From sequence record NC_047767.1: a stretch of 64,000 nt of DNA; one strand, given 5' to 3'. This stretch comes from Staphylococcus phage vB_SscM-1. The notes below the pieces were generated by a model. It was not told the DNA's origin, ran no database searches, and worked only from the letters and a program-made list of their open reading frames with translations. Below are positions 1-64,000 of the stretch, piece after piece. The position numbers and the translations under genes are program-made. Within the stretch, counting starts at the first letter, position 1; the number at the start of each line of letters is the position of its first letter.

Positions 1-3000
1 GTAAATCAGTAGAAGGTTTCGGAGAAAAGTTAAGAGAGATTGCAAAATTAACAAAAGAAGTACAAAATATAAGTAGTAAGAACCAGGATAGCTCATTTGT
101 ATCTGCTAAAGATATGAATGATACAATACAGTCTACTAAAGAAGCTACTAAGCTTATACAGGAATTCCAAAAAGCTTTACAAGAGGTTCAGAATCAAAGA
201 ATATCTGACGGTATAGCTCCTGACCCAGAAGTTATTAAAACATATGAAAAATTAGAAGGGGTACTAGGAAATACTAAACAGAAAATGGATTCTATGTCAT
301 CTGTAACAGTAGGTAAAGATGGTAGTATCAATTCTCTTATGAAGGACATGGAACGCCTAGGAACCCTAACTGATGACTTCTATAACAGTACAGAAAGAGC
401 AAGAGAAGCACAAGAAAGGTTATCTCAAGTTAGAGCTACAAGAAATAGAGTACAGAGAAACTTAGAGAAGTCAGAAGTAACAAACAATATGACGTATGAC
501 CAAGGTGTACAAACAAGACAAGCTCTTAATTCTGTTAATACATTTAAAAATGATAGAGAAAGATTCTCAGCAGAAATAGAAAAAACTAGAAAAAGCTACA
601 TGGAATCAAAAGGCTCACATCAGCAACTAGCAAACGATTTCTCAGAAGGAAGAATTGACAAGAAAACTTATGAGAAAGAAAGAGCTCAAATAGAAGCTAC
701 TATAGATGCTAGAGCAAAAGAAATTAAGAACATGGAAGCACTTCAAAGGGAACTAGACAAAACAATAAAATACTTTGAAGGCTCAGCACAACAAGAATTC
801 GGTACTAGAACATCTGATGCACAACGAGGAACTTATGAAAGAATGATGCAAGAAAGAGCACCATCAATCGGTTCTCATGCTGTAATGGGAGGACTAGCTG
901 TAGGTGCAGGTATGTACTTACAAGGTAAAGGACTATCAGAGACTAATAGACCCTATAAAGTAGCTTTAGGTCAACAGATGGGTGAGAGTGATTATACAAG
1001 TCTAAGAAGTACTTTTGCTAAGGATTCTATAGACAATAAGCTAGGTTTAACAGGTACAGATATGCTTCAACTGGCAGAGCAATACAATGCTTCTGCAGGA
1101 TATACAAGTCAAGAAGATACAAGAAGTGCTACAGTAGAACTAGGTACTGGAATGCGTTCAATGGGTATTGCTAATAGTGATGCCTATAAAGAGTCCATGG
1201 CATCACTTATCCATACTGGAGGAATATCTGGAGGTATGGAAATTAAGGACATGCAGAATGCTTTCATCGGTGGACTAAAAGAGTCTGGAATGGTTGGTCG
1301 TAATGAAGAGCAACTTAAAGCATTAACAACTATTGCAGAACAGAATTCACAAGGTAGAACACTCACTAATAAAGAAATGGATAACCTAACAGCTACACAA
1401 GCTGTATTAGCAGGAACAGGCTCAAAAGCATTACAAGGTGAACAAGGTGCTCAGTTTATGACTGGACTTGACCAGGGTATTAGAGGAGCTTCTGGAGATG
1501 CTTACAATAGGTTAGCAATGGGATGGGGAACTGAATACCAAGGCGTAACAGGTATGAGAGAGTTTGATAAACAAGCTCAAAAAGGTATAGCAGACCCAGA
1601 TAACTTACAGAACTTCTATGATGTAGCAATGTCTCAAGGTGCAACAACTGAAGACCAAAAAGCTTATTTCTATCAAAATATGAAGAATCTAAATCCAGAG
1701 ACTACAGTAGAACAATCAGATGAGTTATTTAAACTTATGGATAAAGGAGATTTATCTGAGAAAGAGTTGAAGAAAAGACTCAAAGATATGGAAGATAAAG
1801 GCTCTAAAGAAAAAGATAAGAACTCAGAAGATTATAAGGAATCAGATGAAGGAAAGAATGACCAAAATAAAGCTAAGTTTGATAAACTAGCAGAAGACAT
1901 ATACGATTTAGCACAACCTATGAGAAATCTTCATGGAGCAACTATGAGCTTGCCTGCTCCGTTCTACTTACTAGGAGCATCAGCAGTAGCTTTAGCAATG
2001 TCATTTGCTAAGTCAATGGCTATGATGAAAGGTTCAGAGATGCTAACTAGAGGAGGCGTAAGAGGTAGTCGTTCTAGAATGGCAGGTAAGAATACTCCTA
2101 AGGGTGGAGGTAACACACCTAAAGGAGGAGGACTTGCTGGATGGGGTTCTGCAGGAATGGCAGGACTTGCTGGTATGTTCGGTATGGATACTCCTGGAGG
2201 AGAAGGTAAACAGACTAAAGGTATGCCTAGCTTTGGTGGAGGAGCCACTGATACCGGAACAGATAATAAGAAGGGTACTGGCGGAGGTATGTTCGGAAGA
2301 GTTAGAGACTTCTTTAGTAAGGATAAACCAGTAGACCCTAACTTAAAAGATTTTAATACCCTTGAAAAAGATGCTACTAACAAACGAAGATTCTTTGGAA
2401 TGGGAGATAAATTTAAAGACCTGTTCGGTAAAATATCCGATATAGGAGGACAATCACCAGGGGGAAATAGAACATTCGGAAGTAAGTTAAAAGACTTTGC
2501 CAAAGGCTCAGGAAGTAAATTAAAAGGTTTTGGTAAATCCATATGGAATGGAGCTAAAGACCCAACTCCAGGAGGATTTAGTAACTCTAACAAGTTAGTT
2601 TCAGGAGCAGGTAAAGCAGGAGGACTCTTAAAGAAAGTACCGTATCTTGGACTAGGACTCATGGCAGGAGAAGGTATAGCTAGAACTCTAGGAGGAGAAG
2701 ATGGAAACCAAGTAGGTGGAGATATAGCAAGCGGATTCCTAGACCCTCTAGGACTAGGTTACGGTAAAAAAGTTGGAGACAATCTAGCTAAAAAAGGTGA
2801 AGAAGCCGAAAAGAACCCTGTAGGTTGGGGTGAATGGAAAAAAGGTGACCGAGGACTAATAGGTAATGCTGTTACAGGAGCATGGGATGGTATTAAAGGT
2901 ATCTTCGGAGGTAAGAAAGCAGAAGCTAGTGAGGAGAAAGGCGGTTCTGGAGGTGGCAGTTCTTTAGACAATAAAGACTACATGAAAGAAGGAAAGAAAT

Positions 3001-3854
3001 CTCCTATGAGAGCTAGAATGGATGCTGAAAGACTAAGAGAGAAAAACAATACTTCTGAAACAGAAAATCTCCAAACATATAGAGGACTATTAGATAGATT
3101 TGAACAACTTATCCAAGAAGCTAAATCCTTAGATATAGGAGGAGGCTCAGAAGACTCTGACTCAAGTTCAGATGGTAAAAGTGCTAGTGAAATTGGTGGC
3201 ACGGGGGCTAAGAAAATCTGGGGATTCTTTAAAGACAAAGGATTATCAGATTCTCAAATATCTGCACTAATGGGTAACTTACAACAAGAAAGTAACTTAG
3301 ACCCTAATGCTGTAAACGGTGATAGTGGAGCATTTGGTATAGCTCAATGGCTAGGTTCCAGAAAAACAGGATTAGAGAACTTTGCTAAATCTAAAGGTAA
3401 GAAGAAAAATGATTTAGATGTTCAACTTGATTATCTGTGGAAAGAAATGAATACAGATTATGAAAGTAACAACCTGAAAAATGCTGGATGGTCTAAAAAT
3501 GGAAGTGTATCTAAAAATACATCAGCATTTGCATACGGTTTTGAGCGTATGGGTAGAGACGAAGCAATGATGAGTACTAGAGAGAAAAATGCTAAATCCT
3601 TCAAAGAGAAGTATGGAGGAGGAGGTAGTGGAGGTTTTGATATTCCTAGTTCTCTATCAACACCTGTTCAGGCATACTCATCTACACCAACCAATAGTAC
3701 GGAAAACACAACAAACCATAACAATAATGTAAACATTAATGTTACAGTAGAAGGTGGAAGCAACCCAGAAGAAACAGGAGACTTAGTAGGTAATGCTATA
3801 GCAAGTAGAATTAGTTCTCTTGATGTATTTACTAATCAGCAAAGAAGAAAATAG
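1..3854 (+). CDS. tail tape measure protein, 5'-truncated by the window edge. It has a Gly/Lys-rich low-complexity middle and a C-terminal phage tail lysozyme/transglycosylase-like domain.
   Basis: The reading frame is open from position 3 with no stop, so the true start is upstream; the tracked ORF is 114..3854, 1246 aa. The N-terminal part is coiled-coil-like and rich in E/K/Q. Residues about 640-950 carry repeated G-rich motifs such as KLKGFGKS and GDKFKDLFGK. The C-terminal segment FFKDKGLSDSQISALMGNLQQESNLDPNAVNGDSGAFGIAQWLGSRK resembles phage tail lysozyme domains found at tape-measure C-termini. Its position directly before the tail-lysin and baseplate module fits this role. Confidence 0.85.
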   Translation, partial: KSVEGFGEKLREIAKLTKEVQNISSKNQDSSFVSAKDMNDTIQSTKEATKLIQEFQKALQEVQNQRISDGIAPDPEVIKTYEKLEGVLGNTKQKMDSMSSVTVGKDGSINSLMKDMERLGTLTDDFYNSTERAREAQERLSQVRATRNRVQRNLEKSEVTNNMTYDQGVQTRQALNSVNTFKNDRERFSAEIEKTRKSYMESKGSHQQLANDFSEGRIDKKTYEKERAQIEATIDARAKEIKNMEALQRELDKTIKYFEGSAQQEFGTRTSDAQRGTYERMMQERAPSIGSHAVMGGLAVGAGMYLQGKGLSETNRPYKVALGQQMGESDYTSLRSTFAKDSIDNKLGLTGTDMLQLAEQYNASAGYTSQEDTRSATVELGTGMRSMGIANSDAYKESMASLIHTGGISGGMEIKDMQNAFIGGLKESGMVGRNEEQLKALTTIAEQNSQGRTLTNKEMDNLTATQAVLAGTGSKALQGEQGAQFMTGLDQGIRGASGDAYNRLAMGWGTEYQGVTGMREFDKQAQKGIADPDNLQNFYDVAMSQGATTEDQKAYFYQNMKNLNPETTVEQSDELFKLMDKGDLSEKELKKRLKDMEDKGSKEKDKNSEDYKESDEGKNDQNKAKFDKLAEDIYDLAQPMRNLHGATMSLPAPFYLLGASAVALAMSFAKSMAMMKGSEMLTRGGVRGSRSRMAGKNTPKGGGNTPKGGGLAGWGSAGMAGLAGMFGMDTPGGEGKQTKGMPSFGGGATDTGTDNKKGTGGGMFGRVRDFFSKDKPVDPNLKDFNTLEKDATNKRRFFGMGDKFKDLFGKISDIGGQSPGGNRTFGSKLKDFAKGSGSKLKGFGKSIWNGAKDPTPGGFSNSNKLVSGAGKAGGLLKKVPYLGLGLMAGEGIARTLGGEDGNQVGGDIASGFLDPLGLGYGKKVGDNLAKKGEEAEKNPVGWGEWKKGDRGLIGNAVTGAWDGIKGIFGGKKAEASEEKGGSGGGSSLDNKDYMKEGKKSPMRARMDAERLREKNNTSETENLQTYRGLLDRFEQLIQEAKSLDIGGGSEDSDSSSDGKSASEIGGTGAKKIWGFFKDKGLSDSQISALMGNLQQESNLDPNAVNGDSGAFGIAQWLGSRKTGLENFAKSKGKKKNDLDVQLDYLWKEMNTDYESNNLKNAGWSKNGSVSKNTSAFAYGFERMGRDEAMMSTREKNAKSFKEKYGGGGSGGFDIPSSLSTPVQAYSSTPTNSTENTTNHNNNVNINVTVEGGSNPEETGDLVGNAIASRISSLDVFTNQQRRK

Positions 3855-3883
3855 TTGACTTAAAGAGTAGTATGTGATATACT
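3855..3883 (+). promoter_or_regulatory. sigma-A-type promoter: TTGACT, 17-bp spacer, extended -10 TGaTATACT
   Basis: TTGACT at 3855-3860 and TATACT at 3878-3883, with TG at -15/-14. It lies in the 62-bp gap between the tape-measure stop (3854) and the tail-lysin start (3917). Confidence 0.6.
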
Positions 3884-3916
3884 ACTCTTATACATATTAA
3901 AGGAAATGGTGAGATT

Positions 3917-6313
3917 ATGTATAGAAAAAGAAACCCAGTATTTAGAGTAGACTTTATAACAGATGATAATAACTTCACAGTAATGTATGACAGTAGTATT
4001 AAAGTTGAAGGTTCTACTATAGAAAATAGAATAAGAAATTTCCAAACTAAAAATTCTATGCAAGATGATAGTGCTGTATTCCAAATAACGTTAGCAGGAG
4101 ATACACATTGGGATAAAATATTAACTGTAAATGATATTATGAAAATATATGTTAACCCTAATCCTGCAGATGATAACGAGGGATTAATACTTAGTGGAAT
4201 GATTTCACAGGTTTCTAAGGTAGGAGCATATGGTAACAATCAGATAACTTATAGAATAACCGGACAATCATTCTCTAAACCTTTTCTAAAGTTCGGTTTA
4301 GGGGTTATACAAGAGGTTCAAGCAGTTCTTCCTTCTACAGGTTGGTTAGTGGATGGAGACAGAATATCCTTTACAGGTAAGTCAGCTTCTGCTATAATGA
4401 AAGGTGTATTAGATGAATTTGTTCCTCTAATGAAATATAACTTTACTGATGGTAAAGATAAAGGTTTTGGAAGTATAGCTTCTCACTTTAACTGGGATAA
4501 CTTAGAAAGCTGGGAAGAATTAGAAAACCTAGCAGATGCAACTCAACTGTCTAATTTTGATGGTTCTTTAAAACAGATGATGGATTTAATAACAGCTAAA
4601 CCATTTAATGAACTATTTTTTAGAAACGGTAAGGATGATAAAACAACAGATTTAATTATGAGAAGAACACCCTTCAATCCTACTCAATGGAATGCTTTAG
4701 ATTATGAAACAGTAACTTCAGAAGATTTAATTGAAGAGGATGTAGGTAAATCAGATGTAGAAACATACTCTATATTTACAGTATTAACGCCTGAGATAGG
4801 TAAGAACCTTAACTCTAGAATGTATTCTAAACCACAATACCATAAAGACTTAGTGGATAGATATGGTTATAGTAAACTTGAAGTAGATAACATGTACGTT
4901 AATTTATCTAGTAATGGCTCCTCAGAAGATGAAGATAGTGGAGTAGATGATGATAAAGGTACACAAGTTGCTACCTATGATAAAGTAAATAATGACCTAA
5001 AGAACAAAACAAGAGAAGTTATATCTAATAATAAGACAGGATATATAAAAGAATTATCCGGTAGGTATAAAAATCTTAGAAAAGAAGAAGCTAAGAAGAT
5101 TGTTAATGAATTTGTTAAAAAAGGTAAGCTTAGTAAAGATTATTACACAAAGGTAACCGGCAATGATGAGTTCTCAGATGGTTATGAGGATACTAGACCT
5201 AGAGCTACCATAGAAGATGTTAAGAAGGTATTAAAAGAAGAATTTAAAGATGAAAAAGCTTTTGAAGGTAAAAAGAAAAAGAGTAATAAAAAGAAAGCAA
5301 CAGAAAGACTAAGTAAAGAATTCAGGTATGGTAATCCAACTCAAGCTAAGAGATTAGTAGATGAGTATGTTAAGTATAAAGGAACACCTCCTGGAGATGA
5401 AGTATACCAAAAATATGTAGATTCCTTAAAAGATATTGATAACGTAACTTCAGATACAGGAACAGATGCTACAGATAGTCCTATCCTTACATTCAGTAAG
5501 ATGTTGTTTAATTGGTATCATAATAACCCTAACTTTTATTCAGGAGATATAATTGTAGTAGGACACCATAAGTATGATTTAGGTAAAAGACTTTTTGTAG
5601 AAGATAGACAGAGAAATGATGTATGGGAATTCTATATAGAATCTGTAGAACATTCCTTTGATTTTCAAAAAGGCTATACTACTACAATAGGTGTTACTAG
5701 AGGACTAAAAGAAGCTACTATACCTGCGGGTAGTCCTCACAGATTTAAGTACTTCTGGGGTAAATCATCTGACTTTACAGGAGGTTTACTAGGAGAAAAA
5801 TCTCTAGCAGAGATGAAGAAAGAAGCAGTAGAAGCTAAGAAAAATAAAAAAGGAAGTAGTGGAGATTCAGAAGGAGCAAATGATGGAGGTTCATTATCTA
5901 AACTAGAAAAGTTTGATGGTAATTTACCTAAGTATGATTTTAAAGCTCGTGAAGGAAACCACTTTACAACATTGCAGTGTACATGGTATTGTTATAATAG
6001 ACGTGCACAGCTAGGTATAGGATTAAAGATAAGCTCTAACAATTGGTGGCATGATGCATGGAAGTGGAAAGAACGCTCTAAAGCAGATGGATACTCAGGA
6101 GGCTCTAATCCTAAACAAGGTGCAGTAGTTGTATGGCAAGCATTTACAAAAGAAGCTCCTACTAAATATGGTCACGTAGCTTTCGTTGAGAAAGTACTAG
6201 ATGGAGGAAACAAGATTAAAATATCGGAGTACAACTATAACACACCAGAAGCTTACGGAGAAAGAACAATACCTGTAACAAGTGCAATGTACTTCATATA
6301 CGATAAAGGATGA
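3917..6313 (+). CDS. tail-associated peptidoglycan hydrolase (tail lysin) with a C-terminal CHAP domain
   Basis: 798 aa. The C-terminus carries a CHAP Cys motif (TLQCTWYCYNRRAQLGIG) and a His motif (YGHVAFVEKVLDGG...YNY). The RBS is AAAGGAAATGGTGAG followed by ATG. The position directly after the tape measure is typical for tail muralytic enzymes of Twort-like phages. Confidence 0.85.
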   Translation: MYRKRNPVFRVDFITDDNNFTVMYDSSIKVEGSTIENRIRNFQTKNSMQDDSAVFQITLAGDTHWDKILTVNDIMKIYVNPNPADDNEGLILSGMISQVSKVGAYGNNQITYRITGQSFSKPFLKFGLGVIQEVQAVLPSTGWLVDGDRISFTGKSASAIMKGVLDEFVPLMKYNFTDGKDKGFGSIASHFNWDNLESWEELENLADATQLSNFDGSLKQMMDLITAKPFNELFFRNGKDDKTTDLIMRRTPFNPTQWNALDYETVTSEDLIEEDVGKSDVETYSIFTVLTPEIGKNLNSRMYSKPQYHKDLVDRYGYSKLEVDNMYVNLSSNGSSEDEDSGVDDDKGTQVATYDKVNNDLKNKTREVISNNKTGYIKELSGRYKNLRKEEAKKIVNEFVKKGKLSKDYYTKVTGNDEFSDGYEDTRPRATIEDVKKVLKEEFKDEKAFEGKKKKSNKKKATERLSKEFRYGNPTQAKRLVDEYVKYKGTPPGDEVYQKYVDSLKDIDNVTSDTGTDATDSPILTFSKMLFNWYHNNPNFYSGDIIVVGHHKYDLGKRLFVEDRQRNDVWEFYIESVEHSFDFQKGYTTTIGVTRGLKEATIPAGSPHRFKYFWGKSSDFTGGLLGEKSLAEMKKEAVEAKKNKKGSSGDSEGANDGGSLSKLEKFDGNLPKYDFKAREGNHFTTLQCTWYCYNRRAQLGIGLKISSNNWWHDAWKWKERSKADGYSGGSNPKQGAVVVWQAFTKEAPTKYGHVAFVEKVLDGGNKIKISEYNYNTPEAYGERTIPVTSAMYFIYDKG

Positions 6314-7196
6314 TTATGTGAAAACAGTAGAAGATGCTAAAAAAATAGTAATTAAATTTATTAATAACATAGCTGTATTTGATGAGTTGACTACTTCTAT
6401 TATTGAACAACGTGATGCTGAGTTAGTTGATTACACCAGTGATTATGTGTATGAAAGGGTCTCTGGTGTTAGACCATATGAAGGTGTTATTGAAAGAATA
6501 GAAGTTTTTAATATAGACTTTGAAGATATACAGGATAATATTAGTAATATAGATATGGTAGTTTCTTTTAGAAAGAAGATATACCAAGTAGATAGAGATA
6601 AAAATGTTGGAGATACAATTGTAACACTTAATTTACAGCTAAAACTGGAAAATGACAAATGGATTATAGATAACTACGAGCAAGAACAAGATGTGTTATA
6701 TGCAGATTATTTTCAGTATGAAGAGGATGAAGAAGAATTACCCACATCTATTACAATAGCAAGATACTTAATTGATAACTATAATGATTTTACAAATATT
6801 AAGTATATGTTTAAAGGTAAACCTACTGAAAATCCTTTTGAAACAGATAAAGATATCTATATAGATTCCTTTAATATACTTTATTGGTTATATCTCAAGG
6901 AGGGTGTAGAATTAGACTACCCTCTTACAGTAGATAGTTTATTAATTAGCTCTAAGTTTATTGAAGTGTTTAAAAAAGGACATAAGTATGAATTCAACAT
7001 AGAGAAACTATCAAGAGGAGATATACTTTTCTTTGGTAAAAGTGATGTATCTGTTGGAATATATACAGGTGAAAATACTTTTATATCTGTAAGAGGAAAG
7101 TTCCCTAAAGATAATAAGGGATTAGATTTATTTAAGTTAGATGAGTATTGGGAAGAATTTAATGGTAGAGTATTAAGGTATGGAGGTGACATTTAA
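6282..7196 (+). CDS. tail/baseplate protein with a degenerate NlpC/P60-like C-terminal domain; start codon uncertain
   Basis: The C-terminus has the NlpC/P60 pattern: ...IDSFNILYWLY... (the usual DCSG Cys position is Ser), then GDILFFGKSDVSVGIYTGENTFISV. The tracked ORF overlaps the end of the previous gene; GTG at 6318, preceded by AAAGGA, is an alternative start. Confidence 0.7.
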   Translation: MQCTSYTIKDDYVKTVEDAKKIVIKFINNIAVFDELTTSIIEQRDAELVDYTSDYVYERVSGVRPYEGVIERIEVFNIDFEDIQDNISNIDMVVSFRKKIYQVDRDKNVGDTIVTLNLQLKLENDKWIIDNYEQEQDVLYADYFQYEEDEEELPTSITIARYLIDNYNDFTNIKYMFKGKPTENPFETDKDIYIDSFNILYWLYLKEGVELDYPLTVDSLLISSKFIEVFKKGHKYEFNIEKLSRGDILFFGKSDVSVGIYTGENTFISVRGKFPKDNKGLDLFKLDEYWEEFNGRVLRYGGDI

Positions 7197-10018
7197 TGAC
7201 ATTAAGAACTCAAGCATCTTTAGGTAAAGGTTTAAAGGAAGTAGAAAAAGATGATTTTAATATGAATAACCTTTTTCTTGCAACCATTACAAAGGTAAAT
7301 TACAAATACCAAACAGTAGAACTGAGAACAAAGTACACCTATGCAGGTAGGAATATAGGGTCTAAAGGAGAATTCTCTGCACCCTTCCCTAAATCATTCA
7401 TAGGTAGAACTCCAGAAGGAGCCTTATTTGGAGATAACAATATTATAGTACCAGGCTCTATTGCTTTAGTAGGATTCTTAGAAGGGGATGCAGGACAACC
7501 TTTTATTATAAATGTTTATGGTTACGCTAATGATAACAAGATGCTAACACCTAACCCACTAGAGAGTGGAGATATAAACAATAGAGAGATATATAAATAT
7601 GGTAGTATGATTCATCAGATAAGTCCATCCCTTACTTATAGTTACTTAGATGGAGAAGGTACGTTTATAAAATCTTTTAATGGTAAATCATTTATTTCAA
7701 TAACTTCACAAGAGGATGAGAGACCTTTAGCAACTGATTTTTATACAGGTACGGAATACGAAGATTTATATACTTCTTATTACGGTGATGGTTCAGAAGT
7801 AGAACCTAGAAATCAAATAGCTCCTAATGTATTGTTAAAACATAGAGGAGAGTATACACATGATGGAGAAGAAGATAACCATATAACTACTTTACATCTA
7901 ACAGAAAAGGGAGCGGTAAGGGTATCAGTAATGAATACTGAGACACAAGAACGTACCACTCAAGAGATGGATGAAAATGGAAATTATAGAGTTATATACC
8001 AAGGAGATGAACTACTTCTTGATGAAGCCCAAGTATGGGTAGAATATGGAATAAACAAAGATACTAAATCATTCTATATTAAGAACGAAAACCAAGAATT
8101 TGAATTTACAGATGAAGGTGTACTTATTAATGGAACACCCTTAATAGACAACCTAGATGAGAGTCTACAAGAAGCCTTTGAACAACTTAAAGTTATACAA
8201 AAAGATTTAGAAGATATTAATAGCCTTTTAGAAGGGGCGGGCAAAGAGAATCTAGAAGAGCTAATAAGAACAGCTAAGGACTCTATAGAAGCATCCGGAC
8301 AAGCTAGTAGAGATGTAGAGAAACTAAGAGGAGACATATCTACAGTATCTCAAAGAGTAGAAGGTAATATTAAAAAGCTAGATGACTATATGAAAACAAT
8401 GGATGACTTTGTAAAAGATACAAATAGTTTTATAACAGAGTACACAGGGTCATTAGATAATGTTAAAAGAGATGTTACAACAATTTCCAACAATGAAAAC
8501 AAGTATAGACACACAACATATAGAGACATAAAGATACATGCAGATTTACCTTTTAAATTTGAGGGTTATGATGATTTAAGAAATCAAAATGGTGTTTCTT
8601 ATTATTATCCACAAGGACTATGTTTAGATGATGATTACTATTATTTCTTACATGATACACCGGAACTTGTTAATAGACTATTAGTTATATATGATAAATC
8701 ATTTAATATTGTTAGAAAGTATTATGTAGGATTTCATGGTGGAGAAAATATACATGTAGAAAAAGAAGGGGATAAAAGATACCTTTATGCTAAAACTAGA
8801 GTAGGTAAAATAGGTAAGTTCGACATTAGTAACATTACTAAAAGTTCAGATACAATAGAATTACAACCAGTACAAGAGTATGATGTAGTATTATATACTA
8901 ACTTCTTTAGAACAAAAGAAGGTTGGGGATTTGAGGGGAATAATAATACTAAAGGTGGTAATCTACAAAGAGACACGTTAGTATTTTATAATCATGATTT
9001 TAGTAAAATAACAGGTACACTATGGATACCACCAAGTAACTCTACTTTATGGTCTAATACTCTTATAGGTAGTATAACTAATTATAGTGCTAAGAAACAA
9101 GGAATGGCACTTATAAATAATACTATCGTTCAAACTTTAGGTGGTAACTACATGATAAGTAGAGACAAAGAAGTACACAATTACCACTTACAAGGTGTAC
9201 AAGAAATTAGTCCAAGTGGTCAAATTATGAATGACTACACTTATCACCCACAACAAATGATAGATTACTTAAAGAGTATTGGTAAGAACCCTTATGTTAT
9301 AGAACATGAAAGTGCCTATAATTATAAAAATAGACTATTTTCAGTTATTGTGTATGTAAAAGCAAGTTCACCGGAGGCTACTACTAAAGGTATACTTGTA
9401 GTAGAGTATGGGGCTAAAGATAAAGACACTACTATGAATAAGGATTATGGTATACCATTTACTGCACCTACTGCTAATTACAATCCATATAAAACTAATA
9501 TTAATGGTTATATCTATAATGAGTATACAGGATTTAAGATAGAAACTATGAAAGATTTAGTCAAGTACATGCATGAAACGTACCAAGATAAAATAGTTAT
9601 ATACACGTCAAATACTAGTTTGAAAGATTATAATGATATCCCTTACCCAAATGGAATGAAAATAACATTAGAGAATTTAAATAACTACACTTACTTTTTA
9701 ACAGAAGAAAGTAACCCATTAGTAGAGAGATTTATTATAACTAAAGATAGTAATGATAATTTTAACTTTATAAATATGAATAAAGATAATAGATATACCG
9801 GAATAGATTTACTTAACATAGAAAAAAGTATAAAAGGATATTCTATAAATACGGTAAACATTCCAGAAAATGTATCTGCAAGTGGTTGGTTTAACTCTAG
9901 TGTAGAAGTTTCATCTAAAAAAGTAACTTACCAACCGTATGATAGTTATGATACCTATTTAAATATATATCATACAAATTCATGGCAAGGTTGGAAAAAA
10001 ATAACAATGGTAGAGTAA
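7196..10018 (+). CDS. large baseplate/tail hub structural protein (940 aa)
   Basis: Long ORF whose ATG overlaps the previous stop (ATTTAATGA). The internal coiled-coil segment is QEAFEQLKVIQKDLEDINSLLEGAGKENLEELIR. It occupies the position taken by a large baseplate protein in Twort-like phages. No catalytic motif could be confirmed. Confidence 0.8.
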   Translation: MTLRTQASLGKGLKEVEKDDFNMNNLFLATITKVNYKYQTVELRTKYTYAGRNIGSKGEFSAPFPKSFIGRTPEGALFGDNNIIVPGSIALVGFLEGDAGQPFIINVYGYANDNKMLTPNPLESGDINNREIYKYGSMIHQISPSLTYSYLDGEGTFIKSFNGKSFISITSQEDERPLATDFYTGTEYEDLYTSYYGDGSEVEPRNQIAPNVLLKHRGEYTHDGEEDNHITTLHLTEKGAVRVSVMNTETQERTTQEMDENGNYRVIYQGDELLLDEAQVWVEYGINKDTKSFYIKNENQEFEFTDEGVLINGTPLIDNLDESLQEAFEQLKVIQKDLEDINSLLEGAGKENLEELIRTAKDSIEASGQASRDVEKLRGDISTVSQRVEGNIKKLDDYMKTMDDFVKDTNSFITEYTGSLDNVKRDVTTISNNENKYRHTTYRDIKIHADLPFKFEGYDDLRNQNGVSYYYPQGLCLDDDYYYFLHDTPELVNRLLVIYDKSFNIVRKYYVGFHGGENIHVEKEGDKRYLYAKTRVGKIGKFDISNITKSSDTIELQPVQEYDVVLYTNFFRTKEGWGFEGNNNTKGGNLQRDTLVFYNHDFSKITGTLWIPPSNSTLWSNTLIGSITNYSAKKQGMALINNTIVQTLGGNYMISRDKEVHNYHLQGVQEISPSGQIMNDYTYHPQQMIDYLKSIGKNPYVIEHESAYNYKNRLFSVIVYVKASSPEATTKGILVVEYGAKDKDTTMNKDYGIPFTAPTANYNPYKTNINGYIYNEYTGFKIETMKDLVKYMHETYQDKIVIYTSNTSLKDYNDIPYPNGMKITLENLNNYTYFLTEESNPLVERFIITKDSNDNFNFINMNKDNRYTGIDLLNIEKSIKGYSINTVNIPENVSASGWFNSSVEVSSKKVTYQPYDSYDTYLNIYHTNSWQGWKKITMVE

Positions 10019-10041
10019 GGGTAAAACCTTACTCTTTTTTT
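10015..10041 (+). terminator. weak intrinsic terminator: 6-bp stem gtaagg/ccttac followed by a T7 run
   Basis: Hairpin at 10015-10032 followed by tcttttttt. The stop codon of the upstream gene lies inside the stem. Confidence 0.45.
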
Positions 10042-10074
10042 ATAGGTGCTGTTATATTAATTATGACAAAGTAG

Positions 10075-10103
10075 TTGCACATTTAAAAGATATATGATAT
10101 AAT
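10075..10103 (+). promoter_or_regulatory. sigma-A-type promoter: TTGCAC, 17-bp spacer, TGaTATAAT
   Basis: TTGCAC at 10075-10080 and TATAAT at 10098-10103 with TG at -15/-14. It sits upstream of the baseplate operon that starts at 10130. Confidence 0.65.
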
Positions 10104-10129
10104 ATATCTATGTAAAGGAGAAATGAATT

Positions 10130-10888
10130 ATGCCACAAGCAGATGGAAAGCACCAACTAAGTAGATTTGTTATCCAGTTCCCAGAAGAAGGGGATAATGG
10201 TTGGTATAGATTTAAAGTAAATCCTGAAAACTATACTTATGAGAAACCTCAGCGTTCTACTATACTTAAAACTAAATCTGATATTGTAGTAGAAGACTAT
10301 GGTAAAGATATAGAAGTTATAAACTTCTCAGGTACTACAGGTTTTAGAAGTATTAAAGAAGGTAATAAAACAAAAAATGGTAAACAAAAATTAGATGATT
10401 TAGTAGACTTAGTAGACAAATATGCTAAATCAGGAGGAAGTGGAAATAGACAGCAAAAGAGTATTATATTTTATAATATGACAGATGGTGTGTATAAAAA
10501 GGTTCACTTAGCTCCACAAGGTATTAAGATTTCTAGAAGTGTTAACGAGCCTTTATTATACAGGTATGATATTACTTTACTAGTATTAGGAGAAGCTTTT
10601 GAACCAGATAGAGGTTCTATATCTGACCCAGAGTTTGGTAATTTAACACCTAGTAATGAACAGAGTTTACAGAATAAATTAATAGATATGTTTGCACCTG
10701 CACAAGAAGCTAGAAAATATACAACTAACGCAGGACTGACAACAGATAGGGTAACACCTAAAACATATTCACAGACAAGTAACGGTAAACCTGTTTCTAA
10801 TCCTAGAACAGCAACTAATGGCTTATCAAGTACATTAAATAACATGTCTTTAATAATAGGATATGGTAATGGAGGTATAAAATATTAA
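10130..10888 (+). CDS. baseplate protein
   Basis: 252 aa. The RBS is AAAGGAG. The stop overlaps the next start (TAATG), which points to translational coupling with the downstream baseplate genes. Confidence 0.75.
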   Translation: MPQADGKHQLSRFVIQFPEEGDNGWYRFKVNPENYTYEKPQRSTILKTKSDIVVEDYGKDIEVINFSGTTGFRSIKEGNKTKNGKQKLDDLVDLVDKYAKSGGSGNRQQKSIIFYNMTDGVYKKVHLAPQGIKISRSVNEPLLYRYDITLLVLGEAFEPDRGSISDPEFGNLTPSNEQSLQNKLIDMFAPAQEARKYTTNAGLTTDRVTPKTYSQTSNGKPVSNPRTATNGLSSTLNNMSLIIGYGNGGIKY

Positions 10889-11412
10889 TGGAACACAAAG
10901 TAGAACAAACATCCGGTTTATTAAGATTTTTAAATTCAATACAAACAGATGGTTCATCTATACAGTATAACATATTAGACGAAGAAACTACTTTTGTTTC
11001 TAAATTTTATACGCCTAACTTACAATTGAGTGAACTATCTAAGAAAGTACTATATGATATACAGAATAACAATATTAAAACAGCAGAACAAGATTTTAAT
11101 ATAGATTCTATGGTGAACAAGATAGAGAAAACAACATTAAAAGTACAGGCACCAAGAATATACAGAATAATGCAAAACATTGTTCTAGAGGCGTATGCTA
11201 TTATAAACTGTTTTTTAGAAAACCCAGAATCTTTAAAGTACCTAACATCTACAGACATAATGATTGCAAGAGAAAACATTAATTATATAGCAGATTTTCT
11301 AAGTGATTATGATGAGTATAGAAGTGTTATTACAGACCTAAGAGAACTGGAAATTTGTTTTGGATACTTAGAGTACCAACTACCTTTAATAAAGAAAGAA
11401 AGTGAAGTATAA
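10888..11412 (+). CDS. baseplate wedge-like protein
   Basis: 174 aa. It is translationally coupled to both neighbours through TAATG overlaps at each end, and sits inside the baseplate gene block. Confidence 0.7.
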   Translation: MEHKVEQTSGLLRFLNSIQTDGSSIQYNILDEETTFVSKFYTPNLQLSELSKKVLYDIQNNNIKTAEQDFNIDSMVNKIEKTTLKVQAPRIYRIMQNIVLEAYAIINCFLENPESLKYLTSTDIMIARENINYIADFLSDYDEYRSVITDLRELEICFGYLEYQLPLIKKESEV

Positions 11413-12113
11413 TGAGATTTAGAAAACATGTAATTCAATACGGAGATACAATGCAATCTATAGCTCAATATTATTACAATAATGTAGGTGCTTGGATAGA
11501 ATTGATAGAACATAACAATTTAAAATACCCTTATATAGTGGATGATGAAGTATTAAAGAACAAAGACCCAGAAAGACTTGTAACAATAGGAGACACAATT
11601 ATTATACCTACAGAAGAGGCTTTATCTGATGTAGTATTACAAGACATATCTGCTAAGGATAGAGATGCATTATTAGAGCTATCTTTTGGAAGAGACCTAA
11701 ATATAACAAGAGACGAAGGGTACTTTAATGAAAGAGGTACTAGTGACGAGATATTAGGATTTACAGGAACTTCAGGAGACTTAGATACTGTTACAGGAAT
11801 AGGTAATATTAAACAACAATTACAGACAAGACTTTTAACACCTAGAGGTTCTTTAATGTTACACCCTGATTATGGCTCGGACTTACATGAGTTGTTTGGA
11901 AAGAATATTCCAGAGCAAGCTGTACTTATAGAGATGGAAGTATGTAGAACAATATTGTCAGATGGAAGAGTACAGTCCGCTAATAACATAGACTGGAAGA
12001 TAGAGGGTAATGAATACTCAGGAACTTACAGTGTAGAACTAAAATCAGTAGAAGAATCAATAAGACTTGTATTAGAAGCAGATGAAACAGGTGTGTTTGC
12101 TCTATTTGAATAG
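11412..12113 (+). CDS. baseplate protein with an N-terminal LysM domain and a C-terminal gp25/GPW-like domain
   Basis: The N-terminal segment HVIQYGDTMQSIAQYYYNNVGAWIELIEHNNL fits the LysM pattern. The C-terminal segment GNIKQQLQTRLLTPRGSLMLHPDYGSDLHELFGKN...EMEVCRTIL fits the gp25/GPW baseplate wedge signature. Confidence 0.75.
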   Translation: MRFRKHVIQYGDTMQSIAQYYYNNVGAWIELIEHNNLKYPYIVDDEVLKNKDPERLVTIGDTIIIPTEEALSDVVLQDISAKDRDALLELSFGRDLNITRDEGYFNERGTSDEILGFTGTSGDLDTVTGIGNIKQQLQTRLLTPRGSLMLHPDYGSDLHELFGKNIPEQAVLIEMEVCRTILSDGRVQSANNIDWKIEGNEYSGTYSVELKSVEESIRLVLEADETGVFALFE

Positions 12114-12128
12114 GAAGGGATAAAAGAC

Positions 12129-13175
12129 ATGAAAACTAGAAAACTAACACATATACTATCTAGGATGATAGATAAAACAATGATATCTACTAGTAAACTA
12201 ACAGACTTCACACCCGGTTCAGCGGTAAGGTCTTTACTAGAGGCTGTATCATTAGAGATAGAACAGTTTTATATATTAACAAAAGAAAATATTGAATGGG
12301 GAATAGAAGAGGGTATTATAGAGGCTTTTGACTTTGATAAGAGGCAAGAAAGAAGAGCCTATGGAGAAGTTACTTTAACATTCTATAATCCTTTAGAAGA
12401 AAGAATGTACATACCGAAAGGAACAACATTTTCTTCTACTAGACAACAGTACTCCCAACAATTTGAAACACTTGTAGACTACTATGTATCAGAAGGTTCT
12501 ACAGATGCTATTGTAGAAGTCTATGCTAAAGAACCAGGTATAATAGGTAATGTACCAGAAGATACAATTAATGTCATGTCTTCTGCTTCTACGCTCATTA
12601 AATCTGTAACCAATGAATACTCATTCTCTACAGGACAAGAACAAGAGACACAAGAAGAGTTAAAAAGAAGATTCCATGCATATGTAGAATCAAGAGGTAG
12701 AGCTACAAATAAATCTATTAGATATGGTACATTACAAGTACCAGATGTTACAGGTGTATATGTACATGAAGAAGTAGGATATGTTAATGTATATGCACAT
12801 GATAAAAATGGTAATCTACCTATAGAAATGAGACAGGATATTATATCATCTATAGAGGACTATAGACCTAGTGGTATTAAATTAGATGTAACACCGGTAG
12901 TAAAATTAGATACAGATGTTACAGTTAAAGTTACAATATCTAATAAAGCAAGAATAGGAGAATCATTACAATTACACGTAGAGAGTGTTATAAGAGGTTA
13001 TTTAAATAATATGGGTGTATCTGATAACTTTGTACTAGCTGACTTAACACAAGCTATTATGAATATCGATGACATACTTATATACGATGTAAGTTTTACA
13101 ACACCTCAAAGTAATATTACAACTAAACCAGAAGAAATTATAAGAGCAGGAAAAATATCAGTAGAGCTTGTATAA
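12129..13175 (+). CDS. baseplate J-like (T4 gp6-like) protein
   Basis: 348 aa. It lies directly downstream of the gp25-like gene, which is the conserved gp25-gp6 order. The RBS is GGAAGGGATAAAAGACATG. Confidence 0.7.
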   Translation: MKTRKLTHILSRMIDKTMISTSKLTDFTPGSAVRSLLEAVSLEIEQFYILTKENIEWGIEEGIIEAFDFDKRQERRAYGEVTLTFYNPLEERMYIPKGTTFSSTRQQYSQQFETLVDYYVSEGSTDAIVEVYAKEPGIIGNVPEDTINVMSSASTLIKSVTNEYSFSTGQEQETQEELKRRFHAYVESRGRATNKSIRYGTLQVPDVTGVYVHEEVGYVNVYAHDKNGNLPIEMRQDIISSIEDYRPSGIKLDVTPVVKLDTDVTVKVTISNKARIGESLQLHVESVIRGYLNNMGVSDNFVLADLTQAIMNIDDILIYDVSFTTPQSNITTKPEEIIRAGKISVELV

Positions 13176-13187
13176 GGAGGATAAAAT

Positions 13188-16100
13188 GTGAGTAATTTTT
13201 TAAAAAATCTACATCCATTATTAAGACGTAAGAAAAACCCTAAAGATAATGAAGATGTAAACTACGCTTTGATTAAAGTGTTAAATGAAGAAATGAATTT
13301 AATAGAGCAAGATGCTATTGAGAGTAAACTACAATCCTCCCTTAAATCTTCTACAGGTACTTATTTAGATAACTTCGGAGATTGGTTTGGAGTGTATCGT
13401 AAAAAAGACGAAGATGATGAGAAATATAGAGCTAGAATTATTAAATATTTACTCTTGAAAAGAGGAACAAATAATGCTATAATAGAAGCTATAAAGGATT
13501 ACCTAGAAGATAGTAATGTAGACGTTAGTATTTATGAACCTTTTAGAAACATCTTTTATACAAACAAATCACACTTAAATGGTCATGACCATTTAATGGG
13601 TTACTACTACAACTTTGCTATTATTAATGTTTCTATCGGAAGCTATTTCCCTATGGAGATTGTAGATGTTATAAATGAATTTAAGCCAGCAGGTGTAAAG
13701 TTCTATGTAACATACGATGGAGGAGGTACTAATACAGGTAACTCAGTTATTAAGGTTCTAGATGAACCAGTTAGTATTGATGTATACCAAAATATAGATA
13801 GACTTAGCGGGTACTCTGAAACTTTTTACGGTCATATTAATATGGGATTAAGAAAAGTTAGTTATGACAGTAAAACAGATATATTTAAAACCAATAATAG
13901 TAAAATTAATAGTAATGATGTGTTAACAGGTTCCTCTAGTATAGGTAGAGCATTTCATAACTACGCATACAAGACAAACTTTGTATATAATCCTACTAGA
14001 ACATCTACTGTATCCGAGATACAAAAGGTACTAGATGAAAAAGGTAGAGAGTTACCTTTAGAATATTATATCAATACCACAGAAAAGAATAGAGCATCAG
14101 TATACCTAGATATAGAGTCTACAACAGGTACATCTTTTATATATAATAACTTAAATTTAAGAGAATACTTTAGCCAGTACAAACCGGAATTACTACAAGG
14201 GGATACACAGGATATTAAAAATGCTATATCTTCTTATGTAGGAGTAGCAACATTTGATTTATTCATGGAGGCTTTAATTTCTCCTGATGATGTTGTATCT
14301 ACACAAACACAAGTATTTGATTTCTCAATAGGTAAATGGGTAACAATAAATAGTAGTGAAATAACTTATGGTATGAAAAATGTAGGAGCAGAGCTAGGAT
14401 ATATAAAAGACTACATGAATAATGAGCTTAACATGTTCACAAGAGTTTCTATAGCATCTTCAAGTGATGTCACAGTTAATATAAATTATCTAGACCTACT
14501 ATTTTACCATTATACACCAGATGTTTATACAGTTAAACCTTATAAAGGTCTAATAGAGTACTATATAGAACTAGATAGGTTAAGTTATGTAGACGCTTTT
14601 AAAGTAGCTTCATTAAACAATGGGGATATCATTTCAAAAGTAGGATATGAACCTATGGGGTATGTTAGGGTAGTTGGAGAGTCTAATGAGCCTAAAAATA
14701 TAATTCATATAAACGATACAGCAGAGCCTCCAATACCTGTGTATGAATTTCAAATAATAACTGATGAAAATGATGTATTTAATTATAGGGATACTAAATA
14801 TTTAATTGAGTTTGATATAGCAGGAGAAGATGCTAGTTTTGTGAAAGATTTATATGTTTACCCTGCTTTTATTTTAGAAGACTTTAGTGATTATAGTATA
14901 ATAAATAGTACAGGTGCTAAAGTATCTATTACTAATACTAAAGGTAGAGCTATAGTAGAAGTTCCTAGTTATGTAGATTTTGAAAAGTATACCAAGATGT
15001 TTATTCAACTAAGTACTTATAATTATCAAGAAAGAGAAGACTTAAAACCAGGTGAAGTAATATATGCAGAGCCATATAAAATAAGTTTTAATAACATTAC
15101 AGTTCAAGATATTTATGAAAGTACAGACCAAGCACCAGACCCAACAACTAGAATAAATAATGCTTTTGTTGATAATAGAACAATAGACGGTACACCAGGT
15201 AGAGGGAACTCAGGACAAGATGGTAATATCTTGCATAATGAAGCCTATACTCTTAAAACACCAGGAGTTTACAACCCTAAAGAGTATAAGATACTAGATA
15301 ATATAACTTTTAGAAAACCTATTGAAACTGGTAAAACCTACACAGTCCAAATTAAAGGTAAGTTAGGTTCTGATAGGACTGGGTGGGGTGTATATAACTC
15401 TAGTGGGTATATGAATGAACTATATGGAAATGGTAGTGGTACTATTAATGAAAACGACTATAATCCAAAAACTGGGATATATACTAAAACATTTGTAGCC
15501 CCTGAACCAGACCCTACAACTGGTAATCATAGAGAACGATTAAATACGGATATAGAAATATATCAATTCCCTAAAAGTGGAACTAGTCAAAGTACAATAG
15601 AATGGATAAAGATAGAAGAGGGTTCACAAGCTACTAAAGCAGGGTACCAGTTTGCTTATTATACAATGGCTTATTTACCTAAAGGTGAATACGATATATA
15701 TTATAAAGCAAAGGTAGAGGTACAAGAAGGGGAATTAGATATGGTAACCATACTAGATTTCCCTAATACTATAACAAACACAGACCCTAAATTTTTCGTA
15801 CCAATAGAAAATGGATATGTAAAAGGTAAGATATCTGTAAACCGTACAGACACCGAAGGTAGATTACTAATATATGCCGGACTAGCAGGAGCAACAGCAG
15901 GGAATAAGATTAGGTTCAGTGAGTTAGAGGTTTACTATTCTACAGACCCCGTAGGATATGTAGAGAACGAGATTATATTAAAAGATTCCTCTGGAAATAT
16001 ATTACCTACAGAAAAAGTTTACACAGAATATACCACACCTAATAGTGTATATAATGGTCAAAAAACTTATAATTACTCTGTTATGTTGCATGGTTCTTAT

Positions 16101-16715
16101 ACTAATATTGCAGAAATAGAATTCAGAGGTAAAGGTAAGGTAGATAATCTCAAATTGCAATACACTAGATATCCTATACCTAGTTCATGGAATACTCTAT
16201 ATGAAGCTGATACTATAGAACCTAACCCAGATTCATTTAGTTTAAAATATGATAATGAGTTAAGAGACTTATACGGATTAGAACTTATAGATTACTCTAG
16301 ATTAAATGCCTTTTCACTTGTCAAATTACAATCTTTATGGGATACTACTATAGAGGAAATAACAAGCTCTACAGGTACATTTACAGATATGCCGGATAGC
16401 TATTTTAATGCTACATGGCAATATATAGATAGACTAGATGAAATTACTATAGGTAGTATGAGTATTCTTGATGACATAGCAGGAGGAATGATAGATAACT
16501 CTATACAGACTGTAACTGTAAGAAGAAAACCTACTATAAGTCAATATACAGATACAGATAATAATTCCGTAGCAGAACCTCAGTATACAGAGGACATAAC
16601 AATGGGTTCCCCTAGAAGGATTAATGAATTAAGTGAAGTAACTATGATAGATGAGACAATTAATATAGATAGAAGAATAAAAGTTATAGATACCTATACA
16701 GAGCAAAAAACATAA
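13188..16715 (+). CDS. large baseplate/tail morphogenetic protein (1175 aa); GTG start
   Basis: GTG at 13188 lies 7 nt after AAGGAGG. It is a very long ORF in the baseplate block, matching the size class of the tail morphogenetic protein of Twort-like phages. Confidence 0.8.
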   Translation: MSNFLKNLHPLLRRKKNPKDNEDVNYALIKVLNEEMNLIEQDAIESKLQSSLKSSTGTYLDNFGDWFGVYRKKDEDDEKYRARIIKYLLLKRGTNNAIIEAIKDYLEDSNVDVSIYEPFRNIFYTNKSHLNGHDHLMGYYYNFAIINVSIGSYFPMEIVDVINEFKPAGVKFYVTYDGGGTNTGNSVIKVLDEPVSIDVYQNIDRLSGYSETFYGHINMGLRKVSYDSKTDIFKTNNSKINSNDVLTGSSSIGRAFHNYAYKTNFVYNPTRTSTVSEIQKVLDEKGRELPLEYYINTTEKNRASVYLDIESTTGTSFIYNNLNLREYFSQYKPELLQGDTQDIKNAISSYVGVATFDLFMEALISPDDVVSTQTQVFDFSIGKWVTINSSEITYGMKNVGAELGYIKDYMNNELNMFTRVSIASSSDVTVNINYLDLLFYHYTPDVYTVKPYKGLIEYYIELDRLSYVDAFKVASLNNGDIISKVGYEPMGYVRVVGESNEPKNIIHINDTAEPPIPVYEFQIITDENDVFNYRDTKYLIEFDIAGEDASFVKDLYVYPAFILEDFSDYSIINSTGAKVSITNTKGRAIVEVPSYVDFEKYTKMFIQLSTYNYQEREDLKPGEVIYAEPYKISFNNITVQDIYESTDQAPDPTTRINNAFVDNRTIDGTPGRGNSGQDGNILHNEAYTLKTPGVYNPKEYKILDNITFRKPIETGKTYTVQIKGKLGSDRTGWGVYNSSGYMNELYGNGSGTINENDYNPKTGIYTKTFVAPEPDPTTGNHRERLNTDIEIYQFPKSGTSQSTIEWIKIEEGSQATKAGYQFAYYTMAYLPKGEYDIYYKAKVEVQEGELDMVTILDFPNTITNTDPKFFVPIENGYVKGKISVNRTDTEGRLLIYAGLAGATAGNKIRFSELEVYYSTDPVGYVENEIILKDSSGNILPTEKVYTEYTTPNSVYNGQKTYNYSVMLHGSYTNIAEIEFRGKGKVDNLKLQYTRYPIPSSWNTLYEADTIEPNPDSFSLKYDNELRDLYGLELIDYSRLNAFSLVKLQSLWDTTIEEITSSTGTFTDMPDSYFNATWQYIDRLDEITIGSMSILDDIAGGMIDNSIQTVTVRRKPTISQYTDTDNNSVAEPQYTEDITMGSPRRINELSEVTMIDETINIDRRIKVIDTYTEQKT

Positions 16716-16762
16716 TATTTATAATACAGGTATGTAAACTTTAAAAATATTCAGGTATATAG

Positions 16763-16791
16763 TTGACACATAAGTATAATTGTGTTATAAT
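16763..16791 (+). promoter_or_regulatory. sigma-A-type promoter: TTGACA, 17-bp spacer, TGtTATAAT
   Basis: TTGACA at 16763-16768 and TATAAT at 16786-16791 with TG at -15/-14. It lies in the 160-bp AT-rich gap before 16875. Confidence 0.7.
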
Positions 16792-16874
16792 ATATGTATG
16801 CTTAACTATATACCTGTTATATTAATTACGAGCATAAAAACAAACAAAATAGTTTATGAAAGGAATTAATAACT

Positions 16875-17396
16875 ATGGCAATAGCAACTTATAATTCAAG
16901 TGTAGAATTAGCTAAATATTTAGTTAGTAAAGCAGATTCTACATATCTAACGATTGGTAAAACAACTCCGTGGTCAAATGAAACAAAACCACCACAACCA
17001 GATGAAAACACAACAGCACTACAAGAGGTAATAGGGTATAAAAAGGCAACTAAAGTAACACTTGTAAGACCTTTTCAGACTCCTCAAGATGATGGAAAAG
17101 ATACAATTTCTTATGGAAATACAGAATGGGTTATTGTACCTACAGAGAAAGCAACAGAAGAGGGAGCTAAGTGGCTCTATTTAGAAAGTGAAGTTGTTGG
17201 AGATGAGTTACCTTTAGGAACTTATAGACAAGTAGGATTTGTAATTGACCTTGTACCAAAAACAGGTATTAATAAGTTTAACTTACTTCCTAGTGAAGTA
17301 CAGAACACAGGAACATTAATGTTCTTTGATAACAAACAGTTCCAAAATAGAACAGAGCAAGTAACATCAAAAGAGAGAATGGTTATTCAGATTTAA
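16875..17396 (+). CDS. tail structural protein (173 aa)
   Basis: The RBS is GAAAGGAAT. It lies between the two giant tail proteins. Confidence 0.7.
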
Positions 17397-17413
17397 GAAA
17401 GGGAGATTAATTG

Positions 17414-20400
17414 ATGGCATATAATTTTAGTTCAACACCATATTTAGATAGGTTTAATCCAGCTAAACACCATACAAGAGTATTGTTTAACCCAGATAGA
17501 CCTTTACAACAGTCTGAACTTAATGAAATGCAATCTATACAAACCTATTACCTTAAAAATTTAGGAGACTCTATTTTTAAAGACGGAGATAAACAATCAG
17601 GCTTAGATTTTACCTTAGATACAAACAAGGTACTGAAAGTAAATCCAGGGTATGTATATATTGATGGTAAATTAAGATACTACAATAGTGAGTCTACAGT
17701 AAGACTTACAGGAGTAGGAAGAGAAACAGTTGGAATTAAGATAGAAGAAAGAATTGTAACACCTGATGAGGATAGTTCATTATTAGACCAAACAAGTGGA
17801 GTACCTAGTCATTTTTCTAAAGGTGCAGACCGTTTAGAAGAGAAAATGACTCTAACATTAAATGACCCTACCTCAGCTACAATTTATACATTCCAAGATG
17901 GGGATTTATATATTAAAGCTACAAGTCCAGAGATGGATAGAATTAATAAGGTACTAGCAGAACGTACTTACGATGAGTCAGGTTCATATAAAGTAAGTGG
18001 ATTTGAATTATTCTCAGAGGGTAATGCTGTAGATGAAGACCATATATCACTTGTAGTAGATGCAGGGAAAGCATACGTATTAGGTTATAGTGTTAATAAA
18101 CCTGTATCAACAAGAATTAATGTACCTAAATCATATGAACTAGGTACATCTGAGAACGAAAGTACAATATTTAATACCTCTACAGGTTCTATTAGCTTAG
18201 CTAACTCACCTGTAAAAGATATTAATAGAGTTACAGCTCAAGTATTAGTAGATAAAGAGAGAGTAACAAGAGGAGCTATTGGAGATGGTCAAGACTACCT
18301 CTCTAACAACACAGCCTTTGAAGTTGTAAAAGTATGGACTGAAACAAGCCCAGGACAAACAACTAAGGAATACAAACAAGGTGAAGATTTTAGATTAATA
18401 GACGGACAAGCAATTGATTGGTCACCTTCTGGTCAAGAACCAAGTGGAGGTACAAGTTATTATGTATCTTATAAATACAATAAACGTATGACAAAAGATG
18501 TAGACTATACAGTTACTACTACAGGTGAAGGTGTAGGTAAGAAATGGTACTTAAACTTTACACCATCTGGAGGAGCTAAACCGATTGACCAAACAGTTGT
18601 ATTGGTAGACTATACTTACTATTTAGCTCGTAAAGATGCTGTAGTACTAGACAAAGAAGGTAACATAACTGTAATAGCAGGACAACCAAATATTTTAAGA
18701 CTTGTTTCACAACCTATAAGAATTGACCCTAATACATTACAGTTAGGAACAATTACAGTTCTCCCAGATTCAGAAGATGCAGAGTGTTTAACTTATGCAG
18801 TAACTAGACTATCTATGGAAGACTTACAGAAGGTTAAAAAACGTGTAGATGATTTAGAAATAAATCAAGCTATAAACGCTTTAGATGATGGAGCTATGGA
18901 AGGTCAAAACCCTCTAACACTACGTTCAGTATTTAGTGAAGGTTTCATTAGTTTAGATAAGGCAGATATTACTCATCCAGACTTTGGGGTAGTATTTAGT
19001 TTTGAGGATGCAGAAGCAACACTAGCTTATACAGAACAAGTAAATGCACCTGATATTATAGAAGGGGTATCTACAGCTCACGTATGGGGTAGATTAGTCT
19101 CAGCACCATTCACAGAAGAGAGAACAATCTATCAAGGACAAGCTTCTGAAACGATGAATGTTAATCCTTATAATATACCTAATAAACAAGGGGTATTAAA
19201 ATTAACACCAAGTGAAGATAACTGGATAGAAACAGAAAATGTAACTATCACAGAACAAAAAACTAAGAAGATTACTATGAACAGATTCTGGAGACATGGT
19301 GCTTCTCACTATAACGAAACAGAACACTATTTATACTCTAACTTACAATTAGATGCAGGTCAAGTATGGGAAGGTAAGTCATACTCTTATGATAAAACTC
19401 ATGGGCGTACAGGTACGCTTCTAGAGTCTGGAGGTCAACGTACTTTAGAGGAAATGATTGAGTTTATTAGACAAAGAGATGTTAAGTTTACTGTAAAAGG
19501 ATTACATCCTAATGACAATAACCTAGTATTACTCTTCGATGGTGTTAGATGTGCTATAACACCTGATACAGGATATAGAAAAGGCTCAGAAGATGGAAGC
19601 ATTATGACAGATGCTAAAGGGGTAGCAAAAGGTACATTCAGAATACCTCCAGGTATCCGTTGCGGTAACAGAGAAGTAACACTTAAGAACGTAGATTCTA
19701 CAAGTTCTACAACTTACTCAGCACATGGTCGTAAGAAAATAACACAGGATATTATTCTTAGAACAAGAGTTACAGTTAACTTGGTAGACCCATTAGCACA
19801 GTCATTCCAGTACGATGAAAACAGAACTATTTCATCTGTAGGATTATACTTTGCTAGTAAAGGTGATGCAAGTTCTAACGTACTAGTACAGATTCGTGGA
19901 ATGGGTGACCAAGGTTTCCCTAATAAAACAATCTATGCAGAAACGGTTATGAACGCAAGTGATATTAAAGTATCTAACAATGCTAGTGCAGAAACAAGAG
20001 TATACTTTGAAGACCCTATGATGGCAGAAGCAGGTAAGGAATATGCTATTGTTATCATTACAGAGTCGGATGCTTATACAATGTGGTTAGGTACTAGAAC
20101 TAAACCGAAGATTGATAAGCCTAATGAAATCATCTCAGGTAACCCTTACGTTCAAGGTGTTCTATTCAGTTCATCTAACGCATCTACATGGACTCCTCAC
20201 CAAAACTCCGACCTTAAATTTGGGGTGTATACTTCTAAATTTGATGAGACAGCTACAATAGAGTTTGATTCTATTAAAAGCGTAGAAGCAGACAGAATCG
20301 TATTAATGTCTACTTACTTGACTCCTGATAATACAGGGTGTAGCTGGGAGATTAAGATTATCTTTGACGACATGGATGAGAATGTAACATTTGACTCTAT

Positions 20401-20872
20401 TGAATGGCAACCAATTGGTAATTATCAAGATACAGAGCTTTTAGGACTAGCAAGAGAAGTTAAACTTAAAGCTACATTTAAGTCTAACAGATATATCTCA
20501 CCATTAATGAGTGTTAGTGATTTAACGTTTACTACATTCTTAACAGAGCTAAAAGGTTCTTATGTAGGAAGAGCTATTGATATGTCAGAAGCTCCTTATA
20601 ACACAATCAGATTTAGTTATGAAGCATTCCTTCCTAAAGGTACTAAAGTAGTACCTAGATATTCTGATGACGATGGTAAAACATGGAAAACATTTACTAA
20701 AGCACCTACTATTAAGAGAACAAATAACGAGTTCTCTCAATATGTAATAGATGAAAAAGTAAAATCATCAGGTAAAAATACGAAGCTCCAAGTAAGACTA
20801 GATTTATCTACTGAGAATAGCTTCTTAAGACCAAGAGTAAGAAGACTAATGGTCACAACTCGTGATGAGTAA
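17414..20872 (+). CDS. large tail protein, about 1152 aa, matching the adsorption-associated tail protein of Twort-like phages
   Basis: The tracked ORF begins at TTG 17411. ATG at 17414 lies 9 nt after AAGGGAGA and is the likelier start. The size and position match the adsorption-associated tail protein class. Confidence 0.8.
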   Translation: MAYNFSSTPYLDRFNPAKHHTRVLFNPDRPLQQSELNEMQSIQTYYLKNLGDSIFKDGDKQSGLDFTLDTNKVLKVNPGYVYIDGKLRYYNSESTVRLTGVGRETVGIKIEERIVTPDEDSSLLDQTSGVPSHFSKGADRLEEKMTLTLNDPTSATIYTFQDGDLYIKATSPEMDRINKVLAERTYDESGSYKVSGFELFSEGNAVDEDHISLVVDAGKAYVLGYSVNKPVSTRINVPKSYELGTSENESTIFNTSTGSISLANSPVKDINRVTAQVLVDKERVTRGAIGDGQDYLSNNTAFEVVKVWTETSPGQTTKEYKQGEDFRLIDGQAIDWSPSGQEPSGGTSYYVSYKYNKRMTKDVDYTVTTTGEGVGKKWYLNFTPSGGAKPIDQTVVLVDYTYYLARKDAVVLDKEGNITVIAGQPNILRLVSQPIRIDPNTLQLGTITVLPDSEDAECLTYAVTRLSMEDLQKVKKRVDDLEINQAINALDDGAMEGQNPLTLRSVFSEGFISLDKADITHPDFGVVFSFEDAEATLAYTEQVNAPDIIEGVSTAHVWGRLVSAPFTEERTIYQGQASETMNVNPYNIPNKQGVLKLTPSEDNWIETENVTITEQKTKKITMNRFWRHGASHYNETEHYLYSNLQLDAGQVWEGKSYSYDKTHGRTGTLLESGGQRTLEEMIEFIRQRDVKFTVKGLHPNDNNLVLLFDGVRCAITPDTGYRKGSEDGSIMTDAKGVAKGTFRIPPGIRCGNREVTLKNVDSTSSTTYSAHGRKKITQDIILRTRVTVNLVDPLAQSFQYDENRTISSVGLYFASKGDASSNVLVQIRGMGDQGFPNKTIYAETVMNASDIKVSNNASAETRVYFEDPMMAEAGKEYAIVIITESDAYTMWLGTRTKPKIDKPNEIISGNPYVQGVLFSSSNASTWTPHQNSDLKFGVYTSKFDETATIEFDSIKSVEADRIVLMSTYLTPDNTGCSWEIKIIFDDMDENVTFDSIEWQPIGNYQDTELLGLAREVKLKATFKSNRYISPLMSVSDLTFTTFLTELKGSYVGRAIDMSEAPYNTIRFSYEAFLPKGTKVVPRYSDDDGKTWKTFTKAPTIKRTNNEFSQYVIDEKVKSSGKNTKLQVRLDLSTENSFLRPRVRRLMVTTRDE

Positions 20873-20875
20873 ATT

Positions 20876-20898
20876 GAGGGGCTTTGCCCCTCTTTTTT
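20876..20898 (+). terminator. strong intrinsic terminator: stem gaggggc/gcccctc followed by a T6 run
   Basis: 7-bp GC-rich stem with a 3-nt loop at 20876-20892, followed by TTTTTT at 20893-20898, directly after the stop at 20872. Confidence 0.8.
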
Positions 20899-20925
20899 CT
20901 ACATAATAAAAAAAGGAGAGGTAAT

Positions 20926-21087
20926 ATGCCACAAGAATATAGAGACCCTTATTCAAAAGCTAAGTTGTTTATACCTACTCAACAAGAGAAGACAATTTCT
21001 CAAATGGAGGAAGAATTAAGGGATAAGCTATCCCAAGTTGATGAAGTATTAGCAAGATTGAATAAAGCAGAGAAAGGAAATAAATAA
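20926..21087 (+). CDS. small protein (53 aa)
   Basis: ATG at 20926 is preceded by AAAGGAGAGG. The longer tracked ORF (20884) would begin inside the terminator hairpin, so I prefer this shorter start. Confidence 0.55.
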   Translation: MPQEYRDPYSKAKLFIPTQQEKTISQMEEELRDKLSQVDEVLARLNKAEKGNK

Positions 21088-21088
21088 T

Positions 21089-22819
21089 ATGAGTTTTTCA
21101 TTTGTAAGCATAAAAGAAACTGATAGACTTAAAGATGTATACCCCAAGATAAATGCAATAGGGGAAGAGTTAAGTAAACCTAACAGTATTTATAAACAAT
21201 TAAATGATTTAAAAACTACTGTATCCAAGTATCAAACGTACAAGTTGACAACAGATACAGGACAATATACAAGTGGTCAAGTTATTAATTTAGATACAGT
21301 ACAGGGTTCTAAGACAGTATATGGTACAATCACTAATCCACCTAAAGGACTTTCAGGAGAAGGGTGGATAAGTTATAAAGAGTCAGAAGGTTCTAATACC
21401 ACTCTTGTAAACTTTTACCCGATAGATAGTGATAGTATATATACTAAAGTACGTAAATTACCTAAGCAAACACAAAACCCTAACTTATTACATGATACAA
21501 CATTCTCAGGATTACCTATGTATGGTTCTTACACATTACCCGAAGGTGTATGGTGGGATACTAATGGGGATAGAACTACAGTTAACTACCCAGACCCTAC
21601 CGTTAAATATCAAGGTATTAATACAGTAAGATTACAAGATACATCTACAACTTACCCTATGTTAAGACATAAAGGTTTAGAGGTAGGTAAAGATGTAAAT
21701 ATAGGAGATAAAGTAACACTTAGTGTGTATGTTTATACACCGGATAAGTCATTATTTAATGGGAATAACGCCTATATTACAATAACAGGATATCCCGGTG
21801 AAATAGGTTCTAGTAACACTAGCTTAGCTACAACTACTGTATATGAAAGTGATTTGGAAAATAGCCAATGGAAAAAACTAACATGTACAGCTACAGTTCC
21901 AAGTACAGTAGGGGGTTCACCTATACAATATGTTAGTGCCATGTTAAGACTAAGCTTAACTAAAGGTGGTTTTGATAATGGACTTAAAGTTTATTATGCA
22001 CTACCTAAGTTAGAAAAGGGCACGGTAGCAACACCTTATGTATCACACCCGGACGATAAGATACAGTTTAATGAGCTATGGTCAGAGTGGTCGGAACAAA
22101 AGAGTAAGTTACAATCAACTAATGATAGTGTTACGGATATACATTATGATAACTACTTTAAGTATGCATGGTGGAGAGATAAAGTAGGTACTAGAACCTT
22201 ACAAGATTTAGCCTATGAATTACCACAAGGGTTCCATACATTCTATGCACAAAGAGGTATACCAGGAATATTACCGGATGCTAGTATTAGAGGTATGATT
22301 AATGTAGACTATGATGAAGGGCATATAGATTCTAAGTATAAATTCGTTCAAATGTATTATATGGATTATTTTGGTAACTTCTATACTCAATATTACGATG
22401 CTAATAAAGGTTGGTATGAACCTATAAAAAGTATTGGTTCAAAAGAACTTTGGACTGGTACACAAGACATCGGTAGTAACCTTAACTATATATTTAATTT
22501 ACAAGATAATATAAATAATTACGATTATATAGAGATTGAATATTATACAAATAGTTCAAGCAGATTTACCGAAACTAGAAAGTTAAAAGTTTTAAGTAAT
22601 TCTGCATTAGCTATTACAACTACTAGAATGGATGCTCATGACCCTACAGGTACATCTATAAGTACATGGCAAGCAGAGTTTTCCATAGATAATAACACTC
22701 AAATAACAGCTAAATATTGTAAACGTATACTTGTTAATGCTAGTGGTAATAGTTCTGTACTTGGTCAAAATACCTCAGGATTATTTACAATAAAACGTAT
22801 CGTAGGGATTAAGGAATAG
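21089..22819 (+). CDS. receptor-binding / tail fibre protein 1 (576 aa)
   Basis: Its N-terminus (…DVYPKINAIGEELSKPNSIYKQLNDLKT…) is paralogous to the N-terminus of the 23182 gene. Its C-terminus ends …IVGIKE, like its paralogue. This is the position of the receptor-binding protein genes in Twort-like phages. Confidence 0.75.
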   Translation: MSFSFVSIKETDRLKDVYPKINAIGEELSKPNSIYKQLNDLKTTVSKYQTYKLTTDTGQYTSGQVINLDTVQGSKTVYGTITNPPKGLSGEGWISYKESEGSNTTLVNFYPIDSDSIYTKVRKLPKQTQNPNLLHDTTFSGLPMYGSYTLPEGVWWDTNGDRTTVNYPDPTVKYQGINTVRLQDTSTTYPMLRHKGLEVGKDVNIGDKVTLSVYVYTPDKSLFNGNNAYITITGYPGEIGSSNTSLATTTVYESDLENSQWKKLTCTATVPSTVGGSPIQYVSAMLRLSLTKGGFDNGLKVYYALPKLEKGTVATPYVSHPDDKIQFNELWSEWSEQKSKLQSTNDSVTDIHYDNYFKYAWWRDKVGTRTLQDLAYELPQGFHTFYAQRGIPGILPDASIRGMINVDYDEGHIDSKYKFVQMYYMDYFGNFYTQYYDANKGWYEPIKSIGSKELWTGTQDIGSNLNYIFNLQDNINNYDYIEIEYYTNSSSRFTETRKLKVLSNSALAITTTRMDAHDPTGTSISTWQAEFSIDNNTQITAKYCKRILVNASGNSSVLGQNTSGLFTIKRIVGIKE

Positions 22820-22831
22820 GAGGATAATAAA

Positions 22832-23179
22832 TTGAAATATATAAATGTAAAACAAGATGGTTACCTAGGTATAAACATTAATAATGATACTAGAGTAATA
22901 AATGGTTATGTGTTATCCGGTGGGGTAGGAGAGCAAGATATTATTATCCATGAGAGCGTATTACCTTATAATTTCTATGACGAGTTTATTGTAGGTAAAT
23001 TTAAGTATTATAGAGAGACGGGTGAAGTTATAGAGGACTATAACTTCGTACCTCCTAACTACGATATACAAGAACCTATACCGGAACAAGAAACAGTATC
23101 TAAAGAAGAATTTGATAGTTTAAAAAATGAATTAGATGAAATGAGAAAACTATTAGAGAAATTATTAGGAGGTAAATAA
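22832..23179 (+). CDS. small protein between the two receptor-binding protein genes; possible fibre assembly factor
   Basis: TTG start lies 7 nt after GGAGGA. 115 aa with an acidic coiled-coil C-terminus. Confidence 0.55.
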   Translation: MKYINVKQDGYLGININNDTRVINGYVLSGGVGEQDIIIHESVLPYNFYDEFIVGKFKYYRETGEVIEDYNFVPPNYDIQEPIPEQETVSKEEFDSLKNELDEMRKLLEKLLGGK

Positions 23180-23181
23180 TA

Positions 23182-24534
23182 ATGGCTCTTGACAACTTTA
23201 ATGAATTAACTAAAAATAATAATGTTAAAGACATGACAGATGCAATTAATAGTATAGGTTTGGAACTATCTAAACCTAGAAATGTATTTGAATTAGTATC
23301 TGATTTACAAGTACAAGTTAAAAATACACAACTAAAAGCTATTACTACAGATAAGGGATTAAGTAAAGTACCTACAGGAACAAGAATTTTAGATGTAAAA
23401 GAGGTAGGTGTTTACTACTATAGTGCTAGTACTTTAGCTACAAAGACAGATAAACCAGAGATGAACTCTCAAGATACTGTACTAGTTGTTACACCAACAA
23501 ATGATGCATCTGTAGTAGTACAGACTATATACCCTTTAACTGTAAGTGGTAATGCTATTCAACAAGCCTATAGGGTTGTTATAGGTAATACAGCAGGAGA
23601 TTGGGTTTATCTTAAAGGTTTAGTAGGAGGAAACACAAATTCTATAAGTGGAGTAAACCTAGATACTTTCTCTACCCCTGGAGAATATTTTATTTCCGGC
23701 TCAACAGGACTACCAGAAGGAGAGACAGAAGGACTACTAAAAGTATACAGAGGTACTAATAATAAAATTGTACAAGAATTCATATCTAGCTTAACAAAAA
23801 GTAAATATTTCAAAATAACAAGCATTTCAACAGGATGGATAAAAGAATTAGAACCTAAAACTTTAAGTAAATACACATTAGGTGGAATTAACGATGAAGG
23901 TCAAGGAACTTTTGGTTTACTAATATATATAAGTGATAACAAAACATTTCAACAAGCTATAACAGACCATATAGCAAAAACAGGACAACCTACATTTACA
24001 TTTTATGTACAAGGTGGTGTTACAGGAAACCCACTAGGGGGTTTAAGTGGTAGAGGTATATTTGTATGTGAGTCTACTAGTGAAAGTGCACTAAGTAATA
24101 ACTTATATGGTGTGTACCATGTAATATCTACACTAGGTACATTAATTACCGGTTCTGTTATTGGTGGAGACTGGCGTATACCTAAGGGTTCAGATTCTAC
24201 AACTACTTTATGGACTGGTGTTAAAGAGTTCACAAGTAAAACAACGGAAACTATGAACTATAGCTCTAATGACTTTGATTACTTTAAGGTATATGTTACT
24301 ATAGGAGGAACTAATAGTAACTCTATCTATAGACAAGGGTTTGAATTTGGTAAGCATAGTGCTAACAAATATAAGGTATCAAGTGTAAATGTACCTTCAA
24401 GTGGAACTACGTTAGAGTACTTTATGTGTTCAATATCATTTAATGGTAATAAATTTACAATTGATGAATATAATACTAAAACTAATGGTAAGTGTTACGT
24501 AACGGAGATAGTAGGTATAAAGAGACCTATTTAA
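23182..24534 (+). CDS. receptor-binding protein 2 (450 aa)
   Basis: The N-terminal segment …DMTDAINSIGLELSKPRNVFELVSDLQ… parallels that of 21089. The C-terminus is …EIVGIKRPI. Confidence 0.75.
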   Translation: MALDNFNELTKNNNVKDMTDAINSIGLELSKPRNVFELVSDLQVQVKNTQLKAITTDKGLSKVPTGTRILDVKEVGVYYYSASTLATKTDKPEMNSQDTVLVVTPTNDASVVVQTIYPLTVSGNAIQQAYRVVIGNTAGDWVYLKGLVGGNTNSISGVNLDTFSTPGEYFISGSTGLPEGETEGLLKVYRGTNNKIVQEFISSLTKSKYFKITSISTGWIKELEPKTLSKYTLGGINDEGQGTFGLLIYISDNKTFQQAITDHIAKTGQPTFTFYVQGGVTGNPLGGLSGRGIFVCESTSESALSNNLYGVYHVISTLGTLITGSVIGGDWRIPKGSDSTTTLWTGVKEFTSKTTETMNYSSNDFDYFKVYVTIGGTNSNSIYRQGFEFGKHSANKYKVSSVNVPSSGTTLEYFMCSISFNGNKFTIDEYNTKTNGKCYVTEIVGIKRPI

Positions 24535-24540
24535 TTATTA

Positions 24541-24569
24541 AAGACTAGATTAATTTCTAGTCTTTTTTA
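24541..24569 (+). terminator. intrinsic terminator: 9-bp stem aagactaga/tctagtctt followed by a T6 run
   Basis: Perfect 9-bp stem with loop ttaatt, followed by TTTTTT. A near-identical copy occurs at 51549. Confidence 0.8.
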
Positions 24570-24570
24570 T

Positions 24571-24599
24571 TTGACTTAAAAGGGTAAGTGTGGTATAAT
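24571..24599 (+). promoter_or_regulatory. sigma-A-type promoter: TTGACT, 17-bp spacer, TGgTATAAT
   Basis: TTGACT at 24571-24576 and TATAAT at 24594-24599. It follows the terminator immediately. Confidence 0.7.
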
Positions 24600-24632
24600 A
24601 TAAAGAGTGTAAGAAGGGATAAGGAGAATTAC

Positions 24633-26387
24633 ATGAAATTAATAGTAAAAAACTTATACACGTACGTAAATTTTGAAGAAGGTGATTATTATTTAAAGGA
24701 TGTATTCTTAAAACGAGTACATAAGACAATAGGAGCAAGGCAAGATGGCTTTCAGTTTAGTCCTGCGTATAAAAGAGGTAGTTGGGACGGTTATGTAGAC
24801 TTTTATGATTATGAGGAAAACAAATTTCCTACAGGACTATTACCAAAAGTAACTAACCTTTTGGGTGAACTACAAACTAGATATTCTTTTCAGTATGATA
24901 TAGAGTATCAGAGAGATGAGAGTTTCTTAGCTGAGGAAGATATAGATGAAGAGATAACTTTGTTAGACAATAATGTAGGTGAGATAACTTTAAGAGGTTA
25001 TCAGTATGAAGCTGTGTATAATAGTCTAACATACTATAATGGTATAGTCCACGTAGCCACAAATGGAGGAAAAACTGAAATGGCTAGTGGTATAATAGAC
25101 CAACTTCTTCCACAATTAAGAAAAGGAGAACGTATAGCATTCTTCACAGGTTCGTCAGAAATATTTCATCAGTCAGCAGATAGACTTAAAGAAAGACTAA
25201 ACATACCTATAGGTAAAGTAGGAGCAGGACAATTTGATGTTAAACAAGTAACAGTTGTTATGGTTCCTACAATGAATGCTAGTTTAAAAGACCCTGCACA
25301 GGGTGTTAAGGTCACACCTAAGCAGAACATTAGTAAAAAGATAGCAACAGAAATATTACCTAAGTTTGAAGGAGGAGGAAGTAATCAAAAGAAATTACTT
25401 TCAATGTTAATAAAAGGATTTCAACCTAAAACTAAGGTAGACCAAAACGTTAAAGATACACTTATAAAAGTATATGAACAGAGTAATAGTGACTCAGAAG
25501 TGCTAATGAATTTAAGAGCCTTTAATGCAGACTACCAAAGTATTATAAGAGAGAAGAATACAAGTAAGTATGATAAGTATAAGAGAATGAGAGAATTTTT
25601 AGATTCTGTAACAGTGATGATAGTTGATGAAGCCCACCATTCTAAATCAGATACGTGGTATTTAAATCTTATGACTTGTGAGAACGCATTATACAGAGTA
25701 GCATTAACAGGTTCTATTGATAAGAAAGATGAAATGCTTTGGATGAGATTACAAGCCTTGTTTGGTGATGTAATAGTTAGGACAACTAACTCTTACCTTA
25801 TAGACCAAGGACATTCTGCCAGACCTACTATAAATATGATACCTATAGCACAGCCAACAGATATAGAAGATGTTAAAGAATATAGGGAAGCATATGATAA
25901 AGGTATAACAAATAATAGTTTTAGAAATAAAGTTATTGCAAAACTAGCAGAAAGATGGTATAATAATGACAAGGGTGTTTTAATCATTGTAAACTTTATC
26001 CAACATGGTGAAAATATTTCTGAACTGCTAGATGATTTAGGTGTAGAGCATTACTTTTTACACGGAGAGATAGACTCTAACACAAGGAAAGAAAAGCTTA
26101 ACGACATGAGAAGTGGTAAGCTTAAAGTTATGATTGCAACATCACTTATTGATGAAGGTGTAGATATCTCTGGTATTAATGCACTTATACTAGGAGCAAG
26201 TGGTAAATCACTAAGACAAACACTTCAACGTATTGGTCGTGCTTTACGTAAGAAGAAAGATGATAATACAACACAGATATTCGATTTTAATGATATGACA
26301 CATAGGTTCTTATTAGGTCATGCAGGAGAAAGATTAAAGATATATGATGAAGAGGAATTTGAAGTAAAATATGTAGGGAAAAAATAA
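24633..26387 (+). CDS. SF2 DNA helicase (DEAH-box)
   Basis: Walker A-like VATNGGKTEMASG and a DEAH box MIVDEAHHS. ATG at 24633 follows AAGGAGAATTAC. The tracked start at 24588 lies inside the promoter and is rejected. Confidence 0.8.
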   Translation: MKLIVKNLYTYVNFEEGDYYLKDVFLKRVHKTIGARQDGFQFSPAYKRGSWDGYVDFYDYEENKFPTGLLPKVTNLLGELQTRYSFQYDIEYQRDESFLAEEDIDEEITLLDNNVGEITLRGYQYEAVYNSLTYYNGIVHVATNGGKTEMASGIIDQLLPQLRKGERIAFFTGSSEIFHQSADRLKERLNIPIGKVGAGQFDVKQVTVVMVPTMNASLKDPAQGVKVTPKQNISKKIATEILPKFEGGGSNQKKLLSMLIKGFQPKTKVDQNVKDTLIKVYEQSNSDSEVLMNLRAFNADYQSIIREKNTSKYDKYKRMREFLDSVTVMIVDEAHHSKSDTWYLNLMTCENALYRVALTGSIDKKDEMLWMRLQALFGDVIVRTTNSYLIDQGHSARPTINMIPIAQPTDIEDVKEYREAYDKGITNNSFRNKVIAKLAERWYNNDKGVLIIVNFIQHGENISELLDDLGVEHYFLHGEIDSNTRKEKLNDMRSGKLKVMIATSLIDEGVDISGINALILGASGKSLRQTLQRIGRALRKKKDDNTTQIFDFNDMTHRFLLGHAGERLKIYDEEEFEVKYVGKK

Positions 26388-26403
26388 GAAAGGAGCTTAT
26401 AAA

Positions 26404-28026
26404 ATGGGAAGTGTTAAACTTAAAAGAAAACTACTTGACTATATTAAAGACAACGCAAAGGATAACTTATTTACAGTAGGTACGAAAAAAGAAATAGCAG
26501 AGTGCTTAGATTCAACTGTACCGACAATAAATAAACATCTTAAAACATTAGAAGAAGAGAAAGAAGTGGTAGTAGTTTCTAAACCAGGAAGAAATGGTGG
26601 GGTTATTATTACAGTACTGGATAATATCCATAACTCAGAAGAGTTTAAAGAATTCAAAAACTCTAGTGATGACATCATTACTTCTACTAAAAAATATGCA
26701 GAAGACTTAAGAGATAAACACTTCCCTACTTATAAGTATCAAAGAAAAGAAGTAAGAAGAAGAACTAAAAAAGAGATGATAGAATACAATGCTATAAAAG
26801 ATGAGAAGAGAAAAATAGTTCTTGACATGAACTTAGCATTAAGTACATCTCCTTACCCTACAAGAGAAATCTTCAATATGTCTTATGACCCAGAAGGATT
26901 TTTCAAAGCTTATATACTATGTAAGTTATATGACCAATACTGTATATCTCACATGTATGCTAAGTATACGACACATAAGCAACTAGCTAATGACTACACG
27001 TTAAAACCAGAGGAAATGACAAGACATAGTGAACTATCAAAATATTACTACCAACAATTTGTAATGTTGCTTCCTAGGAATAGTGCTAGTGAAGAATTTT
27101 TTGGTAGTAGGAACTTCAATACTTTCTATAACTTCTACATAAAAGTAAAAGATAGAAAGGATTTTAACATTTTTAAATACATACAAAACGTATTTAAGAA
27201 TGTTAGCTTCTCTTATGAGAATGGTTATTATAAAAACCCTATACCTGCACCTAACTATTTTAGTTCTGATAAATATATACAGTCTTATGAAAATTATATA
27301 CAAGGAATTAAAAAAGGTGTTAACAAAACAAACAGACACTTAGGAGCTGTAGAAGGGCTTATAAGTTCTAAAGATTACACAAACAATCCCGCATTATCTC
27401 AGCTACAACAAATGTATAGTGTAGGATTAAATAATGAAGTACATGATATAGAAGAGATGTTTAAACATGCATTAGACTTAGAAGAAGTAGAATTCGGATA
27501 TATTAGAGATGTTAAGCATTTGACATTACTAAACTTTAGTAATAAAGTAGATAAAGCTATACAGGAATTTGAAGAGCAGGATAAGGAGATTATGAATAAG
27601 TTTGTTAAACAGCTTATTATTAATGAGTATGCTCCAACATCTTTCCCTAAAACAGCTCATGTGTCTATGTTCCCAATGCAAAGACATCATATGGTATCAG
27701 AACTTAGATACCAAAATAAATCTATAAAAGATAATGCTTTAAACATAGGCTTGGTATCTACTAACCCTGATACTGAATTATTAGACAACCAAGACTTAGT
27801 AAACCTAACACAGGTTGCATATGATTATATAACAATGAGTAAATACAATTCTAATTATTATGTTATTAGGATGTTTGCAGACTTTATGGGATATGAAGTA
27901 AACTTAAAAGATGTTAAGAGAATTATTGAAAAATATTCTGTAAAAGACTTGATTCCATTAACAAAGTATGGTATGCTAGACTATGAAGAAATTAAGAGAG
28001 AGAATGAGGGAGCTAAACATGAGTAA
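26404..28026 (+). CDS. replication initiation-like protein with an N-terminal winged-helix DNA-binding domain
   Basis: The N-terminal wHTH-like segment is KKEIAECLDSTVPTINKHLKTLEEEKEVVVVSKPGRNGGVIITV. Its position between the two helicases matches the replication initiator slot of Twort-like phages. Confidence 0.65.
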   Translation: MGSVKLKRKLLDYIKDNAKDNLFTVGTKKEIAECLDSTVPTINKHLKTLEEEKEVVVVSKPGRNGGVIITVLDNIHNSEEFKEFKNSSDDIITSTKKYAEDLRDKHFPTYKYQRKEVRRRTKKEMIEYNAIKDEKRKIVLDMNLALSTSPYPTREIFNMSYDPEGFFKAYILCKLYDQYCISHMYAKYTTHKQLANDYTLKPEEMTRHSELSKYYYQQFVMLLPRNSASEEFFGSRNFNTFYNFYIKVKDRKDFNIFKYIQNVFKNVSFSYENGYYKNPIPAPNYFSSDKYIQSYENYIQGIKKGVNKTNRHLGAVEGLISSKDYTNNPALSQLQQMYSVGLNNEVHDIEEMFKHALDLEEVEFGYIRDVKHLTLLNFSNKVDKAIQEFEEQDKEIMNKFVKQLIINEYAPTSFPKTAHVSMFPMQRHHMVSELRYQNKSIKDNALNIGLVSTNPDTELLDNQDLVNLTQVAYDYITMSKYNSNYYVIRMFADFMGYEVNLKDVKRIIEKYSVKDLIPLTKYGMLDYEEIKRENEGAKHE

Positions 28027-29458
28027 AAAAATAAAAGAGGTTATTTTACACAAATCTATGAAAGACCTTAACTTTGCTAAGGATGTATTAACTAATTTAC
28101 CTGGTAAACTATTTGAAGAGAGTATAGATATGAAGTCTATATTTACTGTTTTAAAGAGAACAGCTCATACATCAAGCAGTATATCAGGAGAATCTTTAGC
28201 AGTTAAACTAGAGGACTTAATGGGTCGTAACAAGCATTCAGAGGATGAAATAACGAACGCTTTAGCATATATGGATAAATTGTACACTGTACAAATAGAT
28301 GACCGTGATGAGTCTCTAAACAGTGAAATAGAGAAGTATGTAAAGACAGAAATGTCTAAAGATATCTTAACAAAGTTTATCATAGAAAATAAACAAGAAG
28401 ACTCTGAGAACTTAACAGAGCTTGTAACAAAGTTAAAAGAAATTGAAGTAAAAGATATTTCAGGTACATCCGGAGAATTCATTGATTTCTTTGAAGATGG
28501 TCATAAGAAATTAGAAGCCTTAAAACATATTGCATCTAACAAGTTCTCTACAGGCTTCGATGCTATAGATAGACAAATTGAAGGCGGTATTGCTAGAGGA
28601 GAAGTTGGGCTAGTTATTGCACCTACCGGAAGAGGTAAGTCTTTAATGGCTTCTAACTTAGCAAAGAACTACGTAAGAAGTGGACTTAATGTTTTATACA
28701 TTGGTTTAGAGGAAAAAATGGATAGAATGGTTCTTAGAGCAGAGCAACAAATGTTAGGTGTAGACAAGAGTATGTTAATGAATGAAGACATGACTCTTAA
28801 TGAAGAAGTATTTAATGCCTTACAAAGTAAGTATGAACAGAATAGAGAGGTATTAGGAAACTTTTATATCTCTAAACATATGCCACAACAAGTATCTCCT
28901 AACCAGTTAGAGCAGATAATTCTTAATACTTCTATTAAAAAAGATAAACATATAGATGTAGTAATTGTTGACTACCCTAAATTAATGAGAAACCCTTATG
29001 AAAAATACAGTTCTGAATCAGAAGCTGGAGGTAGACTATTCGAGGATATCCGAAGATTAGCTCAGCAATATGGGTTTGTATGTTGGACTCTAGCACAAAC
29101 AAACCGTGGAGCTTACAGTTCAGATGTTATTACAAGTGAGCACGTTGAGGGTTCAAGAAAAATACTTAACGCAGTTGAGGTTTCTCTTGTAGTTAACCAA
29201 AAAGATGAAGAGTTTAAAAATGGTTTCTTAAGACTTTATTTAGATAAAGTACGTAACAGTTCTAACACAGGAGAAAGATTTGTAAACCTTAAAGTAGAAC
29301 CTTCTAAGATGAGAGTTAGAGACGAGACACCAGAAGAAGAACAAGAACATAAACAGATACTTTCTGATAATGGTTCAGAAGATACAAGTAGATTTACAAA
29401 GAAGGAACAAAAGATTGAAGCAGTCAATAGTTCTTTCGGAGGAGAATTAATAGAATAA
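28019..29458 (+). CDS. DnaB-like replicative helicase (RecA-fold C-terminal domain)
   Basis: Walker A is GLVIAPTGRGKSLMASNLA and Walker B is HIDVVIVDYPKLM. ATG at 28019 follows GAGGGAG. The tracked start at 27983 overlaps the previous gene. Confidence 0.8.
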   Translation: MSKKIKEVILHKSMKDLNFAKDVLTNLPGKLFEESIDMKSIFTVLKRTAHTSSSISGESLAVKLEDLMGRNKHSEDEITNALAYMDKLYTVQIDDRDESLNSEIEKYVKTEMSKDILTKFIIENKQEDSENLTELVTKLKEIEVKDISGTSGEFIDFFEDGHKKLEALKHIASNKFSTGFDAIDRQIEGGIARGEVGLVIAPTGRGKSLMASNLAKNYVRSGLNVLYIGLEEKMDRMVLRAEQQMLGVDKSMLMNEDMTLNEEVFNALQSKYEQNREVLGNFYISKHMPQQVSPNQLEQIILNTSIKKDKHIDVVIVDYPKLMRNPYEKYSSESEAGGRLFEDIRRLAQQYGFVCWTLAQTNRGAYSSDVITSEHVEGSRKILNAVEVSLVVNQKDEEFKNGFLRLYLDKVRNSSNTGERFVNLKVEPSKMRVRDETPEEEQEHKQILSDNGSEDTSRFTKKEQKIEAVNSSFGGELIE

Positions 29459-29473
29459 ATTTAAACATACCAC

Positions 29474-29502
29474 TTGACATTTTATATGTTAGGTGGTATA
29501 AT
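29474..29502 (+). promoter_or_regulatory. sigma-A-type promoter: TTGACA, 17-bp spacer, TGgTATAAT
   Basis: TTGACA at 29474-29479 and TATAAT at 29497-29502 with TG at -15/-14. Confidence 0.7.
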
Positions 29503-29532
29503 TGTTTTATAAACAATAAAGGAGAGGTTATT

Positions 29533-29715
29533 ATGGAAATAGAATTTGATTATGAGGAGTTAGTCATTAACTATATCAATGAAAAAGGAGAAGTAGTTGA
29601 TTGTGTAGAGTACTATGAAACTTTCGAGGACTTACCAGATATACTAACTAGATTAGCAAAAGATGCTAGTGAAGGCAAAAAACTAAAAATTACAGTAAAG
29701 GGAGGAAGAAAATAA
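29533..29715 (+). CDS. small acidic protein (60 aa)
   Basis: RBS AAAGGAGAGG. The stop overlaps the sbcD start (ATAATGA). Confidence 0.6.
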   Translation: MEIEFDYEELVINYINEKGEVVDCVEYYETFEDLPDILTRLAKDASEGKKLKITVKGGRK

Positions 29716-30734
29716 TGAAATTTTTATTCTTTACAGACAGTCATTTTCATTTATTTACAAATTATGCAAAACCAGATGAGCAGTATGAAAATGATAGATT
29801 TAGAGAACAGATAGAAGCATTACAAAAAGTGTTTGACATTGCTAAAGAAGAAAAAGCAACAGTTATATTTGGAGGGGATTTATTCCATAAACGTAACGCA
29901 GTAAACACTAAAGTATATAATTCAGTATTTAGTACTTTTGCTAAAAACCAAGATGTACAAGTATTACTACTTAGAGGTAATCATGATGCAACAACAAATT
30001 CATTATATACCGATTCTAGTATTGATACTTTTGATTATTTACCTAATGTTGATGTAATCAAATCACTCAGCACTGTAACTAAAGATAATGTTAATATTGT
30101 ATTCACTGCTTATGGAGATGAAACAAAGGAAATAAAAAGTTATATCAAGAACAGTTATGACAAAGATATGGTGAATATTCTAGTAAGTCATCTAGGTGTA
30201 GAGGGTTCATTAGTAGGTAAAGGTTCACATAGGTTGGAGGGTGCTTTTGGATACCAAGACTTACAACCAGATTTATATGATTTCATTCTATTAGGTCACT
30301 ATCACCGTAGACAATATTTCAGTAACCCTAATCATTTATATGGAGGGTCTTTAATGCAACAATCATTTTCTGATGAACAAGAGGCTAATGGTGTACATTT
30401 AATTGATACAGGAAAAATGACTACAGAATTTATTCCTATTGAAACAAGAAAGTTTATTACAGTACAAGGAGATAATATTCCTGAGAATATAGATGAGTTA
30501 GTAGAGCAAGGACATTTCATTAGATTTATAGGTACACCAGAACAAGCTAAGGCATTAGAATTAGATGAAGTAGAGTCAAATGTACAAGTACAAATGAAAA
30601 AGAAATATACAGTAGAGAAACGTATAGACTCGGAGGTCACAGATGACCCTGTAACGATTGCTTCTAGCTACGCTGATAAATACTACCCAGAAGCTAAAGA
30701 TAAGATTGTAGAGTGTCTTAAGGAGGTTTTATAA
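29715..30734 (+). CDS. sbcD: SbcD/Mre11-like recombination exonuclease (calcineurin-fold)
   Basis: Phosphoesterase motifs FTDSHFH, GGDLFH, RGNHD and LGHYHRRQ. Confidence 0.85.
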   Translation: MKFLFFTDSHFHLFTNYAKPDEQYENDRFREQIEALQKVFDIAKEEKATVIFGGDLFHKRNAVNTKVYNSVFSTFAKNQDVQVLLLRGNHDATTNSLYTDSSIDTFDYLPNVDVIKSLSTVTKDNVNIVFTAYGDETKEIKSYIKNSYDKDMVNILVSHLGVEGSLVGKGSHRLEGAFGYQDLQPDLYDFILLGHYHRRQYFSNPNHLYGGSLMQQSFSDEQEANGVHLIDTGKMTTEFIPIETRKFITVQGDNIPENIDELVEQGHFIRFIGTPEQAKALELDEVESNVQVQMKKKYTVEKRIDSEVTDDPVTIASSYADKYYPEAKDKIVECLKEVL

Positions 30735-31102
30735 TGACTTGGTATGATAAATTTAAAGACAATGTAGATACAAGTAAATTAGATGTAGATAGATTAACCG
30801 AAGATTTAGTTAAGTATGTTGAGAACACAAGACCTAAAATAAGAAAATTAGACATTTCAAATGTAGAAGATACTAACCTAGACAAACGTAAACCTTTACT
30901 ACAATTTGTAGATTATGATAATGTAGTAGAGAACATATGTAATGTAAAAGATATTAATGAAGGGCTAGAAAAGATAAGTCAGATACTAAAAGATAGTAAC
31001 TATGAGAGTCATTATTTTAGAACATATGAAATAGAGGGCATGTGGCATATAGATTATGGTTCACATACTACACAATTTAGAGTTACGAAAGGGGATAACT
31101 AA
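30734..31102 (+). CDS. hypothetical protein between sbcD and sbcC
   Basis: 122 aa. Both ends overlap neighbouring genes (ATAATGA and TAATGG), indicating translational coupling. Confidence 0.65.
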   Translation: MTWYDKFKDNVDTSKLDVDRLTEDLVKYVENTRPKIRKLDISNVEDTNLDKRKPLLQFVDYDNVVENICNVKDINEGLEKISQILKDSNYESHYFRTYEIEGMWHIDYGSHTTQFRVTKGDN

Positions 31103-33036
31103 TGGTTGTATTTAAAAGAGTAGAAATGAATAACTTTATGGCAGTAAAAGAAGCAACTTTAGACTTAGACAATAGAGGGTTAGTACTTATAGAAGGGAAA
31201 AATAAATCCAACGATTCATTTACTTCCAATGGGGCATCTAAGACAACTCTTATTACATCTATTACTTATGCTTTATATGGTAAGACAGAGAAGGGTTTAA
31301 AAGCAGATGAAGTTGTTAATAGAATTGAGAAAAAGAATACGTATGTTAAACTAACATTCTTTGTTGGTGACGATGAGTATAGAATTGAGAGATATAGGAA
31401 AGATAAAACACATAAAAATAAGGTATTGTTATTCTGTAATGATAAGGAGATAACAGGCTCTACTAATGATGTAACAGATAAAGCTATACAAGACCTGTTC
31501 GGTATTGAGTTTAACACCTATGTCAACGCTATTATGTACGGACAAGGAGATATTCCTATGTTCAGTCAAGCAACAGATAAGGGTAAAAAAGAAATACTTG
31601 AATCTATTACTAATGTAGAAGTATATAAAAAAGCACAAGATGTTGCTAAAGAAAAAATAAAAGAAATAGAACAAGAGCAACAATCTAAAGAGTCAGATAT
31701 TAATCAACTTAAATTTAAGGTTAGTATGTTAGAAGAGCAATATGACAAAGACTTAGACTATTACAAAAGTGTGATGGAACAAAAGAAACAAGAAGAGGAG
31801 TCTATCGAACAAGCTAAAAAAGAAGCTGAGAAACAAAGAGAAGAGATAAGCAAACAGATTGAAGAAGTTAAAAATAATATTCCTCAAGTAGAGGAAACAG
31901 AGTTTGAATTCTCAGATAGTTATTACAAAGCTCAAGAAGCAATTAATAAACTAGAAACTCATAAGAAAGATAAGTTATTACCTGCAGAACAAGAAGTTAC
32001 TACTACTTTTAATATCATAAAATATGATATTACAGAGTTAAATAAAAAACATTCTCAACTAGATACTAGTGACCATTGCCCTGTATGTGGTTCTCCTATT
32101 AATAATTCACATAAGGTAAAAGAGCAAGAGAATATTCAGGAGCAACTAGAAGTTAAGAAAAAACAACTAGAGCAATACCAAGAAGCTCTTAACAAAATAG
32201 AAGATAAAAAATTAGAATTAGAATCAAAGAAAGAAAAGATACAAAACATTATGCAAGTTGAGGAAGAAGACAAGAATAAACACCAACAAGAAATTCAAGA
32301 ACAATATAGAAAACAACAAAGCTATTATGCTAAAATTAGTGAATTAGAAAATAAAAAGAATAGTATCACAGACCCTGTATTAAATGATTATTCATATATT
32401 AAGAAACCTGATAAAGAAGAACATAAAAAAGGGGTAACATTTATTAACTTAACTATTGACAAACTGAGTGAAGATGTGTTACAATTAGAGAGTAATAAAG
32501 TACAGTACCAACAAGCAGTAGAAGCTTTCGGTAATAAAGGTATACGCTCAGTAGTACTAGACTTTATAACACCTTTCTTAAATGAGAAAGCTAATGAATA
32601 CCTACAAGTATTATCAGGCTCTGATATAAGTGTAGAATTCCAAACACAAGTAGAGAACACGAAAGGGGAACTTAAGGATAAGTTCGATGTAATAGTTACA
32701 AATTCAAATGGAGGAACAAGCTATAAGTCTAACTCAGCAGGAGAACAAAAGCGTATAGACTTAGCAATCAGTTTTGCTATACAAGACCTTATTATGAGTA
32801 AGGATGACATATCAACAAACATTGCCTTATACGATGAATGTTTTGATGGACTAGACACGGTAGGTTGTGAAAATGTAATCAAGTTATTAAAAGATAGATT
32901 AAAAACAGTAGGAACAATTTTTGTTATTACGCACTCAGAATCACTCAAACCATTATTTGAAAATGTTATTACAATGGTTAAAGAGGAAGGCGTATCAAGA
33001 TTAGAAAAGGAGAATAATAATGAAGTTAAAAATTAA
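31102..33036 (+). CDS. sbcC: SbcC/Rad50-like ATPase
   Basis: N-terminal P-loop region (GKNKSNDSFTSNGASKTTL), a long central coiled coil, a zinc-hook CPVCGSP, an ABC signature NSAGEQKRIDLA, and a Walker B/D-loop LYDECFDGLD. Confidence 0.85.
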   Translation: MVVFKRVEMNNFMAVKEATLDLDNRGLVLIEGKNKSNDSFTSNGASKTTLITSITYALYGKTEKGLKADEVVNRIEKKNTYVKLTFFVGDDEYRIERYRKDKTHKNKVLLFCNDKEITGSTNDVTDKAIQDLFGIEFNTYVNAIMYGQGDIPMFSQATDKGKKEILESITNVEVYKKAQDVAKEKIKEIEQEQQSKESDINQLKFKVSMLEEQYDKDLDYYKSVMEQKKQEEESIEQAKKEAEKQREEISKQIEEVKNNIPQVEETEFEFSDSYYKAQEAINKLETHKKDKLLPAEQEVTTTFNIIKYDITELNKKHSQLDTSDHCPVCGSPINNSHKVKEQENIQEQLEVKKKQLEQYQEALNKIEDKKLELESKKEKIQNIMQVEEEDKNKHQQEIQEQYRKQQSYYAKISELENKKNSITDPVLNDYSYIKKPDKEEHKKGVTFINLTIDKLSEDVLQLESNKVQYQQAVEAFGNKGIRSVVLDFITPFLNEKANEYLQVLSGSDISVEFQTQVENTKGELKDKFDVIVTNSNGGTSYKSNSAGEQKRIDLAISFAIQDLIMSKDDISTNIALYDECFDGLDTVGCENVIKLLKDRLKTVGTIFVITHSESLKPLFENVITMVKEEGVSRLEKENNNEVKN

Positions 33037-33679
33037 TAATAAGGATAGAGGAGACCTAGTAGTCTTCCATAAGAATAAGGAATATAAGGAAATAAAAGTA
33101 CCATTAGATAATCTAGAAGAGTGGTATCCTTTTAGCTTTGCTTATGAATATAAATTAGATAAGTTTGGTAAAGCATTGGAGCTTAAGAGACTACGCTCTA
33201 CACTACCAACATCTTATGGTATAAGTGACAATTCAACACACACAGTAAGTAAGGATAGTTGTAAGTGTGATTTACTGACATGGGTTAACCCAGCAGTTAA
33301 AAGAGAGAATATGAGAGTTATTGCAAAAGCTAAGAGTTATGGTTTACCAGTTATTAATGAACCTTACACTAAGCAAGATGTAAATAGAGGTATGAAAGAA
33401 CTAGGAGTTATCTTCAACAACTTAAAAGACATTGTTGTTAAAAGATACTTAAAAGATAAGTCAGAAGAAGAGATTAAAAGATTTAACATGAAAGCAGAAG
33501 AAAACCAATTAAGTGAAGCTTTGCAGAAAAGTGATGTAGCTGTTGATTTAACTTATAGTGAGTTAGGTCAAGTATACAGAATGTTAACACTTATGAAAAA
33601 AATAGTAAGACACAGAGAAGCAGTAAATATGGATATGGATATCTATAAGAACTATGAAGAACTATTAAATACAATCTAA
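33020..33679 (+). CDS. hypothetical protein (219 aa)
   Basis: It overlaps the sbcC end by 17 nt and is preceded by AAAAGGAGAATAATAATG. No motif was recognised. Confidence 0.65.
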   Translation: MKLKINNKDRGDLVVFHKNKEYKEIKVPLDNLEEWYPFSFAYEYKLDKFGKALELKRLRSTLPTSYGISDNSTHTVSKDSCKCDLLTWVNPAVKRENMRVIAKAKSYGLPVINEPYTKQDVNRGMKELGVIFNNLKDIVVKRYLKDKSEEEIKRFNMKAEENQLSEALQKSDVAVDLTYSELGQVYRMLTLMKKIVRHREAVNMDMDIYKNYEELLNTI

Positions 33680-33691
33680 GGAGGTACAGCC

Positions 33692-34771
33692 ATGAGATTT
33701 GAAGACTTTTTAACAGATGAACTAGGGCAACCTAAAGAGAATACAATTGGTGAGCTTAGGTATTGCTGTCCTTTCTGTGGAGAAACAAAATATAAGTTCT
33801 ATGTTAAACAATCAATAGACTCTTCAAATGGATTGTACCACTGTAAGAAGTGTAATGAAAAAGGTAATCCTATAACTTTTATGAAGAAGTATTACGGGGT
33901 TAATGGTAAACAGGCAGTAGACCTATTAGATAGTAAAAGCATAGATATAGAAAGACAAGAAATTATACAATTTAATAATAATGACTTGACTGAATCTGAA
34001 AAGCTTATACTGATGATGAGAGGGGTAGATAATTATAGAGATTATGTTAAAAAAGTACCTCCTCCTTTACCCGTAGGATTTAAATACATTAAGGATAATC
34101 TTAATAATAAAGAAGTAGCACCTTTCTTGATATATCTCAAAAACAGAGGTATAACACTAGAACAAATTATCGAACATAACATAGCATATATAATAAATGG
34201 GTATTGTTATTCAAGAGGTAATAATGGTGAAACTAAGAAAATAACTTTAAGAAATAGTATAATATTCTTTACTTATAATTCTAAAGGTAAGTACTTATAC
34301 TGGAATACTAGAAGTATAGAGCCTAATCCTTATCTTAAATCCATTAATGCTCCCGCACAGGAACATGAACTAGGTAAAAGAGATGTTATATTTAATCTTA
34401 ACAGAGCTATGAAGGAGAAAATGATAGTTATAACAGAAGGTGTGTTTGATGCTCTTACCTACCAACAGTATGGAATAGCAACTTTTGGTAAGCAGGTAAC
34501 AGAAGAACAGCTTAATTTGTTAAGAGAGTATATACCTGTAAGTACACCAATTATGATTATGCTAGACAGTGATGCAATGGAATTTAGTGTAGAGCTTGCT
34601 AAGAAACTCTATATTACACATAAAAGAGTATATGTAATACCTCATGGTGACTTAGATGCCAATGATTTAGGGGTAGAGAAAGCTTTTAGTTTATTAAAAA
34701 ATAGAGTACTAGCAAGTCCTGAAGGATTACAAAGTTATTTTTTACAACAAAAACTTTCTAAATGGGCTTGA
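33692..34771 (+). CDS. DnaG-like DNA primase with a zinc-binding domain and a Toprim domain
   Basis: Zinc finger CCPFCGE…HCKKCNEKG. Toprim acidic residues appear in IVITEGVFDA and IMLDSDAME. Confidence 0.8.
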   Translation: MRFEDFLTDELGQPKENTIGELRYCCPFCGETKYKFYVKQSIDSSNGLYHCKKCNEKGNPITFMKKYYGVNGKQAVDLLDSKSIDIERQEIIQFNNNDLTESEKLILMMRGVDNYRDYVKKVPPPLPVGFKYIKDNLNNKEVAPFLIYLKNRGITLEQIIEHNIAYIINGYCYSRGNNGETKKITLRNSIIFFTYNSKGKYLYWNTRSIEPNPYLKSINAPAQEHELGKRDVIFNLNRAMKEKMIVITEGVFDALTYQQYGIATFGKQVTEEQLNLLREYIPVSTPIMIMLDSDAMEFSVELAKKLYITHKRVYVIPHGDLDANDLGVEKAFSLLKNRVLASPEGLQSYFLQQKLSKWA

Positions 34772-34796
34772 CTAGAACAAATATTTATGATATAAT
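34768..34796 (+). promoter_or_regulatory. sigma-A-type promoter: TTGACT, 17-bp spacer, TGaTATAAT
   Basis: TTGACT at 34768-34773 overlaps the primase stop. TATAAT at 34791-34796. Confidence 0.65.
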
Positions 34797-34825
34797 AGTA
34801 CTTAAGAAATTAAGGAGGAATTTAA

Positions 34826-35143
34826 TTGGAACATAAAGATAATATTTATTCATTTATTGATGCTTACATGTTAGCTTTAGAAGCTAATGATGAAGCAGAG
34901 CAAAAAAGGTTAGAGGATTATGGTGAAACAGTTACAGCAAACCTTACTCAGGTTGCTCAAGCTATAACAACTCTTACACAAGGAGTAAGTAGACATATTC
35001 AAGATGTCGAGCAGAACAATGAACTTAATCTAAACATTCTAATTGATGCACTTTATCAAGCAGGAATGATTACAGATGACGTTTTAAAACATATTGAAGA
35101 ATCAGTAAATAAATTAGAAGAAACTAAAGGAGAAGAAGAATAA
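34826..35143 (+). CDS. acidic hypothetical protein (105 aa); TTG start
   Basis: TTG lies 7 nt after AAGGAGGA. Confidence 0.65.
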   Translation: MEHKDNIYSFIDAYMLALEANDEAEQKRLEDYGETVTANLTQVAQAITTLTQGVSRHIQDVEQNNELNLNILIDALYQAGMITDDVLKHIEESVNKLEETKGEEE

Positions 35144-35601
35144 TGACAAAAGTTACAAGCACACACTCAAAAGGAATTAACGATAATGAATTAAACATGT
35201 GGTTAGAGGCAGTTACTAGAAACACAGTAAATGGAGAAACTATTACACCTGACCAAGCTAAGCATTTAGATAGATTAGCAAACCGTAGCGTATCTTTAGA
35301 AGAAGCTACTCGTATCGCACAAACATTAGTAAGTGCAGATGCACAATATACTACTCAATACTTAAACCAACTTTTCAATATTGTTGATATTTTCCAAATT
35401 GTTATGGAAGATGAGTTAGGTTTAACAGAGGAGCAATTCAAGAAGGCTTCGGAGAAAGTAAAAGAGAAGCGTGAAGAGTTATTAGAGAAAGAACAAGAAA
35501 AGGTAAGAGAAGCATCAAAAGATGCACAAGAAGAAGCTCTAAAGGAAATCAAGGAAAAGAAAGAAGAAAAAATTGTACAAATGAAGTCTAGAAATGACTA
35601 A
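35143..35601 (+). CDS. hypothetical coiled-coil protein (152 aa)
   Basis: Its start overlaps the previous stop (TAATGA). The C-terminus is K/E-rich and coiled-coil-like. Confidence 0.65.
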   Translation: MTKVTSTHSKGINDNELNMWLEAVTRNTVNGETITPDQAKHLDRLANRSVSLEEATRIAQTLVSADAQYTTQYLNQLFNIVDIFQIVMEDELGLTEEQFKKASEKVKEKREELLEKEQEKVREASKDAQEEALKEIKEKKEEKIVQMKSRND

Positions 35602-36205
35602 TTCAAAGAAAAAGGGAGATAAGTTTGAAAGAAAGATTGCCAAGATTCTTGGTGATTGGTGGGGAGTAAAATTTAATAGAACACCTCAGAGTGGAGGAGC
35701 TAGTTGGGCTTCAAGTAATAACGCTGTAGGTGATATACTCCCTCCTGCACATGCAGGATTTCCTTTAGTAATTGAATGTAAACATAGAGAAGAATGGACT
35801 ATGGATAATGTACTTCTTAATAACAGAGAACCACATACATGGTGGGCTCAAGTTATAGGTGATAGCAGTACTGTAAATAAAGCACCTTGTTTGATATTCA
35901 CAAGGAATAGAGGTTCTATCTATGTTGCATTACCTTATATAGAGCAGGTTTACCTTGATTTAAGAGATAAGTCGTTTCCTATAATGAGAACAGACTTTAT
36001 TATTGAAAATATTAGAAAAGATAAATTATATTATGATGTGCTGATAACTACGATTGATGGGTTGACCAGTTTACCTACCTCTTATATTATTAGTCACTAC
36101 GGAAATTTTAAGACGACAGAATATAAAAAAGTTGAGTCAGAGGTAACTAAAAAAACCTCTATAGAGGAAGATACAATTATTGATGACCTTCTTAACAATA
36201 TATAA
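35594..36205 (+). CDS. Holliday-junction resolvase-like nuclease (Hjc / PD-(D/E)xK family)
   Basis: The N-terminal KKGDKFERKIAKILGDWWG resembles the Hjc-type GxxFERxL motif. It overlaps the previous gene by 8 nt. Confidence 0.6.
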   Translation: MTNSKKKGDKFERKIAKILGDWWGVKFNRTPQSGGASWASSNNAVGDILPPAHAGFPLVIECKHREEWTMDNVLLNNREPHTWWAQVIGDSSTVNKAPCLIFTRNRGSIYVALPYIEQVYLDLRDKSFPIMRTDFIIENIRKDKLYYDVLITTIDGLTSLPTSYIISHYGNFKTTEYKKVESEVTKKTSIEEDTIIDDLLNNI

Positions 36206-36225
36206 AGAATGGAGACAGATGCAAT

Positions 36226-36540
36226 ATGGCAATGAAAGATGTAACAAGTGAAGAGTATAAAGAACAAAAAGGAGAAGGTTTAAAAATAGTAGACCTTTGG
36301 GCTCCTTGGTGCGGTTCTTGTAAGATGCTTAACCCTACAGTAGAAGGTTTAGCAAGTGAATATGAAAATGACCTAGATATTTTAAAGGTTAATATAGATG
36401 AAGAAGAGGATATAGCTAGTGAATTAGATGTCATGAGTATTCCTACTCTAGTGTTCTTTAAAGATGGAGAAAAAGTAGAAAGTCTTACTGGATTCCAACC
36501 TAAAGAAAAAATACAACAACTGATTGAAAAACATAAATAA
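36226..36540 (+). CDS. thioredoxin with a non-canonical CGSC active site
   Basis: WAPWCGSCK active-site motif, plus the cis-Pro loop and the …SIPTLVFFKDGEKV… beta-strand typical of the thioredoxin fold. Confidence 0.8.
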   Translation: MAMKDVTSEEYKEQKGEGLKIVDLWAPWCGSCKMLNPTVEGLASEYENDLDILKVNIDEEEDIASELDVMSIPTLVFFKDGEKVESLTGFQPKEKIQQLIEKHK

Positions 36541-36549
36541 TAGGAGGAC

Positions 36550-37902
36550 ATGACTTTGATTACGCAAATTAAGAAAAGAGATGGGTCTATTGTAGAATAT
36601 GACCTTAATAAAGTAACTAATGCTATCTTAAAAGCTAACTCAGAAACAAATGAGTACTTAGAGGATAGCATTGATATTCTAGTAGATGATGTAGATAGCT
36701 TATTAGAAGAAAAAGAGGAAGTACTTACAGTTGAGTGTGTACAGGATATGGTAGAAAAGGTACTACTAGGCAGTGAGTTTAAAGAGACAGCTAAAGAGTA
36801 CATCTTATATAGAGATAAAAGAGATAGAGAAAGACGTAGAGATATCTTTAAAGCAAGAAAAGAGTTAAAACCATATGAGTATCCGGAGTTATTAGAATAC
36901 ATTAGAGCTATTCAAAATAGTTATTGGGTTCACACAGAGTTTAACTACACAAGTGATATTCAAGATTACATGCAGAATGTTAAACCTCATGAGCGTACAG
37001 CTATTAAAAATGCAATGTTAGCTATTGCACAAGTAGAAGTATCAGTTAAGACATTCTGGGGAGACTTATATCACCGTATGCCTAAATGGGAAACAGGAGC
37101 AGTAGGAGCTACATTCTCAGAGTCAGAAGTACGTCATGCAGATGCATACTCTCACTTAATAGAGTTACTAGGACTTAATGATGAGTTCAAGAACATTGAT
37201 AATATTCCAGCATTAAAAGAGCGTGTAGATGAATTATCAATGCATATAAAACTAAGTAAGAGTGAAGAGGATAAAGACTACGTATTATCTGTATTATTAT
37301 TCTCATTATTTATTGAGCACGTATCATTATTTAGTCAATTCTTAATCATGATGAGTTTTAACAAACATAAAAACTTATTTAGAGGATTATCAAACGCAAT
37401 CGAAGCTACAAGTAAAGAGGAACAGATTCATGGTCTATTTGGTATTGAGCTTATTAATATCATAAGAGAAGAGCACCCTGAGTGGTTCGATGAAGAAATG
37501 GAGAAAGCAGTTTATGAAGCTTGTAAACATTCTCTTGAAGCAGAAATAAAAGTTATTGACTGGCTTTATGAAGATGGAGAATTAGAATTCTTACCTAAAA
37601 AGGTAGTACAAGAGTTTATTAAGAACAGACTTAATAATTCTTTAGAGGCAGTAGGATACGAGAAGTTATTTGAAATTGATGAAGAACTTATCGAAGAAAC
37701 AGCATGGTTCGATGACGAAGTAATCAGTACAAAATTAACAGACTTCTTGTCTAAACGTTCAGTTAACTATACTAAGTTTACAAACTCAGTAACAGAAGAT
37801 ACATTATTCTCTTCAACATCAGAATTTGAAAACTCAGAAAAAGAAATCAGTAAAGATAAAGTAAACGAGATTTTACGCTTACGTATGCTAACAAGAGGAT
37901 AA
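36550..37902 (+). CDS. ribonucleotide reductase small (radical-generating, R2/NrdB-like) subunit with an N-terminal ATP-cone fused to it
   Basis: Residues 1-95 form an ATP-cone (IKKRDGSIVEYDLNKVTNAILKA…YILYRDKRDRERR). R2 motifs: FSESEVRHADAYSHLIE (Glu/His metal ligands plus the radical-site Tyr) and SKEEQIHGLFGIEL (ExxH). The residue aligned with the usual first Asp ligand appears to be Glu (IAQVEVSV). Confidence 0.8.
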   Translation: MTLITQIKKRDGSIVEYDLNKVTNAILKANSETNEYLEDSIDILVDDVDSLLEEKEEVLTVECVQDMVEKVLLGSEFKETAKEYILYRDKRDRERRRDIFKARKELKPYEYPELLEYIRAIQNSYWVHTEFNYTSDIQDYMQNVKPHERTAIKNAMLAIAQVEVSVKTFWGDLYHRMPKWETGAVGATFSESEVRHADAYSHLIELLGLNDEFKNIDNIPALKERVDELSMHIKLSKSEEDKDYVLSVLLFSLFIEHVSLFSQFLIMMSFNKHKNLFRGLSNAIEATSKEEQIHGLFGIELINIIREEHPEWFDEEMEKAVYEACKHSLEAEIKVIDWLYEDGELEFLPKKVVQEFIKNRLNNSLEAVGYEKLFEIDEELIEETAWFDDEVISTKLTDFLSKRSVNYTKFTNSVTEDTLFSSTSEFENSEKEISKDKVNEILRLRMLTRG

Positions 37903-37919
37903 CATAGGAGGAAATTATA

Positions 37920-39602
37920 TTGGAACAGTTTGAATGGTTAAATACAGATTCAAGAGTATTCTTGGAGAGAGGATACTTAAGTGAGGGTGAAACACCTGAG
38001 CAACGTATTAGAGATATAGCAGATACAGCAGAGGAGATTTTAGGAATCGAAGGATTCTCTGATAAATTTTATTACTACATGGGTAGAGGTTACTACTCAT
38101 TATCTAGTCCTGTATGGTCTAACTTCGGTAAAGATAGAGGACTAAGTATTAGTTGTTTTGGTTCATACACAGGAGACTCTATACCTTCTATTTTAGGTAC
38201 AGCAAGTGAAGTAGGGGTTATGAGTAAATTTGGAGGAGGAACAAGCGGTTACTTTGGTAAAGTAAGACCTAGAGGTTCTGATATTACTAATAATGGTAAG
38301 ACAAGCGGTTCTGTACACTTCATGAAGTTATTTGAACAAATGACAGATACTATCTCTCAAGGTAATACACGTAGAGGTAGATTTAGTCCTTACTTACCTA
38401 TCGACCACCCAGATATTGAAGAATTCTTAGAAATTGGTACAGAAGGTAACCCTATTCAAAACATGACACATGCAGTAACTGTTACAGATGATTGGTTACA
38501 AGATATGGTTAACGGAGATTTAGAGAAACGTAAAATATGGGCTAAGGTTCTTACACGTAGAACTCAATTAGGATTCCCTTACATCATGTTCAGTGATAAC
38601 GCAAACAATAATACAGTAGACGTATATAAAGATAAAGGGATGAAGATTAATAACTCAAACTTATGTTCTGAAATATTCCTACCTAATAATGAAGAAGAAT
38701 CATTTGTATGTTGTTTATCTTCAATGAATTTAGTACACTATGAAGAGTGGAAAGACACAGATGCAGTTGAAGTATTAACTTACTTCCTTGATGCAGTAAT
38801 GTCTGAGTTCATTTCAGACTTAGAGAAAATGAGAGACTCAGAAGATATTGAGAAGAGAGAATCATTTAGATTAATGGAAAGAGCTTATAACTTCTCTAAA
38901 CGCCACCGTGCATTAGGATTAGGAGTACTTGGATGGCACTCTTATTTACAATCTAAAATGATACCTTTTGAAAGTGTAGAAGCTAGTCGTCTTAACACAC
39001 AAATATTCTCATTCATCAAGAAGAAAGCATACAAAGCAAGTAAAGAACTAGCAGAATTATTCGGTGAACCAGAATTACTACAAGGTTATGGTAGAAGAAA
39101 TAGTACACTACTAGCATTAGCTCCTACTACTTCAAGTTCATTTATCTTAGGTCAAGTATCTAAGTCTATTGAACCATTCATGAGTAACTATTATGTAGTA
39201 GACACAGCTAAAGTTAAGAAAACAATGATTAACCCTTACCTTAAGGAACTACTTAAAGAAAAAGGTAAAGATACTAAAGAAGTACTAGAAAGTATTAGAG
39301 ACTATGATGGTTCAGTACAACACTTAGACTTCTTAAATCAAAGAGAAAAAGATGTATTTAAAACATATGGTGAAATTAACCAGTATAACATTTTAGACCA
39401 AGCAGGAAGTAGACAGTATTACATTGACCAAGGACAATCAATTAATATTATGGTTAATCCTAAGCATGTAACAGCAGAAGAACTTAATGAGCTTTACCTC
39501 TTTGCATGGGCTAACGGTATTAAATCTTTATATTACCAACACGGTACTAACTCAGCTCAACAGTTTAACTTATCTAAATTATGTATCAACTGTGAAGCTT
39601 AA
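37920..39602 (+). CDS. ribonucleotide reductase large (R1/NrdA-like) subunit, short form lacking an ATP-cone
   Basis: TTG start lies 7 nt after AGGAGGA. Matches include GGGTSGYFGKVRPRGSDI, the catalytic NLCSEIFLP (N-x-C-x-E) and a C-terminal Cys pair LCINCEA. At 560 aa it is about 150 aa shorter at the N-terminus than canonical class I R1. Confidence 0.8.
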   Translation: MEQFEWLNTDSRVFLERGYLSEGETPEQRIRDIADTAEEILGIEGFSDKFYYYMGRGYYSLSSPVWSNFGKDRGLSISCFGSYTGDSIPSILGTASEVGVMSKFGGGTSGYFGKVRPRGSDITNNGKTSGSVHFMKLFEQMTDTISQGNTRRGRFSPYLPIDHPDIEEFLEIGTEGNPIQNMTHAVTVTDDWLQDMVNGDLEKRKIWAKVLTRRTQLGFPYIMFSDNANNNTVDVYKDKGMKINNSNLCSEIFLPNNEEESFVCCLSSMNLVHYEEWKDTDAVEVLTYFLDAVMSEFISDLEKMRDSEDIEKRESFRLMERAYNFSKRHRALGLGVLGWHSYLQSKMIPFESVEASRLNTQIFSFIKKKAYKASKELAELFGEPELLQGYGRRNSTLLALAPTTSSSFILGQVSKSIEPFMSNYYVVDTAKVKKTMINPYLKELLKEKGKDTKEVLESIRDYDGSVQHLDFLNQREKDVFKTYGEINQYNILDQAGSRQYYIDQGQSINIMVNPKHVTAEELNELYLFAWANGIKSLYYQHGTNSAQQFNLSKLCINCEA

Positions 39603-39631
39603 TCCCTTTAAAGAAAAGAGGAAACTATATT

Positions 39632-39949
39632 ATGGATAGAGAAGAAGGTTTAAGGTTACTTAATAATACAAGTAAAGTATTTGAAGGTAAGGAAGACTTT
39701 TTGTATGTTACAGATGTTTACGATGCATCAAAGATACTATATGGTAAAGATGATAAGAGTGTAGACTCTAATACAGTTATGGCTCAAGTAGACTTTGTTT
39801 ATAAGAGTGAATACTACATCTTACAGTATAATGCAGGTAGACAAGCTACAAAGCTTATTATGGCAAATGAAAATGGAACAGTCGATAGAACTGTAAACAT
39901 TAATGAGTTTAAAGATATTATAAAATCAATTCAAAAGGATGGTAAATAA
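39632..39949 (+). CDS. hypothetical protein (105 aa)
   Basis: RBS AAGAGGAAACTATATTATG. Confidence 0.65.
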   Translation: MDREEGLRLLNNTSKVFEGKEDFLYVTDVYDASKILYGKDDKSVDSNTVMAQVDFVYKSEYYILQYNAGRQATKLIMANENGTVDRTVNINEFKDIIKSIQKDGK

Positions 39950-39952
39950 GAT

Positions 39953-40264
39953 ATGAAGGAAGTTACATCATTAGGTAATTTAAGTGCTACAATTAAGGAA
40001 AAGAAGGATGCCATTGTTATCATGGTACAAGACAATTGTGCAAAAAGTGAAATTATTAAGAACACAATTCCTTTATTAGAAGAAGACATTGAAAAGCCTA
40101 TTCTATTACTAGACTTAGATGCAAAAGACGTAAATAGAGAAAAAGCAGAGGAGCTTTTCGGTTCTGAAACACCTGCTTTAATAGGTTATAAAGATGGAGA
40201 AAGAAAAGATGTATACGCAGGTAACATCACTCCTACACAATTAGTTAAATTAGATAATTTGTAA
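39953..40264 (+). CDS. thioredoxin-fold protein with a monothiol CxxS motif
   Basis: IVIMVQDNCAKSE (C-A-K-S) and the thioredoxin-like C-terminal part TPALIGYKDGERKDVYAG. Confidence 0.65.
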   Translation: MKEVTSLGNLSATIKEKKDAIVIMVQDNCAKSEIIKNTIPLLEEDIEKPILLLDLDAKDVNREKAEELFGSETPALIGYKDGERKDVYAGNITPTQLVKLDNL

Positions 40265-40272
40265 AATTTAAT

Positions 40273-40301
40273 TTGCAAATCCTCTACAAGTATGTTATAA
40301 T
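40273..40301 (+). promoter_or_regulatory. sigma-A-type promoter: TTGCAA, 17-bp spacer, TGtTATAAT
   Basis: TTGCAA at 40273-40278 and TATAAT at 40296-40301. Confidence 0.65.
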
Positions 40302-40331
40302 TAAAATAACATACAAGGTGGAGGATTTTTT

Positions 40332-41075
40332 ATGGCTAAAAATAAAACATTAACTATTTATAACAGTGATAGGTATTTTAATATAGATACAAAAGATAAA
40401 GACAAAATAAGTGAACACATTAAAGTAACAAGATTGAATGAGGATGAAGTAGAACAAGACCTGGATATCATTAAGAACAAATCTACAAGATATAAACTTA
40501 AAGATGATAAAAGTTACATACTATTTAATGAGAAGTATAACAATGATAGACTAATTGAGAAGGTATGTAACCATGGAGGAGAAGTAACTTACTACACAGA
40601 GTCTGTAGTACCTTATTATGTATTAAAGCAGTTATCCAACAGTAATAACTCATCAGTAGTTTATAAAATGAGAGAATCATTTACTAACAGAGAGATTGAT
40701 AACATAGCGTTATCTTTTATGGGTACTAAGGTTATTATTGATATCTCAGTAGTACTACCTAACGTTAACCCTTATGAAATACTAAGAAACTTGCACCCTA
40801 TTAAAACAAATGTAGATGAAGTACATTTAACATTCCCTAGACTTAAAGAGATAGAGCCAGGACAAGAAAGGTTTTATACATTTGATGGGGAAGGGTATGA
40901 ACTATTAGCTAAATACAAGGTAGACTTTGCAGAAAGAGTTAGAGTATCTTTATCTGTATGGAAAATGTATATCTATATACTAACTAGTGAACACGACCAT
41001 CAAGAAGTCACAAAAGAGATAGACAAGCTAAGAGCAGAGAAAAAGGTCAGATTTAAGGGTGGTAACCGTGGATAA
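40332..41075 (+). CDS. hypothetical protein (247 aa)
   Basis: RBS CAAGGTGGAGGATTTTTTATG. Confidence 0.65.
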   Translation: MAKNKTLTIYNSDRYFNIDTKDKDKISEHIKVTRLNEDEVEQDLDIIKNKSTRYKLKDDKSYILFNEKYNNDRLIEKVCNHGGEVTYYTESVVPYYVLKQLSNSNNSSVVYKMRESFTNREIDNIALSFMGTKVIIDISVVLPNVNPYEILRNLHPIKTNVDEVHLTFPRLKEIEPGQERFYTFDGEGYELLAKYKVDFAERVRVSLSVWKMYIYILTSEHDHQEVTKEIDKLRAEKKVRFKGGNRG

Positions 41076-41379
41076 AATATCAGCTAACAGAAAAGACATT
41101 GCAAGAAAAATATCGGAGTCTACAGGTTATTATATGAAAGATATAGAAGAGATACTGGATGCCGAAGCAGAAGCTATAGTGGAATTAATAGAAGAGGGTT
41201 ATACTAAGGTTAAGAGCCATAAACTTATGCAGATAGAAGTAGTAGAGAGAGATAGCAAGAAAGCATGGAATGGACTTAAAAAAGAATACTATACATTACC
41301 TAGTAAAAAGGTATTAAAACTAAAGACTCTTAAGCAACTAGAACAAGCAGAAGAGAACATTAATAGAGTAGATGATTAA
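41059..41379 (+). CDS. HU/IHF-family (SPO1 TF1-like) DNA-binding protein
   Basis: KISANRKDIARKISESTGYYMKDIEEIL…HKLMQIEVVERDSKKAWNGLKKEYYTLPSKKVLKLK matches the HU fold pattern (Gly-Phe-Glu-x-Arg arm equivalent; the beta-arm K/R and P). The start is GTG 41059, or GTG 41068 after AAGGGTGGT. Confidence 0.65.
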   Translation: MVTVDKISANRKDIARKISESTGYYMKDIEEILDAEAEAIVELIEEGYTKVKSHKLMQIEVVERDSKKAWNGLKKEYYTLPSKKVLKLKTLKQLEQAEENINRVDD

Positions 41380-41395
41380 ATTCATCTACTTTTTT
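41367..41395 (+). terminator. intrinsic terminator: 9-bp stem agtagatga/tcatctact followed by a T6 run
   Basis: The stem encloses the stop codon of the HU-like gene. The hairpin is followed by TTTTTT. Confidence 0.7.
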
Positions 41396-41397
41396 AT

Positions 41398-41426
41398 TTG
41401 ACAAAGTATAAATAGTATGATATAAT
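41398..41426 (+). promoter_or_regulatory. sigma-A-type promoter: TTGACA, 17-bp spacer, TGaTATAAT
   Basis: TTGACA at 41398-41403 and TATAAT at 41421-41426. Confidence 0.7.
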
Positions 41427-41454
41427 GTTATTAACATTGAAAGGAGAGAGATGT

Positions 41455-44400
41455 ATGAAAGTATTAGTACTAATGGATTTCATTAGAGAGGAACACTACT
41501 CTGTAAGTAAAGAGGGTAAACCTACATTTAATCTTTTTAATACAACTAATGGTAAAACATTAAAGAGTATTATGGAGAAGACAACAGGACTTAAAAGAAC
41601 AGTACAACAAAAAGATTATGATATTGCATATGTTTATAATCAAATACCTACACCTATCAGAAATGATTATGGTAAGATTATCAAGTATCAGGATGTTAAA
41701 CAATCAGAGGTTAAACCTTTTTATCCTGCACTAACTAAACAGATAGTAGATAAGGGGTATGACATCATAGTACCGACTGGTAAGCTAGGAGTTAAGTTCT
41801 TACTTAATGTATCAAGCATAGGAACTGTTAGAGGGGTTCCAGAAAAGGTTACATTAGAGAATGAAGGTAAGGAGCATTCTGTATGGGTATTACCAACTTA
41901 CAGCATAGAATATACTAATGTGAATAAGAATGCTGAGAGACAGGTATTAGCAGACTTTAAAACACTAGGTAAGTTTGTACAAGAAGGTGAAAAGGTATTT
42001 AAACCTTCTGAGGTTTCTTACGAGCTAGTTACAGACATAGAAAGAGTAAGAGAAATATTTAATAAAGAAATTAAAAATGATAATGAAGACGGGTATGACA
42101 TAACAGCATGGGATTTAGAGACTAACTCTTTACAACCTGATAGAGAAGGTAGTAAACCTTTAGTACTTTCTATGTCCTGGTCTAATGGTCAAGGTGTTAC
42201 AATACCTATCTACAAAGCTGATTTCCAATGGGCTAATGGTCAAGAGGATATCAATGAGATACTTAGCTTACTAAAAGAATGGGTAGCAAGTAATGAAGAT
42301 ATTAAAGTACTGCACAATGCTACGTACGATATTAACTTCTTAATGACTACTTTAGGATTTAAGAACTTTGAAAACAACAGAGATACAAAAGTAGGTTGGT
42401 ATCTAGCAGTAACTCAAGAGCAAGCAGAGTCTTTACGTTTATCAGATTTAGCTTACGAAGTAACAGACCAAGGAGGATATGATAAACCTCTAGAAGAGTA
42501 CAAAGTATGGTTTGTCAATAAGCTATTAAGATTTTTCTCAGATAAAATTAAAGATATTCAGAAAGAAAATAAGAAGGTTGCTAAAAAAGAGTTTGATGTT
42601 AAGGCACCTGAATATAAAGAGTGGTTAGAAAATAAGTTATCAACAACTAGTGTTACTCTAGATGAAACAGATAAGAAGTTCGGAGTAACAGAGCACCAAA
42701 AGAAATTCCAAATTTTAGGATTACTACCTGAGGTAGTTAACTTAAATATGACAATGGATGAAGACTTTAAAGAAGTAGCTAACCAATCACCTGAGTATAT
42801 GAGCTTATCAGATAACGCTAAAAGATATACATTAGATACAGCTATCAGATTAATTAATACTCATGGAAGTAATACAGAAGTAGTAAATGAGGTTGATGGA
42901 AGTAAATTCAACTATGACTGGATTCCATTAGAATTAATGCATCCTTATGCTAGTGGAGATACTGATGTGTGTAGACGTATATACTGTGAAGTAGTAGACA
43001 GATTAAAAGAGCAGAAGAGAGATAAGGCTTTTGACTTATTAAATAGAGACTACCCACGACTTATTAGAACATTAGCTAGAATTCAATCTAACGGATTACA
43101 TTGTGACCTAGATTATATGTACAGTAATGATACGAGCTATGAAATTGAGCTAGAAAATACTGTAAATAAAATGAGGGAGCACTGGTCTGTAAAAGAGTTT
43201 GAAGAATATCAATATGGGTTGTATGAAGCAGGGTTAGAAGAGTTTAGTAAACCTAAGTCTGAGAGAGACCCTGAGATTGAATCATATAGAACTAAGTTTA
43301 AAGATAATAAATGGATGTTCTCACCTGCATCAGGAGTACACAAAGGTAAAGTAGTATATGATATCTTAGGCGTTAACGTACCTTATGGTAAAGAGACTGT
43401 TAAAGATAAACCTTTTAATAATGGAACTAAGGAACAAGACCTAACATGGGAAGACTACAAAACAGATGCTAGTACACTTAAGCAAGCTCTTGCTAATGTA
43501 GAAAGAGAAGAAGATAAAGAGATAATTGAATTACTATTATACTATGCTTCTTTAAATACTAAGAGAAACTCTTTTACTAAGAAATTACCTAATCGAGTAA
43601 ACAAGAATACAAGTAAACTACACGGAGGGTTTAACTCTACAGGTACAGCAAGTGGTCGTTTGAGTAGTAGTAACCCTAACCTTCAACAGCTACCTTCTCA
43701 CACATCAGATGTAAATAAGTTTGACTATAAACACCCTGTTAAACGTTCATTTACATCAAGATTTGATAACGGTGTAATACTACAAGCCGATTACTCAGCC
43801 TTAGAGATGCGTATTACAGCATTATATACAGATGATAGAGAAATGCTAGAGATGTTCTTAACAGGTCAAGATATCCATAAAAATACAGCAAGTATTATGT
43901 ATAATAAAAAAATGGAAGATGTTACAGCAGAAGAAAGACAAGCTAGTAAAGCAGTAGCATTCGGATTAATTTATGGTGAATCTCCATTCTCCTTTGCAGG
44001 TAAGAATGGTATGGCAGTAGAGGAAGCAGAAGAGATATTTGAGAAGTTCTATTCAAATAAACCTGCTATTAAGAGTTCTATTGATAAAACACATGAGTTT
44101 GTACAAAAGCATGGCTATGTAGAAACTATGAATGGTCATAGAAGAAACATCCTTTCAGCTACATCAAATGATAAGAAAATTAAGAATGAGGGCTTAAGAC
44201 AGTCCTTTAATACAATCATTCAAGGTACAGGTGGATACCTTACTAATATGGCTATTACATTCATAGATGACTTTATTGAGAAGTACAACATGAAGTCTAA
44301 ACTAGTTGCAACTGTGCACGATAGTATTGTAGTAGACACACACCCAGATGAAGTATATACTATGGGTAAGGTAGTAGTACATGTAATGGAAAATCTCCCT

Positions 44401-44667
44401 TATGACTTCTTGAAGATTGATATTAATGGTGAGAGAAGACAGTACCCTATTGATGCTGATATGGAAATTGGATTAAACTACAATGACCTTGTAGAATTTA
44501 ATGAAGAAGAAATGAAAACCTTTAATAGCTTTAAGGGGTATATCCAATATAAGATGGCTCTTCAAACTGTTAAGGACTACTTTGAGTCAGATAAGTTAAC
44601 AGAAGAACAAATGAACTATGGTATTAGTAAGATTGAAGAAAAGAAAAATAAATATCAACAAATTTAG
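41455..44667 (+). CDS. family-A (PolA-type) DNA polymerase with a 3'-5' exonuclease domain; uninterrupted
   Basis: Exo I motif ITAWDLETNSL. Pol motif A DYSALEMRI, motif B RQASKAVAFGLIYG, motif C VATVHDSIVVD. ATG at 41455 follows AAAGGAGAGAG. Confidence 0.85.
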   Translation: MKVLVLMDFIREEHYSVSKEGKPTFNLFNTTNGKTLKSIMEKTTGLKRTVQQKDYDIAYVYNQIPTPIRNDYGKIIKYQDVKQSEVKPFYPALTKQIVDKGYDIIVPTGKLGVKFLLNVSSIGTVRGVPEKVTLENEGKEHSVWVLPTYSIEYTNVNKNAERQVLADFKTLGKFVQEGEKVFKPSEVSYELVTDIERVREIFNKEIKNDNEDGYDITAWDLETNSLQPDREGSKPLVLSMSWSNGQGVTIPIYKADFQWANGQEDINEILSLLKEWVASNEDIKVLHNATYDINFLMTTLGFKNFENNRDTKVGWYLAVTQEQAESLRLSDLAYEVTDQGGYDKPLEEYKVWFVNKLLRFFSDKIKDIQKENKKVAKKEFDVKAPEYKEWLENKLSTTSVTLDETDKKFGVTEHQKKFQILGLLPEVVNLNMTMDEDFKEVANQSPEYMSLSDNAKRYTLDTAIRLINTHGSNTEVVNEVDGSKFNYDWIPLELMHPYASGDTDVCRRIYCEVVDRLKEQKRDKAFDLLNRDYPRLIRTLARIQSNGLHCDLDYMYSNDTSYEIELENTVNKMREHWSVKEFEEYQYGLYEAGLEEFSKPKSERDPEIESYRTKFKDNKWMFSPASGVHKGKVVYDILGVNVPYGKETVKDKPFNNGTKEQDLTWEDYKTDASTLKQALANVEREEDKEIIELLLYYASLNTKRNSFTKKLPNRVNKNTSKLHGGFNSTGTASGRLSSSNPNLQQLPSHTSDVNKFDYKHPVKRSFTSRFDNGVILQADYSALEMRITALYTDDREMLEMFLTGQDIHKNTASIMYNKKMEDVTAEERQASKAVAFGLIYGESPFSFAGKNGMAVEEAEEIFEKFYSNKPAIKSSIDKTHEFVQKHGYVETMNGHRRNILSATSNDKKIKNEGLRQSFNTIIQGTGGYLTNMAITFIDDFIEKYNMKSKLVATVHDSIVVDTHPDEVYTMGKVVVHVMENLPYDFLKIDINGERRQYPIDADMEIGLNYNDLVEFNEEEMKTFNSFKGYIQYKMALQTVKDYFESDKLTEEQMNYGISKIEEKKNKYQQI

Positions 44668-44676
44668 GTAAAAGTA

Positions 44677-44705
44677 TTGACAAGTAGTATTTCTTATGTT
44701 ATACT
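44677..44705 (+). promoter_or_regulatory. sigma-A-type promoter: TTGACA, 17-bp spacer, TGtTATACT
   Basis: TTGACA at 44677-44682 and TATACT at 44700-44705. Confidence 0.65.
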
Positions 44706-44735
44706 ACTTGTATACTAATAAAAGGAGGAATTATT

Positions 44736-44882
44736 ATGGGAAGTTGGTTAGATTTTCTTCTAGACGATGATGGTGACGTTGCAGAAACTTTACGTGACCT
44801 ATCGGATGAAGATAGAGAGAATGAGTATAGCAAGTCAGAGGAGTACGGTGACTCGTATATGCCTCCGCAGAGAGGATGGTAA
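44736..44882 (+). CDS. small acidic protein of 48 aa, below the 60-aa cutoff of the ORF track
   Basis: ATG at 44736 lies 7 nt after AAAGGAGGAA. The translation is MGSWLDFLLDDDGDVAETLRDLSDEDRENEYSKSEEYGDSYMPPQRGW. It fills the gap between the promoter and the next gene. Confidence 0.55.
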   Translation: MGSWLDFLLDDDGDVAETLRDLSDEDRENEYSKSEEYGDSYMPPQRGW

Positions 44883-44885
44883 TAC

Positions 44886-45368
44886 ATGGATATACAATTA
44901 GATAGTTTAGACTTCGATAAATTTACCATCAAAGATAAGAATGGTAATAATATTACAATCAGTATAAGAGATGAGTTAGTTATTAATGAAACTAATATTC
45001 AACAGGAGTTTTTAAATCAATCAGGTAAGTATGCTTATTGGGCAAACTTATTAGAGATTATTAGGCACCATTCAGAAACAGAAAACATTAAGTTAGAATC
45101 TTTAGGTTCACAGCTTAATTTACAGGTTAGACAGCAGTACAAAGCAAGCGGTGAGAAGCCTACTAAAGATATGGTAGAGTCAGCAATATACACTGACCCT
45201 AGTTATCAGGCACAATTAAAGGAAGTAAAGAAATGGGAATATAGAACTAAGCAATTCCAATATATTGTTAAGGCATTTGAACAGCGTAGTTTAATGTTAA
45301 CACAATATGGAGCAGACTTAAGAAAGACTAATGCTCATGTAGGAAGTTCCAACCCTTATTCTTATTAA
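44886..45368 (+). CDS. hypothetical protein (160 aa)
   Basis: ATG lies 3 nt after the stop of the small ORF. No motif was recognised. Confidence 0.65.
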   Translation: MDIQLDSLDFDKFTIKDKNGNNITISIRDELVINETNIQQEFLNQSGKYAYWANLLEIIRHHSETENIKLESLGSQLNLQVRQQYKASGEKPTKDMVESAIYTDPSYQAQLKEVKKWEYRTKQFQYIVKAFEQRSLMLTQYGADLRKTNAHVGSSNPYSY

Positions 45369-45385
45369 ACTTAGGAGGACTATTC

Positions 45386-45697
45386 ATGGCTAAAGAAGCA
45401 AAACCTAGAATTCTTGCACAAAAACTTAAAGAGGCAAGACTTAAATACATGAAAGAGCACAACATTGATTTTATTAAAATGCTTGAACTTGAAGAGACTG
45501 AAAAGGTTAAACATGAAGCAGTACTAGTATTATATAATAAAACATTTGACACAAGTAAAGAAATGACCCTGGAGGGTGACTATCATAGTCTTATGATAGG
45601 TTCTGAGCTAATTTTTAAAGGTAGAATGGAAGATAGAATAGAGTCATCTAACTATACTTTAAAAATTAAAGAAGTAAAATTGATTGATAAGAAATAA
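45386..45697 (+). CDS. hypothetical protein (103 aa)
   Basis: RBS TTAGGAGGACTATTCATG. Confidence 0.65.
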   Translation: MAKEAKPRILAQKLKEARLKYMKEHNIDFIKMLELEETEKVKHEAVLVLYNKTFDTSKEMTLEGDYHSLMIGSELIFKGRMEDRIESSNYTLKIKEVKLIDKK

Positions 45698-45725
45698 AAT
45701 ATACGATAATAATTTCAGAATTAAC

Positions 45726-45754
45726 TTGACAAACACAGATGTGTATGTTATAAT
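45726..45754 (+). promoter_or_regulatory. sigma-A-type promoter: TTGACA, 17-bp spacer, TGtTATAAT
   Basis: TTGACA at 45726-45731 and TATAAT at 45749-45754. Confidence 0.7.
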
Positions 45755-45803
45755 ATATAGGTAATAAAAAAATAAAACTAATTACAGAGGAGAGAATTAT
45801 ATT

Positions 45804-46997
45804 ATGTCAGCATTCCAAGATTTTTTAAAACAAGAAAAGAAACAATTAGAAAGTGCAGGATTTAACAATAACGATGGAGGAGAACGTTATACACCTAAGA
45901 ACCCGGTATTAAGATTAGGTAAAGTTAAAGATGCTAATGGTCAAAAAGTAGATAAGAAAGAGGCTTATGTACGTATCTTACCACCTGTAGAGCAAGGTTC
46001 TATGGCATTTGCTAAAGGTTTCCGTACAACAGGTATTAACTACAGTAAGAAAGATGGTTCACAAGGTTTCTCAGGTTTAACATTACCTTTAGAGGAAGGT
46101 TCATCTGTTATCGACCCATTCATTGCAGGTTGGATTAGAGATGGTGTAGCTTTCAGTTTATACCCTAACAAACCGGCTACACGTTACTTTATTCATGTTG
46201 TAGAGTATGTACCTACAGCTAATGGTATTCAACCACGACAAGATGCTCAAGGTAACTTACTAATTCAACCTATGGAAATTACTAAAACAGCTTATGACTC
46301 ATTGATTGGTAAGTTAGAAGACCAATTCTTATCACCATCACCTAATGCAGATTTCCGATTCATTTCAGAAAATGAAGCATTCTTAGTTAAATTCACTAAA
46401 GCTGAAAAAGGTCAAACTTCATGGGGATTAGATGTTTACTCTAATCAAAACTTAGGAGCTTTACCAAACAACTGGAGAGAATTAACTTCTGACTTAGAAG
46501 CATTAGCAAAACCTACAGAAGAACAAAACCCTAACTTTGTTAACTTCTTAATTAACAATGTAAATAACACAGAGTTATCTGTAGACAACTTTAAGTTTAA
46601 CCGTGAGTCTAACGTATTAGGTGCAGAGCCAACACAAGAACCAACTCAAGATAGCATTGAAAGCCAGTTACCTGGTAACTTGGCACCTCAGCAAGGATAT
46701 AACCAATCACAACAAGGTCAAGTAGGGGAATATGCACAACCAGGTGTAAATCAAACACCACCACAGCAACAATCACAACCTTTACCAGGAACACAGCAAC
46801 CTATTGATAATACACAACAAGGGCAAGGTAATCCATTTGAAGGCTTTGACCCTAGTCAAATGAGTGCACCTCAACAACCAGTACAACAACAGCAACCAGC
46901 ACAACCTCAACAGCCAGTGCAACCACAATCTAGTACTTCTAACGGTATGGGAGCAATTGATGATGTGTTAGAAGGATTAGATTTAGATAACTTATAA
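45804..46997 (+). CDS. gp32-like single-stranded DNA-binding protein with a Q/P-rich linker and an acidic C-terminal tail
   Basis: The N-terminal …VLRLGKVKDANGQKVDKKEAYVRILPP… resembles the T4 gp32 N-terminal region. The C-terminal linker is low-complexity QQPVQQQQPAQPQQPVQPQ. The acidic tail is DDVLEGLDLDNL. Confidence 0.65.
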   Translation: MSAFQDFLKQEKKQLESAGFNNNDGGERYTPKNPVLRLGKVKDANGQKVDKKEAYVRILPPVEQGSMAFAKGFRTTGINYSKKDGSQGFSGLTLPLEEGSSVIDPFIAGWIRDGVAFSLYPNKPATRYFIHVVEYVPTANGIQPRQDAQGNLLIQPMEITKTAYDSLIGKLEDQFLSPSPNADFRFISENEAFLVKFTKAEKGQTSWGLDVYSNQNLGALPNNWRELTSDLEALAKPTEEQNPNFVNFLINNVNNTELSVDNFKFNRESNVLGAEPTQEPTQDSIESQLPGNLAPQQGYNQSQQGQVGEYAQPGVNQTPPQQQSQPLPGTQQPIDNTQQGQGNPFEGFDPSQMSAPQQPVQQQQPAQPQQPVQPQSSTSNGMGAIDDVLEGLDLDNL

Positions 46998-47010
46998 GAA
47001 CTAACTTAAT

Positions 47011-47040
47011 AGAGTGCTTTAAGCACTCTATTCTTCTATT
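47011..47040 (+). terminator. moderate intrinsic terminator: stem agagtgc/gcactct
   Basis: 7-bp stem with loop tttaa. The T-tract that follows is interrupted (attcttctatt). Confidence 0.5.
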
Positions 47041-47071
47041 GAATATAATACGAAAGGTGTAATGTAATATT

Positions 47072-48304
47072 ATGGCAAGAGCTAAAAAAGGAAAAGAAAT
47101 AGATACAACAGATTTAAATGTTATTGACTTAGGTAAAGAATTAGGTTTAGGACTAATGACAGATTCAAATAGAGCAAACATTACAAATGTTATTCCTACT
47201 ATGGTACCTCAATATGATAGTATTATGGGTGGAGGATTACCTTTAGGAAGACTTGTAGAGGTTTATGGAATTCCAGGTTCAGGTAAATCTACTTTTGCAG
47301 TTCACTTATCTAAGTTAACTACTGAAATGGGAGTTATCACAGTATGGATTGATGTTGAAGGTACAGCAGATAACAACCGTATGGAACAACTAGGAGTAGA
47401 CGTAAGTAAGCTATTTACTATTCAAGCAGGAGAAGGTAGACTTAAGAAGACTGTAGAGCTTTCTGTAGAGCAAGTAGGTAAAGAGTTAGAGTATTGGATA
47501 GATACATTCAATGAGAAGATGCCAGGGGTACCTATTGTCTTTATTTGGGATTCTCTAGGAGCTACACGAACAGAGAAAGAGATTGAGAATGGTATTGATG
47601 AGAAACAGATGGCTCAAAAGGCAGTAGCCACTCAGAAAGTAGTAAATGCTATTACACCTAAGCTTAATGAAACTAACACAGGGGTTATTATTATTAACCA
47701 AGCAAGAGATGATTTAAAAGCAGGTATGTATGGAGACCCTGTTAAATCAGGTGGGGGTAAAGCCTTTGAACATGCCGCCAGCCTAAGACTTAAGATTGAT
47801 AGAGGGGCAGAAGCAGATTATAAACAAATAGATGAGCTTACTGGAGAGAAAAGTTATAGAGGGCACTTAATGAAAGTAACAACTAAGAAGTCTAAGTTAT
47901 CTCGACCAGGACAAACAGCTAAAACTTTACTAGCTTCTGATTACCAATTAGAGGGCGGATTAAAAATCAATGGTATTGACCCTGAGTTCATGATTTATCA
48001 AGAAGCAGTTAATCTAGGACTTATTACAAAAGGTACATGGAGAAACTATGTAACACTTAACGGAGAAGAAGTTAAGCTATATGATAAAGATTGGGTACCT
48101 CGATTAAAGAATGATAGAGAACTATATCTAGAGATATTCAAACGTGTGTATGTAGAATACTTCCCTAATGGATTTGCACCATTAGACAATACTAAAGTAG
48201 ACGTTACGATGTTAGAGGAGTTTAAGGTATTAAAAGATTTCTACGAGGAATTAGAGAAAGAGGAACCTAAAGGAGAATCCACTGAAAAGGAATCAGATGA
48301 ATGA
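47072..48304 (+). CDS. RecA/UvsX-like recombinase
   Basis: Walker A VEVYGIPGSGKSTFAVHL and Walker B IVFIWDSLGATR. Confidence 0.8.
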   Translation: MARAKKGKEIDTTDLNVIDLGKELGLGLMTDSNRANITNVIPTMVPQYDSIMGGGLPLGRLVEVYGIPGSGKSTFAVHLSKLTTEMGVITVWIDVEGTADNNRMEQLGVDVSKLFTIQAGEGRLKKTVELSVEQVGKELEYWIDTFNEKMPGVPIVFIWDSLGATRTEKEIENGIDEKQMAQKAVATQKVVNAITPKLNETNTGVIIINQARDDLKAGMYGDPVKSGGGKAFEHAASLRLKIDRGAEADYKQIDELTGEKSYRGHLMKVTTKKSKLSRPGQTAKTLLASDYQLEGGLKINGIDPEFMIYQEAVNLGLITKGTWRNYVTLNGEEVKLYDKDWVPRLKNDRELYLEIFKRVYVEYFPNGFAPLDNTKVDVTMLEEFKVLKDFYEELEKEEPKGESTEKESDE

Positions 48305-48654
48305 TAGAAAACAACTTAATTGATGAAAACATAGCAAGAGTTAAAGGTTCTCTTGAAAATACTCATACCTTAGAAGTAGTACCTGAACCCTATAAGAAGA
48401 TAGCAGAGCGTTTTGAGGAAGTAAAAAGAAAAGGAGAGTCTGTAATACTAGAGGAGGGAAGTTTCCCTCACACAGACTCTACAGTTGTTTATATAGAGCA
48501 TATAGCAGATAGATGGGTAGGAGGTTACTCTATTACTCGACACGAAGGGGAAGAGATAAAACTACCTAAAACTATACATTACTCAGATATATACATTCAA
48601 GATAAATCACACAAAGTCAAGATTATATTTGAAGGAGCCAACCCATATGAGTAA
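48301..48654 (+). CDS. hypothetical protein (117 aa)
   Basis: Start overlaps the previous stop (ATGA). Confidence 0.65.
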   Translation: MIENNLIDENIARVKGSLENTHTLEVVPEPYKKIAERFEEVKRKGESVILEEGSFPHTDSTVVYIEHIADRWVGGYSITRHEGEEIKLPKTIHYSDIYIQDKSHKVKIIFEGANPYE

Positions 48655-49306
48655 TACAAACAATGGTAATAGATATGTAGTAGATATGGATGGTATCCCT
48701 TATGAATTTGGAAGAGATATTGATAAACTACTAAATAAATACAAAAATTTACGATGGGCTTTATATCATAAATATGCAGGAATATTAGCCCATGACTTTG
48801 AAAGAGAAGAGCTTAGAGAGTATATAGATGAGCAATTTATTAAATTAGTAAAAGAATATGATATACACAGTAATGTAGACTTCCCAGGATATATCAAAGC
48901 TAAATTAACACTAAGGGTTCAAAACAGCTATATAAAAAAGAATGAGAAGTACAAAAGAAATGAAATGTTAGGTAAAAAAGATTACACTGTAGAATCTTTA
49001 ACAGAAGCTATTAACTCTGACTTTGAAGATAGTGAAATACTAAATTATGTGTTTGATGGTATTGAGTTTACAACTTTACAAAGTGAATTACTTAAAGAAC
49101 TTCTTCTTAATGAAGATAGAGAAGACGATGCACATGTCATTTCTCAAGTAGCCAATAAGCTAGATATTAAGCGTAAAGATGTAGCAAAAGAGCTTACTGA
49201 GTTAAAGGACTATGTTAGGTTTAAATTAAATGCTTACTATGAACATAATAGAAGAGTAGAACTTAATACAGGAAGAGTTTACACAGAGAATAATGTATGG
49301 GAATAA
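48647..49306 (+). CDS. possible phage sigma-like transcription factor
   Basis: ATG at 48647 follows GAAGGAG. The segment ALYHKYAGILAHDFEREELREYIDEQFIKLVKEYD is weakly sigma-70 region-2-like. Its position after recA matches the sigma gene of Twort-like phages. This is a weak call. Confidence 0.45.
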   Translation: MSNTNNGNRYVVDMDGIPYEFGRDIDKLLNKYKNLRWALYHKYAGILAHDFEREELREYIDEQFIKLVKEYDIHSNVDFPGYIKAKLTLRVQNSYIKKNEKYKRNEMLGKKDYTVESLTEAINSDFEDSEILNYVFDGIEFTTLQSELLKELLLNEDREDDAHVISQVANKLDIKRKDVAKELTELKDYVRFKLNAYYEHNRRVELNTGRVYTENNVWE

Positions 49307-49386
49307 ATAACTGAATAAGGAAGACAGAGCCTCTTGTTAGTGTTATATTAATTGTGAAAATATAAATAGCAAGGAGGCTTTTTCCT

Positions 49387-49731
49387 TTGGAAAAAAAATT
49401 TAATCCGGAAGATTTTGAGAAAGCTATTGATACAGTAGAGGTAATGGTTCCTAATGCATCAGATGTAAGAAGAAAATTTAGTGAATTTGTACCTATGATT
49501 GTATCTATATTAGCAATGATAAATATATTGGTAACATCTATGACAGGTAAAGAATTAATTCCTTTTGCAGATGACCAAGTATACCTAGTAGTATCCGGTG
49601 TAGTATCTGTAGGAGCAATTTTATGGACTGCATGGAAGAATACTAATTTCTCTAAAAAAGCAAAACAGCGTGAAGAGATAGCAAACCAAGTAATATCAAA
49701 ACCCAAAGTTAAAGACATTATTAAAAAATAA
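49387..49731 (+). CDS. small membrane protein (TTG start)
   Basis: TTG follows AAGGAGG. The hydrophobic segments are MIVSILAMINILVTSMT and VVSGVVSVGAILWTAW. Confidence 0.6.
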   Translation: MEKKFNPEDFEKAIDTVEVMVPNASDVRRKFSEFVPMIVSILAMINILVTSMTGKELIPFADDQVYLVVSGVVSVGAILWTAWKNTNFSKKAKQREEIANQVISKPKVKDIIKK

Positions 49732-49748
49732 GATTGGAGTAATCAATT

Positions 49749-50387
49749 ATGGCTAAGAAAGATATCAGAGAAGTATTAAAACAAGAAACAGTAACAGTTA
49801 AAGACAAGTATTTACAAGTTAAAACATTTAGAGATGGTTACACACGTACTCACGAAGGGCAATACTCATATAAAGTTGTAGAGCAAGGTACAGACTTATT
49901 CTTATTCCCTGTTCAAACAAACGGTAAAGGTGTTCTTAAAGTAATGAAGAACTCACCTATCGCTTACACAGATGGTGACAACATTCATTTCGTAGTTAAC
50001 ACATTAACAGACCCTTATACACAAGCTTTTATCCGTACAGAAGATATTAAAGGCTTAGATAAAGGTAAACAATTAATTCAAGCATTCTTAGCGTTTGTAG
50101 AAGACCGTTTCCGTTTTGGTGTATACAACGTATTTGTTGCAGAAACTAAAGAAGACGTTATGGGATTAATTGACCCAGAAGCTACAGATGCTGACGAAGT
50201 TAAAGAAGTTAATGAAACAGCTCATGAAGACTTAGTAGCACAGTTCCCAACAGGTAACGCTCGTGAAGATGTTAAAGCTGTAGACTCAGGAGAAGGTCAA
50301 GGAGACACTTCTGAAAACAAACCAGAAGAACCAAAAGACCCTGAAGTTACACCAGGAGAAGAAGATGCAGAAGTAGGTACAGAATAA
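49749..50387 (+). CDS. hypothetical protein with an acidic C-terminal tail (212 aa)
   Basis: RBS TTGGAGTAATCAATTATG. The C-terminal 70 aa are D/E-rich. Confidence 0.65.
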   Translation: MAKKDIREVLKQETVTVKDKYLQVKTFRDGYTRTHEGQYSYKVVEQGTDLFLFPVQTNGKGVLKVMKNSPIAYTDGDNIHFVVNTLTDPYTQAFIRTEDIKGLDKGKQLIQAFLAFVEDRFRFGVYNVFVAETKEDVMGLIDPEATDADEVKEVNETAHEDLVAQFPTGNAREDVKAVDSGEGQGDTSENKPEEPKDPEVTPGEEDAEVGTE

Positions 50388-50403
50388 TATAGGAGGTATT
50401 TAA

Positions 50404-50925
50404 ATGGCAACTAAGTTAAACCTATATAAAGGTAACACAAAAATTAAAAGTGTTGACAAGGCAATAGAAGGTAGAACAACTATACAGATAACAGAACTAA
50501 TCCCTAACACAGAGTATGCTAAAGGGGATTATGCATTAACATATTCTAATGATAGTGGTGAATCTAACAGAGTAGATGTACCTGCATTTAAGACATTACC
50601 TATAGGCGTTCAGACAATAACATTAGATGTAGACACTTTAGAATTAACTGAGGGGGATACACACCAACTAGTAGCTACAGTTAAGCCAGATAATGCTACA
50701 GATAAAACGGTTAAGTTTACAACAGATTCAGAAGCTACTGCTACAGTAGATTCTAATGGTATAATTACAGCTATTAAAGAAGGTACAGCTAATATTAAAG
50801 CCACTTCAACTAGCGGTAATAAAACAGATATCGTTATTGTAACTGTAAAAGCTAAAGAGATAGAACCACCTCAAAATATCGTAGTAGAACCTAGTGATGT
50901 TAACACTATGGTTACAGCTGAATAG
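50404..50925 (+). CDS. bacterial Ig-like (BIG2) domain protein
   Basis: The BIG2-like segment is LTEGDTHQLVATVKPDNATDKTVKFTTDSEATATVDSNGIITAIKEGTANIKATSTSGNKTDIVIVTV. Confidence 0.75.
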   Translation: MATKLNLYKGNTKIKSVDKAIEGRTTIQITELIPNTEYAKGDYALTYSNDSGESNRVDVPAFKTLPIGVQTITLDVDTLELTEGDTHQLVATVKPDNATDKTVKFTTDSEATATVDSNGIITAIKEGTANIKATSTSGNKTDIVIVTVKAKEIEPPQNIVVEPSDVNTMVTAE

Positions 50926-50939
50926 ATAGGAGAATAGAG

Positions 50940-51542
50940 ATGAGTAATGTGTATAATAAAGCAGACATGGTATTAATTGTAGCGGACTCTAAAGGTTTAG
51001 ACGAGAATGGTGAACTAAAAAGTGATGATTCTATATTAGGTATGTCAGGTTACGTAGATGGTAAGTTTAAGGCTGAGTCTGTAGTAGAAGCAGACAAGGA
51101 ATACAAAAAAGGAGACCTTGTTTGTGCTTTTATTACATTTAATGAAGAAACAGAAAGTAATGAAATCATTTCAAAATGGGTGGATGTTCCTGGTTTTAAA
51201 ACAAATCCTATCCCTATAACTGATATTACTACTAAAGGTAACTTAGAAGAAACACTTGAAGCTAATAAAGATTCTTATTTAGACGTTGATTTAATAGGTA
51301 CCGAAGATTCAAAATATGGTACTGTTCAAAAAGGTATAGACAATACTAAAACAATTAAAATATCAGCAGAAAGTTCTGACCCTACAATAGTAGAAATAAT
51401 GGAAACAAGTATACGTAGAGGTAGTACTAACCTAGTTTATAATGTTTCTTATAGAACATTAAAAGCAGGAGAAGCTACTATATCTATAAAACATGAGTAC
51501 CTTGATAAAACAATAACTAGAGAAATAACAGTTACAGAGTAA
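50940..51542 (+). CDS. Ig-like domain protein (200 aa)
   Basis: The C-terminal segment TIKISAESSDPTIVEIM…LKAGEATISIKHEY looks like an Ig/BIG-like beta-sandwich. Confidence 0.6.
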   Translation: MSNVYNKADMVLIVADSKGLDENGELKSDDSILGMSGYVDGKFKAESVVEADKEYKKGDLVCAFITFNEETESNEIISKWVDVPGFKTNPIPITDITTKGNLEETLEANKDSYLDVDLIGTEDSKYGTVQKGIDNTKTIKISAESSDPTIVEIMETSIRRGSTNLVYNVSYRTLKAGEATISIKHEYLDKTITREITVTE

Positions 51543-51548
51543 GTATTT

Positions 51549-51577
51549 AAGACTAGATTAATTTCTAGTCTTTTTTT
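51549..51577 (+). terminator. intrinsic terminator: 9-bp stem aagactaga/tctagtctt followed by a T7 run
   Basis: The hairpin and loop are identical to those of the 24541 terminator. Confidence 0.8.
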
Positions 51578-51579
51578 AT

Positions 51580-51608
51580 TTGACAAACAACTAATAGTAT
51601 GTTATACT
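51580..51608 (+). promoter_or_regulatory. sigma-A-type promoter: TTGACA, 17-bp spacer, TGtTATACT
   Basis: TTGACA at 51580-51585 and TATACT at 51603-51608. Confidence 0.7.
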
Positions 51609-51642
51609 TACATAGTAATAAAAAACAATAGGAGGAATATGA

Positions 51643-51891
51643 ATGGAAACTATTTTATTTAGAAATAACAATGACCATGTAAAAGTGAAGAAAGCAATGG
51701 AGAACAAGGAGAAGCATATTGTTGTTAAATTTGATGAAGTATCAGTAAACAACCTTAACGTTCAAGGTATGATGAATGCAATCCAGGACTATCTAGTTAT
51801 CTATGACTACAGAGTGAAAGAATATGGTAAAGATAACTCATCAGATAACGAAGATATGTTAGGTTATTTATATGAAAGAGTAGGTGACTAA
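51643..51891 (+). CDS. hypothetical protein (82 aa)
   Basis: RBS ATAGGAGGAATATGAATGG. Confidence 0.6.
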   Translation: METILFRNNNDHVKVKKAMENKEKHIVVKFDEVSVNNLNVQGMMNAIQDYLVIYDYRVKEYGKDNSSDNEDMLGYLYERVGD

Positions 51892-52651
51892 CATGTTAGT
51901 AATTATTAATAGCTTGCATACCCAAGTAAAAATTGTTGAAGAAGCTTTAACTAAAATATCAGGTTCTCATATCCATATAGATATTGCAGATAACTTAGAG
52001 ACAGCTATTGATAAGATAGACTACATGGAAGAGTCTACTGATGAGCTTGTAGTATTAGCAGGGTTTATATTTAACCATAGAGAAGTTAATAAATGGCTAA
52101 TAGAAAGAGGTAAGGTAATATTTGTATCGGATATAGGAACTTTACCGGTAGACCTTATAACAGTAGAGGAGCATATGAAACATTACTCTCTTATGCACCA
52201 GTTACTTATACTATTAGAAGGTAATGAAGAATACAATATACCCCATGAGCTCTATGTAGAAGCTCAAGAGGCAACTAATTGGTTTAATCTAAAACCATCT
52301 AATAAAGAATTTTTAAATAAATGTACAATAAAACTTGACTTACTGAAAGAAAAGTGTTATAATAAAGGTAATATTTACTTGATTTATGAAAATGACCCTA
52401 GCACTAAGATATTGTTGGCACATCACATACTAGATGATTTAGATAAGGGAATTGTTATAACAGGTTCTCAAACAAGGTCATCTAATGATATACTAACATT
52501 CTACTGCAAGGGTATTAATATGGAGAACTTAACTCAACTATTTGGGCAACCATATAATCCTGAGTCTAACATCTTCAGTACTTTCATACCTAGTCAAGTA
52601 GATGTACTTGGAAATAATATACTAAAGTTCATAAAGGAAGGAAGCAATTAA
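51884..52651 (+). CDS. hypothetical protein (255 aa)
   Basis: It overlaps the upstream gene by 8 nt. No motif was recognised. Confidence 0.65.
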   Translation: MTNMLVIINSLHTQVKIVEEALTKISGSHIHIDIADNLETAIDKIDYMEESTDELVVLAGFIFNHREVNKWLIERGKVIFVSDIGTLPVDLITVEEHMKHYSLMHQLLILLEGNEEYNIPHELYVEAQEATNWFNLKPSNKEFLNKCTIKLDLLKEKCYNKGNIYLIYENDPSTKILLAHHILDDLDKGIVITGSQTRSSNDILTFYCKGINMENLTQLFGQPYNPESNIFSTFIPSQVDVLGNNILKFIKEGSN

Positions 52652-53901
52652 TGGATAATAAATTCACAACCGTAGAAGAATTATATGCTGTAGTCATTGG
52701 AGTACAGTTAAAAGATGAGGGAAAGGTCGTATCAGCTAAGTTCAACAAGATAATTGGTGAGCTAGGGTTAGATAGAGTTTCTGTCAATGATATTAAGGAT
52801 ATCGTAGAAGAGATTAGAAATGATGAGTATCTTACAGAATTAAAGAATAGTGCTATTGAAGGAAAAATAACACTAGGAGATTTAAGAAGCGTAGAGGATA
52901 AGAAAGTATTTAATGGTAATGACTACCACAAAGTAGTATCTACTTATGTAGCAGAGAATGAGAAAGTATTATCAGACCTTAGAGAAATCAGAAGGCATAA
53001 TAAAGAAGGTGCCTATCTTCAAATGCTAATGGAAGGTTTAAAGGATTCCTTAGTAGATGAACTAGATGGTAAGAGTTACATTGATAAAGAGATTGTAGAT
53101 TCTAGAGGAGAAAAGGAACTAGTAGTATTACTGAGTGATTTTCATATTGGTTACGTCAATAGAGACCTAACTCATGGTGGTTACTTCTTTAGTGTACTTA
53201 AGAAAAGACTAAATCAGTTTATGCAAGAAACAATCCTCACAATCCAAGAACGCAATATTAATAATGTTACAGTATACTTTGTAGGTGACTTAGTAGAACA
53301 TATTAGTATGAGAGAGGTAAACCAAGCATTTGATACAGAGTTTACTTTAGCAGAACAAATTTCTAAAGGAACTAAGGTACTAGTAGATGTTTTAGGAACG
53401 CTTTCAGAACATACAAACGGTGAATTAAGATTCGGTATGATTGGTGGAAACCATGACCGATTACAAGGTAATAAGAATCATAAAGTATATAATGATAATG
53501 TTTCTTATATTGTGCTAGATACATTATTCTTACTACAAGAAACAGGAGCACTACAAGGCATTACCCTTATTGATAATAGGGAAGATGTTTATACAATAAG
53601 AGATAATGTAGCAGGTAAGGAGATTATTGTTAACCATGGAGACTTCTTAAAAGGTAAAGGTAATCATATTAATAAGTTTATTATTGATAAGTCAATAGAC
53701 TTACTTATTTCAGGACATGTACACCACTTCTCTGCAAGGCAAGAAGACTTTGCTAGAATGCATATTGTAGCTTCTTCTCCTATGGGATATAACAACTACG
53801 CTAAAGAACTTAATTTATCTAAAACAAAGCCTTCTCAACAATTAGTTATACTAGATAATAACGTAGAAGACATTGAGATTAAAACAGTATTTTTAGATTA
53901 G
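52651..53901 (+). CDS. calcineurin-like metallophosphoesterase with an N-terminal extension of about 150 aa
   Basis: Phosphoesterase motifs LLSDFHIGY (DxH), YFVGDLVEH (GDxxD), IGGNHD, NHGDFLKGKG and ISGHVHHF (GHxH). Confidence 0.75.
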   Translation: MDNKFTTVEELYAVVIGVQLKDEGKVVSAKFNKIIGELGLDRVSVNDIKDIVEEIRNDEYLTELKNSAIEGKITLGDLRSVEDKKVFNGNDYHKVVSTYVAENEKVLSDLREIRRHNKEGAYLQMLMEGLKDSLVDELDGKSYIDKEIVDSRGEKELVVLLSDFHIGYVNRDLTHGGYFFSVLKKRLNQFMQETILTIQERNINNVTVYFVGDLVEHISMREVNQAFDTEFTLAEQISKGTKVLVDVLGTLSEHTNGELRFGMIGGNHDRLQGNKNHKVYNDNVSYIVLDTLFLLQETGALQGITLIDNREDVYTIRDNVAGKEIIVNHGDFLKGKGNHINKFIIDKSIDLLISGHVHHFSARQEDFARMHIVASSPMGYNNYAKELNLSKTKPSQQLVILDNNVEDIEIKTVFLD

Positions 53902-53911
53902 GAGAGATAAT

Positions 53912-54271
53912 GTGAGTTATATTTTAAATATTATTATAGTGGTTATTATTATAACAACAATTAATTCAGTAAGTACAGTTCTACAGATTCGTTCTGTAGA
54001 AAGAGAAAGAGTGAAAGAAGGTTATGCACCTTTTAGTAACTTTGATTACTACTACCCTATAGGTTCATGGGTACTAGGAACCATAGTATTAATTATCCTA
54101 GCTTTATTTGTTAGATATATACCTGAGCCTACTAACCTATGGTGGGTATTACTAGCTTGTTTAGTTGTAGTTATTATACACTTCGTAGCAGGGTTGATTT
54201 CCTCAGGTATACTATCTGTATTACAAGCTAATAAAGTAAAAAAGGATAATCAACAGCAACTTAACCAATAG
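53912..54271 (+). CDS. membrane protein (119 aa); GTG start
   Basis: GTG follows TAGGAGAG. There are three hydrophobic helices. Confidence 0.6.
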   Translation: MSYILNIIIVVIIITTINSVSTVLQIRSVERERVKEGYAPFSNFDYYYPIGSWVLGTIVLIILALFVRYIPEPTNLWWVLLACLVVVIIHFVAGLISSGILSVLQANKVKKDNQQQLNQ

Positions 54272-54298
54272 AAGCAAGTTATACTTGCTTCTTTTTTA
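54271..54298 (+). terminator. intrinsic terminator: 9-bp stem gaagcaagt/acttgcttc followed by a T6 run
   Basis: The stem starts at the G of the TAG stop codon. The loop is tat, followed by TTTTTT. Confidence 0.75.
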
Positions 54299-54313
54299 TA
54301 CTTATGTTATAAT
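54285..54313 (+). promoter_or_regulatory. sigma-A-type promoter: TTGCTT, 17-bp spacer, TGtTATAAT; the -35 element is embedded in the terminator stem
   Basis: TTGCTT at 54285-54290 and TATAAT at 54308-54313. Confidence 0.6.
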
Positions 54314-54332
54314 AATAGTGAGGTGAAAATTT

Positions 54333-54863
54333 ATGAATTTTGATTTTAGTGCATTTGATGACAGTTCGGTAAAAATGAGAGTTAGTGAAGGTGTTTATTA
54401 CTTTGAGGACAATCCTATATACATTGTAGAGCATGTAGAAGAAGACTTGCATGAGTATGTAATGGTATATGATGTTCAAGAAGGTACAAAAGAACCAATG
54501 AAGAAGTTTACAACTGAGCCTGTTAATACACGTACAATACCAGGAGGTACTAAACTAAGTGATATTATAAAGAGTAGAATACCCCCTAGAATACAGTATA
54601 AAAAGGTAATACATGAGCCTATATTTGTTTCTAATATTATTCATATGGGTACAGATACTGTAACAGGTAAAGTAGGTAAAGGTTTCTTTGAAAGAGCTAA
54701 AGATAAAGAAATACTTTCAGAGAGTGGGCGTAAAGTAATTCCTGGAGCGTATACAGGTATCTTTATAGGTCTCAGCAATATTGAGTGGAGAAAGTCTTAT
54801 ACACCTTTAGAAAGTGTTATAGAGAACTACAGAAGACAGAGAGAAGACCGTATAAATGTCTGA
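54333..54863 (+). CDS. hypothetical protein (176 aa)
   Basis: RBS AGTGAGGTGAAAATTTATG. Confidence 0.65.
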   Translation: MNFDFSAFDDSSVKMRVSEGVYYFEDNPIYIVEHVEEDLHEYVMVYDVQEGTKEPMKKFTTEPVNTRTIPGGTKLSDIIKSRIPPRIQYKKVIHEPIFVSNIIHMGTDTVTGKVGKGFFERAKDKEILSESGRKVIPGAYTGIFIGLSNIEWRKSYTPLESVIENYRRQREDRINV

Positions 54864-55608
54864 TAACGTACAATTCTATGAGCAGGATATAAAGAATCTA
54901 ATTAGAACTAAAAAACATATGTTTAAAGATGATAATATTACGAGTGATATTAAAGATATAAAGATATTCAATGAAAAAGTAATATGTCAAGGTAAATGTA
55001 GAACAGATTGTTTAGTTCTTGATAGAAATGGTACTGTAATGGGCATTGAGATAAAGACTGAAAGAGACTCCACTCAAAGACTCAATAAACAATTGCAGTA
55101 CTACAGCTTAGTATGTGAGTATGTTTATGTTATGTGTCATGATAAGCATGTACCTAAAGTAGAACAAATCATTAAAAGATATGGTCATAAGCATGTAGGT
55201 ATCATGAGCTACATAAACTTTAAGGGTAAACCTATGGTAGGTAAGTACAAACAAGCTACACCATCCCCTCATAGAAGTCCTTATCATACACTTAACATAC
55301 TTTGGAAAGCTAACCTTCTTGTTATGCTTAAACAAATAAGAGACCCTCATACGTATAGAACAGGGTACAGTTATAATGCTGATGGTAGATATAGTGGTGG
55401 TGAAGGTAACTTCTCTCAAACAACTCAGAGTAAAAGAATGAAAAAGTATTCCATCATTAATCAGATAATAAAGTACTTAGGGGTAGAAAATACTTATAAG
55501 TTATTTACAAGAGTTGTTATTTATGGTTATAATAATAGATGGGAAGTTATAGAAGAGGATTTCTTTAATACTGTAAAAAATGGGGTAAAGAATATCAATG
55601 AAAAATAG
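54856..55608 (+). CDS. hypothetical protein with a PD-(D/E)xK-like nuclease motif
   Basis: The candidate D…ExK core is …CLVLDRNGTVMGIEIKTERD… It overlaps both neighbours by a few nucleotides. This is a weak call. Confidence 0.5.
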   Translation: MSDNVQFYEQDIKNLIRTKKHMFKDDNITSDIKDIKIFNEKVICQGKCRTDCLVLDRNGTVMGIEIKTERDSTQRLNKQLQYYSLVCEYVYVMCHDKHVPKVEQIIKRYGHKHVGIMSYINFKGKPMVGKYKQATPSPHRSPYHTLNILWKANLLVMLKQIRDPHTYRTGYSYNADGRYSGGEGNFSQTTQSKRMKKYSIINQIIKYLGVENTYKLFTRVVIYGYNNRWEVIEEDFFNTVKNGVKNINEK

Positions 55609-56041
55609 AAATGGTAGAAATAATATTCAACACCAACCTGTAAACTTTGCACCTACTAATTTATTAGGTGGTACAGGTAATAACTCTTTCTATAAGAAGA
55701 AACCAGGAGAGCATAAAGATGGAGCTAAGACAATTGTATATAAGCTTCTGTTCACTAAGAGGTTTGACTACGTATCACAAAAGGATATACAGATGCAAAA
55801 GAAATATGCTCTAAACCTTATTAGTGACTCTCTAGGTATAAAAGAAGAGTTCTTAACACTTAAGCAAAAAGGTAAGAAAGTAGAAGAAATACTGCACACA
55901 GATAGAGTATTCTATGTACACAGAGGTAAGAAATTAATTGGTAAGTGTAGTATAAGGGAGCAAAGAACCTTTAAAGGTACACACTTAATATATGTATTTA
56001 AAACAAGACATAGAACGTCTGGTAAAAAGAAAGGACAATGA
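55598..56041 (+). CDS. basic hypothetical protein (147 aa)
   Basis: Overlapping start. K/R-rich. Confidence 0.6.
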   Translation: MKNRNGRNNIQHQPVNFAPTNLLGGTGNNSFYKKKPGEHKDGAKTIVYKLLFTKRFDYVSQKDIQMQKKYALNLISDSLGIKEEFLTLKQKGKKVEEILHTDRVFYVHRGKKLIGKCSIREQRTFKGTHLIYVFKTRHRTSGKKKGQ

Positions 56042-56044
56042 TAG

Positions 56045-56884
56045 ATGTATTCAACAAATAAGGAAAAAGAAATAAAAGTAAATACTTTACTTAGAAGACT
56101 TACAGATAAGAGTACTCAACTAGTAGGGATATCTTACTCTAGTGATAAATTCCCTAATGGTATTTTATGTGAGCCTTATATAGATTCTATCCAATCAGAG
56201 GATGGTAGCTTAGAATTCTCTTCTAAAATATTCATGACAGAGAATGACAAGCTAAATATGAAATACTTTGATGGTAGCTTAGAACATTCAGGGTTAGGAT
56301 TTGTAAGAATAGAGCAAGCTCTAGAGGAAGTAAAGCAGAACACAGGATTAATAACTGGTCTTATGTTAAAGGATACTACGCTTTCTACTACTAAAAAGAT
56401 TGACTTAGTGAGTACGTTCATAAATCCTACAGTTACTTATCAAACAATAAAGTTATTGGATTATACATTCACTATATACAAGATTAAAGAAACAATGAAT
56501 GAGTTTACTCACATAGTAAACTTAATGGTAACTGAAAAACTTTATGATGGTCAAACTTTATTAGGTATGCTAGAGGGTGAGAAGTTTAGTAAGCCTCAAA
56601 CGTTACAGCTATTCAGATTATTAGCAGGAGATAAGCTAATTAATAAAGAAATAGCAGGAGCTTATATAGAAACATCTGATGCTAGATTTAGCTTATATAA
56701 CACTCATGAAACAGGTGTTTTCGTAGTCACTTCAGGAGACAAGATTTCTATTGCTTGTGGTCAATCATTTATTAATTTTGATATAGCTTCTATGGTTAGT
56801 TCTAATCTTAAAAGAGTATCTACAGATAAGTATACACTAGAAGTAAAACTAAAAAATAATAGAAAGTTAAATATTTTCATTTAA
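56045..56884 (+). CDS. hypothetical protein (279 aa)
   Basis: ATG lies 3 nt after the previous stop. Confidence 0.65.
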   Translation: MYSTNKEKEIKVNTLLRRLTDKSTQLVGISYSSDKFPNGILCEPYIDSIQSEDGSLEFSSKIFMTENDKLNMKYFDGSLEHSGLGFVRIEQALEEVKQNTGLITGLMLKDTTLSTTKKIDLVSTFINPTVTYQTIKLLDYTFTIYKIKETMNEFTHIVNLMVTEKLYDGQTLLGMLEGEKFSKPQTLQLFRLLAGDKLINKEIAGAYIETSDARFSLYNTHETGVFVVTSGDKISIACGQSFINFDIASMVSSNLKRVSTDKYTLEVKLKNNRKLNIFI

Positions 56885-56888
56885 AGTG

Positions 56889-56917
56889 TTGACAATCTCT
56901 TCCTCCTATGTTATAAT
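56889..56917 (+). promoter_or_regulatory. sigma-A-type promoter: TTGACA, 17-bp spacer, TGtTATAAT
   Basis: TTGACA at 56889-56894 and TATAAT at 56912-56917. Confidence 0.7.
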
Positions 56918-56953
56918 ATAATTATAAAATAACAATAGAGAGGAAGATTTATT

Positions 56954-57472
56954 ATGTTAGGATTTATTATTATGATTATGATTTGGGTAGGAGTAGTTGC
57001 AGTGTTTGCATTTTTGATTAACACAAATATGAAGATGAGCAACTACACATTTTTTGGAGCAGATGTATTAGCTATTGGAGCTTTATCAGCAGGTAGAATG
57101 GCAGTTAACGCAGGGTTCTTAGCAAGTTTTGTATCAATGATACCATTTATTGGGGGGTTACTTTCAGTACCTTTATACTTATTTATGGTAGTATGTTTGA
57201 TTCACGCATTCCCTTTACTATTTGGATGGGTAGTAGCAATCGTCATGGGTATTATTGGAGATGAATTACTATTTGCTTTACCAGTGCCAATGTTAAAGTT
57301 CTATAACTACTTTACACATATTAGTTTAGATGAGTTAATTGCTTATAAAGAGGGTAGAGTAGAAGAGTGCTGGGATATTTTCTTCCTAAAAGAAGACTTA
57401 GAACATAACCCAGAATTCATTAAGCATCAGATGGATTGGTACAAAGACGAACTATCTAAGCAAGAAAAGTAA
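56954..57472 (+). CDS. multi-pass membrane protein (172 aa)
   Basis: RBS GAGAGGAAGATTTATTATG. There are four or five hydrophobic helices. Confidence 0.65.
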   Translation: MLGFIIMIMIWVGVVAVFAFLINTNMKMSNYTFFGADVLAIGALSAGRMAVNAGFLASFVSMIPFIGGLLSVPLYLFMVVCLIHAFPLLFGWVVAIVMGIIGDELLFALPVPMLKFYNYFTHISLDELIAYKEGRVEECWDIFFLKEDLEHNPEFIKHQMDWYKDELSKQEK

Positions 57473-57825
57473 TAATTATACGTGTTTTCCATAAACAAAA
57501 TAAACTGTAAATACAGTAATTTTTTCTACATGATAATTAGCACATAAAAAGGTATTTTTGAAACAATAAAAATATTTTTAATAATTTCATATGGTACAAG
57601 GGTAAAAGAACTCTATATTATATTACTATTAAGTGTATTTTTTGAGTGTACCACAGTACTAAAATGAAAAGAGTACAGAAATTATGATATATTATATAGT
57701 GTAAGGGTGAAAACAGCACTATGACAACATTTGTTTGTGTATTGAACACTATTTCATTAAATGAGGTATTCAGTATATCTGTTTACTAAAATAATACACA
57801 TAAAAGGTTAGGAAGGTATATTATA

Positions 57826-58554
57826 ATGGCTAGAAAAAAGAATTTAAAGAATAAAAACAAAGGTAACTTATCTGTAGTTCCTACTAAGGAAACTAAACTA
57901 CAGCAACTGTACAATAATAAGTTATTACGCTCTAAGGTAGATAACGCTTTAGATGAGGACATTAAGTATGATGATATATTAGAGTTATGTAAGGAATATG
58001 ATTTAGAATTATCACATTCAGCACTAACTAGGTATAAACAGAAAAGAAAAGAAGCTATTGAAAATGGGTGGGATTTAGGAGAATACTTAGATAATAGAAA
58101 GAAATCTAATGTAGATTCTATTAAAAATAAAGAAGTAGATATCCTAGATAGTGAAGAATTAACACCATTCCAAGAATCTGTTAAACATACGCAGACAATC
58201 TATGATGATATTCAAGTATTAGAATCTATTATTCAAAAAGGTATGGCAGGTTTAAACTATGTAGAAACACTAGACCCTGCATTAATGCTTAGAGCAATAG
58301 AAACAAAGTCTAAAATTACAGATAACCAATTAAAAGGTATGAGCCTAATAGGTATACGGGAGCTACAACTTAAACAAACAGCTAAGGAAACAGCTATGAG
58401 TGAAGTACTACTAGAATTCGTACCTGAAAATAAACATGAAGAAGTGTTACAGCGTATGGAAGACCTAGAAAAAGAATTCTATAAAAACCTAGATTTAGAT
58501 GAAGAAGACAAAAAATTTAAGGAAGCACTCGATAGAGTAGGCTATACTTTTTAA
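57826..58554 (+). CDS. hypothetical early protein (242 aa); basic N-terminus, acidic C-terminus
   Basis: First gene after the 350-bp AT-rich gap. RBS AGGAAGG. Confidence 0.65.
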   Translation: MARKKNLKNKNKGNLSVVPTKETKLQQLYNNKLLRSKVDNALDEDIKYDDILELCKEYDLELSHSALTRYKQKRKEAIENGWDLGEYLDNRKKSNVDSIKNKEVDILDSEELTPFQESVKHTQTIYDDIQVLESIIQKGMAGLNYVETLDPALMLRAIETKSKITDNQLKGMSLIGIRELQLKQTAKETAMSEVLLEFVPENKHEEVLQRMEDLEKEFYKNLDLDEEDKKFKEALDRVGYTF

Positions 58555-58569
58555 TGTGAGGGGAATCTA

Positions 58570-59043
58570 ATGGAAGACATGAAACTATTATCATTAAAAC
58601 CGGTGGAAGAAGCAACACCTATTGATGATATACAACAAATTATTAAACACTTATTTGAGGGTAAAGTACTGAGAGTAGACCAAGATGATGACGGAGTAGT
58701 ACTAGTACGTATAGGAGTTAAGCACCCTCTTACAGAGATATCAAGAGAAGTAGACAAAGAAACTTTCTATTATAAGAGGTATTGGTTACCCTACAATGTA
58801 TCTATTAATGCACTTGTAACTTATAATGTATACTTAGATGAAGCGTATATAGAACACAATAATAAGTTTAAAGTAGGAGATATTGTAGAATATGATAGAG
58901 GAGATAAAGTACCTGAGAACAACTACAGAGATGTTGCTAAGGTACAGAGTGTCCTACAAGATGAAAACGGGAAAGGTTATTACTATAAATTATCAGGAGA
59001 TATGACAGTTTATAGAGAAGAAGAGTTGACAAAGGCAAAATAG
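58570..59043 (+). CDS. hypothetical protein (157 aa)
   Basis: RBS TGAGGGGAATCTAATG. Confidence 0.65.
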   Translation: MEDMKLLSLKPVEEATPIDDIQQIIKHLFEGKVLRVDQDDDGVVLVRIGVKHPLTEISREVDKETFYYKRYWLPYNVSINALVTYNVYLDEAYIEHNNKFKVGDIVEYDRGDKVPENNYRDVAKVQSVLQDENGKGYYYKLSGDMTVYREEELTKAK

Positions 59044-59054
59044 TATGTTATAAT
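59026..59054 (+). promoter_or_regulatory. sigma-A-type promoter: TTGACA, 17-bp spacer, TGtTATAAT
   Basis: TTGACA at 59026-59031 lies inside the 3' end of the upstream gene. TATAAT at 59049-59054. Confidence 0.65.
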
Positions 59055-59086
59055 ACAGTTATATTAAAGTAAAGGAGCAAGATAAT

Positions 59087-59539
59087 ATGATTATTTATCC
59101 AACAAAAGAGGAAGAAAGATTAATTAACAATACCAAAGCAAAGAAAGATTTTACACCTTTGAAGCAAGGTAGTAAGTTCAAGCATGAGAGAGAAAAGAAT
59201 ATTGTAGAGATGTATAACGACCATGTACCTGTTAAGGACATACAGTCAAAACTAGGTGTAAGTGCAGGACTAATTTATACAGTACTAAACAATCATAAAG
59301 TTTCTAAGAAGAACAATAGCTCTAAGTTACTTAAGAAGATTGGTCATATTTTAGATAATCCTGAAACTGTAAAAAACATCATTGTAGACTATCAGTTTAT
59401 GAGCTTGAAAGACATTTATAGAAAGTATAATATTCATAAGAATGGTCTATACTATATATTGGATTTATATGAAGTAGACAGAAAGTCTTCTGAGAAGGAA
59501 GAGATTCTTTCAAAAGTAGATGAAATTATCGTAGAATAG
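59087..59539 (+). CDS. helix-turn-helix DNA-binding protein (150 aa)
   Basis: HTH-like segment IVEMYNDHVPVKDIQSKLGVSAGLIYTVLNNH. Confidence 0.6.
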   Translation: MIIYPTKEEERLINNTKAKKDFTPLKQGSKFKHEREKNIVEMYNDHVPVKDIQSKLGVSAGLIYTVLNNHKVSKKNNSSKLLKKIGHILDNPETVKNIIVDYQFMSLKDIYRKYNIHKNGLYYILDLYEVDRKSSEKEEILSKVDEIIVE

Positions 59540-59550
59540 GATGATTATAT

Positions 59551-60249
59551 ATGAAGGAAAAGAAATCACTTAGAGATAGCATCAATAACTTAAAGCAAGA
59601 TAATTTCCCTTATGACGACATCAGTGACCTTACAGAAGAACCTAAAGAGGAAAAGAACTATACATTAGAAGAACTTAAGAGTAGCTTATTAGATAACCCA
59701 GGGTTAGAGGAAGTAGTAGGAGCATTTGAAAAAACTTCTAAGAATACACCTAAGGGTACTTTAATTCATACTAATGTAGACCTAGAGTCTTCTGATTTAA
59801 TTGGTATACCTCCAGGTCAGTACATTGGTATTGGTAATGGCTCTGCACTATATCATGCTCAGATGAAAGGTTTAATGGAGGGTGCTCCTAGAAGTACGGT
59901 AGAGAAATCTCAAGTATATGTACCTTTACTTCGTATAGAAAACTTCGTTGACAAGTTTAGTCAAGCAGACCTTGTAATAGCTATTAAGAATAGACAGCAG
60001 ATTACAGACCTTACAGGGGATGAAATGGAGTGGCTACTAACAGGTGTTAATAAGATTACTCAATTAAGTATTATTAGCAAGACAGATATTATAGCTAAAA
60101 TTGAAGATACTTTAGAGAACTATGATAAGCTTGTAGAACCTAAAAAAATAATTCAACACTTCATTAAACTTAAGGATATGTTACCTAACCCAACTAGTAA
60201 AATGCTCTACTGTGACATTCTTAATGAATGCGTATTAGTTATAGATTAA
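59551..60249 (+). CDS. hypothetical protein (232 aa)
   Basis: RBS TAGGATGATTATATATG. Confidence 0.65.
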   Translation: MKEKKSLRDSINNLKQDNFPYDDISDLTEEPKEEKNYTLEELKSSLLDNPGLEEVVGAFEKTSKNTPKGTLIHTNVDLESSDLIGIPPGQYIGIGNGSALYHAQMKGLMEGAPRSTVEKSQVYVPLLRIENFVDKFSQADLVIAIKNRQQITDLTGDEMEWLLTGVNKITQLSIISKTDIIAKIEDTLENYDKLVEPKKIIQHFIKLKDMLPNPTSKMLYCDILNECVLVID

Positions 60250-60306
60250 CAATTTAACTTCTCTTATATTATAAGGGAAGTTATTTTTATAAGGAATGGT
60301 GAGATT

Positions 60307-60711
60307 ATGAGGAAAAACCTAATTATTACAATACTTTCATGCATTGTGTTGTTCCTTTCTATATTTTTGTACATGTATATAACAACTAATTATGAAGCAC
60401 CAACTAGAAACATACAGATTAATACAAATGAAAAAGGGAAAATTACTAATGAGAATGTAGAGTTTGTTAAATCTGTTACACTAAAAAGGGTAAGGGATGA
60501 TAAAGCCTGTTTTGTAGAACCTTTACCAAACTACCTGCCAGGTAGAACAAGTACATCCTGTGTTGATACAAGATATTATAAATCTAGCCAGTTTGGAGAG
60601 GGTGTAAAGTTTAAAATACTGAGAGTCTACACAAAAGACTCTAACGGAGACATAGTTCATACGTATATGTTTAGTAGAGAGTTAGATGAGGAAAAACCAG
60701 TAGAAGAGTAA
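60307..60711 (+). CDS. N-terminally membrane-anchored protein (134 aa)
   Basis: The transmembrane segment is LIITILSCIVLFLSIFLYMYI. RBS GGAATGGTGAG. Confidence 0.6.
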   Translation: MRKNLIITILSCIVLFLSIFLYMYITTNYEAPTRNIQINTNEKGKITNENVEFVKSVTLKRVRDDKACFVEPLPNYLPGRTSTSCVDTRYYKSSQFGEGVKFKILRVYTKDSNGDIVHTYMFSRELDEEKPVEE

Positions 60712-60784
60712 GGTGTGGTGATATTGTATACTTTAATAATTATACTTGGAATAGCAATTATATATTATTTAATTAGAAAAGATT

Positions 60785-60814
60785 GAGTCAGAAGGTTGAC
60801 TCTTTCTTTTTTTT
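60785..60814 (+). terminator. intrinsic terminator: stem gagtca/tgactc followed by a long T run
   Basis: 6-bp stem with a 6-nt loop, followed by tttctttttttt. Confidence 0.6.
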
Positions 60815-60824
60815 ATGTTATAAT
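60796..60824 (+). promoter_or_regulatory. sigma-A-type promoter: TTGACT, 17-bp spacer, TGtTATAAT; the -35 element lies in the terminator stem
   Basis: TTGACT at 60796-60801 and TATAAT at 60819-60824. Confidence 0.6.
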
Positions 60825-60856
60825 ACTTATACAATCAATTAAGGAGGAAATAAACT

Positions 60857-61471
60857 ATGAGTAATAGATTTGATAGAAACTTAGATAATGACTTTAAGAA
60901 AGGACTATTACGGTTACATTTAAATAACTTATATGAGTTAGATGAGCAGTTACGTGCAATGTTAGATAGCACAACGGTAACTACACTTAGACCATTACAA
61001 TTATCAATATTTCATTATTTTATTGAAGAGGTAATGGTAAGGAACTTGAAACCTATACTCGAAGGAAAAGGTATCTTAAGAGCTAAATGGAAAGTATTTA
61101 GGTTACTAGGTACTAAGGAAGCTATAAAGTTTAATGAAACATATAAGAGGTTAGTTATGTCTACTGCCTATTTAGCTGAGGTAGCTGAGGATGTAGATTA
61201 CGCGTACCATAAATTCCCTGTAAAAGTTAAAGGAAATGGAACAAGTAGTATTGATGGTTACGCAGTGAGCCTTAACAGAATAGACTACTATATGGTATAC
61301 TTAACAAAAGGAGTTACAATGGTATACCCAGATGGTCAAACTAAGGCATTCAGAGATTTCAAAATTATTAACTTTAAGAATAAGGATAAAGAGATAACAG
61401 ATAAGGAGTTCACCAATGTAGATGGAGCAGTATTCCTTATTACAGAAGTATCATTGGAGGAGGAAGAATAA
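60857..61471 (+). CDS. hypothetical protein (204 aa)
   Basis: RBS TTAAGGAGGAAATAAACTATG. Confidence 0.65.
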   Translation: MSNRFDRNLDNDFKKGLLRLHLNNLYELDEQLRAMLDSTTVTTLRPLQLSIFHYFIEEVMVRNLKPILEGKGILRAKWKVFRLLGTKEAIKFNETYKRLVMSTAYLAEVAEDVDYAYHKFPVKVKGNGTSSIDGYAVSLNRIDYYMVYLTKGVTMVYPDGQTKAFRDFKIINFKNKDKEITDKEFTNVDGAVFLITEVSLEEEE

Positions 61472-61641
61472 TGAGAGATACATTAGCTGTAGCAACTAGA
61501 TATGAAGTATTAAAAGGTCTCTATGAAGGAGACCATTTAGTATCAAAGGATGATTTCATTGAAGCTCAAGGAGAGTATATTGAGGCACTAAAAGAAGATA
61601 TAGAATATCAAAAAGAACTTATAGAGGAGTATAGATACAAT
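61471..61641 (+). CDS. small protein of 56 aa, missing from the ORF track
   Basis: Its ATG overlaps the upstream stop (TAATG). The translation is MRDTLAVATRYEVLKGLYEGDHLVSKDDFIEAQGEYIEALKEDIEYQKELIEEYRYND. Its stop overlaps the next start (ATGATTAG). Confidence 0.5.
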
Positions 61642-61984
61642 GATTAGAATTTATTCAATAGGATTTATTTACCAAGTACTAAGACAAGCACTTATACTAT
61701 TCTTTGTTTATGGTTTAGTAAATTTAGTAGGGCTAATAATACCTATCGAACACACATGGGTAGTTACATTTATTATCATTTTTGCATTAAGATTCATTAT
61801 AGATTGGATAGATTCTGCTAATGATGTAGCTTACAAAATGATTCATGAGAAAATGAATGACGAAGAAAAAAGTGAAGAATTTAGAAAGTTATTAGAAAAG
61901 TTAGAAGAAGAAAAAAGTGAAGAATTTAGAAAGTTATTAGAAAAGTTAGAAGAAGAAAAAATAAAAAGGGTTGACATTAGTTAA
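61640..61984 (+). CDS. small membrane protein with a tandemly duplicated 15-aa charged repeat
   Basis: It has two N-terminal hydrophobic helices. The C-terminus contains EEKSEEFRKLLEKLE twice, encoded by a perfect 45-bp tandem duplication. Confidence 0.6.
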   Translation: MIRIYSIGFIYQVLRQALILFFVYGLVNLVGLIIPIEHTWVVTFIIIFALRFIIDWIDSANDVAYKMIHEKMNDEEKSEEFRKLLEKLEEEKSEEFRKLLEKLEEEKIKRVDIS

Positions 61985-62029
61985 CCCTTATGATATAATA
62001 CAATTATAAAATTAAAGGAGAGATACAAT

Positions 62030-62380
62030 ATGTCAGAGATTAAAAAAGAGAAAGACTACGTTGAATTATCTTTTAGAAATAAAATAGGTGGTAAACATGT
62101 ATTTGACACAGCAGAAGAAGCTTTAGATTGGGCAGATGAAAGAGGTTATGAGCCTGAGGAAATTAAAGTAGTAGAGAAAGAAGGACAGTACCTATACAGA
62201 AGCACTCTATGGGATACTGAAGAGCAAGCAGAAGTTATTAGAGATATTGTTAACATGTACGCATCAGCACACCCAGAGGAGCATCTATACGCAGGAGAGG
62301 CTTACAACTTCATTAAGATTCTTTCTATTATAGATAATCCTAATGAGTTAAAAGCTAAAGTAAAAGACATATTTAAATAG
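62030..62380 (+). CDS. acidic hypothetical protein (116 aa)
   Basis: RBS TAAAGGAGAGATACAATATG. Confidence 0.65.
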   Translation: MSEIKKEKDYVELSFRNKIGGKHVFDTAEEALDWADERGYEPEEIKVVEKEGQYLYRSTLWDTEEQAEVIRDIVNMYASAHPEEHLYAGEAYNFIKILSIIDNPNELKAKVKDIFK

Positions 62381-62391
62381 GAGGTAGAGTA

Positions 62392-62772
62392 ATGTTTAAT
62401 ACATTCGAAGATATTAGAGATAGAATTCTAGAACATCTAGATAGCATAAAGAGTAATGAAGAGGTATGTATAGTACAATATTGTAAAGACCCTTTTACTG
62501 ATATTGATATCATAAAGCTTCGTGTACAGAATTATGTAATTTTAAAAGAGCAGAAAAAAGTAACTTTCATGGTCAACGGTGAAACAGTACAACAGGGTAC
62601 ACTAACACCGGGTTATAGTCCTGTAGATGGTACTATCAGTAACATAGCAGATTTTACAATCTTAGGCTCAAAGTTTGATAAACTAGAGGAGTATGTAGAT
62701 TACCTTCAGTCACAAGGTAAGAATGTAAAATTAAAAAAAGTAGACATACTTCATAGTATTAGGAATACGTAG
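62392..62772 (+). CDS. hypothetical protein (126 aa)
   Basis: RBS TAGGAGGTAGAGTAATG. Confidence 0.65.
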   Translation: MFNTFEDIRDRILEHLDSIKSNEEVCIVQYCKDPFTDIDIIKLRVQNYVILKEQKKVTFMVNGETVQQGTLTPGYSPVDGTISNIADFTILGSKFDKLEEYVDYLQSQGKNVKLKKVDILHSIRNT

Positions 62773-62782
62773 GGTAGATATC

Positions 62783-62965
62783 ATGGATTTTGCACAGCAT
62801 TTAAAACAAGAGAAAGAGAAACTAGGAACACCTAAGTTTAAACAGAAGCAAGAACCTGTAAGAAGGTTTACAGATGAGCAAAAGAAAGAACTTTGGAAGC
62901 GGGTTAAATCTAAATCTTCTTACATTGATTTAAGAAAAGATATTGACAAATACACATATCTATAG
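62783..62965 (+). CDS. small basic protein (60 aa)
   Basis: K/R-rich. Confidence 0.5.
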   Translation: MDFAQHLKQEKEKLGTPKFKQKQEPVRRFTDEQKKELWKRVKSKSSYIDLRKDIDKYTYL

Positions 62966-62971
62966 TATAAT
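62943..62971 (+). promoter_or_regulatory. sigma-A-type promoter: TTGACA, 17-bp spacer, TATAAT. It would drive a transcript through a structured leader of about 250 nt into the gene at 63227.
   Basis: TTGACA at 62943-62948 and TATAAT at 62966-62971, overlapping the end of the upstream gene. Confidence 0.6.
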
Positions 62972-63226
62972 ACTATTATAAGCTACAGAAAGTTATTCAC
63001 CTCTAAGGGATTGAGATATCGAACCCTTACCTGGGAAGGGAGGTCTTATGTAGGTACGACAGGTGCTTTCCGGTACAATAACAAAAAAAATAAGAAAAAG
63101 GTTCACTTTAGATTTTTACTAGAGTAAGATAGCGGAAACTATCTTACTTACCTAGAGCACATAGGCAAGTGCTTGTGTGTTGTAGGTAGGTTTAACCTGC
63201 TACTTAATTAAAGGAGGAATATATTA

Positions 63227-63538
63227 ATGGAGAGAGTTATGGATTCTATTGACAAAGCTACAGGCGTTACCTGGGGAGCTTTAGTAACTCAACAGGTATT
63301 TTATGGAATAGGAATGATTATCTTAGCATCACTAGCATTGTTAGGTTTATATGTAATCTTGAAGAGGGTTACAATTAGAAATATTAGCTTCAATGTATCA
63401 TTAGTAATGTTATTCTTGACAGTAGTAAGTATTGCATTATTAGGATATGGATTTATGCATGTAATCAATCCTGGATATTATGCTTTACAGGATATGAAAG
63501 ATTCTTCATTCCAGTTTATTGATGCAGTTAAGCACTAA
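63227..63538 (+). CDS. membrane protein (103 aa)
   Basis: RBS AAAGGAGGAATATATTAATG. There are two hydrophobic helices. Confidence 0.6.
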   Translation: MERVMDSIDKATGVTWGALVTQQVFYGIGMIILASLALLGLYVILKRVTIRNISFNVSLVMLFLTVVSIALLGYGFMHVINPGYYALQDMKDSSFQFIDAVKH

Positions 63539-63546
63539 AACCAAAT

Positions 63547-63574
63547 AGGTATATACTAATTATGGTATATACCT
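63547..63574 (+). terminator. hairpin terminator candidate: 10-bp stem aggtatatac/gtatatacct
   Basis: Perfect 10-bp stem with an 8-nt loop directly after the stop at 63538. The T-tract is weak (attattta). Confidence 0.5.
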
Positions 63575-63595
63575 ATTATTTATAGGAGGTACATC

Positions 63596-63790
63596 ATGAG
63601 ATATAACAATAAAGCATTTAACTTAATGGATAACCTAAACTTAGATTTGAAAAAGAAGATTACTAAGGTTACAGTTAAGTATGGAGATAACGTGGTAATA
63701 TACCATGTAGGTAATAAGCAACATGAGTTTACATTTGAGGAGTTAGTAAAAGGTGAGATAACTTTAGAGAGGTTTGAGAAATCAAAATAG
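63596..63790 (+). CDS. hypothetical protein (64 aa)
   Basis: RBS TATAGGAGGTACATCATG. Confidence 0.55.
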   Translation: MRYNNKAFNLMDNLNLDLKKKITKVTVKYGDNVVIYHVGNKQHEFTFEELVKGEITLERFEKSK

Positions 63791-63802
63791 GAGATGATTA
63801 CA

Positions 63803-64000
63803 ATGGAATCTGTTCTGCAAAGTATAGAAGGTATAGAGAAAGTAGATACACCTACAGAACTAAGTAGGGCATTATTACTCAGTATGTTTAACACTGAGAT
63901 TGATGATGAGTCAGAAGTAGAGTTAGAGAAGAGTTATGTAATGATAGGTAAGTTAAACTTTATTAAAGGGATGTTATCTAATGAAGTACTGAAAGAAAGT
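63803..64000 (+). CDS. hypothetical protein, 3'-truncated by the window edge
   Basis: ATG at 63803 follows TAGGAGATGATTACA. The frame stays open to the window end. Confidence 0.5.
   Translation, partial: MESVLQSIEGIEKVDTPTELSRALLLSMFNTEIDDESEVELEKSYVMIGKLNFIKGMLSNEVLKES

Follow-up and report, generated by a model that had tools for sequence, protein, structure and literature searches.

The window, the 64,000-nucleotide stretch of Staphylococcus phage vB_SscM-1 analyzed here, shares 99.4% identity with Staphylococcus phage ZCSS1 (Twortvirinae, Sciuriunavirus). The open reading frames of its ribonucleotide reductase (RNR) locus and of both flanking redoxins were all recovered at the coordinates of the original prediction, and all features described below lie on the plus strand. 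A gene for a PDDEXK_15 "resolvase"-like nuclease (positions 35594..36205; Pfam PF24608, E = 4.7e-67) forms the left backbone flank, outside the RNR cassette. It is followed by genes for a 104-amino-acid (aa) thioredoxin (36226..36540), the radical-generating subunit NrdB (36550..37902), the catalytic subunit NrdA (37920..39602), a backbone protein homologous to phage K ORF82 (39632..39949), and a thioredoxin-fold protein homologous to phage K ORF83 (39953..40264). The genes are closely spaced and have Shine-Dalgarno sites, and no terminator-like site was found on the plus strand between 36226 and 40264; the RNR locus is probably cotranscribed with neighboring replication genes.

From the ATG at 36550, nrdB encodes 450 aa. 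Because the Shine-Dalgarno sequence GGAGGA (36543-36548) lies only 1 nt before this codon, and ZCSS1 and most NrdB homologues use the start equivalent to TTG 36556, the latter is probably the real start (448 aa, N-terminus MITQIKK). As predicted, an N-terminal ATP-cone (aa 6-93; 36565..36828; PF03477, E = 4.8e-18, 65.9 bits against a cutoff of 25.8) is joined to a ferritin-like R2 core (aa 104-377; 36859..37680; Ribonuc_red_sm, PF00268, E = 1.5e-55). Residues 4 to 420 matched the ATP-cone NrdB of Leeuwenhoekiella blandensis (PDB 5OLK) at E = 7e-160, and the closest solved relatives (5OLK, 6SF4, and 6CWO) are all class Id proteins; structures of other classes matched far more weakly (E values of ~1e-12 for Ic, ~1e-8 for Ib, and ~2e-4 for Ia). 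The metal-ligand alignment placed six ligands at E163, E193, H196, E256, E291, and H294, equivalent to L. blandensis E170, E200, H203, E263, E298, and H301, which bears out both the predicted glutamate as first ligand (E163, in AQVEVSV) and the second ExxH motif (E291/H294, in EEQIH). The core also contains K167 (aligned with L. blandensis K174), W170, Y200, and T287, which, like the ligands, map to published L. blandensis and Flavobacterium johnsoniae residues and are invariant across 49 aligned NrdB homologues. The features that define class Id, namely, the Glu/Tyr pairing, the Lys, and the Thr, are thus all there. The tyrosine noted in the original prediction is indeed kept (Y200), but its designation as the radical site does not carry over, since in class Id this conserved Tyr does not harbor a stable radical (PMC8463856).

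The partner gene, nrdA, starts at a TTG with GGAGG 8 nt upstream. Its 560-aa product, consistent with the class Id median of 565 aa, passed TIGR02510 (752 bits, cutoff 602) and matched the class Id alpha structures 6DQX (E = 1.4e-221) and 6DQW (E = 1e-187), versus E = 5e-55 or weaker for non-Id structures. The predicted NLCSEI motif (residues 247-252) and C-terminal CxxC (C555-x-x-C558) were found, and all catalytic residues are in place (C79, N247, C249, E251, C264/C265, Y538/Y539, and C555xxC558). A Pfam search of NrdA returned only Ribonuc_red_lgN and the barrel, with no match to an ATP-cone. Neither a failed cone profile, nor a 36550 product unlike R2, nor a cone on R1 was therefore encountered, and the class Id assignment, tentative in the original prediction, now holds for both subunits (NrdAi/NrdBi). 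GenBank records of ZCSS1, UHP46, Golestan101, and others instead label the enzyme class Ia (NrdA/NrdB with a di-iron tyrosyl radical), and a Tyr does occupy the radical position in NrdB. Against this label, the alpha subunit is short, cone-less, and passes TIGR02510, NrdA scores only 81.6 bits with the class Ia alpha model NF006578 (cutoff 813), the first metal ligand is Glu rather than Asp, and E. coli R2 structures match NrdB at E ~2e-4, compared with 7e-160 for class Id. The class Ia identity is refuted by this evidence, and we assign it a negligible likelihood. What is shown here (the domain layout, the assignment to class Id, the conserved residues, the synteny, and the mosaicism) points to a complete class Id (NrdAi/NrdBi) aerobic RNR, presumably of the Mn type and controlled by the NrdB cone, in a Sciuriunavirus (a Twort-like myovirus of staphylococci or Mammaliicoccus); we put the probability of this reading at roughly 0.88.

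The presence of a cone on NrdB and not on NrdA agrees with the predicted placement of activity control on the radical-generating subunit. The phage cone shares 45% identity with that of L. blandensis, K9/R10/D11 are conserved, and the equivalents of the tetramer-interface residues (D66, E69, L73, K82, I85, L86, and R88) are identical or conservatively changed. We considered whether the cone might be vestigial or repurposed in this phage, with no dATP off-switch acting through beta4. The identity to a characterized cone is, after all, only 45%, unregulated dNTP synthesis may benefit phages, and a mosaic in sibling phages (see below) indicates that cone and core can be uncoupled. However, K9, R10, K21, D66, E69, and R88 are invariant in the 49 homologues, the interface is preserved as described, sibling phages keep the cone at 92% identity even where the core has been exchanged, and the cone is present in essentially all of 160 retrieved viral and metagenome loci. 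Together, these observations argue for purifying selection on the cone, and loss of its function is accordingly improbable.

From published biochemistry of homologues (PMC5794259, PMC6187632, PMC6754362, and PMC8463856), we infer the metal, the oxidant, dATP-induced oligomerization, and the choice of reductant by close homology with the L. blandensis, Facklamia ignava, and F. johnsoniae enzymes. NrdB would bind two Mn ions through E163, E193, H196, E256, E291, and H294; superoxide would reach the exposed metal site via a channel lined by K167 and oxidize the metal cluster, generating a Mn(III)/Mn(IV) oxidant with neither NrdI nor a stable tyrosyl radical. The oxidizing equivalent may then pass from Y407 in the NrdB tail to NrdA Y538/Y539 and on to C249, starting NDP reduction. 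The disulfide formed between C79 and C264/C265 at each turnover would be reduced by the C-terminal C555xxC558 of NrdA, and a thioredoxin would in turn re-reduce this pair; the best candidate is the upstream phage WCGSC protein, which host thioredoxin reductase could recycle. Overall activity would be governed by the NrdB cone: ATP is predicted to favor beta2 and active alpha2beta2, and dATP, bound two per cone, to promote cone-cone contacts, beta4 tetramers, and nonproductive alpha2beta4 or alpha4beta4 complexes. The lack of nrdI, pointed out in the original prediction, was borne out, with no NrdI or NrdF homologue found by tblastn (E ≤ 0.1) in the window or the whole ZCSS1 genome; it is not an oddity, being the published rule in class Id. 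In a related phage contig, NrdI adjoins the same kind of RNR, so independence from NrdI may fail for part of the clade.

To place the locus in its genomic context, we compared its synteny with that of phage K, phiIPLA-C1C, Romulus, CF5, and PSU4. The PDDEXK_15 gene (70% identity to phage K ORF78) is in the equivalent position in all five, and the ORF82 homologue (30% identity, E = 3e-16; no match in Pfam or NCBIfam) in phage K, Romulus, and CF5. The predicted cassette swap is supported: the very slot between the PDDEXK gene and the ORF82/ORF83 pair that (Trx)-nrdB-nrdA fills here holds NrdI-NrdE-NrdF in phage K (Kayvirus) and phiIPLA-C1C (Sepunavirus). Sciuriunavirus-like sibling contigs are ~90 to 99% identical in DNA on both sides of a mosaic segment (36760..39600) comprising the cone-coding end, the NrdB core, and nrdA, within which identity falls to ~65 to 75%; the boundaries are approximate (left, ~36730-36820; right, ~39600). 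The pattern indicates that Sciuriunavirus-like phages have additionally exchanged the NrdB core together with nrdA among themselves, the left breakpoint falling where the cone meets the core.

The original prediction treated both flanking redoxins as bracketing the RNR. Both genes exist, with WCGSC and CAKS motifs, but the CAKS gene is a core Twortvirinae backbone gene outside the swapped cassette, since its homologues occur in 334 phage records and the ORF82 homologue separates it from nrdA. Its product (52% identity to ORF83, or "Tio," thioredoxin-like) scored 19.6 bits with Pfam Thioredoxin, under the cutoff, and its family profile matched solved thioredoxins over their full length (E = 6e-8). 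C29-A-K-S32 aligns with the thioredoxin CxxC, Ser replacing the resolving Cys; the motif is CAKS in the window and L008 and CxxC in phage K, Romulus, CF5, phiIPLA-C1C, Golestan101, and PSU4. The upstream protein is a thioredoxin (TIGR01068, 115.4 bits, cutoff 96.8; Pfam Thioredoxin, E = 9e-28) that among staphylococcal phages is restricted to Sciuriunavirus and Baoshanvirus (8 records). Its dipeptide varies (CGSC in the window and L008, CSVC in Golestan101, and CGPC in a Nosocomiicoccus prophage).

One or both of these proteins might serve a non-RNR role, for example by binding the nearby PolA-type DNA polymerase as a structural component or processivity factor, leaving RNR reduction to host redoxins. 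Host thioredoxin is the processivity partner of T7 DNA polymerase. The downstream gene is present across the 334 Twortvirinae genomes regardless of RNR class and always close to an HU-like gene and polA, and the loss of its resolving Cys here suggests that its conserved role does not depend on dithiol chemistry. Silviavirus phages, moreover, have the same RNR but lack the upstream thioredoxin, which is therefore not obligatory; host thioredoxin or NrdH may substitute. In favor of a role in RNR reduction, the upstream gene lies 9 nt 5′ of nrdB and retains both the CxxC and the cis-Pro (IPT), NrdH-like or thioredoxin genes adjoin the same operon in related phage contigs, and redoxin genes adjoining or fused to RNR genes are a known pattern (PMC6187632). 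We therefore regard a non-RNR role as the less likely option, if a serious one, and the upstream thioredoxin as the candidate reductant.

An RNR of this kind has already been published, with viruses mentioned (eLife 2018; PMC5794259). It is a known but uncommon manganese type, with the on/off switch on the small subunit, and is common in viruses: relatives are encoded on at least 477 IMG/VR and at least 173 JGI metagenome contigs, and nrdA lies directly 3′ of nrdB in 152 of the 160 retrieved loci. To call the locus unusual was thus an overstatement. Three features nevertheless seem undescribed so far: (i) the recombination junction where cone and core meet in sibling phages; (ii) the downstream redoxin without a resolving cysteine; and (iii) a conserved C-terminal extension of ~30 aa on NrdB in a phage-borne subclade (aa 421-450; 37810..37899), past the end point of other class Id NrdB proteins (F420). 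All 36 sequences with the extension keep K435 and M446, and conservation is 86% or higher at V438, N439, L442, and R443. An AF2 model shows a disordered linker followed by a helix at 435-448 (pLDDT 55 to 63), and the extension could alter docking of beta on alpha.

Among known systems, the class Ib NrdI-NrdE-NrdF cassette of phage K and phiIPLA-C1C shares the slot described above, which precedes the HU-like gene and polA, but belongs to another RNR subclass, encodes alpha before beta, and requires NrdI; phage K NrdE shares only 23% identity with NrdA of the window, where phage K NrdI and NrdF had no match. The Actinobacillus ureae and F. johnsoniae alpha subunits (6DQX and 6DQW; Rose et al. 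2019) are likewise minimal (~565 aa) and cone-less, match end to end (residues 3-559), and conserve the catalytic Cys, Asn, Glu, and Tyr and the C-terminal CxxC; relative to A. ureae, phage NrdA has a 12-residue insertion (~aa 301-312) common to both phage alpha alleles. F. ignava Grx::ATP-cone::NrdBi (PMC6187632) is also a Firmicutes class Id protein with the cone on beta, a redoxin of its own joined to nrdB, and nrdA directly 3′; there, however, a glutaredoxin is fused to NrdB in place of a separate upstream WCGSC thioredoxin gene, and no C-terminal extension is described in the searched text of that paper. Likeness to the L. blandensis enzyme (5OLK and 6SF4; Rozman Grinberg et al., eLife 2018) extends to the N-terminal beta cone, the cone-less alpha, the identical ligand set with its Lys, Trp, Tyr, and Thr, and the conserved cone interface. 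The phage version differs in coming from a phage of a Gram-positive host, in having a thioredoxin gene immediately 5′, and in the ~30 extra conserved residues past the normal NrdB C-terminus.

The region from 34.8 to 41.4 kb of the window is occupied by tightly spaced plus-strand genes. The locus examined here comprises a 104-aa thioredoxin (36226-36540, +), a 450-aa nrdB (36550-37902, +), a 560-aa nrdA with a TTG start (37920-39602, +), a 105-aa homologue of phage K ORF82 (39632-39949, +), and a 103-aa thioredoxin-like homologue of phage K ORF83 (39953-40264, +). A Shine-Dalgarno sequence lies upstream of every gene of the locus; for nrdB, its spacing and the N termini of homologues favor TTG 36556 over ATG 36550 as the start. 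Pfam searches matched NrdB residues 6 to 93 to the ATP-cone (PF03477; E = 4.8e-18, 65.9 bits, cutoff 25.8) and residues 104 to 377 to the R2 small-chain domain (E = 1.5e-55), whereas the 560 aa of NrdA matched the R1 all-alpha and barrel domains only, with no match to PF03477. These profile searches, proposed together with the original prediction, bear out its description of an ATP-cone fused to R2 and a short R1 lacking a cone.

When compared with all PDB chains, NrdB was closest to the ATP-cone-containing NrdB of Leeuwenhoekiella blandensis (5OLK; residues 4 to 420, E = 7e-160), followed by cone-less class Id beta structures from L. blandensis and Flavobacterium johnsoniae (6SF4, 6CWO, and others); matches to other classes of ribonucleotide reductase (RNR) were far weaker (class Ic, ~1e-12; class Ib, ~1e-8; class Ia, ~2e-4). 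Over its full length, NrdA matched both class Id alpha structures (6DQX, E = 1.4e-221; 6DQW, E = 1e-187), with structures of other classes at 5e-55 or weaker, and was assigned to the NCBIfam family TIGR02510, "NrdE-prime" (752.3 bits, cutoff 602.25). Its length of 560 aa agrees with a class Id alpha median of 565 aa, and it retains C79, N247, C249, E251, C264/C265, Y538/Y539, and C555xxC558. Among these are the C-terminal CxxC and the NLCSEI-region residues that had been picked out by eye (N247, C249, E251, and C555xxC558).

The metal site leads to the same class. In class Id beta subunits, the signature residues are a Lys where core helix 1 is unwound (F. johnsoniae Lys71, L. blandensis Lys174), a Thr partner of the Tyr (Thr191 and Thr294, respectively), and a helix-1 Trp (L. 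blandensis Trp177), and the cofactor is Mn2(III/IV), built from Mn(II) and superoxide without a stable tyrosyl radical. The class is defined by a Tyr/Glu pairing and the conserved Lys, the Tyr not being oxidized to a stable radical (PMC8463856). The Mn ligands of L. blandensis NrdB are Glu170, Glu200, His203, Glu263, Glu298, and His301, with Lys174 (PMC6754362); the window equivalents are E163, E193, H196, E256, E291, H294, and K167, so that the first ligand is Glu. W170, Y200 at the radical-site position, and T287 as the Thr partner of the Tyr are also present, and the six ligands, K167, W170, Y200, and T287 do not vary across 49 aligned homologues. The suspected Glu of the AQVEVSV motif is thus E163, within a full E/E/H/E/E/H set, and the class Id (NrdBi) reading, at first the tentative part of the prediction, is upheld by the Glu first ligand, Y200, K167, T287, and class Id structures as the best matches.

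GenBank annotation favors class Ia, the label carried by these RNR genes in the records of phage ZCSS1, phage UHP46, and Sciuriunavirus. We reject this assignment on the absence of a cone on alpha, on Glu instead of Asp as the first ligand, and on profile scores far below cutoff (NF006578, 81.6 bits versus 813; NF006576, 28.5 bits versus 346). Class Ib was likewise rejected (TIGR04170, 137 bits versus a cutoff of 750; TIGR04171, 56.8 bits versus 355; no NrdI), and neither the scores nor the ligands fit class Ic or R2lox. Taken together, the sequence comparisons support the identification of the enzyme as an uncharacterized, mis-annotated class Id RNR of an already known type.

The NrdB cone is 45% identical to that of L. 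blandensis, aligns with the 5OLK cone, and keeps K9/R10/D11. In L. blandensis NrdB, the dATP-dependent cone-cone tetramer interface of 5OLK involves D73, residue 76, M80, K89, I92, I93, and R95; the window equivalents are D66, E69, L73, K82, I85, L86, and R88 (five identical, two conservative replacements). K9, R10, K21, D66, E69, and R88 are invariant across the 49-sequence alignment. Enzymes of the L. blandensis type bind two dATP per cone, and in L. blandensis and F. ignava dATP produces an inactive beta4 and nonproductive alpha2beta4 or alpha4beta4 complexes, whereas ATP produces active alpha2beta2. From homology, we infer the same response in the phage enzyme: ATP would be expected to favor beta2 and active alpha2beta2, and dATP to drive formation of inactive beta4 and nonproductive alpha2beta4 or alpha4beta4.

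The 4-kb region is 99.4% identical to phage ZCSS1, 98.8% identical to UHP46, and 93% identical to Mammaliicoccus phages of Sciuriunavirus (Herelleviridae, Twortvirinae). Full-length ATP-cone NrdB proteins with ~79 to 80% identity are encoded by Silviavirus (Remus, Romulus, Stau2, SA11, and CF5) and Baoshanvirus (PSU4 and Golestan101). The gene order of the window recurs in phage K (Kayvirus) and phiIPLA-C1C (Sepunavirus), except for the RNR genes themselves: primase, two small ORFs, a PDDEXK "resolvase," the RNR genes, ORF82, the thioredoxin-like ORF83, one ORF, an HU/IHF-like gene, and PolA. At the RNR position, phage K and phiIPLA-C1C carry nrdI-nrdE-nrdF, and the window, Silviavirus, and Baoshanvirus carry (trx)-nrdB-nrdA. 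The flanks are orthologous between the window and phage K (identity of 70% for the resolvase, 30% for ORF82 [E = 3e-16], and 52% for ORF83), yet phage K NrdI and NrdF have no match in the window and phage K NrdE matches NrdA at 23% only. Two phage NrdI proteins used as tblastn queries (E <= 0.1) found no NrdI in the window or in the complete ZCSS1 genome, in agreement with the earlier statement that the locus lacks nrdI, and tblastn with a reading of the annotation revealed no NrdF or second RNR in either. The orthologous flanks, together with the missing phage K NrdI and NrdF in the window and NrdI in ZCSS1, support the proposed cassette swap relative to phage K-like phages.

The locus had also been called unusual, a description that is overstated. 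An earlier survey counted 93 RefSeq NrdBi proteins with N-terminal cones, "encoded by viruses and bacteria" (eLife 2018), and we found relatives on at least 477 IMG/VR contigs and at least 173 JGI metagenome contigs, with nrdA immediately following nrdB on the same strand in 77 of the 80 best IMG/VR loci and 75 of the 80 best JGI loci (152/160). The ATP-cone nrdB-nrdA architecture is therefore ordinary among viruses. A bacterial origin of the closest named cellular matches was rejected, since the surroundings of the Nosocomiicoccus gene resemble a prophage and include PolA, Dam, HNH, DUF3310, and an nrdA split by an intron. Literature searches covering Silviavirus/Kayvirus, Romulus/Remus, ZCSS1, and class Id with phage retrieved no discussion of class Id RNR in staphylococcal phages.

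Several further features of the window and its relatives were recorded. In related phages, mobile elements have inserted extensively into class Id nrdA, which is uninterrupted in the window. Romulus nrdA (L005:8354-12883; L-numbers denote compared contigs or genomes) has an intein-like insertion after "SQG" with HNH and homing-endonuclease ORFs, nrdA is split by HNH or GIY-YIG ORFs in CF5 (L002:7365-10092), the Nosocomiicoccus prophage (L006:7350-10412), and L014:6970-9713. In Golestan101 (L003:7647-7808), nrdA is reduced to a 53-aa ORF beside intact trx and nrdB, while its sister PSU4 has the full 560 aa; the remnant reflects either a deletion, which would leave an orphan NrdB, or an assembly problem. 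Four close NrdB homologues (P0031, P0071, and P0073, 750 to 776 aa; P0035, 568 aa) are 120 to 330 aa longer with the same termini and have ATP-cone and R2 as their only Pfam domains; their nrdB genes probably carry inteins or other insertions. An IS605 OrfB/TnpB-like gene (HTH_OrfB_IS605, OrfB_IS605, and Cas12f1-like_TNB) lies between the HU-like and DNA polymerase genes of the metagenomic contig L007 (11888-13021) and is absent from the window and the sibling contig L008. Upstream of the locus, a 219-aa ORF (33020-33679) is the counterpart of an L007 gene with G1_gp67_N and G1_gp67_C domains, annotated in ZCSS1 as an anti-sigma factor, i.e., a phage G1 gp67-type binder of host sigma A. Downstream, a terminator-like hairpin (41365-41392) is followed directly by a perfect 12/12 sigma-70 consensus with an extended -10 TG (41398-41426), just before the 1,080-aa PolA gene, which is uninterrupted in the window and intron-split in phage K and phiIPLA-C1C. 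G+C content reaches 0.36 to 0.39 at 1-4000, 18001-20000, and 46001-48000, against a window average of ~0.32, and the GC skew is positive over the whole window, consistent with all genes being on the plus strand.

Both flanking redoxin genes lie where the original prediction placed them. The ORF at 36226 is a thioredoxin (TIGR01068, 115.4 bits, cutoff 96.8) that keeps the CxxC and the cis-Pro (IPT), with an atypical CGSC site in which Ser replaces the Pro of the canonical WCGPC; CGSC is also known from plants, where it is an atypical thioredoxin site. The dipeptide varies among relatives (CSVC in Golestan101, CGPC in a prophage relative). The gene is restricted, among staphylococcal phages, to Sciuriunavirus and Baoshanvirus (8 records), and hence it is an accessory to the RNR cassette. 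The ORF at 39953 is 52% identical to phage K ORF83 ("Tio") in the same position, with homologues in 334 Twortvirinae records, and its family profile matches PDB thioredoxins (E = 6e-8). The CAKS site is found in the window and L008 only, in contrast to CGKC, CAKC, CVKC, and CGFC in the other genera examined; the family's conserved role can thus do without the resolving Cys. The product may be a monothiol or structural protein, and the family is not tied to RNR class.

The sibling contigs L007 and L008, which are metagenomic and Sciuriunavirus-like, have the gene order of the window and point to exchange within the cassette itself. Their DNA identity to the window is 93 to 99% up to ~36730-36820, ~62 to 80% (mostly 65 to 75%) over the NrdB core and nrdA, and ~90% again from ~39600 on. 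At the protein level, 89 of 97 cone residues are identical, compared with 215 of 323 in the NrdB core and 66% in NrdA, and the left exchange junction therefore falls at the end of the cone-coding segment. Between nrdB and nrdA, L007 carries a 309-aa ORF (7260-8189) with CapR, treble-clef zinc-finger, and RAP domains that is absent from L008 and resembles a free-standing mobile nuclease gene, possibly of the homing type; its presence suggests that homing-type co-conversion could lie behind the exchanged segment.

NrdB runs ~30 residues (aa 421 to 450; window 37810-37899) past F420, the end point of L. blandensis NrdB and most other homologues. This extension is conserved down to ~60% overall NrdB identity and has the motif F420-S-x-x-S-E-Phi-E, a linker, and an amphipathic K-x-x-V-N-x-x-L-R-x-R-M-L helix; in 36 sequences that have it, K435 and M446 never vary, and conservation is at least 86% at V438, N439, L442, and R443. 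Characterized class Id proteins do not have it. All long-type (extended) contexts among those examined are phage or prophage, namely, the window, three Twortvirinae genera, the Nosocomiicoccus prophage, L014, and the phage-like Logan contig L096, and the subclade was found only in phages and prophages of Staphylococcaceae-like hosts. An AF2 monomer model renders the extension as a disordered linker and a low-confidence terminal helix (435 to 448) without docking. Comparison of long-type (window, PSU4) with short-type (L008, A. ureae) systems revealed no covarying indel in NrdA, and a 12-aa NrdA insert near residue 301 is common to both phage NrdA types. Mimicry of class Ib NrdF was considered and rejected: the extension bears no resemblance to the NrdF C termini of phage K or phiIPLA-C1C. 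Possible roles include a second alpha contact, a dock for a phage redoxin, or a link to the replisome, and recombination at the cone/core boundary appears to carry the extension along with its cognate alpha.

According to a published review, no NrdI is encoded close to any of the more than 260 class Id beta genes considered (PMC8463856). In L096 (8633-9046) and L097, phage-like Logan contigs (SRR32478201 and SRR32478199), a gene for an NrdI flavodoxin (PF07972, 85 bits) lies ~1 kb upstream of a class Id set made up of a long-type ATP-cone nrdB, nrdA (560 aa), and an NrdH-like gene; neither NrdE nor NrdF occurs within 21 kb. This pairing would contradict the published rule and hints that NrdI could supply superoxide to a class Id enzyme. 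No NrdI was present beside class Id genes in the 80 best IMG/VR loci or the 80 best JGI loci, and no further case was confirmed when viral contigs were scanned with the NrdI of L015; the two contigs thus remain an isolated, rare association. We regard it as tentative, and on balance unlikely, that the extension is a new interaction module of class Id beta that marks a phage/prophage subclade, moves with its cognate alpha, and belongs to the same subclade as the NrdI pairing. The ~30-residue extension, the cone/core recombination, and the NrdI beside class Id genes seem to be undescribed, and these three merit specialist follow-up.

These results correct a systematic mis-annotation, as dozens of therapeutic-candidate Staphylococcus myoviruses (Silviavirus, Sciuriunavirus, and Baoshanvirus) are listed with class Ia enzymes. 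They establish no new category, the architecture, cofactor, and allosteric mechanism having been published in 2018 to 2019; for RNR specialists, they add a Gram-positive-adapted ATP-cone::NrdBi variant that carries an additional conserved C-terminal module and whose thioredoxin is encoded by a gene of its own. In close Twort-like phages, the same slot holds either an NrdI-dependent class Ib enzyme or an NrdI-independent, beta-regulated class Id enzyme, a natural setting in which to ask what leads a phage to favor one manganese RNR chemistry and mode of regulation over the other.
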